Assembly (NCBI GenBank): GCA_034722955.1 | Contig: JAYEOM010000139.1 | Span: 1-28,711, forward strand | Direction of reading: 5' to 3' | DNA length: 28,711 nt | Origin: Campylobacterota bacterium | GTDB lineage: Bacteria > Campylobacterota > Campylobacteria > Campylobacterales > Sulfurovaceae | Shown here: positions 1 to 28,711 of the stretch, piece after piece | Layout of the letters: each line of letters opens with the position of its first letter | Numbering within the stretch: the stretch's first letter is position 1 | Program-made: the position numbers and the translations under genes | Notes under the pieces: generated by a model | The model's input: the letters and a program-made list of their open reading frames with translations, nothing else | Told to the model about the DNA's origin: nothing | Database searches by the model: none

Positions 1-170
1 TTAGTTTTAGTTGTTACCTGACCCCTTAGTTTCTTATTGGCTCTGCCTTGTCTGCGTTTGAGTGATTTAAACTTCTGTTTTGCCCATCGTTCTAGTCGTC
101 TATCAAGGTATCTCATCACATCGAAAAACTTATATCGTGCAAAGATAGAGTAGTAATTTACCCAACCTCT
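1..170 (-). pseudogene. Group II intron maturase (domain X/thumb) C-terminal fragment
   Basis: Manual translation: RGWVNYYSIFARYKFFDVMRYLDRRLERWAKQKFKSLKRRQGRANKKLR. This matches the RGWxNYY...LxRW domain X signature. In-frame stops lie just upstream and there is no start codon. Confidence 0.85.
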
Positions 171-351
171 ACTTGCATAGTGATATCGGTAGACCTACTA
201 CCATCTCTTATATAGCCAGGCTTTTGCAATCCTCCTAATTTACATTAGGCTACCCCAAGGAGATAAACACACAAATAGCTTTATGAGGTTTTTCATAGAC
301 AAGGCAATCGTTTGAAGGACTAGCCTTAGTTGTTACGCCTTCTTGGCACAC
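1..351 (-). mobile_element. Group II intron, internally deleted (5' RNA end joined to maturase domain X; 3' end outside window)
   Basis: Minus strand starts at 351 with GTGTGCCAAGAAGGCGTAACAACTAAGGCTAGTCC (GUGYG 5' consensus). About 180 nt later it runs into maturase coding sequence. No RT domain lies in between. Confidence 0.7.
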
Positions 352-386
352 TCTGACCTCGGCTAAACAGACAACAGAGGCTAATA

Positions 387-437
387 GGAACTGTGGATTT
401 AGCCTCAGCCATAAGGTGGAGCTAAAACACCATTTCC
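387..437. repeat. REP-like imperfect inverted-repeat doublet
   Basis: GGAACTGTGGATTTAGCCTCAGCC-ATAA-GGTGGAGCTAAAACACCATTTCC; the two arms are imperfectly complementary. Confidence 0.5.
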
Positions 438-521
438 AAAAACTCTTATTTCATTGGCATTGCCAAGGACGAGTGGGAACGAGCAATATATCATTGTCTC
501 TCTTTTGTTTTGTAATGCTCA

Positions 522-530
522 TGTTATAAT
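522..530 (+). promoter_or_regulatory. Extended -10 promoter (TGnTATAAT)
   Basis: TGTTATAAT upstream of the AAAGGAG RBS and the GTG start at 564. Confidence 0.55.
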
Positions 531-563
531 GCAGGAATTCAGAAATTACAAAAGGAGTATCTT

Positions 564-1562
564 GTGGAAAATAAGTTGGTTTTAAAACAGGGCGTTAAGA
601 AGTATGGAGTCTCCATCGTATTGTTACTTTTTCTAATCTTACTTTTGGCTAGTATAGCTATGCCAAAACTTGCTGCTACCCGTGAGGATGCAGAAAATGC
701 AAGAGCATACTATGAAGCGAAAAATAATGCAAGTAAAGCTACACAGAGAGATACAACAGCAAAGAGTTACAAAATGGACTCTTCACTTTTTGAAATCAAG
801 CATTATAAAGTAACTTACGAAAGTAGCGAAACTGAAACTTTGCAAAAACAGATAAAAACACTCAAAGAGAAAGACTATATACTGTTCGACAAATATAGTG
901 AATCTAGAGATAAAAGCACCTATACACTTAAAGTCAAAAGAGAAAAAAGTGGGGAAGTGCTGGAGTTTTTAGAAAAGTTATCTCCAAAAAGTGTACATCT
1001 TGATGTAGAAAATATCAAAAAAACTATTGACTCCAGTATAAACCAAGAACAACTACTTGAAGATAAATTGAAAAAACTAGAAACTATCTTGACAGACGCT
1101 ACGCAATCCTACAGTAGTCTGCTGCTCTTGGCGAAAGAAAAAAACAATGTTGATGCGTTGACTAAACTTGTTGACCTAAAAATCAATACACTCAATCGTT
1201 TGAGTAGTGAACGCAACATAATACTATCTCAAATTCACGATATTAAGAAAAACAAGAAAGATCTTTTTGATAGTCTAAATTATGTAATTTTTACTATAAC
1301 TATAAAAGAGTTTCTCTATATAGATATGCAGAGATTAAAAGATAGCTGGAGATATGATTTCAAAGCACTTATAGAAAATTTTAATTCATTAGGACAAAGC
1401 TTAACAACTACATTGGTCTCATTTATTATTAAACTTTTAGAGTTCTTTATCTATTTTGTTTTGATGTTATTTATCTTGAAAGTCATTATATTTATAGTGA
1501 AAAAAGTTTTTTCGCTAGAGGCAGTAAGTCTGTTTGAACAAAAGAAAGAGGATGCAGAATAG
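564..1562 (+). CDS. Membrane-anchored coiled-coil protein, DUF4349-like
   Basis: N-terminal hydrophobic segment, central coiled coil, C-terminal TM helix; AAAGGAG RBS with GTG start. Confidence 0.55.
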   Translation: MENKLVLKQGVKKYGVSIVLLLFLILLLASIAMPKLAATREDAENARAYYEAKNNASKATQRDTTAKSYKMDSSLFEIKHYKVTYESSETETLQKQIKTLKEKDYILFDKYSESRDKSTYTLKVKREKSGEVLEFLEKLSPKSVHLDVENIKKTIDSSINQEQLLEDKLKKLETILTDATQSYSSLLLLAKEKNNVDALTKLVDLKINTLNRLSSERNIILSQIHDIKKNKKDLFDSLNYVIFTITIKEFLYIDMQRLKDSWRYDFKALIENFNSLGQSLTTTLVSFIIKLLEFFIYFVLMLFILKVIIFIVKKVFSLEAVSLFEQKKEDAE

Positions 1563-1693
1563 TAATGTTCATTAGCAATTGATTCTTAAATCAGATATAT
1601 AAAGTGAAAATAGACAAAGTGCTTGCAGTGCATTAGGTATGGAAAGTGATAATACAAAAATAATGTTCGCATCAATGGATGTTTTGATTGACC

Positions 1694-2719
1694 CTAGAGA
1701 TAAAACCCCAACAACACCCCATCCATAAACTGCTCATCAGACTTCTCAGGTAGATCGGAGCTCTTTAACTTCTCTTGTACTATTGTTAGCTTCTTATCTA
1801 TATACTCCATGACATCTTCTAGTGATTCGTGACCATCTTTGATGGATTTGACATAGCTGGCATTTGGGAGTGGGAATGTGATGAAGTTGTCATCGAGGAG
1901 CTCTTCTACTTCGGAGATGACGCGTACGGCATGGGAGAGGGCTTTGAAATCTACTCCTGTGGCACTTGCTTTTGAGCGGTTGCCGAACTGCTCTTGCATA
2001 GTTGTGATCTTCTCTACGAAATAACCTATAGTGACCATCTCGGAGAAGCGTTTGCCAAGCACTTCGATATACTCACCCTCTCTATAGCTATCGTTGCCCC
2101 GCGAAGTCGCTGCGGTAATAAATCGGATATATTTATATCTATGTGCATCAAAGAGTGCTTGGACTTGAGGGAAGAGGGTCTGTAGCTTCTGTACACCCAA
2201 ATCCTGCACTAGTGGGCTAAACTCCGTCACAAAGGAGAGCAACTCTTTGTAGCGTTCGCCTTTGACATTGTACATCTTGCTCTGCCCTACACAGTAGCCG
2301 ATAAATGAGTGGAGATTGCGATTGTAAAATCTATGGTGGTTTTGCATCATCATCTGTGTAAACTCTCTATCATTGACTATCTGCGTATCTTCACGATAGA
2401 GAGAGAAGAGTATATCCAAGGCTCCAGTCTCTCCCTTTTTGAGTAGGGCAAACCACTTGTAGATACTGTAGAGCTGGAGGTCTATATCCTCTTTGGAGTT
2501 TTTGGTATTGCTAGAGTTGCTGTTGTGGTTGTAGTGCTCTATATCCCTCTTGAGTAGTAGGTCTCTTCTACTCGGGATGAAGATACCCTTATAGTCTCTG
2601 TCGGAGTTGGGATTGTCTGTACCGTATAGCTTGGAGCCGTACTGTGTGATATAGACGATACGATACCCATACTGCTCTTCAAACTCTTGGATGATTGTGC
2701 TGAGACTGTTTTGATCCAT
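1694..2719 (-). CDS. DNA polymerase beta-superfamily nucleotidyltransferase (RlaP/YcgL-like)
   Basis: YGSKLYGTDNPNSDRDYKGIF (GS...G...SDxD NTase motif); C-terminal DFKALSHAVRV helix; GGAGG RBS. Confidence 0.85.
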   Translation of the reverse strand: MDQNSLSTIIQEFEEQYGYRIVYITQYGSKLYGTDNPNSDRDYKGIFIPSRRDLLLKRDIEHYNHNSNSSNTKNSKEDIDLQLYSIYKWFALLKKGETGALDILFSLYREDTQIVNDREFTQMMMQNHHRFYNRNLHSFIGYCVGQSKMYNVKGERYKELLSFVTEFSPLVQDLGVQKLQTLFPQVQALFDAHRYKYIRFITAATSRGNDSYREGEYIEVLGKRFSEMVTIGYFVEKITTMQEQFGNRSKASATGVDFKALSHAVRVISEVEELLDDNFITFPLPNASYVKSIKDGHESLEDVMEYIDKKLTIVQEKLKSSDLPEKSDEQFMDGVLLGFYL

Positions 2720-2732
2720 CTTTCTTTACCTC

Positions 2733-3422
2733 CTAAAACGGCAACAACTTCCCTATCATACCTTTGGGTGCTTGTATCAAGAGAGGGTTTTTGTCATAGT
2801 CGAGCCATCGGAGTATCTCTTTCATCTGCTTTTCACTCATGACTGTACAGCCTGCTGTCGGTATACTCTTGATATGGATAAAGATACATGAGCCTGCTCC
2901 TCGTTTGGCTCTGGCATTGTGATCTACAACGATACCATATTTATAGAAATTTTTGGGGAACTTCATATGCTCGAAGCTCTTATAATCTCTGCGAATTTTT
3001 GTACTATCTACGATCTTGTTGTAGTATTTGGAGTTGACATCATCTACACAGTGATCTGTCTCTTTGTAGACTTCATAAGGGTAAGATATGTTAAAAGGTG
3101 CATAGCCAAACCCCTGCTTGAGCCAGAAGATACCAGCAGGTGCTTTACCATCCCCTTCTCTCTTGATGGGATTGCCATCTTTGGGTATCTTGTGCAAGCC
3201 TATACCCCAGCCTAGACCGTTGCGTCCTATCTTGACAGAGATGGCTTTGCCTACTCTATACCACTGATCTCTCTTTTTTACATATCGTTGCAAAACTCCT
3301 GAGGGAGTACTCCAATTCTTGGTAGTTACAGTGATGATCTGCTTGGCTTTAATAGGTTCTGCTTTGACCCCTGAAGCCTGTGATAGCACTAGAGAGAGAC
3401 AGAGTGCGAATAATATCTTCAT
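2733..3422 (-). CDS. L,D-transpeptidase (YkuD-like) family exported protein
   Basis: Signal peptide; KREGDGKAPAG and GSCIFIH...PTAGC catalytic His/Cys motif. Confidence 0.85.
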   Translation of the reverse strand: MKILFALCLSLVLSQASGVKAEPIKAKQIITVTTKNWSTPSGVLQRYVKKRDQWYRVGKAISVKIGRNGLGWGIGLHKIPKDGNPIKREGDGKAPAGIFWLKQGFGYAPFNISYPYEVYKETDHCVDDVNSKYYNKIVDSTKIRRDYKSFEHMKFPKNFYKYGIVVDHNARAKRGAGSCIFIHIKSIPTAGCTVMSEKQMKEILRWLDYDKNPLLIQAPKGMIGKLLPF

Positions 3423-3723
3423 GGCAATACTCCTTATGATATAATAGTGCCATTATAGCTAAATATTTGATTAGGCTAAACCCAAGGATATAGACACCCA
3501 AAATAGAAGCCACAGAGATTAGTATTAAAGATTGTAGTTGTTACCAGAATCCAATATTCTAGCTATCTCTTTTTTGAAAGTTTATTTTCTTCACCTCCCT
3601 AAAATTTCTAAAATTCATAGAAAAAATACGGCAACTACAACACAACTCTATGCATCACAGCGTCTATTGTATTTTGTTTCTACTGGATGCAAAGAGGTTG
3701 CGGAGGGATCATTATGAGGAGAG

Positions 3724-4557
3724 TTAATATGGTGCTCTATTGCAGACAAATGTTTCTTCATTGAAGTCATATAATAGTATTGCATTTGAAGTAATATGTT
3801 CTAGCTTGTAGAGAGACCCTTTTTCACTATAGTAGATGCAACCATGCCAAATTTCACACCACTCCCAATCAGGTTTTTCATTGGTGGTATGGCGATGAAT
3901 AATGGCATGATCTTCCCAAAATGAACCTTTTCCTTTCAACTCTACCCTATCAGGGTTATAACCGTGAACTCGTTTTTCAAGTAGATAATCTTCATCAATT
4001 TTTTTTCTAAAGATATAGGTTTTTTTCTCTTTGCCTATAAAGTCCCACCCACTCTTCATAAATCTAGCACAAAAAGTATGTTCGCCAAAGAGTACTTCAT
4101 CAATGGCATTAAAAGGTTGATGTTTTTCGGCATACTCCGACCTCGTAACTCCAATGAGACTTTTGTCTATAAACTTGTGATTCCCAACCTTGCCATTATG
4201 GAGTAGGTAGTGTCCATTATCAATAAAAAAACCACCACCCCAAAAACCTCTATCCCACCAAAAACAGGTTGCTTTGATCCAAGGAGCCTTGGAAATTGCA
4301 GTATAGCTATGCCCTTTGTCATTAGCAGTGTAGATAAAGTGTTCTCCATCAGGTGAGATATCACTCAAAGATTCGTGAATACGGGATTTTAACCACTGTG
4401 ATACTGTGATTTTATCGGTGAGTAAATCCCAACGAAAAACCCCTGTCTCTTTAGCTCTTCGCCTACATAGCACAAGGGCGGTGTAGCTATCTGTTGGAAT
4501 CGCTGCATAAACTCTTGCAGGAATTGGGTCACTTGACTTCTGTTTTTTTTCAGTCAT
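3724..4557 (-). CDS. Conserved hypothetical protein (possible beta-propeller, DISPDG motif)
   Basis: 277-aa ORF with QWLKSRIHE..SDISPDGEHFIY and WGGGFF motifs. Confidence 0.65.
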   Translation of the reverse strand: MTEKKQKSSDPIPARVYAAIPTDSYTALVLCRRRAKETGVFRWDLLTDKITVSQWLKSRIHESLSDISPDGEHFIYTANDKGHSYTAISKAPWIKATCFWWDRGFWGGGFFIDNGHYLLHNGKVGNHKFIDKSLIGVTRSEYAEKHQPFNAIDEVLFGEHTFCARFMKSGWDFIGKEKKTYIFRKKIDEDYLLEKRVHGYNPDRVELKGKGSFWEDHAIIHRHTTNEKPDWEWCEIWHGCIYYSEKGSLYKLEHITSNAILLYDFNEETFVCNRAPY

Positions 4558-4783
4558 ACTATTTCTCTCAATATTTTTTTGATAATGATATTACACAAGA
4601 GAGTTGTGGTTGTTAATAGACCCCTTTAGCTTTGGCTTTAACAACTATTGAAATATACACATCGTGTGTAGTGTGTTAAACCATTTTAGATATATGAAAG
4701 TATTCTCTCTTTTATCAAAATAATAATTAATTTCATCGGACTGAATATCTAACACATCTACTAGCTCTTCCATCTCAATATAT

Positions 4784-5704
4784 TTACGCTTCATCTTCTA
4801 CCTCCTCAAACCACCAACCAATAACCTCTTTATGTTTTTTGGAAGCTTCACTAAACCACTCTTCTACAGCCATCGCATCTAATCCAAATCCATGACTTCC
4901 CATAAACTTTTGCTCATAATGTGCCATTGATTCAAACCCTTCGAGCATAGCGACGATGGCATATCTTGCACCAATATTATCATTGATATTTGATTTTAGC
5001 AGTTGCATAAAAACTTCTAAAGCCTCCTCTTTATCTTCAATTTCCCATAAAAACATTCCAAACTGAGATATCATTCTAATGACATGTCGGTTTTCTATAT
5101 ATCCCCACTCAAGCTCATCAGGGAATCTACCATTATTTAAAACCAAATCCATGGCTTTACCATAACCTCTATTTAAAATTTTTGCTGCATCTCCAAAATC
5201 TTTATTTGCATAATAATACTCATGAAGCGTAATATATGGGTCAAAAAAGTTTGGGTCTTTTTTTATTATCTTTTTCAAAGTCTTGATACTTTTATCACTC
5301 TCTTCTGAGATTTTACTATCTAAAAAATCCCAATACATCTGATTGACTTCATATCTATCAGTATCATAAAAAGCGTAAGACTCATGCGAACGAACACTAA
5401 TCTTTTGACCATTAAGATAAAACTCAATATCCATCATTTTCCCTGAAATAGCCGTTGCTTTTACATTGAAAAACTCTCCCACCATTTTTGCAGTAATTCC
5501 ACCTCGTCCATTTAACTTTTGCTGTTTCACATAAATATAAGCAATAGTAGCAGCCAAAAGTTTCATATTTTGAGCATCAGTTACTTTGTGCGAGTTCTCA
5601 TTTAGAGTATCTAGAAGTTTTAAAACATCTAGCTTATCCTCTAAATATTTATTGGCGAACTCTTCTAGCTCTATTTTTATATCTTTATAATTATTATTTA
5701 ACAT
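4784..5704 (-). CDS. Hypothetical protein: N-terminal DUF6398-like helical domain plus TPR-like C-terminal domain
   Basis: AATIAYIY...ITAKMVGEFF N-domain; LEWGYIENRH and LLKSNINDNIGARY TPR-like motifs; AAGGAA RBS. Confidence 0.65.
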   Translation of the reverse strand: MLNNNYKDIKIELEEFANKYLEDKLDVLKLLDTLNENSHKVTDAQNMKLLAATIAYIYVKQQKLNGRGGITAKMVGEFFNVKATAISGKMMDIEFYLNGQKISVRSHESYAFYDTDRYEVNQMYWDFLDSKISEESDKSIKTLKKIIKKDPNFFDPYITLHEYYYANKDFGDAAKILNRGYGKAMDLVLNNGRFPDELEWGYIENRHVIRMISQFGMFLWEIEDKEEALEVFMQLLKSNINDNIGARYAIVAMLEGFESMAHYEQKFMGSHGFGLDAMAVEEWFSEASKKHKEVIGWWFEEVEDEA

Positions 5705-5987
5705 ATTCTGTTCCTTTTTTAGGCTATCTGATTTTATCTTCTTTTGCTACAATCCAAGCTATGAATACAATATATTTTTGAATTACCCACACTTTTTTAG
5801 AAGGAACCTTTTGTATTATCTACCTTGCAGAGAGCTACTATATCAGCTTCTCTCTTCTCTATTCGTTGCAACTCTTTATCTACGAACTCTATATCTGTTA
5901 CATCAAGTTCTAAAATGTACTTGGATGGTAGAGGGGTCAGGCGTTGAATATACACTTCTTATGTTGTAATACCAAAAACAGTAGAGG

Positions 5988-6061
5988 GTAGAGTAGAAAA
6001 CAGGCAAGCCACCAACAAATACACTGGCACTTCTCCAATTTCCCCTCATCAAACCGTGCAC
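5988..6061 (-). mobile_element. Group II intron 3' remnant (3' half of domain V plus domain VI)
   Basis: Minus strand GTGCACGGTTTGATGAGGGGAAATTGG...CCTGTTTTCT-A-CTCTAC: 3' arm of domain V, then a domain VI stem with a bulged A 7 nt from an AC 3' end. Confidence 0.8.
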
Positions 6062-6189
6062 TATATCGTAATATCTGGACAAAATATCCTGCTATTTTTT
6101 GAGGAGAATGTTGTGGAGAAAAAGAAAAAATTATTAAATCAGATATGTATAAAGTGACATTCAATACACGGCACTTAGTGTGAGCGGCA

Positions 6190-7008
6190 TTAGTAGGGCA
6201 AAATAGCTGCTATCCATGGTTCGTGATGAGTGCCATAGTTCAGTATGACTCTGTATCGTGGATCTTTAGAGATATCCTGTTTTGCTTTGTTCGCTGCAAT
6301 GATCTCATCAAGCTTCTGGCGATGTTCGAGGGGAACATGTATATTTTCGATACTCAATCTAACAATAGTGCCAATGATTCTCTTTTTTCGGTAACGATAT
6401 CTTGGCTTAACTAGCCCTTTTGCTATGATAAATCGTGTTTGATCGCTGTATTTTTTGCTCAATATCTCAGGATCGATAGCTGCATCAACAGCAAAGAGTC
6501 GAGATTGATTTGTCTGTTCACTCTCAAATATCTTCTCTATCTTTGCAACATCGTTACGCAGCTTTTTGTCGTTGATGCTTAGATCCAGTAGGTCTTGTTC
6601 TCTTTTTAGGGCTGCTTGTGTTCGCTCCATAGATCTCCTGTAATCTTCACCGTCATATTCAAGTACTATGAAAACCTCTCTGCTGATAGGTTCTCTCTTC
6701 TGATCATCTGCTATATCAAATCCAAGCTCTTCAAGTTTCTCAATATTGAGCCAAGCTGGCTCTTTTGAGTAGTAGCTGTGCCGCTCATCAACATCTTTCA
6801 AGACTCTCCATCTCAGCTTGAGAGATAGACCACTATTCTCTTTGTGGGTACGATAGGGCCAGCTCAATTCTCGTTCGGTAAGTGTGATCTCTCTCTTTTG
6901 CTCTGATGATCTGTTGAAAAATACTTCTGTCAAAACGATAATGTTGATAACGATAACAGTAAAAAAAGCAGATAAAAAGAGTCTGCGAGAGGTTATATAT
7001 ATCTTCAT
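6190..7008 (-). CDS. DUF4824 family protein
   Basis: N-terminal TM; LTERELS, ENSGLSLKLRWR, SRLFAVDA and PRYRVILNYG..HEPWI motifs; 4-nt overlap with the upstream gene. Confidence 0.75.
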   Translation of the reverse strand: MKIYITSRRLFLSAFFTVIVINIIVLTEVFFNRSSEQKREITLTERELSWPYRTHKENSGLSLKLRWRVLKDVDERHSYYSKEPAWLNIEKLEELGFDIADDQKREPISREVFIVLEYDGEDYRRSMERTQAALKREQDLLDLSINDKKLRNDVAKIEKIFESEQTNQSRLFAVDAAIDPEILSKKYSDQTRFIIAKGLVKPRYRYRKKRIIGTIVRLSIENIHVPLEHRQKLDEIIAANKAKQDISKDPRYRVILNYGTHHEPWIAAILPY

Positions 7009-8081
7009 GCCGATACCTCCGGAGCAGTGTTGATGCCTATATTTCTCAATCGCTTAAAGATAAAGAGCATCAAGATAGCTGTCAATCCAATGAGGAAAAA
7101 GAAGAGATACTTAGGCATCCACTCCCACCACCAATCATAAAATTTGGTATATAGAAAAATAGTGAAAAAGAGAGTACCGGTGTTGACAACTTCAAACCAT
7201 CCCTTTTTGATACCGATATAGATGGCAGCTGCACTAAAAAGAAAACCGATGATTTGGTATAAGTTTTCGATAGATACCTTTGAGAAATCTATGTAGCTGA
7301 CCAAACCCCAATTTGAGAGGATCAAAACAGGAAGAAAAAATAGCAACATAGAAAAAACACGATAGATACTGCCAAAACCTGAAAATCTATCATGTGGCAG
7401 TAGAGAGAGTAGAAACAGTACAGCAGCAGCAGGGAAGAAGTTCTCTGGTCGTTCCCCGAAGTTGATCCAGTAGCAGCCGCTCCAAGTACCTGTTTTTGCT
7501 GATAAAAAAGATGCCATAAGGATAATCGCCATACCTAAGAGCAGGCGCGCATCTATAGCATAAGCAAGCAAAAATGCAAAAATAGCCCATATCAAAAAAG
7601 CATTTTCAGAGGGAGTTATGTTGAATATCTGCCCAATCATAGTGATATTCAAAATAAATGCAGCCAGAGTAACCAATCCGAAAATTTTTGAGAAGTAACC
7701 GGTTTTTTCTCTGCCGGAGAGATACATGGTAGCCCCTAAACCTATCAGAGGCGTAATGATCAAGATAGAGAGCTGGGTAACTGTCGAAAATCTTCCCCAA
7801 AATTGGTAAAAGAGAAAAAAGATACTCATAGCCAACCCAAGGGCACCCAAAAATGAGGTGATTTTCATCCCAAGGCTCAATTGTCTCTCATGATTGCTTG
7901 CATCTATATCAAATGCGGAAGATAGCTCCCCGATAAGATTATGATGATAATCAGAGATGGCAGAGTGCTGATCTGCGTTGAGGGTTATGACATTTTCCTG
8001 CTCCAAAACCTCTAGCTCTGACTGAAAATATTCAATCTGATCAACCCTCTTCTGAGCATCAGCTTTTGATCTTATCGACAT
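7005..8081 (-). CDS. DUF2157 domain polytopic membrane protein
   Basis: About 9-10 TM segments; LSLGMKITSFLGA, GQIFNI and FYDWWWEWMPKY motifs; paired with the DUF4824 gene. Confidence 0.75.
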   Translation of the reverse strand: MSIRSKADAQKRVDQIEYFQSELEVLEQENVITLNADQHSAISDYHHNLIGELSSAFDIDASNHERQLSLGMKITSFLGALGLAMSIFFLFYQFWGRFSTVTQLSILIITPLIGLGATMYLSGREKTGYFSKIFGLVTLAAFILNITMIGQIFNITPSENAFLIWAIFAFLLAYAIDARLLLGMAIILMASFLSAKTGTWSGCYWINFGERPENFFPAAAVLFLLSLLPHDRFSGFGSIYRVFSMLLFFLPVLILSNWGLVSYIDFSKVSIENLYQIIGFLFSAAAIYIGIKKGWFEVVNTGTLFFTIFLYTKFYDWWWEWMPKYLFFFLIGLTAILMLFIFKRLRNIGINTAPEVSA

Positions 8082-8119
8082 ATATTTATCCTTGTATGAT
8101 GGGTCATTTTGCTGTGTGC

Positions 8120-9772
8120 TTATGCACTATTTTTCTCTTGCACTCTTCTCTTGCAAGCTGCCACATCTATACAGAACATACCTCTACCTTTCTTGGCAGG
8201 TTTTAGTTCATCTATATTTTCATTGCCACATTTTTTGCACTTCTGATCATCTGATACGATGATCTCTTCAGCTTGTGGCACTTCTGGCTTCATAGCAGGG
8301 AAGAGTAGTACATCACGGATAGAGTGTTTGTTGGTGAGCATCATCACCAATCTATCGATACCTATCCCCTCTCCTGCTGTAGGTGTCATGCCGTAACTGA
8401 GTGCTTTGACATAGTCGGTATCCATATGCATCGCTTCATCATCATCTGTGGCATCTTTGGCAGCTACTTGTGACCGAAATCGCTCATATTGGTCGATGGG
8501 ATCGTTGAGTTCGCTGAATCCATTGGCGATCTCTTTTCCTGCGATGAAGAGTTCAAATCGCTCTGCAATCTCAGGATTGTCATCTGATCTTCTGGCAAGT
8601 GGTGAGATATCCACAGGAAAATCTGTGATAAAGGTAGGGTTGGTCAGCTTGCTTTCGACAAACTCATCAAAGAGTTCTGCCTGCAGATAGCCCAATGTCA
8701 AGTTCCTGTCTACTTTGATGTGATGCTCCGCTAGATACGCCAATGCTCTCTCTTTATCTATCGCAACATCAGCAGGTATGCCCCCTATCGTTGTCAACGC
8801 CTCAATATAAGGAATTTTTGCAAAAGGTGCAGAAAAGTCGATCTCCAGATCACCATAAGGAAGTACCTTGGGTAGCTCAAGCTTCTCAAAGAGTGACTCA
8901 AAAAGCTCTTCCGTGATCTCCATCAAATGTATATAGGTGTGGTATGCCCAGTAGAACTCTATCATGGTAAATTCAGGATTGTGGGTATGATCCATCCCCT
9001 CATTTCTAAAGTTACGGTTGATCTCAAAGACCGCTTCCATCCCCCCTACAACCAATCGCTTGAGATAGAGCTCAGGTGCTACACGCAGATACCTATCGAT
9101 ACCTAGTGCATTGTGGTGGGTAACAAATGGCTTGGCATTGGCTCCGCCGGGGATAGGGTGCATCATAGGTGTTTCAACTTCTAGGAATGACTTCTCTTCA
9201 AAAAATCTCCTGATCAGAGAGACTATACGGCTACGCATGATAAAGGTCTCTTTCACTTCAGGGTTGACGATCATGTCTAGATAGCGTTGACGATAACGAA
9301 GTTCATGGTCTTGCAATCCATGGAATTTTTCAGGCAGTGGAGAGATCGCTTTGCTGATGATTTCAAATCGCTTGCAGTGCAGAGTAAGTTCACCTGTTTG
9401 CGTCACAAAAGGATACCCCTCTACCAACACAATATCACCCACCTCAATCAACTTTTTGACTCTGTTGTAGTACCCCTCAGGAAGTTCATCTCTATTGTAG
9501 TAGATTTGGACTAAACCGTCACTATCTTCGAGTTTAGCAAAAGCCGCTTTACCCATGATACGGATAAACTTGAGTCTTCCGGTAAGGATATAAGATCTAC
9601 TATCATCCTTTTTTACATCTGCATCTATCTCTTTGATATAACTGCACTCTTCCAAAAATCTCTGTGAAGGGGTGCCTTTGGCGATCTGATTGGGGTATGG
9701 ATTGATACCCTCCTCTCTCAATATTTCTGTTTTTTTGATTCGTTCTTGAATGTATTGATTATCAAATAACAA
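8120..9772 (-). CDS. lysS: Lysine--tRNA ligase (class II) with C-terminal Cys4 extension
   Basis: OB-fold N-terminus, [41 protein letters not shown] start with AGGAGA RBS. Confidence 0.98.
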
Positions 9773-9793
9773 TGTTTCTCCTGCGTGGTGTGA

Positions 9794-10261
9794 TTAGTTT
9801 TTTGGGGTGGTCTTATCTATTTTTTGCTGACAAACTTCACAGATACCTGTGATATTCATAGTGTGATCAGTCATCTTGAAGTTGAACTTTATAGCTATCT
9901 CCTCTTGAAGTTTCTCTATCGTCTCATCATGAAACTCTATGAGCATACCGCATTGAGTACAGATCAGGTGGTCATGATGCTCTTTTAGGGCAAGCTCATA
10001 TTTTTTGCCTTTAGCACCAAAAGATAGAGAGTTTACGATATCTGACTCTTCGAGAAGTCCTAGTGTTCTATAGACTGTAGCGATACCGATAGTAAGATCG
10101 GGATACTCTTTTTTGATCAAATTATAGAGATCCTCCGGGGTGAAGTGATCTTCATGATCATATAGTGTTTTGAGTACCAACTCTCTCTGTCTAGTAAACT
10201 TGAGACTATTGGCTTTGAGCAGTTGCTTAAACTCTTCGAGAAGCGTAATATAGGGTGTCAT
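9794..10261 (-). CDS. fur: Fur-family transcriptional regulator
   Basis: IGIATVYRTL helix, EHHDHLICTQCG and CEVC; cvpA-fur-lysS synteny. Confidence 0.93.
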   Translation of the reverse strand: MTPYITLLEEFKQLLKANSLKFTRQRELVLKTLYDHEDHFTPEDLYNLIKKEYPDLTIGIATVYRTLGLLEESDIVNSLSFGAKGKKYELALKEHHDHLICTQCGMLIEFHDETIEKLQEEIAIKFNFKMTDHTMNITGICEVCQQKIDKTTPKN

Positions 10262-10269
10262 TTGACTCT

Positions 10270-10884
10270 CTAGTCATTTTTATTTAGATTTTTATCTATA
10301 GTACTCAGGTTTATATCCATGGATGATGCAGGAGAGGATGTAGAGACTACTGATGAACTGTTTTTGTCTTCAAGCAACAGAGAGTCAGGGTCGATATTGA
10401 TCAGAAAAGAGCCTGCATCTTTAAGATATGGGTAGAGTAGACTGCTATCGACATATTTCCCTAGGTTGTCTTTAACTAGCGTTACATTGGAGAGTGCAGT
10501 AACGATCAATGCAAAAATCAAAAAATATTTCCCTCCTCCAACAACAAAGCCAAAAAGAGCATTGAAAAAACCAAGTCCGCTAGCTTGGGTGAGCCTCGAA
10601 AAGATAGATCCTATGGCGACCGCTACTATCCATATGATAGCAAGAATAGCAATAAATCCCAACATATTCAATGCAGCTGTATTTTCAAGATGATAGAGAT
10701 TTTTATCTATATAATCTCCTGCCTGTTCAGCAGTGCGTGATGCGATATAGACACCGCCAACTAGTCCAATAAGACCAAACAACTCTTTGATGAAGCCATT
10801 CATCATGCCTTTGATACCCAATATGACTACGATAGAACCTATCGTAACATCAAAATAGTTAAAGTCGAGTGTACTGATATCCAT
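10270..10884 (-). CDS. cvpA: Colicin V production (CvpA) family membrane protein
   Basis: GMMNGFIKELFGLIGLVGG and LGFFNALFGFVVG; four TM helices. Confidence 0.9.
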   Translation of the reverse strand: MDISTLDFNYFDVTIGSIVVILGIKGMMNGFIKELFGLIGLVGGVYIASRTAEQAGDYIDKNLYHLENTAALNMLGFIAILAIIWIVAVAIGSIFSRLTQASGLGFFNALFGFVVGGGKYFLIFALIVTALSNVTLVKDNLGKYVDSSLLYPYLKDAGSFLINIDPDSLLLEDKNSSSVVSTSSPASSMDINLSTIDKNLNKND

Positions 10885-10955
10885 CTGCTCTTCTGCCTTT
10901 TTTTAATTTATTTTTCTCATATTTTCTATATTATATCCAAGTTGCCTTATGAGTC

Positions 10956-12020
10956 TTAATAATTGAGAGCCTTCATCACCTCATCTGGTTTATTGGAAAA
11001 TTGAATAGCATGCTCTTTAGAGATAACACCATCTTTTACATATTTGAGCATTACTTGTGTCTGTGTCTGCATGCCAGTTTCACCCTGCCCTAACTGCATC
11101 TGTGAATAGAGCTGATGGACTTTGTCCTCTCTGATCAAGTTGGCGATCGCATGATTTGTAGTAAGTATCTCCGGTATTGCAACACGACCACCTCCTATTT
11201 TTGGTAGTAGAGCTTGTGCGATAATAGCAACAAGTGATGTAGAGATCATCGCTCTGATCTGCGGCTGCTCATCACCTGTAAATACATCGATGATACGGTT
11301 GATTGTTCCTGGTGCAGAAGAGGTATGAAGCGTACCAAAGACTAGGTGACCTGTCTCTGCTGCTGTCAATCCTGCTTCGATAGTCTCTTTATCACGCATC
11401 TCCCCGATCAGGATGATATCTGGATCCTGACGCATTGCAAACTTGAGAGCTGCTGAGAAGCTTTGGGTATCTTCACCTACCCCTCTATGAGAGAAGACAG
11501 ATTTTTTATTGGTATGGATAAATTCCACCGGATCCTCAACTGTGATAATATGCTTATGCTCTTCTTGATTGATCTCATTGATCATCGCTGCAAGTGTTGT
11601 CGACTTACCAGATCCTGTAGGTCCGGTAACCAATATAAGACCCTTCTCTCTCTGGATGAGCTTTTTATATATCTCTGGAGCGTTGAGGTCATCAAGTGAA
11701 GGGATTTTGATAGGAATAGTTCTAAATGCAGCTGCTGTATCACCGAGCGTACGGTAAAAGTTGGCTCTAAATCGTCCGACACCCGGCAGGAGAATAGCAA
11801 AGTCAAGCTCATCATGCTCTTCAAAAGCTTGTTTTTGCTTTTCAGTGATCAAAGAGTAGCACATCTCTTCTATATCATCACCGGTCATTACGGGTAAATT
11901 AACTGGCTTAAGTGAACCATCCAAACGAATCTGTGGCTCACTACGACTCACTAGGTGAAGGTCGGAAGCCCCATGACTTACGACACTCTGAAGCAATTTT
12001 TTTATATTGAAATCTGACAT
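10956..12020 (-). CDS. pilT: PilT/PilU family ATPase
   Basis: ASDLHL, Walker A GPTGSGKS, EDPVE, RQDPDIILIGEMRD, TGHLVFGTLHT, ANLIRE. Confidence 0.95.
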   Translation of the reverse strand: MSDFNIKKLLQSVVSHGASDLHLVSRSEPQIRLDGSLKPVNLPVMTGDDIEEMCYSLITEKQKQAFEEHDELDFAILLPGVGRFRANFYRTLGDTAAAFRTIPIKIPSLDDLNAPEIYKKLIQREKGLILVTGPTGSGKSTTLAAMINEINQEEHKHIITVEDPVEFIHTNKKSVFSHRGVGEDTQSFSAALKFAMRQDPDIILIGEMRDKETIEAGLTAAETGHLVFGTLHTSSAPGTINRIIDVFTGDEQPQIRAMISTSLVAIIAQALLPKIGGGRVAIPEILTTNHAIANLIREDKVHQLYSQMQLGQGETGMQTQTQVMLKYVKDGVISKEHAIQFSNKPDEVMKALNY

Positions 12021-12041
12021 ACTCTTCTCCTTGGTTTAATT

Positions 12042-12338
12042 TTACTCTATAATCGCAGGGACAACAAAAAAATCATCACTGCTTTGGGGAGCATGCTCCA
12101 AGATACTATTTGATACAGTTGGGTTACTCTCTGCTCTATCTTCACGCATAGGTGTACCACCATCTAGTGTTGAGAATGAAGCATCCAGTGAGGAGGTATC
12201 TAACTCAGAGAGATTCTCTACATATGAGACGATCTCTGTAAGTTGTCCGATGATCTCCTCTTTCTTTGCTTCATCAATATGAAGATGTGAAAGCTTTTCC
12301 AATTTTGTCAAAACAGTGTTATCTATCTGCACAGGCAT
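12042..12338 (-). CDS. gatC: Asp/Glu-tRNA amidotransferase subunit C
   Basis: KLEKLSHL...YVENLSELDT...PMRED...FFVVPAIIE. Confidence 0.93.
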   Translation of the reverse strand: MPVQIDNTVLTKLEKLSHLHIDEAKKEEIIGQLTEIVSYVENLSELDTSSLDASFSTLDGGTPMREDRAESNPTVSNSILEHAPQSSDDFFVVPAIIE

Positions 12339-12431
12339 CCTTTATTTTCTTATAGATATGATCGGTATCATTATATATTAATTCTCTTTAAGATATAACC
12401 ATAAAGAATAAACAGTTAAATAGGAGTAGAT

Positions 12432-12776
12432 ATGATGCAACAAATTGATATGGCTTCGGAAGAGTTTTTGCGAGAGCTTGAAAAGACTAAAAAATTTACA
12501 GATAAAGTGTGTAAGCAGTTTGGCTGGGAGTACCACCCAAATCATGATGTCACCGAAGGTGTGACGCTAGGGCTTGCTAGACACAAGATACTATATGGGA
12601 GGCGTTTTTGCCCATGTTACATGGTACTAGAGGATCCTGAGAATCTTGACAAACACATCAGTGCAGATAACCGAATCTGTCCCTGTCCTCAAGCGATCAA
12701 TGATGAGCTGCCCAATGAAGGCAAATGTCACTGCGGTATTTTTTGTACTCCAGAGTATGTTGAAGCCAACAAATAA
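12432..12776 (+). CDS. Ferredoxin-thioredoxin reductase catalytic subunit family protein
   Basis: CPC, CPC and CHC motifs; AGGAG RBS. Confidence 0.9.
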   Translation: MMQQIDMASEEFLRELEKTKKFTDKVCKQFGWEYHPNHDVTEGVTLGLARHKILYGRRFCPCYMVLEDPENLDKHISADNRICPCPQAINDELPNEGKCHCGIFCTPEYVEANK

Positions 12777-12802
12777 TATTTAAACCAAGGACGAGATAGC
12801 AG

Positions 12803-13150
12803 ATGAGTAGATTATTGGAACAGAGTATAGTGAGTTCAGAAGAGCTAGAGGAGCTACTGAGAGAGCGAGCTGAAGGCAAGGTGGATTTTTTACTCATTGA
12901 TGTCCGTGAAGATATGGAATACAAGATCAGTCATATAGTTGGTGTCGATCTACTGAAACCTACTTCAGCATTTCAAGATTGGGGAGATGGATTTCTCAGA
13001 GAGACAAAAGATCAAATTGTTATATTTACCTGTCGTACAGATTTTAGAAGTGGTAGAATCCAAAATAGCTTCAAGCAAAATGGACATACTAATGTTCTAA
13101 ATCACTCTGGTGGTATTGTCTCTTATCGTGGCGAAATAGAGAGAGGATGA
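12803..13150 (+). CDS. Single-domain rhodanese (sulfurtransferase)
   Basis: LIDVRE..EY..SHI, active-site loop CRTDFRS, and GGI. Confidence 0.9.
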   Translation: MSRLLEQSIVSSEELEELLRERAEGKVDFLLIDVREDMEYKISHIVGVDLLKPTSAFQDWGDGFLRETKDQIVIFTCRTDFRSGRIQNSFKQNGHTNVLNHSGGIVSYRGEIERG

Positions 13151-14256
13151 TGCAGACAGTAGATCTTTTTATCAAACTATTAAGTTATGAGTCTGTTACT
13201 CCTGAAGATGCAGGGTCATTAGCCTTTATCGAAGAGTATCTAGATGGGTACGATGCTATATGGAGAAATGAGGGTGGTGTTAAAAATCTCTTTCTTTATA
13301 AACGATTTTCGCAAGGTCCTCACCTCTGTTTTGCAGGACATGTTGATGTCGTTCCGGCAGGTGAAGGGTGGTCAAGCAATCCTTTTGTCCCTCTTATCAG
13401 AGATGGAGTGATCACTGCACGAGGTACACAGGATATGAAGAGTGGAGTAGCAGCATTTGTGCAGGCTATGAAAGTGACTGAGGAGTTTTGCGGTACACTC
13501 TCTCTACTCTTGACTAGCGATGAGGAGGGAGATGCGAAATACGGCACCAAGATCATGCTCGAACACTTAAAGTCGATAGAGTTTCTGCCTGACTATAGTA
13601 TCGTTGCTGAACCAACTTGCGACAGAGTATTTGGAGACTCCATCAAAATAGGACGAAGAGGTTCTATCAATGGAGTGATTCAAAAGCATGGCAAGCAGGG
13701 ACATGCTGCATACCCTGAAAAATCTATCAATCCCATCCACAAAGTAGCACAGATATTGCCTAAACTTGCAGGAATCAATCTCGATGAGGGGGATGAGCAT
13801 TTTTCTCCTAGTCAATTCGTCATAACAGATATTCGTGCAGGGATGGAGGTGACCAATGTAACCCCAGGAAAACTCAAGATGATGTTCAATGTTCGCAACT
13901 CGACCAAGACCAATACAGAAGATGTCAAAGTGTTGATAGATCGATACTTTGATGGTATGAATTATGATCTTGAGATCAACCAATCCTCAAAACCTTTCTT
14001 GACCAATCCCAATACAGCTGTAGTCAAAACACTCGATAGTGCAATAGAGTCTATTTGCGGTATCAAGCCTCAGCACTCAACTGCCGGAGGTACTAGTGAC
14101 GCACGCTTTCTAGCTGAATTTGGTGTAGAGGCTGTAGAGTTTGGTGTGATAAATGACTCTATACACGCACCAAATGAACATACAACTATAGATGAAGTTG
14201 AAAAACTTCATCTAATATTTTGTGAAACAATCAAAAACTTCAAGGATGACAAATGA
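13147..14256 (+). CDS. dapE: Succinyl-diaminopimelate desuccinylase
   Basis: FAGHVDVVP, RGTQDMKSG, TSDEEG, GRRGS, GHAAYP, GGTSDARF, IHAPNE. Confidence 0.96.
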   Translation: MMQTVDLFIKLLSYESVTPEDAGSLAFIEEYLDGYDAIWRNEGGVKNLFLYKRFSQGPHLCFAGHVDVVPAGEGWSSNPFVPLIRDGVITARGTQDMKSGVAAFVQAMKVTEEFCGTLSLLLTSDEEGDAKYGTKIMLEHLKSIEFLPDYSIVAEPTCDRVFGDSIKIGRRGSINGVIQKHGKQGHAAYPEKSINPIHKVAQILPKLAGINLDEGDEHFSPSQFVITDIRAGMEVTNVTPGKLKMMFNVRNSTKTNTEDVKVLIDRYFDGMNYDLEINQSSKPFLTNPNTAVVKTLDSAIESICGIKPQHSTAGGTSDARFLAEFGVEAVEFGVINDSIHAPNEHTTIDEVEKLHLIFCETIKNFKDDK

Positions 14257-14660
14257 AGCGACTACTATTAGGCTGGATACTATTGACCACTCTATTTTGG
14301 AGTACTCAGCTTGGTGCAGGGCAGTTGCATTGGGAAAAAAACCTACAAACAGCTTTTCACAAAGCAAAAACAGAGAGTAGACCATTGATGGTGATGGTAG
14401 AGAGTAAAAGCTGCCGATGGTGTGTCAAGATGAAGAAGCGTACACTGGAAGATAGCAGCATAAGCAAGCGTCTAGAGAAGTTTGTATTGGTCAAGATCGA
14501 TAGAGATGAGGTGTCATCTCCTGATATTCCCTATGCCAAATATGTCCCCACTATATACTTCATGACTCCAAACAAGAAGATATTGGAGCGGGTTACCGGA
14601 TATTTCAATGTGGGTGATTTCAACAGCTGGATAGATGATGCCCAGTCAAAACTCAAATAG
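14253..14660 (+). CDS. Exported thioredoxin-fold protein (SoxW/DsbD-like)
   Basis: Signal peptide, CRWC active site, VPT cis-Pro loop. Confidence 0.85.
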   Translation: MKRLLLGWILLTTLFWSTQLGAGQLHWEKNLQTAFHKAKTESRPLMVMVESKSCRWCVKMKKRTLEDSSISKRLEKFVLVKIDRDEVSSPDIPYAKYVPTIYFMTPNKKILERVTGYFNVGDFNSWIDDAQSKLK

Positions 14661-14871
14661 ATAGCAGAAAAATTGATCAACTAAATAATATTTTTTTATC
14701 GATTAGTAGCATCACTATAACTAAAGTAGAAATTATTTATTTATTTCTTCCTATATCATTATATTTTAATCCAAAAACCAATACACTAAAGCCAAGGCAA
14801 ATGCCCTTGAGGTCGCACTTAAGAGGCACTTATAAGCATTATAAGCTTATGCTAAAATTCAAGGAGGAAGC

Positions 14872-15633
14872 ATGAAACTAGGTTTCTTGGTTGACCTAAA
14901 CCTGTGTATGGGGTGTAAAGGTTGTGAAGTCGCATGTAAAGTGGAAAATGAAGTTCCATTGAGCTCTTGGCGTCTGCGTGTCAAATATATCGATATAGGA
15001 ACATTCCCAGATGCATCGAGAAATTTTACACCACTACGCTGCAATCATTGTGAAAATGCACCGTGTGAACGAATCTGTCCAGTCTCAGCACTGCATTATC
15101 TGGAAAACGGTATTGTCAATATAGACAATAAGAGATGTATCGGCTGTGCAGGGTGCATGATGGCTTGCCCTTATGGTGCTATCTATATGGATCCCGAAAC
15201 AAATACGGCTGACAAATGTACCTACTGTGCACACCGTATAGAGAGTGGAATGATGCCGGCATGTGTGGTAGCTTGTCCCGTTGAAGCCAATATATTTGGT
15301 GATGTTGAGGATGATACAAGTCACATCGCACGCTACATTATGGAGCATCAAGGTGCCGTTCAAGTCCGAAAACCTGAAAAGCATACAGATCCCAAACACT
15401 ACTATGTTGGTGGCGGAAATCAGACACTCAATCCTCTAGCACATGAGAGAATCGAAGGGTATGGGCTATTTAACAAGATTACTCACCTAGAGCATGTTGG
15501 AGATCCTCACCATAGTATACTTGATAGATTCCTTGCTCCATTTGCCAGTCATGGTGAAACAGACAACAGAAGTTTTATGGATTTTGACCAGAGTAAAGCA
15601 GAAGAGTCGCATGAACATAAAGGAGGTCACTGA
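14872..15633 (+). CDS. psrB: 4Fe-4S electron-transfer subunit (PsrB/NrfC/DmsB family)
   Basis: CMGCKGCEVAC, CNHCENAPCERICP, CIGCAGCMMACP and KCTYC...PACVVACP; AAGGAGG RBS. The gene symbol is inferred from operon context. Confidence 0.85.
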   Translation: MKLGFLVDLNLCMGCKGCEVACKVENEVPLSSWRLRVKYIDIGTFPDASRNFTPLRCNHCENAPCERICPVSALHYLENGIVNIDNKRCIGCAGCMMACPYGAIYMDPETNTADKCTYCAHRIESGMMPACVVACPVEANIFGDVEDDTSHIARYIMEHQGAVQVRKPEKHTDPKHYYVGGGNQTLNPLAHERIEGYGLFNKITHLEHVGDPHHSILDRFLAPFASHGETDNRSFMDFDQSKAEESHEHKGGH

Positions 15634-16580
15634 TGGTAGAGCATGGTATTGATGCAACACACGCTATTGTTACGATGGATGTAGCGATTCCCGGGATTAT
15701 CTGGGGGTGGATGATTACTTTAAATATGTGGGCAAAAAGTATCGGTACAGGTGTTATCCTGATCGGTGCTTATCTGCTCTATAGGCACAAAAAAGAGGAT
15801 ATGCCAAATCTTAGGTGGATGATGCCGTTGATATCATTTATAGCTTTGAATGTTTTCCTACTATTTACACTGGTAGATCTTCATCAGCCACTAAGGATGG
15901 TCAACATATTCTTGCACCCAAACTGGACTTCAGCTATTACAGTGGGAGCTTGGATGGCATCACTCTTTACCCTCTTGATCACTCTCATGATGGTGATCGG
16001 CGTATTGGATGCCTTCCCTGATGTTGCCAGACACAACGGCTTGGCAAAAAGTGCTAGAGAACATAGTCCATTTTATGAAAAGATCTTTCCATTTGTTATC
16101 TTTTTGGCGATTCCTGTGACACTCTATACGGCTATTATTATGGCAGAGTCAAGTGCTAGGGATCTATGGCAAGCACCGACAGAGATGATGCAGATGCTGC
16201 TAGCTGCTTTTATGGCTGGTTCTGCGGCACTGATCTTGATATCAGACTCTTGGAGCAGGGAGGCTAGAAAAGATTTGGCTCTGGTACTATCTATGGCAGT
16301 CTTCTTTAGCTTTATGATGTATATGGGCGAGTACTTCTTCTCCTTCAAATCAGCAGAGGCAGAAGCGACACTAGCATATGTCCATGCAGGCGGAGAGTAC
16401 AGTGTAGAGTTTTGGATGGCTATGGCTCTAGGATTTATTATCCCGTTCTTCCTCGGTACATCCGTGATGAAGAGTGACAACAAGACACTGTTGAGATTTG
16501 CTGCTATTTTGACATTGGTTGGGCTATATATGGCAAAAGATGTTTGGCTCAAAATCCCACAAATGTTACCGTTAAGTTAA
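15633..16580 (+). CDS. psrC: NrfD/PsrC family membrane anchor
   Basis: About 8 TM helices, DLHQPLR and SAITVGAW motifs; TGATG coupling to the upstream gene. The symbol is inferred from context. Confidence 0.85.
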   Translation: MVEHGIDATHAIVTMDVAIPGIIWGWMITLNMWAKSIGTGVILIGAYLLYRHKKEDMPNLRWMMPLISFIALNVFLLFTLVDLHQPLRMVNIFLHPNWTSAITVGAWMASLFTLLITLMMVIGVLDAFPDVARHNGLAKSAREHSPFYEKIFPFVIFLAIPVTLYTAIIMAESSARDLWQAPTEMMQMLLAAFMAGSAALILISDSWSREARKDLALVLSMAVFFSFMMYMGEYFFSFKSAEAEATLAYVHAGGEYSVEFWMAMALGFIIPFFLGTSVMKSDNKTLLRFAAILTLVGLYMAKDVWLKIPQMLPLS

Positions 16581-16593
16581 GAAGGAGATATTA

Positions 16594-19500
16594 ATGACAA
16601 AATCTATGAATAGTGACAAACCTTCGTTTATCGAAAGTAGAAGAACTTTCCTCAAAGGTACAGCGTATACTGTAGCTGGTGCTGCATTGGCAAAGGGTGT
16701 ATTTGAAACGATTGCAGATACACCGGCTGTAGCTGACAGCAAGTTTACTCCGACACCTAAAACACTTGCATTTTATCCACCTCTAGAGGAGTGGGATAGC
16801 TTTACAGAGTTAGATGGAAATGACTGGAAGAGAGGAGGCACAGGCAGAAAAGGTGTACAGAGTGAAAGCAATCCTGATGGCATCAAAGCTACAGAGTACA
16901 TGTTAGTACCAACATCTTGCTCCAACTGTGAAGCCTCATGCGGATTGACTGCTTGGGTTGATATCGGTCTCTATAAAAAATCTCAAGATCCACGAGATCT
17001 CAAAGTCCGTAAATACATGGGCAATCCGCTTCACGCAGGTAGCCGTGGACGGAACTGTGCAAAAGGATACGCAAGCCAATCACAGATGTATGATCCTGAT
17101 CGTATCCCTTTCCCACTCAAAAGAGCTCCCGGCTCCAAGAGAGGAGAGGGCAAATGGGTCAGAACCACTTGGGAGAGTGCTATGTCCGAGATCGGCAAAA
17201 AGATGAATGATACACTCAAAGGTGGTGATGAAATTTCTCGAAAGTCTATCATGTATCATGTCGGTCGTCCAAATGAAAATGGCTTTGGTCACCGCGTACC
17301 ACACTCTATGGGTTGTGATGGATATGATTCACATACCAATATATGCTCTGCAGGTGCTAGACAAGGTACGATCCAGTGGAGCAATGATGACAGAAACAAT
17401 CCAGACTGGGCAAATGCAAAGTTGATATTTCTTCAATCTTCTCATGCGGCAGATGCAGGACACTACTTCCAGCAGGCAGCAGGGGCGATTGCTGATGCTA
17501 GAAGAAAAGGTGCCAAACTTGTTGTCATGGATCCTAGAATGTCAAACTCTGCCGGTATGGCAGACCTCTGGGTACCTGTTTGGCCGGGGACAGAGACAGC
17601 ACTATATCTCTATCTCGCCAACCGCATCCTGAATGAAAAAGGTTTAGATGGCAAGAGCCAAGTTGATCATGCTTTTGTCAAAAACTGGGTAAACTGGGAT
17701 CGCCTGATGGCAGACAAAGAGTATCTTGGATACCTCGTCGAAAAGGGTTATATCAAATCTGTACCAGAGGGCAACAGCTATCAGGATTTCATCACTATGA
17801 TATCTGAAATGTATAGCCCATATACACTAGACTTTGTCACCAAAGAGTGTCGTATCGAAGCTAGAATAGTTGAAAAACTATATGATATGTTTATCGATGC
17901 AGGTGATAGGGTTGTTACTTATATCTGGAGGGCAGGACCTATCGCACATAGAGGCGGATGGATGATAGCAAGATCTGCTTTCTTGCCGTTTGTACTTCGT
18001 GGTGCTATGTCCGGTGATGAGGGGACTGTCGGTCTCCACCACTGGTCTGTCATCTCTGTCAATGGCAAGGGTGATGCAGCTGCTCAAGCAGGCGTGAGAC
18101 CTCCGAGAGTAGATGTATGGAATGAGATAGCGTGGCCACCTGAGTATCCGCTCAGCACTTATGAGATGAGCCATATCATGCCACACCTCTTGATGGATGA
18201 TGCTTGGCAGAAAAAGTGGGCAGACAAAGGGTTGACCTCTATTCCTAAAAAATTAGCTGTCTGGATCCCTAGAATGTACAACCCTGTCTGGATAAATCCT
18301 GACGGATTTAGATGGATTGAGGCACTCAAGAGAGAAGATAAGATTGAGATGAGTTTCAATCTCTCTCCTACTTGGTCAGAGACCAACTGGTATTGTGACT
18401 ATGTACTCCCTGTAGGGTTAGCCGGAGAGAGACATGATCAGCATTCAGAAGCTACAAGACCAGCTAGATGGCTGAGCTTTAGAAATCCTGCCTTGAGAGT
18501 CGCTCTCGAAAAGATGGGATGGAAACCTGAAGATCCAACCAGAGCAACACTCGAAGCACATGTGAAAGCCGGTCTTGGTGAAGTGTGGGAAGAGGTAGAG
18601 TTCTGGGCAAATATCATGGTTCACCATGTAGATCCTGATGGTTCTCTAGGTGTCAGAAAATACTGGGCATCCAAAGAGGATCCTAGCAGAGCAGTAACTA
18701 TCCCCGAGTGGTACCAAGCGGCGTTTGATAAACTTCCAAATCTAAAAAAAGCAGCAAAAGCGGCTTATCCTGATTCGAAGTATCCAAACTATGAGATGAT
18801 GAGAGATCGTGGTACTTGGCTAGAAGAGGACAATATCTATAGACCTCAAGAGAGAGATCTCCACAAAAAAGATGGCAAATACATTTCACACGGTCATGAG
18901 TACTCTGAGGGTGATGTAGAAAAAGATGAGTATGGTGCACTTCTTGTAGATGATCATGTATTTGGCGGTAAAAAAGCTATAGGTATAGAGGTTGATGGTG
19001 GGTTGAAAAAGGGCTTCCATACACTAAGCCGTAAACTTGAGTTCTACTCAGAGTGGTTCAAAGAGTGGAAGTGGCCTGAATATGCTATACCTATCTACCC
19101 GAAGAGCAGAGAAGAGCGTGAAAAGATGGTACATGTAGTCAGCCATGTACACCATGACTTTATGGAGAAGGATAACGAGTTCGCACTCAATACCGTCTAT
19201 AGATTGTCGTACAATATTCATACCCGTTCAGTCAACTCTAAACATTTGATGGAGATTTCACAAAACCACAACCCAGTCTGGATCAATACCCAAGATGCCA
19301 AACGATTGGGGATCAAGCGTGGTGATGCGATAAAATGTACCATTACAGATACTGTCTCGGGTCTTGAGTCTGGCTACTTTGTCGCTATGGCAGTCCCTAC
19401 AGAGGGTACGATGCCAGGTGTCACAGCCTGTTCTCACCATGCCGGACGATGGAAGCTCAAAAATGCTGTTGAGATCCACGGTTTTGAGCAGAAGCTAGGT

Positions 19501-19938
19501 GTTATGGGTGTAGGTGCACCTCTATATGACATGACGATGGATGGCAAGATAGGAACACTGAAGCCTACGGAGGGTCTCGACAAAGGCATGATGGCACGCA
19601 GGGATAGTTGGCAGTTCAAAGAGTACAACAAAGATCTTGACAACATCTGGTGGGATGGATTGAGCGGTGCTTGGCAAAATGCTGTAGCGCCTTCACATCC
19701 AGATCCAATAGCAGGCAACCACGCTTGGCATCAGAAGATTCGTATCGAAAAAGCTGCCAAAGATGATAAGATCGGTGATATCTTTGTGAACTATGAAAAT
19801 AACTTCAAAGTCTATCAAGAGTGGAGAGACAAACTGACTCGTCCTCTCGATAGTTCAGATATACTTAGAAGACCCGTTCATATGAAGCGACCGGCAGTAC
19901 CTCTGTCTCTCAAAGCGTACAGTGTCAAACTAACATAA
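16594..19938 (+). CDS. psrA: Tat-exported DMSO-reductase-family molybdopterin oxidoreductase (polysulfide/sulfur reductase-like catalytic subunit)
   Basis: Tat motif SRRTFLK; FS0 CSNCEASC...CAKG; YDPDRIPFPLKR; SHTNICS (putative Cys Mo ligand); C-terminal VWINTQDAKRLGIKRGD. Substrate is inferred, not shown. Confidence 0.8.
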   Translation: MTKSMNSDKPSFIESRRTFLKGTAYTVAGAALAKGVFETIADTPAVADSKFTPTPKTLAFYPPLEEWDSFTELDGNDWKRGGTGRKGVQSESNPDGIKATEYMLVPTSCSNCEASCGLTAWVDIGLYKKSQDPRDLKVRKYMGNPLHAGSRGRNCAKGYASQSQMYDPDRIPFPLKRAPGSKRGEGKWVRTTWESAMSEIGKKMNDTLKGGDEISRKSIMYHVGRPNENGFGHRVPHSMGCDGYDSHTNICSAGARQGTIQWSNDDRNNPDWANAKLIFLQSSHAADAGHYFQQAAGAIADARRKGAKLVVMDPRMSNSAGMADLWVPVWPGTETALYLYLANRILNEKGLDGKSQVDHAFVKNWVNWDRLMADKEYLGYLVEKGYIKSVPEGNSYQDFITMISEMYSPYTLDFVTKECRIEARIVEKLYDMFIDAGDRVVTYIWRAGPIAHRGGWMIARSAFLPFVLRGAMSGDEGTVGLHHWSVISVNGKGDAAAQAGVRPPRVDVWNEIAWPPEYPLSTYEMSHIMPHLLMDDAWQKKWADKGLTSIPKKLAVWIPRMYNPVWINPDGFRWIEALKREDKIEMSFNLSPTWSETNWYCDYVLPVGLAGERHDQHSEATRPARWLSFRNPALRVALEKMGWKPEDPTRATLEAHVKAGLGEVWEEVEFWANIMVHHVDPDGSLGVRKYWASKEDPSRAVTIPEWYQAAFDKLPNLKKAAKAAYPDSKYPNYEMMRDRGTWLEEDNIYRPQERDLHKKDGKYISHGHEYSEGDVEKDEYGALLVDDHVFGGKKAIGIEVDGGLKKGFHTLSRKLEFYSEWFKEWKWPEYAIPIYPKSREEREKMVHVVSHVHHDFMEKDNEFALNTVYRLSYNIHTRSVNSKHLMEISQNHNPVWINTQDAKRLGIKRGDAIKCTITDTVSGLESGYFVAMAVPTEGTMPGVTACSHHAGRWKLKNAVEIHGFEQKLGVMGVGAPLYDMTMDGKIGTLKPTEGLDKGMMARRDSWQFKEYNKDLDNIWWDGLSGAWQNAVAPSHPDPIAGNHAWHQKIRIEKAAKDDKIGDIFVNYENNFKVYQEWRDKLTRPLDSSDILRRPVHMKRPAVPLSLKAYSVKLT

Positions 19939-19944
19939 TATACT

Positions 19945-19963
19945 GGGCAGGGTTCTCCTGCCT
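19945..19963 (+). terminator. GC-rich hairpin after psrA (weak terminator or mRNA-stabilising stem)
   Basis: GGGCAGG-GTTCT-CCTGCCT; no immediate U-tract. Confidence 0.4.
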
Positions 19964-20026
19964 GACTCACCTACTACAATTTTCCAGATAAAATTTTATG
20001 ATTTTTTTATCTTTAAAGTGGTATAA

Positions 20027-20184
20027 GGAACCTCCCAAAAACAACTCTACCCATCTGACTTCTCCTTTTGCTCCTAGTTGGATTCTCTCAATCGTCGCAT
20101 AGAATCACTATGCTCCTCATGAGACAATCCAACTAGAAACAAAATTCCTGCGTCATCTTGGTAGAGTTGTTCTTGTGAAGTTCC
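20027..20184. mobile_element. 158-bp palindromic MITE with TAA target-site duplication
   Basis: Left arm GGAACCTCCCAAAAACAACTCTACC...CTAGTTGGATTCTCTCA is an imperfect reverse complement of the right arm TGAGACAATCCAACTAG...GGTAGAGTTGTTCTTGTGAAGTTCC. TAA flanks both sides (20024-26, 20185-87). Confidence 0.8.
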
Positions 20185-20218
20185 TAAGTCCATAATAATA
20201 TAACCAAAGGCATAGAAG

Positions 20219-20860
20219 ATGGAGAAGATGAAACAAGAGGTAGAAAATCGTATTGCTCTATATGCATTGATTTCACGATTGATGCTGATAGAGGCAGATG
20301 AAGAGTTTCTAAAAAAGATAGAGAGTGATGAAGCACTGCTTGATCTCTTTCCAAACTACAAGATATGGGGCAAGAGATCTCAGATAGATATGACTACTCT
20401 TATCGCAGAGTATTACGATGTTGATTTCGCCAATCTATTTTTAATGCATCTGGTTCCTTATGAGAGTTTTTATACTAGAGATGACCAGATGATAGAGAGT
20501 GGGGGTGACAATCCTGTGGTAGAGCTATATAATGCTTTGGATTTTCGTGTAGAGTTGACAGCTGCTAGAGTTGTCAGTGCTGACCATATCGGTATAGAGC
20601 TTGAGTTTATGTATATGCTCTGCACAGCTCAGCAAAAAGCACTAGATGCCGATGACATAGAGGGTGTTTGTGAACTGCTAAAAGTCCAAAGAGGCTTTTT
20701 AAAGGATCATCTCCTAGAGTGGGCTCCACTCTTTCTGATCAATATGAAGCGAGAATCAAGAACAGCACTATATCATGATGGTGCAGAGTTGACACTAGAG
20801 TTTCTACTCAGTGATTTTGAACATATCACAGAGCTTCTATCTACTCACTGTAGTCAATAA
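20219..20860 (+). CDS. TorD/DmsD family molybdoenzyme maturation chaperone
   Basis: PYESFY, DHIGIELEFM and FLKDHLLEW motifs. Confidence 0.92.
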   Translation: MEKMKQEVENRIALYALISRLMLIEADEEFLKKIESDEALLDLFPNYKIWGKRSQIDMTTLIAEYYDVDFANLFLMHLVPYESFYTRDDQMIESGGDNPVVELYNALDFRVELTAARVVSADHIGIELEFMYMLCTAQQKALDADDIEGVCELLKVQRGFLKDHLLEWAPLFLINMKRESRTALYHDGAELTLEFLLSDFEHITELLSTHCSQ

Positions 20861-21966
20861 TGAGTCTAAACTTTGATCTAGCCTCCTGTGTGAGAGCGAC
20901 TAGCAGACTCTCCGAGTGTACAAAATGTATAGAGATCTGTCCTGTCTCTACCTTGGAGATAGTGGAGAATACTCCTACATTTACCCCTTCGGCTTGTATT
21001 GACTGCGGAGGGTGTGTAGGTATCTGTCCTACGGAGGCATTTTCTCTCAAGGAGTTCTCTACTGTTGATCTATTTTTCTCTATGTTAGAAGATGGAGAGA
21101 AGCTGATCTCTTGCAAAAAGAGTATCCCATGTCTTAGCATGCTCACTGTTGAGCATCTCATCTCGATGGTTTTGACCAATGAAGAGGATATCATACTCGA
21201 TTTGGGACATTGTCAAAACTGTGAAATCAGAGATCCCCTCTATGGTCAAATCCTGCAAAATATAGAGGAGTGCAATTTTATCCTATCTAGTTTTAGCAAA
21301 AAAGAGTTAGTTGTTGACTTCACAGGCTATCATCCGCCGGAGCATACAGAGGAGAGTGATATATCATCTAGGCGATCTTTTCTATCAAACATCTCATTGG
21401 GTGGTGCCGTTAGGCAGAAGGAGGCTTTTGATCAAGCTCTTAATGCTGATGAACAAAAGCAGTTTGAGATAGATGATTCGGTTATATCCAAGATAAAAGA
21501 GAGAGAGATCCCAAACAAACGAAAGATACTCTTTACTGCACTCAAAAGAGCAGAGAAGCCTGCAGTGTATGAGATCTTGCCGGAGGAGGATGTGAGCTTC
21601 ACTTCACAAAAGTTTGTTGATGAGAGCTGTACCAATTGTCAAATATGTTACCGCATATGTCCTACGGGAGCTCTCAGCTCTGATGGAAAGTTTTCGCTGA
21701 TAAACTTCGATGCTATGTTGTGTCTCAAGTGTAGGCTCTGTCATGATGTTTGTGAACCAGATGCTATAGGCTTGCAGAAGGGTTTTGAGATCAAAGAGTT
21801 TTTTGAACCAACTCAGAGAACACTTGCATCGTTTGATATCAAGCGATGCGGTGAGTGCGGAGGCTACTTCACCTACCAAGGCGGAGAAGTTATATGTCCT
21901 CGCTGCAGTACAGAAGAGGAAGAGGCTATGATACTACATGAAAATGCACGAAAAATCAATTTTTAG
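20860..21966 (+). CDS. Polyferredoxin (multi-4Fe-4S protein) associated with the molybdoenzyme operon
   Basis: CTKCIEICP, CIDCGGCVGICP, CTNCQICYRICP, CLKCRLCHDVC; C-terminal CGEC...CPRC. Confidence 0.88.
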   Translation: MSLNFDLASCVRATSRLSECTKCIEICPVSTLEIVENTPTFTPSACIDCGGCVGICPTEAFSLKEFSTVDLFFSMLEDGEKLISCKKSIPCLSMLTVEHLISMVLTNEEDIILDLGHCQNCEIRDPLYGQILQNIEECNFILSSFSKKELVVDFTGYHPPEHTEESDISSRRSFLSNISLGGAVRQKEAFDQALNADEQKQFEIDDSVISKIKEREIPNKRKILFTALKRAEKPAVYEILPEEDVSFTSQKFVDESCTNCQICYRICPTGALSSDGKFSLINFDAMLCLKCRLCHDVCEPDAIGLQKGFEIKEFFEPTQRTLASFDIKRCGECGGYFTYQGGEVICPRCSTEEEEAMILHENARKINF

Positions 21967-21978
21967 AGAGGAGGAGAG

Positions 21979-22476
21979 ATGCAACCTCATGAGATAAAAC
22001 CCGATACAGGACTCTGTACGATTTTAGGTTATAATGCTCAGACAGGATATGGACGAAAGTATTTCAATGCTATCCTAAAAGAGAATCACTTAAATGCCAC
22101 AGCCATAGCACTCAATATAACTGATGAGCATTTTGAGTTTACGATGCAGAGTGTTGGTGAGTCAAAAGTAGACAAGATGATAATAGAGAGAGAGTTTCAA
22201 GAGAGAGTAGTTGGGTATTGTGACTATCTCAATAGTGATGCGAAGAGATTTGGATATGTTGATTTTATCGAAGTGACAGATGGGAGAGTAGAGGGTTACT
22301 CTCTAGATAGTGAAGTAGAGAAGCTATTTGACAATCCGGAGTTCTTAGACGATCAGATCCGTTTTGTCACCAAGATGATGCTGATCGCCAACCGATGGTA
22401 TGGTGCGACTATAGAGGTAGATACTATACCCCTCTTGATAGAGAAGAAAAAAGATAAAATGGAGAAGATGATATGA
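21979..22476 (+). CDS. Stand-alone shikimate-dehydrogenase (AroE) substrate-binding-domain homolog lacking the Rossmann domain
   Basis: ILGYNAQTGYG...FNAILKENHLNATAIAL...YCDYLNSDAKRFGYVDFI...GRVEGYSLD parallels the AroE N-domain; C-terminal NRWYG helix; GGAGGAG RBS. Confidence 0.6.
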   Translation: MQPHEIKPDTGLCTILGYNAQTGYGRKYFNAILKENHLNATAIALNITDEHFEFTMQSVGESKVDKMIIEREFQERVVGYCDYLNSDAKRFGYVDFIEVTDGRVEGYSLDSEVEKLFDNPEFLDDQIRFVTKMMLIANRWYGATIEVDTIPLLIEKKKDKMEKMI

Positions 22477-22928
22477 GAGATATCGAAGATCTACGCAAAG
22501 AGTTTGAAAACTTCAATGCCAATGAAGCACTATGCAGTGATGGTAGTTGCGAATCAGAAGAGGAGGTAGACCTCAAGGATTATCCATCCTACACAGAGGC
22601 ACTCTATGCCAAGCTGATAGCTCCCAATGTCAGCGGTATATATATATCCAGATGGGATATTAAGGATATAGCCCTAGCCGCAGGTGAATCCATGGCGATC
22701 CACCCACGCAAGCGAATGTTTGAACTCATCATGAAGTTTGCTGTAACTAAAGAGAATATGCAACTATTTTTGGATGCTTTGGAGGATCATATGGATGATA
22801 AGATTGAGATTTATGAAGATTTGATGAGACAATTTCCAGCTAGCTCAGAGATCTTTGCCCCCAAGATAGAGAAAGCCCGCAAAACGATCAGACTCTTTCC
22901 TCAGATAGTTGATGAGTATTTTGAGTAG
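22473..22928 (+). CDS. Hypothetical helical protein with an acidic CxxxxC N-terminal segment
   Basis: 151-aa ORF with ATGA overlap to the upstream gene; CSDGSCESEEE. Confidence 0.75.
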   Translation: MRDIEDLRKEFENFNANEALCSDGSCESEEEVDLKDYPSYTEALYAKLIAPNVSGIYISRWDIKDIALAAGESMAIHPRKRMFELIMKFAVTKENMQLFLDALEDHMDDKIEIYEDLMRQFPASSEIFAPKIEKARKTIRLFPQIVDEYFE

Positions 22929-22937
22929 CAGATATCT

Positions 22938-23348
22938 ATGATAAGATATTTTACGGCACTTATTATCGGTCTATTGTCTCTTCCTCTGCTTGCCAAATCC
23001 GAGATAACTATCAATATAGAGAAAATAGACAGAGATGCAGAGATCACAATATGCAATAACATTGAAAATAGAGAGATCACATATAGAGGTGTCAATGTAG
23101 AGAAAAAGGAGAAGGAGAGATGGAGATTTGCTAAGGGCAATATCGATTGTCCGTGTGATGCCAAATGCAGAAGAGCAGTAGTCAAACTAGAGTTTGAAGA
23201 GTGTGCAACACATAGATGGGATAAAAAGATGACTAGATGTGAAGTTGCTAGAGATGGAACTTATCGTTTTATAGTTATTGGCGATAGAGATACGAAGAGA
23301 AATGGGACAAATATAGTAGCCAAATCCTCTGAATTTAAAATTCAATAG
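22938..23348 (+). CDS. Hypothetical exported Cys-rich protein
   Basis: Signal peptide; six Cys including CPCDAKC. Confidence 0.65.
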   Translation: MIRYFTALIIGLLSLPLLAKSEITINIEKIDRDAEITICNNIENREITYRGVNVEKKEKERWRFAKGNIDCPCDAKCRRAVVKLEFEECATHRWDKKMTRCEVARDGTYRFIVIGDRDTKRNGTNIVAKSSEFKIQ

Positions 23349-23354
23349 TATACT

Positions 23355-24134
23355 TTAAAGTAATATACTGAAACTAGCACCATCCTTATCATTGGCTACA
23401 CTCAGTTTAGCACCACAATGCTCATCTACGATAGTTTTGGACATATATAGTCCCAATCCTGTTCCGTTTTTTGATAATTTTGTTGAAAAATATGGGTCAA
23501 ATATCTTATCTATGATATCCTCCGGTACACCGCCGCCATTGTCACTGATGATCAAACTATTATGGTTTGCTATTATCTTGATAGTAGGGTTTTCTATACT
23601 CCTCTCTATCAGTATCTCTTCTGCATTTTTGAGTAGGTTTAGCACTACCTGTTTTAGCTCATTTGGATATGTTTTAAAACGCTCTTTTGAGTTTAACTCT
23701 TTAATGATAGATATATTTTTATTAGCTATAGATGTCTCTATTATATTTAAAGAAACACTGACAACATCTTCTAGAGATGTCTCTTTTTTGATCTTATCTG
23801 GCTTGAAAAAACTTCTAAAATCATCTATAGTTGAACTTAGATGCTGAGTGTATTGAGATATGCTCTTTGCGTGTTTTATCACTATCTCATTATCTAGTTT
23901 ATCAAGTGTAGCTTTCAACTCTAAAGATGCATTTGTACTACCGATAGCAGCTAGTGGTTGTCTCCATTGATGAGCTATCATACCAATCATCTCACCCATC
24001 TGGGCTAAGCGGGATTGTTGAAATAGTATTTGATCTTTCTTTCTATTTTTTTCAACCTCCTCTTCAATCTTATTGGCCAAATTACTATTTAATCTCTCTA
24101 TATCAAGTTGATTTTTATCTATTTTATCTATCAT
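23355..24134 (-). pseudogene. 5'-truncated sensor histidine kinase (HisKA plus HATPase only)
   Basis: IAHQWRQPL H-box, NLLKNA, DNGGG, FDPYFSTK, GTGLGL. Upstream in-frame SNLANSFNEM looks like a HAMP tail; no RBS or TM sensor domain. Confidence 0.65.
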
Positions 24135-24237
24135 CTCATTAAAAGAGTTTGCTAAATTAGATTTATATTTGATTTTTAAAATGAACTTATATATTATATA
24201 ATAAAGCTCCAGATAAAAAGTTCTCTATATCACCGCC

Positions 24238-24879
24238 CTACTCCTCAATCTTCCGTATGCCCCACAGAAATCTATCTTTGTAAAACCCTTTGTCCAGTTC
24301 TGAGATAGTGACCCCATAGGCTCTGCCAGAGCTTGAGTGGATGAACTTTCCATCTCCTAGATAGATGCCGCTATGGTTGACATGGTGTCGATTGGCAGTA
24401 TCAAAAAAGAGTATATCACCCTTTTTGATATCTTTACGATTGAGGTGTTTTCCTGCTTTGGACTGCTCTATAGATGATCTAGGTATCGATATATCATTGG
24501 TTTTGAAAAGATAGTAGACAAATCCAGAGCAGTCGAAATGGTCTGGTCCTGCCTTGGCAGGAGCGTAACTGTTGCCCAATTTACTCTTGGCAAGGGTGAC
24601 CAATCCGTCAATCTTACCTGTTGAGGGTATAGAACTATTTTTACTCTCTTGATCACTGCTGCTGTTTGAGTCATCTATATGTTTGGATATAAGTTTGACC
24701 TGACTACTGTTTTGATCCATAATAACTTCGCACTTATCATCATGGCTGAGTGTCAGTATGATCTGCGTTGGCTCTCTCTGTGTGAGAGCGATATGAAGTT
24801 TGCAGTCAAGTGGCTTCATATCACCCTGTGCCTGAAGCCCTAGACTTAACAATAAAATACTACTTATAACTCTAAACAT
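24238..24879 (-). CDS. NlpC/P60 (C40) peptidoglycan peptidase
   Basis: Signal peptide; FDCSGFV, GDILFF and HSGIYLGDGKFIHSS. Confidence 0.93.
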   Translation of the reverse strand: MFRVISSILLLSLGLQAQGDMKPLDCKLHIALTQREPTQIILTLSHDDKCEVIMDQNSSQVKLISKHIDDSNSSSDQESKNSSIPSTGKIDGLVTLAKSKLGNSYAPAKAGPDHFDCSGFVYYLFKTNDISIPRSSIEQSKAGKHLNRKDIKKGDILFFDTANRHHVNHSGIYLGDGKFIHSSSGRAYGVTISELDKGFYKDRFLWGIRKIEE

Positions 24880-24996
24880 CCATCATCCCTATATTTATAT
24901 TTTGATATCATATCCAAATACTTTTTTATTATAGATATCAAAGTATATAAGTTTTATAATTTACAATATTTAGTTGATTTTCACAAGGAGTTAAGT

Positions 24997-26538
24997 ATGC
25001 AAAAGAATATGATAGCCATCATTACCCTCATCCTCTTTTTGAGTGGTTGTGTTAGTTTGCCAAAAGAGTACCTTAGAACCTCTTCATCGGCATTCATTGA
25101 CTATAAATCTACGAAGATTGGTCGTTTGTTTGAAGAAGAGGCTGCAAAGCATCCTGGCAAATCAGGGTTTAAGCTGATCCCATATGGTCAAGATGCCTTT
25201 ACGGCACGCATAGCTATGGCTAGACTCGCACAGAAGAGTCTCGATCTTCAGTACTATCTCTGGTATTCAGACAAGACAGGTCTAATCCTAGCCCATGAAG
25301 CACTCAAAGCTGCAGACCGTGGCGTAAAAGTCCGTATACTTCTCGATGATGTAGAGCAGAGCGGTCGGGATGATATAGTAGCTGCCATGGATGCACATCC
25401 CAATATCCAGATCAGACTATTTAACCCTTTTGCACATCGAAACAATCACCTGCTTGATTTTATCAGTGATTTTGATAGAATTAACCACCGCATGCATAAC
25501 AAAACAATCGTTATCGACAATTCACTCGTTATCATAGGCGGACGCAATATCGGAGATCACTACTTTGCCGTGGGAGACCATATGAACTTTAGAGATTTGG
25601 ATATCGCGGCAGCCGGTCCTGTGGTACGGCAGATATCATCTGTCTATGATGACTTCTGGAACGGCAAATGGTCCATGCCGATCAGTGCATTGACCAAGCG
25701 AACATATACTAAAGGTGATCTCTCAAGAGTTCAGAAAATGATGGATCAGAAGATTAGCAAACTAGACTTTCCATATCCTCTCGATAGAGATATCAAAACA
25801 CTCAAAAAAGATATGATTCGTATCCGTGACAGCTTTATCTGGGCAAAAGGTCTCTATGTCTGGGATGACCCCAACAGTATGCAGATCCAAGCAGACAAAC
25901 AGACAAATACAATGATCCAAAAACTAGAACAGCGTGTCCTATCAGTCAAAGAGTCTCTATATATAGAGTCAGCTTATTTTGTTCCTCGTCCGGTGGGGAT
26001 GGTGGCACTACAACAACTGCATAAGCGAGGAGTAAAGGTTCAGATCATGACCAACTCTCTAGCATCCAATGATGTCGTACCTGCCCATGCAGGCTATGCC
26101 GGATATCGCAAGGAACTTCTTCGGGCTGGAGTAGAGCTATATGAGCTGCGTCCCGATGCAGGTGCCAATAAAATTGTCAACAGAGAGTTGATCACCAAAA
26201 CCATCAAAACAGGGCTTCATACTAAAGCTATGGTATTTGATAGCAGTTCAGTATTTGTAGGGAGTTTCAATCTTGATCCTCGTTCAGCAGCGATCAATAC
26301 AGAGGGTGGTCTATATATCGAAAGTCCTAAAATAGCCAGAGAGGTCTTGGCATATATGAGAGGAGGAGTTGATCCAAAAAATAGCTACAGAGTTATGATG
26401 GACGGCAGAGGCAAACTTTTCTGGACTACCCATATCGATGGAAAAAAAGTGATTTATCATTCGGAACCAGAAGTGAGCAGATGGAAGCGATTCAAATCAG
26501 GATTTATTGAAATTCTACCCATTGAGTTGCAACTTTGA
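24997..26538 (+). CDS. Phospholipase D family lipoprotein (ClsC/YmdC-like)
   Basis: Lipobox LSGC; two HKD motifs (HNKTIVID, HTKAMVFD); GGRNIG and GSFNLDPRS; AAGGAG RBS. Confidence 0.9.
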   Translation: MQKNMIAIITLILFLSGCVSLPKEYLRTSSSAFIDYKSTKIGRLFEEEAAKHPGKSGFKLIPYGQDAFTARIAMARLAQKSLDLQYYLWYSDKTGLILAHEALKAADRGVKVRILLDDVEQSGRDDIVAAMDAHPNIQIRLFNPFAHRNNHLLDFISDFDRINHRMHNKTIVIDNSLVIIGGRNIGDHYFAVGDHMNFRDLDIAAAGPVVRQISSVYDDFWNGKWSMPISALTKRTYTKGDLSRVQKMMDQKISKLDFPYPLDRDIKTLKKDMIRIRDSFIWAKGLYVWDDPNSMQIQADKQTNTMIQKLEQRVLSVKESLYIESAYFVPRPVGMVALQQLHKRGVKVQIMTNSLASNDVVPAHAGYAGYRKELLRAGVELYELRPDAGANKIVNRELITKTIKTGLHTKAMVFDSSSVFVGSFNLDPRSAAINTEGGLYIESPKIAREVLAYMRGGVDPKNSYRVMMDGRGKLFWTTHIDGKKVIYHSEPEVSRWKRFKSGFIEILPIELQL

Positions 26539-28711
26539 TGAACTATAGGTCTACTCAGATGAGACGGTGGTTGAGTATTCTCTTTGTGGTATCTCTATGG
26601 GCTACTCTTCTGGGTGCAGATAGTGCAAGCAAAAAAAATCTATATAGAAAATCTCAGAAATTTAACAGTGAAGGCTACAGACTATATCATAAAGGCGACT
26701 ATGCTTCTGCTAAAAAGAAGTTTCAAAAATATATATCTATAGAGGAGAAGCGTCTGGACAAAAATGATCCGGATCTTGGATCTGTATACAATAATATAGC
26801 CAATGTTTACAGCAATATGCTTGACTACGGAACTGCTGTAGAGTATTATCAAAAATCTATAGATTTTCATGAAAAATTCTCTGGCAAGATGGCATTGGGA
26901 GCTTCAGCAAGCTATAGTGGTTTAGCCGATCTATACAGTAAGCTAAAAGAGCATAAAAAAGCTATATATTATTTGGAAAAATCCATACTATTGACACAAA
27001 AAGATAAAAAAAATCAACATGTACTCCCACATAACTATAATCAAATCGCATCACTCTATACAGTCACCAACAACCTGCCAAAAGCATTAGAGTACTCTAA
27101 AAAATCATTGGAGTTATTTCAGAAGAGTTATGGGAGATACCACTCACAAACTGCTAAAGCATACAACCAAATAGGCAACCTCTACTACAGGATGGGAGAC
27201 CATCAAAAAACATCAGAGTATTACGAAAAAGCTTCAGCCATCAATGAAAAACTGCTAAAAGATACGAGTCGCGGAAAAGAGAATTTTCTTATCGCTTTAG
27301 AGTATGCGAAGATGGCGAATTTCTACAGTGACATTAACGACCTTAACAGATCACTTATCTATCGAGAAAAAGAGTTGAGTATATATGAAAAGTATGGAGA
27401 TAAAAAAGGTGTCTTTATCCCAACTACATATAACAATATAGCCTCTCTATATTATAGTATGGGAGAGTACAACAACTCATTGAAATATTTAAAAAAAGCT
27501 TTGAAGATAAAGGAGAAGGGATTTGGAAAAAGAAACCCCGAGACAGTTAAACTATACTCAAATATAGCTTATCTCTATCGAACCTTAGGAGATGATCAAA
27601 AATCACTATCTTATCACAAAAAAGCACTCAAAGGGTGCGGAGAGGGGTGCGGAAAGGAGCATCCGAACAATGCTAGTATATATAATGATCTAAGTTTACT
27701 ATATATCAATATGACAAACTATTCCGAAGCATACCACTACGCTCTACTCTCTTTTGACAACTTATTGGCAAACAGGGATCAAATATTTTCTATTTTAGAT
27801 GTAAAGGGAAAAGAGAAATACCTCAAAGATAATATCATACAAGTTGCTCTGTTGATGTATACAACCACATACTACCTTATTGAGCTAAATCAAAAGCAGA
27901 GTACTCAAAAATTCACAGAGACTCTCCAGACGAGTATCAACGCTTGGCTCAACTATAAAGGCTCTATCTTTGATAGTGAAAACTCCATAGCAACGCTCTA
28001 CGCCTCCACCAAAGATAAAAAACTCAAAACAAAGATAGATGATCTAGTCAGCCACAAAAGAGAGTTAGCCAAACTATATCAATCCCTCCCAAAACCAAAA
28101 GAGAGAGAAGAGTGGCAAAAGAGTATCAAGGAGATAGAAGAGAAGATATCAAAGTTAACTCATGATATATCCTCCAAAAATAGCATCTTCAAGGAGCAGC
28201 AGGGTTTAGAGAGTATTGACTGTAGAGAGATTGCATCAAGGCTTAAAGAGAATGAACTCTATATAGACTATGCTAAAGTAGGCGATGTCTATTATCTCTT
28301 CACGCTTGACCACAAAGAGAGTATAACTTTTACATTCAGTGATGCCAACAGTACCAAAAAGATAAACACCCTAGTCAAATCATTTAGAGAAGATATCACT
28401 GCTATTATCAATGATACCAATATAAGTGATAAAGAGTTAAAAACATTAACAGAGAGTTCAAAAGAGAAACTATCACAACTCTATGACCTTGTCATAAAGA
28501 GACTATTAGGCGATACTATCAAAGATAAAAGATCTCTCATCATCTCCCCTGATGGAGCACTCAGACTTCTACCATTTGAGACACTCTATAATAAAGAGAA
28601 TAATCAATACTTTATAGAAGAGAAGGAGATACGATATATACCTAGTGGCAAAGAGTTAGTAAGGCTCTATAGATACTCTAAGGAGAAAAAGTCTAAAAGA
28701 GAGAAGAGTAC
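26538..28711 (+). CDS. Secreted TPR-repeat plus CHAT (caspase-like) domain protein, partial (runs off the window)
   Basis: ATG overlaps the PLD stop (TGATG). Signal peptide (RRWLSILFVVSLWATLLGA), TPRs such as GSVYNNIANVY and TAKAYNQIGNLYY, then AWLNYKGSIFD and LIISPDGALRLLPFETL (CHAT N-part) in the same frame. Absent from the ORF track, consistent with no stop before the window end. Confidence 0.85.
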   Translation, partial: MNYRSTQMRRWLSILFVVSLWATLLGADSASKKNLYRKSQKFNSEGYRLYHKGDYASAKKKFQKYISIEEKRLDKNDPDLGSVYNNIANVYSNMLDYGTAVEYYQKSIDFHEKFSGKMALGASASYSGLADLYSKLKEHKKAIYYLEKSILLTQKDKKNQHVLPHNYNQIASLYTVTNNLPKALEYSKKSLELFQKSYGRYHSQTAKAYNQIGNLYYRMGDHQKTSEYYEKASAINEKLLKDTSRGKENFLIALEYAKMANFYSDINDLNRSLIYREKELSIYEKYGDKKGVFIPTTYNNIASLYYSMGEYNNSLKYLKKALKIKEKGFGKRNPETVKLYSNIAYLYRTLGDDQKSLSYHKKALKGCGEGCGKEHPNNASIYNDLSLLYINMTNYSEAYHYALLSFDNLLANRDQIFSILDVKGKEKYLKDNIIQVALLMYTTTYYLIELNQKQSTQKFTETLQTSINAWLNYKGSIFDSENSIATLYASTKDKKLKTKIDDLVSHKRELAKLYQSLPKPKEREEWQKSIKEIEEKISKLTHDISSKNSIFKEQQGLESIDCREIASRLKENELYIDYAKVGDVYYLFTLDHKESITFTFSDANSTKKINTLVKSFREDITAIINDTNISDKELKTLTESSKEKLSQLYDLVIKRLLGDTIKDKRSLIISPDGALRLLPFETLYNKENNQYFIEEKEIRYIPSGKELVRLYRYSKEKKSKREKS

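Follow-up and report, generated by a model that had tools for sequence, protein, structure and literature searches.

An AroE-derived protein without a Rossmann domain encoded in the cluster of a Psr-like molybdoenzyme of Campylobacterales

The shikimate dehydrogenase (SDH) family contains, besides AroE, its paralog YdiB. The protein described here, which we call X, is like the members of this family in its substrate-binding domain, in the discontinuous topology of that domain and in a C-terminal helix that packs on the N-domain, and the Asp of the AroE motif GYNTD is mostly retained among X proteins. It differs from AroE in the absence of the NAD(P)-binding Rossmann domain, in the replacement of the SxS motif and the catalytic Lys, and in scores that fall below the Pfam and NCBIfam cut-offs. 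Moreover, its gene belongs to a molybdoenzyme cluster and does not lie with genes for aromatic amino acids.

The known role of TorD-family chaperones is precursor binding. A chaperone of the TorD/DmsD/NarJ type (PF02613) is encoded in the same module as X and is likely the functional neighbourhood of X; X itself is not a member of that family, as its fold is alpha/beta of the AroE type whereas the TorD fold is all-helical. The passages of PMC10609526 that deal with NapF describe it as a protein of the cytoplasm, bearing four tetra-Cys motifs (the number also found in the polyferredoxin of our cluster), that aids NapA maturation and is not universal. NapF, NapD and NapL would be comparable to the proteins studied here as cytoplasmic helpers that are encoded in the operon of a Mo-bisPGD enzyme exported by the Tat route and are in part dispensable, the roles in our case being read from gene context. 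Neither X nor p151, the product of the following gene, was found to be related to NapD, NapF or NapL in sequence or fold.

In the passages that concern these genes, two Sulfurovum transcriptome papers (PMC10045233, PMC13609358) and a Sulfurimonas review (PMC4584964) treat psrABC only, and the first of them names a conserved Sulfurovum cluster psrA1B1C1. Searches of full-text literature found no paper with both 'shikimate dehydrogenase' and 'polysulfide reductase', none with 'Shikimate_dh_N' plus 'molybdopterin', and nothing relevant on SDH-family classes and SDH pseudoenzymes. New here are the full-length orthologs that sister families encode in the place of X, at least three losses of the Rossmann domain as judged from a sequence tree, a subclade without X, and a stand-alone four-gene module.

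The gene cluster and its four-gene module

The window, i.e. the whole analysed stretch of 28,711 nucleotides from a Campylobacterota bacterium (contig JAYEOM010000139.1), carries on its forward strand the genes for PsrB-, PsrC- and PsrA-like proteins (the enzyme being Tat-exported), a TorD-like chaperone, a polyferredoxin, X and p151, in this order and with X in sixth place; the order is conserved in Campylobacterales. The psrA1B1C1 cluster named for Sulfurovum is probably the psrBCA cluster of this window. The first gene (14872..15633, 253 aa), which also comes first in relatives, encodes a PsrB-like four-cluster 4Fe-4S subunit (Pfam Fer4_11, E 1e-23). It is followed by a PsrC/NrfD-like membrane quinol-binding subunit (15633..16580, 315 aa; Pfam NrfD, E 2.1e-20), syntenic in relatives, and by the PsrA/PhsA-like Mo-bisPGD catalytic subunit (16594..19938, 1114 aa; Pfam Molybdopterin, Molybdop_Fe4S4 and Molydop_binding). 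The best NCBIfam match of the latter is PhsA (E 2.2e-34) and its closest solved homolog is the T. thermophilus Psr (2vpw, E 1.1e-32). It shows a twin-arginine signal (SRRTFLK, residues 15-21), an FS0 Cys motif (109/112/116/155) and a candidate Mo-ligand, Cys251. Judged by sequence, the enzyme has all parts of the Psr/Phs type, with a 4Fe-4S subunit and an anchor of the NrfD type beside the Mo-bisPGD subunit, and with a Tat signal; it is a putative polysulfide/thiosulfate reductase.

Rhodanese, thioredoxin-like and ferredoxin-thioredoxin-reductase-like genes are located upstream of the cluster, and other genomes, too, have thioredoxin-like, M20 and rhodanese genes on the upstream side. Just downstream, on the opposite strand, there is a gene for a histidine kinase without recognised sensor domain (23355-24134).

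The TorD/NarJ-family (Nitrate_red_del) system-specific chaperone (20219..20860, 213 aa) matches PF02613 (E 2.8e-16) and the NCBIfam TorD model (E 5.7e-15, below its cut-off). The putatively cytoplasmic polyferredoxin (20860..21966, 368 aa; Pfam Fer4_7 and Fer4) has a NapF-like make-up, with a C-terminal CxxC...CxxC ribbon after its four tetra-Cys [4Fe-4S] motifs. The ORF of X (21979..22476, 165 aa) starts with ATG after a spacer of 12 nt (21967..21978) that follows the TAG of the upstream gene (21964-21966). The first-pass annotation had proposed a strong ribosome-binding site before X and coupling to the next gene, and both are borne out by the letters: the spacer carries a Shine-Dalgarno-like run, GGAGGAG, and the stop of X overlaps the start of p151 in ATGA (22473-22476). 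A scan of positions 14600-23500 gave fewer promoter-like sites than shuffled sequences and no informative terminator. Among sequencing runs, four DNA runs of a single study are listed as containing this stretch, and no RNA run is.

The last gene encodes p151 (22473..22928, 151 aa). This protein shows a disordered acidic N-terminus with an invariant Cys21, followed by a helical bundle (38-150), and it has 1093 homologs, for which every name given is 'hypothetical'. Pfam returned scattered weak matches with no consistent one and no family, Foldseek against the PDB nothing at E<=0.001, a wide VIA-align search unspecific helical matches (best Z 6.1), and the ESM Atlas only unnamed Campylobacterota clusters. 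By eye, neither a signal peptide nor a membrane segment is visible in the sequences of the TorD-like protein, the polyferredoxin, X and p151.

The seven cluster genes occur in order at eight of ten same-family loci of 20 kb; the ninth is truncated at the edge and the tenth has X and p151 only. The same gene order was found in families f7, f8, f9 and f12, and the single f14 locus has the TorD-like, polyferredoxin and X genes without p151. Across six families of the order, an X ortholog occupies the same operon position, and p151 lies directly downstream of X in all 26 distinct related genomes as well as at 19 of 20 further loci. Co-occurrence of X with the operon, suggested earlier as a check, was observed: among the same-family genomes, 70 have both X and a PsrA ortholog, 4 X only, 14 PsrA only and 63 neither, and five genera without a PsrA ortholog are also without X. 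By synteny and by these counts, X is encoded and co-distributed with the enzyme and its TorD-like chaperone.

The module can also stand alone. In one genome (G479), the TorD-like, polyferredoxin, X and p151 genes are found by themselves between genes for a glutamate dehydrogenase and an MFS transporter, 989 kb from psrA. In another (G364) the module and psrA are 199 kb apart, and in 13 further f7 genomes they are on different contigs. The pair X-p151 is unlinked from psrA in genus g11, where the genome retains psrA. The genes for the TorD-like protein, the polyferredoxin, X and p151 are thus a set of four, presumably with cytoplasmic products, that stay together even when separated from psrBCA. 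The Psr-like enzyme that this set goes with is among the most conserved of its kind in Campylobacterales from vents and sediments (Sulfurovum-like bacteria and their sister families).

Retained substrate-binding domain and lost catalytic motifs

The matches of X to AroE models are low-scoring. PF08501 covers residues 16-94 (E 6.5e-5, 23.5 bits, below the 27-bit cut-off), and the NCBIfam aroE models cover residues 12-111 (E 5.1e-8) with at most 32.6 bits, their cut-offs of 200-430 bits being far higher. Using a profile built from 28 family members, we searched the PDB sequences and recovered A. aeolicus AroE (2hk9) with E 9.8e-12, residues 4-110 of X aligning on 6-112 without gaps; shikimate/quinate dehydrogenases made up 14 of the 15 PDB sequences at E<=1. 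This match is above chance and upholds the reading of residues 10-110, approximately, as the AroE N-domain. On the ungapped alignment to 2hk9 6-112, we place the AroE substrate-binding (N-terminal) domain of X, with its remodelled pocket positions, at residues 4-112 (21988..22314).

The AlphaFold2 model of X (pLDDT 92.3, pTM 0.87) has only AroE structures as its top Foldseek matches, so the outcome that was to count against the first reading, no structural similarity to AroE, did not occur. VIA-align superposed residues 5-156 of the model on 1-266 of 2hk8_A (152 aligned, Z 17.5, rmsd 3.1 A); the match takes in the N-domain as well as the C-terminal helices, and about 115 Rossmann residues are passed over. 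Chain 2egg_B, with only 166 residues resolved, gave TM 0.69/0.69.

Two C-terminal helices, residues 125-164 (22351..22470), are evident from the secondary structure of the model and from structural and sequence alignments. In the structural alignment the first of them (125-141, ...NRWYG) is the counterpart of the AroE C-terminal helix, and K132 occupies the position of the Gln of the AroE 'MLxxQ' motif. Residues 134-156 match the C-terminal helix of a full-length ortholog (259-281 of 285; z 4.8, a score reached by 0 of 500 shuffles). Against canonical AroE, sequence alone is not significant (local alignment z -0.9); hhalign sets the helix on residues 222-260 of the genome's own AroE, which is the right spot, but weakly (E 0.14). 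The assignment of the helix, including the earlier comparison of NRWYG with the AroE C-terminal helix, therefore relies on the structural alignment and the long orthologs and not on sequence similarity to canonical AroE.

The 165 residues of X include no Rossmann segment or glycine motif and give no match to PF01488, whereas the AroE of the same genome and the f12 orthologs do match this model; the stated absence of the Rossmann domain and of GxGG is thus correct. Among 288 candidates of 290-2000 aa no fused or longer form of X scored, which is weak evidence. The structural and long-ortholog alignments agree that the domain was cleanly excised, and X keeps the discontinuous AroE substrate-binding domain, i.e. 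the N-domain plus C-terminal helix. The central observation of the first-pass annotation, an AroE substrate domain minus its Rossmann fold, is in this way confirmed by profile and structure comparison. One annotation source names the family 'shikimate 5-dehydrogenase', which is wrong; otherwise it goes under 'hypothetical'.

Motif equivalences were read against the genome's own canonical AroE, an intact gene located elsewhere in the same genome, as the first reading had suggested checking, and adjoining an anthranilate-synthase-like gene. The Ser positions of SHSKSP align to Q21/G23/G25 in X, and NVTVPHK aligns to IIEREFQ, so that Q74 stands in the place of the catalytic Lys, a position that varies across the family (Q/G/K/S/C). 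AVNT aligns to VDF, and GYNTD to GYSLD, which means that the Asp is retained in X (D110), as it mostly is within the family. Besides the NAD(P) Rossmann domain, X has therefore lost both SxS and the catalytic Lys, as the first reading had already noticed. The remodelled pocket positions are Q21/G23/G25, E70, E72, Q74, D95, L109 and D110, and nearly invariant within the family are Q21, R26, E70, E72, L109 and K132. The MAFFT alignment puts the C-terminal helix of the short proteins in the wrong place and so served for N-domain columns only. C13, C81 and E70, for instance, are conserved within the family but not in sister-family orthologs, and because of such differences a single universal binding pocket is not established.

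Distribution, selection and loss of the Rossmann domain

Of the 151 same-family genomes, 74 have X. A search for homologs gave 909 proteins at E<=0.001, and the 120 listed have 155-167 aa. In 26 distinct related genomes the ortholog length is 151-158 aa, an approximate range as the ORFs were counted from the first in-frame start codon. The 74 genomes show no frameshift in X and no stop except at a shorter C-terminal end. After removal of duplicate same-genome loci (L023, L024, L031), dN/dS (NG86) was 0.07-0.21 in the closest pairs, with a median of 0.15 over the 35 of 351 pairs with 0.05<dS<2. Conserved length and low dN/dS, both proposed earlier as checks, show X to be under purifying selection.

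X evolves faster than the neighbour genes, with within-family identities of 47-75% for X, compared with 62-92% for p151 and 71-94% for PsrA over full-length matches. Moreover, it is absent from all five genus-g3 genomes examined (99% complete), which keep the B-C-A-TorD-polyferredoxin-p151 order with the polyferredoxin gene adjoining p151; the family profile found no copy of X elsewhere in these five genomes. The Psr-like system can thus do without X, and its natural absence in g3 argues that X is not essential.

In sister families, the gene found in the place of X codes for a full-length ortholog of about 250-285 aa. Those of f12 (L055/L056) have 280-285 aa and score 22-24.5 bits with PF01488, compared with 22.3 for real AroE, i.e. 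their Rossmann domain is just as detectable. Most f7 orthologs have 248-303 aa and a degenerate glycine motif (e.g. L051-L054, 253-265 aa), and four of the five f7 long forms scanned gave no Rossmann match. The long f12 and f7 proteins are like X in their position between polyferredoxin and p151, in the loss of SxS and Lys and in a signature around N46, S62 and E72-F/Y73; unlike X, they carry a Rossmann-derived domain, recognisable in f12 and degenerate in most f7.

In a tree of the N-domain, from which one own-AroE row was left out with only 40 columns aligned, the short/long label takes five changes, and the well-supported branches force at least three. Judged from this tree, the Rossmann domain has been lost independently at least three times. 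The first-pass annotation had named full-length orthologs, with X as a decayed copy, as the finding that would speak against it. Full-length orthologs do exist in the sister families, but they reveal the origin of the short form and do not indicate decay, and the X gene is not a decayed copy. Taken as a whole, the earlier interpretation is supported in part: it stands for clean domain removal, an intact aroE elsewhere, conserved length and operon co-occurrence, and its own refuting condition gave a split result, the orthologs of sister families being full-length.

The orthologs form a natural series: it begins with an enzyme-like paralog, continues with forms whose cofactor domain is degenerate and ends with that domain cleanly excised, more than once, while the discontinuous substrate domain is selected throughout. 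We regard this as a rare and well-resolved example of pseudoenzyme evolution through domain loss.

Possible role in maturation of the Psr-like enzyme

X is probably a non-enzymatic, repurposed helper. By analogy with the Nap helpers, the reading that we favour, although for us it is an even call, is that an AroE-family pseudoenzyme was recruited as an accessory factor in the cytoplasmic maturation of the Psr-like enzyme. In Campylobacterales, an AroE-family paralog would have joined the genes of a Psr/Phs-like molybdoenzyme that the Tat route exports to the periplasm, and the TorD-like protein, the polyferredoxin, X and p151 would work on the PsrA-like precursor while it is still in the cytoplasm, ahead of Tat export. 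Their step may be cofactor or Fe-S insertion together with proofreading, analogous to that of NapD, NapF and NapL for NapA. X would contribute a binding function through its remodelled and conserved former substrate crevice, the partner being either a small molecule (e.g. a cofactor intermediate) or a peptide segment, and it would be auxiliary rather than essential. The maturation role is suggested by gene context and by analogy, and the idea of an assembly factor working with p151, already raised in the first-pass annotation, fits the same context.

Several observations count against a maturation role. The fold of X is unlike any known molybdoenzyme chaperone, p151 offers no functional clue, genus g3 has the cluster without X, and X evolves faster than its neighbours. 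A more far-reaching version, in which the four proteins form a new dedicated Psr-type maturation pathway, seems doubtful to us. In it, the former shikimate pocket would hold and hand over a cofactor intermediate (e.g. a modified or sulfurated Mo-bisPGD precursor) or grip the twin-arginine precursor, and the NAD(P) domain would have been useless and discarded at least three times.

Alternatively, the stripped AroE domain might bind a metabolite and modulate expression or activity of the Psr-like enzyme, possibly through p151 or the nearby kinase. A sensor of this kind was the reading preferred in the first-pass annotation, with a speculative link to a quinone precursor. The crevice positions, remodelled yet nearly invariant in the family, would suit such a sensor, as would the histidine kinase just downstream, whose homologs are close to the cluster in L032 and L059. 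However, kinase matches of at least 40% identity within 10 kb occur in only two of ten same-family loci (a third match has 26%), X and p151 have no DNA-binding or signalling domain, X is translationally coupled inside a block of maturation-type genes, and its loss in g3 came without visible change in the cluster. We consider a sensor unlikely. Somewhat less credible is that the polyferredoxin, X and p151 partner the PsrC-like subunit or sulfur trafficking, as a cytoplasmic module for electron transfer or sulfur handling and not for maturation. The four [4Fe-4S] motifs of the polyferredoxin, the redox and rhodanese genes upstream, here and recurrently, and the NAD(P)-type domain kept by the ancestral long form in f12 all point in this direction. 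The module, however, contains a chaperone of the precursor-binding TorD family and may lie as far as 989 kb from psrBCA, and the Rossmann domain was repeatedly lost. Moreover, AroE-type enzymes are not known to carry a flavin and X has no redox cofactor motif, so X could not serve as a link between NAD(P)H and Fe-S clusters.

It is very improbable that X is what remains of a duplicated aroE, in decay or without function. The loss of catalytic residues and cofactor domain, the outright gene loss in one subclade and the faster evolution might be expected of a remnant, but the ORF is intact in 74 genomes with its length and dN/dS of about 0.15, the predicted fold is compact and confident (pLDDT 92), and the ortholog keeps its operon position in six families of the order. 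It is hardly conceivable that X is still a dehydrogenase which borrows an NAD(P) domain in trans. Such an enzyme would explain why D110 and the C-terminal helix are kept; against it are the variable residue at the catalytic Lys position, the replaced SxS motif and Asn/Thr pocket residues, the lack of a candidate Rossmann partner among the products of the module, and the canonical aroE that the genome carries elsewhere.

Descent from shikimate dehydrogenase

The open reading frame at 21979-22476 (+) starts with ATG and encodes a protein of 165 aa, here called X. The first-pass annotation had noted a ribosome-binding site and coupling to the next gene, and both are present: GGAGGAG lies inside the 12-nt spacer between the upstream stop and the start of X, and the stop of X overlaps (ATGA) the start of p151, a 151-aa gene at 22473-22928. 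As a single sequence, X shows a weak yet specific likeness to the N-domain of shikimate dehydrogenase (AroE). Pfam Shikimate_dh_N matched residues 16-94 with an E-value of 6.5e-5 (23.5 bits, cut-off 27), and 12 NCBIfam shikimate/quinate dehydrogenase models matched X far under their cut-offs, the best with 5.1e-8 over residues 12-111. Searching all PDB sequences with a profile built from 28 X family members was decisive for the kinship and bore out the N-domain proposed at first: the best match was A. aeolicus AroE (2hk9, E 9.8e-12), with X residues 4-110 placed gap-free onto residues 6-112, and 14 of the 15 PDB sequences at E<=1 were shikimate/quinate dehydrogenases.

With the same alignment as input, AlphaFold2 predicted X with a mean pLDDT of 92.3 and a pTM of 0.87. 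AroE structures led the Foldseek matches of this model in PDB (94 at E<=0.001; 2hk8, E 2.1e-10), and the AroE chain 2egg_B, of which just 166 residues are resolved, gave TM scores of 0.69/0.69. VIA-align placed model residues 5-156 on residues 1-266 of 2hk8_A (152 aligned residues, Z 17.5, rmsd 3.1 Å); nearly the whole model thus maps along the full length of the AroE chain, and about 115 AroE residues, the Rossmann domain, are without counterpart in X. The predicted structure agrees with the earlier view of X as the AroE substrate domain in its two separated parts (N-domain and C-terminal helices), minus the NAD(P) domain inserted between them. The AroE-like C-terminal helix was also recovered from sequence, as X residues 134-156 match residues 259-281 of a 285-aa long ortholog (z 4.8, none of 500 shuffles as high). 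Against canonical AroE alone, sequence comparison of this helix gave no significant signal (hhalign E 0.14); the placement, not significant at this E-value, falls on the correct spot and sets the nearly invariant K132 of X opposite the Gln in the 'MLxxQ' helix of AroE. This Gln has a role in substrate binding.

The genome carries a separate intact aroE on another contig, encoding 264 aa (PF08501, 86 bits) with the motifs SHSKSP, NVTVPHK, AVNT, GYNTD and a GAGG-type motif. Aligned to AroE, X has Q21/G23/G25 in the Ser columns and Q74 in the catalytic Lys column (Q, G, K, S or C across the family), which upholds the reported replacement of SxSP and Lys. NVT is represented by IIE, VNT by VDF, and GYNTD by GYSLD with the Asp retained. 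These replaced columns argue that X is not a shikimate dehydrogenase, and with its own AroE the organism needs none from X. X descends from AroE and has lost the cofactor domain and the catalytic residues; it is related to this enzyme family but lacks its Rossmann domain, Lys and SxS motif and stays under the curated cut-offs. It is unrelated to known molybdoenzyme chaperones.

A four-gene module tied to a Psr-like enzyme

X is the sixth of seven genes in a conserved order. The first three encode a PsrB-like 4Fe-4S subunit (14872-15633), a PsrC-like NrfD-type anchor (15633-16580) and a PsrA-like Mo-bisPGD catalytic subunit of 1114 aa with the twin-arginine motif SRRTFLK (16594-19938). Next come a TorD/NarJ-family chaperone (20219-20860) and a polyferredoxin of 368 aa (20860-21966), which has four tetra-Cys motifs plus a Cys ribbon at its C-terminus; p151 follows X. 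The catalytic subunit is nearest to PhsA/PsrA (NCBIfam PhsA, E 2.2e-34; T. thermophilus Psr 2vpw, E 1.1e-32). [quoted passage not shown]

The seven genes were found in order in 8 of 10 same-family 20-kb loci; the ninth is cut at its edge, and the tenth (genus g11) holds only X-p151, with the PsrA ortholog elsewhere in that genome. There (L028 8739-11161) the pair is unlinked from psrBCA and divergent from an adjoining gene for a Sel1-repeat protein whose C-terminal domain resembles NifU, an Fe-S carrier type; rplI and hslVU come after that gene. p151 directly follows X in 26 of 26 distinct genomes, at intergenic distances of -4 to +117 nt, and does so in 19 of 20 further loci as well. The suggested co-occurrence with the operon was confirmed in the window's family, where X turned up in 74 of 151 genomes: 70 carry it alongside the PsrA ortholog, 4 have only X (assemblies 74-92 % complete), 14 only PsrA and 63 neither, the sampled genomes being related and not independent. 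In two same-family genomes, extra DNA lies between psrA and the TorD-like gene (L030 5597-8325, 2.7 kb; L032 11879-17568, 5.7 kb). Together with the 280-nt gap at 19939-20218 of the window, these stretches suggest that psrBCA is transcribed apart from the four helper genes.

The X family is narrow. In a 90%-clustered database 909 of 927 candidates reached E<=0.001, and the 120 listed are 155-167 aa long, labelled 'hypothetical protein' or, in one source, 'shikimate 5-dehydrogenase'. Of 1.84 billion 50%-representatives no more than 35 did so: a few clusters of short proteins, after which come full-length proteins, true AroE or AroE-like, with E-values of about 1e-4 to 1e-6. As for the checks proposed on ortholog length and selection, X measures 151-158 aa in 26 distinct genomes, subject to the choice of start codon, and NG86 dN/dS runs from 0.07 to 0.21 in the closest pairs, with a median of 0.15 across those pairs that have 0.05<dS<2 (35 of 351; the rest are saturated). 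X is a real gene under purifying selection.

X is the least indispensable helper gene, and p151 the more constant partner. In genus g3, which belongs to this family too, all five genomes examined (99 % complete) have the order B-C-A-TorD-polyferredoxin-p151, p151 directly after the polyferredoxin, and the family profile found no X at the locus or elsewhere in them; weak matches (E ~1e-3) in three of the five fall on a frame of about 265 aa, presumably the real aroE. Where g3 genomes possess X, it is the most diverged of the family (46 % identity), and the single g3 row in the N-domain tree sits on a terminal branch of length 1.14 (median 0.17). In part of family f7 the TorD-polyferredoxin-X-p151 module stands alone: 989 kb from psrA between glutamate dehydrogenase and MFS transporter genes in G479, 199 kb away in G364, and on a different contig in 13 further genomes. 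In functional terms, X thus groups with the putatively cytoplasmic helper genes, not with the structural genes.

Repeated loss of the Rossmann domain

Other families of the order have this cluster too. Among 401 genomes sampled across the phylum, a PsrA ortholog was seen in families f1, f7, f8, f9, f10, f12 and f14 and not found in f2, f3, f4, f5, f6, f11 and f13. X was detected at E<=1e-12 in 50 of these genomes (f1, f7, f8, f12, f14), and a further-diverged short X (HMM E 1e-7 to 1e-14) in 8 of 8 f8/f9 loci examined. In f12, the gene at the X position encodes 280-285 aa, with the C-terminal W-x-G helix and a Rossmann domain as recognisable as that of real AroE (PF01488 22-24.5 bits vs 22.3 for the genome's own AroE). 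In f7 it encodes 248-303 aa in 19 of 28 cases; the Rossmann scan gave no match in four of five long forms and a weak one in the other (L081), and all five sequences that were inspected show a degenerate glycine motif. The remaining 9 of 28 f7 proteins (141-165 aa) end shortly past the N-domain. The f8 proteins have 118-147 aa, and f9, f14 and the window's family retain N-domain and W-x-G helix.

On a maximum-likelihood N-domain tree (47 rows, with long branches for f8, f14 and AroE), the short/long label requires five changes, at least three of them forced by well-supported branches. The long form must be ancestral, because it shares homologous Rossmann and C-terminal-helix parts with AroE; the cofactor domain was lost several times, with differing boundaries. 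The catalytic Lys and SxS motif are already absent in all these sister-family orthologs, so enzymatic competence was lost before the domain. In the one f14 genome examined (L059 9966-13000), a 170-aa X follows the polyferredoxin, and the contig (13 kb) continues without a p151; past X lie a membrane ORF of DoxX-like appearance and small ORFs that look rich in Cys, Gly and Lys.

Possible role and neighbouring genes

The TorD-like protein, polyferredoxin, X and p151 have no signal peptide as judged by eye. TorD-family proteins bind precursors of Tat-exported molybdoenzymes. Moreover, PMC10609526 describes NapF, a four-cluster cytoplasmic ferredoxin, as aiding NapA maturation, with NapF and NapL non-universal. 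Taken together, these points make the PsrA-like precursor, ahead of export, the most likely target of the module. X itself may bind a small molecule or peptide via a remodelled crevice, whose positions Q21, R26, E70, E72, L109 and K132 are nearly invariant within the family, several of them not common to sister-family orthologs. From genomic context, we give this combined reading about an even chance.

The same crevice would suit a ligand sensor or regulator, which we regard as possible and clearly less probable, X sitting within a block of maturation-type genes. Somewhat more doubtful still is a working cytoplasmic redox or sulfur-handling set; the stand-alone f7 modules and the presence of a TorD-family chaperone speak against it. 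A functionless remnant is very unlikely under purifying selection, even with X missing from five g3 genomes, and a dehydrogenase acting in trans, with the Asp retained and Lys and SxS gone, is barely credible. We found no prior description of X in the open-access papers searched, no co-mention there of 'shikimate dehydrogenase' with 'polysulfide reductase' or of 'Shikimate_dh_N' with 'molybdopterin', and nothing related among the matches listed for 'shikimate dehydrogenase' with 'pseudoenzyme'. X would represent a pseudoenzyme branch of the shikimate dehydrogenase family defined by recurrent domain loss, in an accessory module so far undescribed.

Regarding the PsrA-like subunit, its N-terminal stretch (16594-16740) carries the canonical twin-arginine motif at residues 15-21, and TAT_signal scores just under its cut-off. 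[quoted passage not shown] Just upstream of the cluster (12432-14660) are genes for ferredoxin-thioredoxin-reductase beta-like, rhodanese, M20 peptidase and thioredoxin-like (DUF255/Thioredoxin_7) proteins. Several same-family loci likewise have M20, rhodanese or thioredoxin-like homologs upstream of the B gene, and f7 loci have thioredoxin-like ones there; the four may form a linked set that handles thiols or sulfur.

Straight after p151, a 136-aa ORF with a signal-peptide-like N-terminus (22938-23348, +) was matched by no Pfam or NCBIfam model, and tblastn did not recover it from 10 related 20-kb loci; it may be confined to this strain or be no real gene. The 259-aa histidine kinase at 23355-24134 (-) consists of HisKA and HATPase only, with no sensor or membrane part recognised, and has homologs (43-46 % identity) near the cluster in L032 and L059. 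Further on, a phospholipase-D-like-looking 513-aa ORF (24997-26538) precedes a large, apparently TPR-rich ORF of at least 725 aa (26535-28709, +) that runs past the window end.
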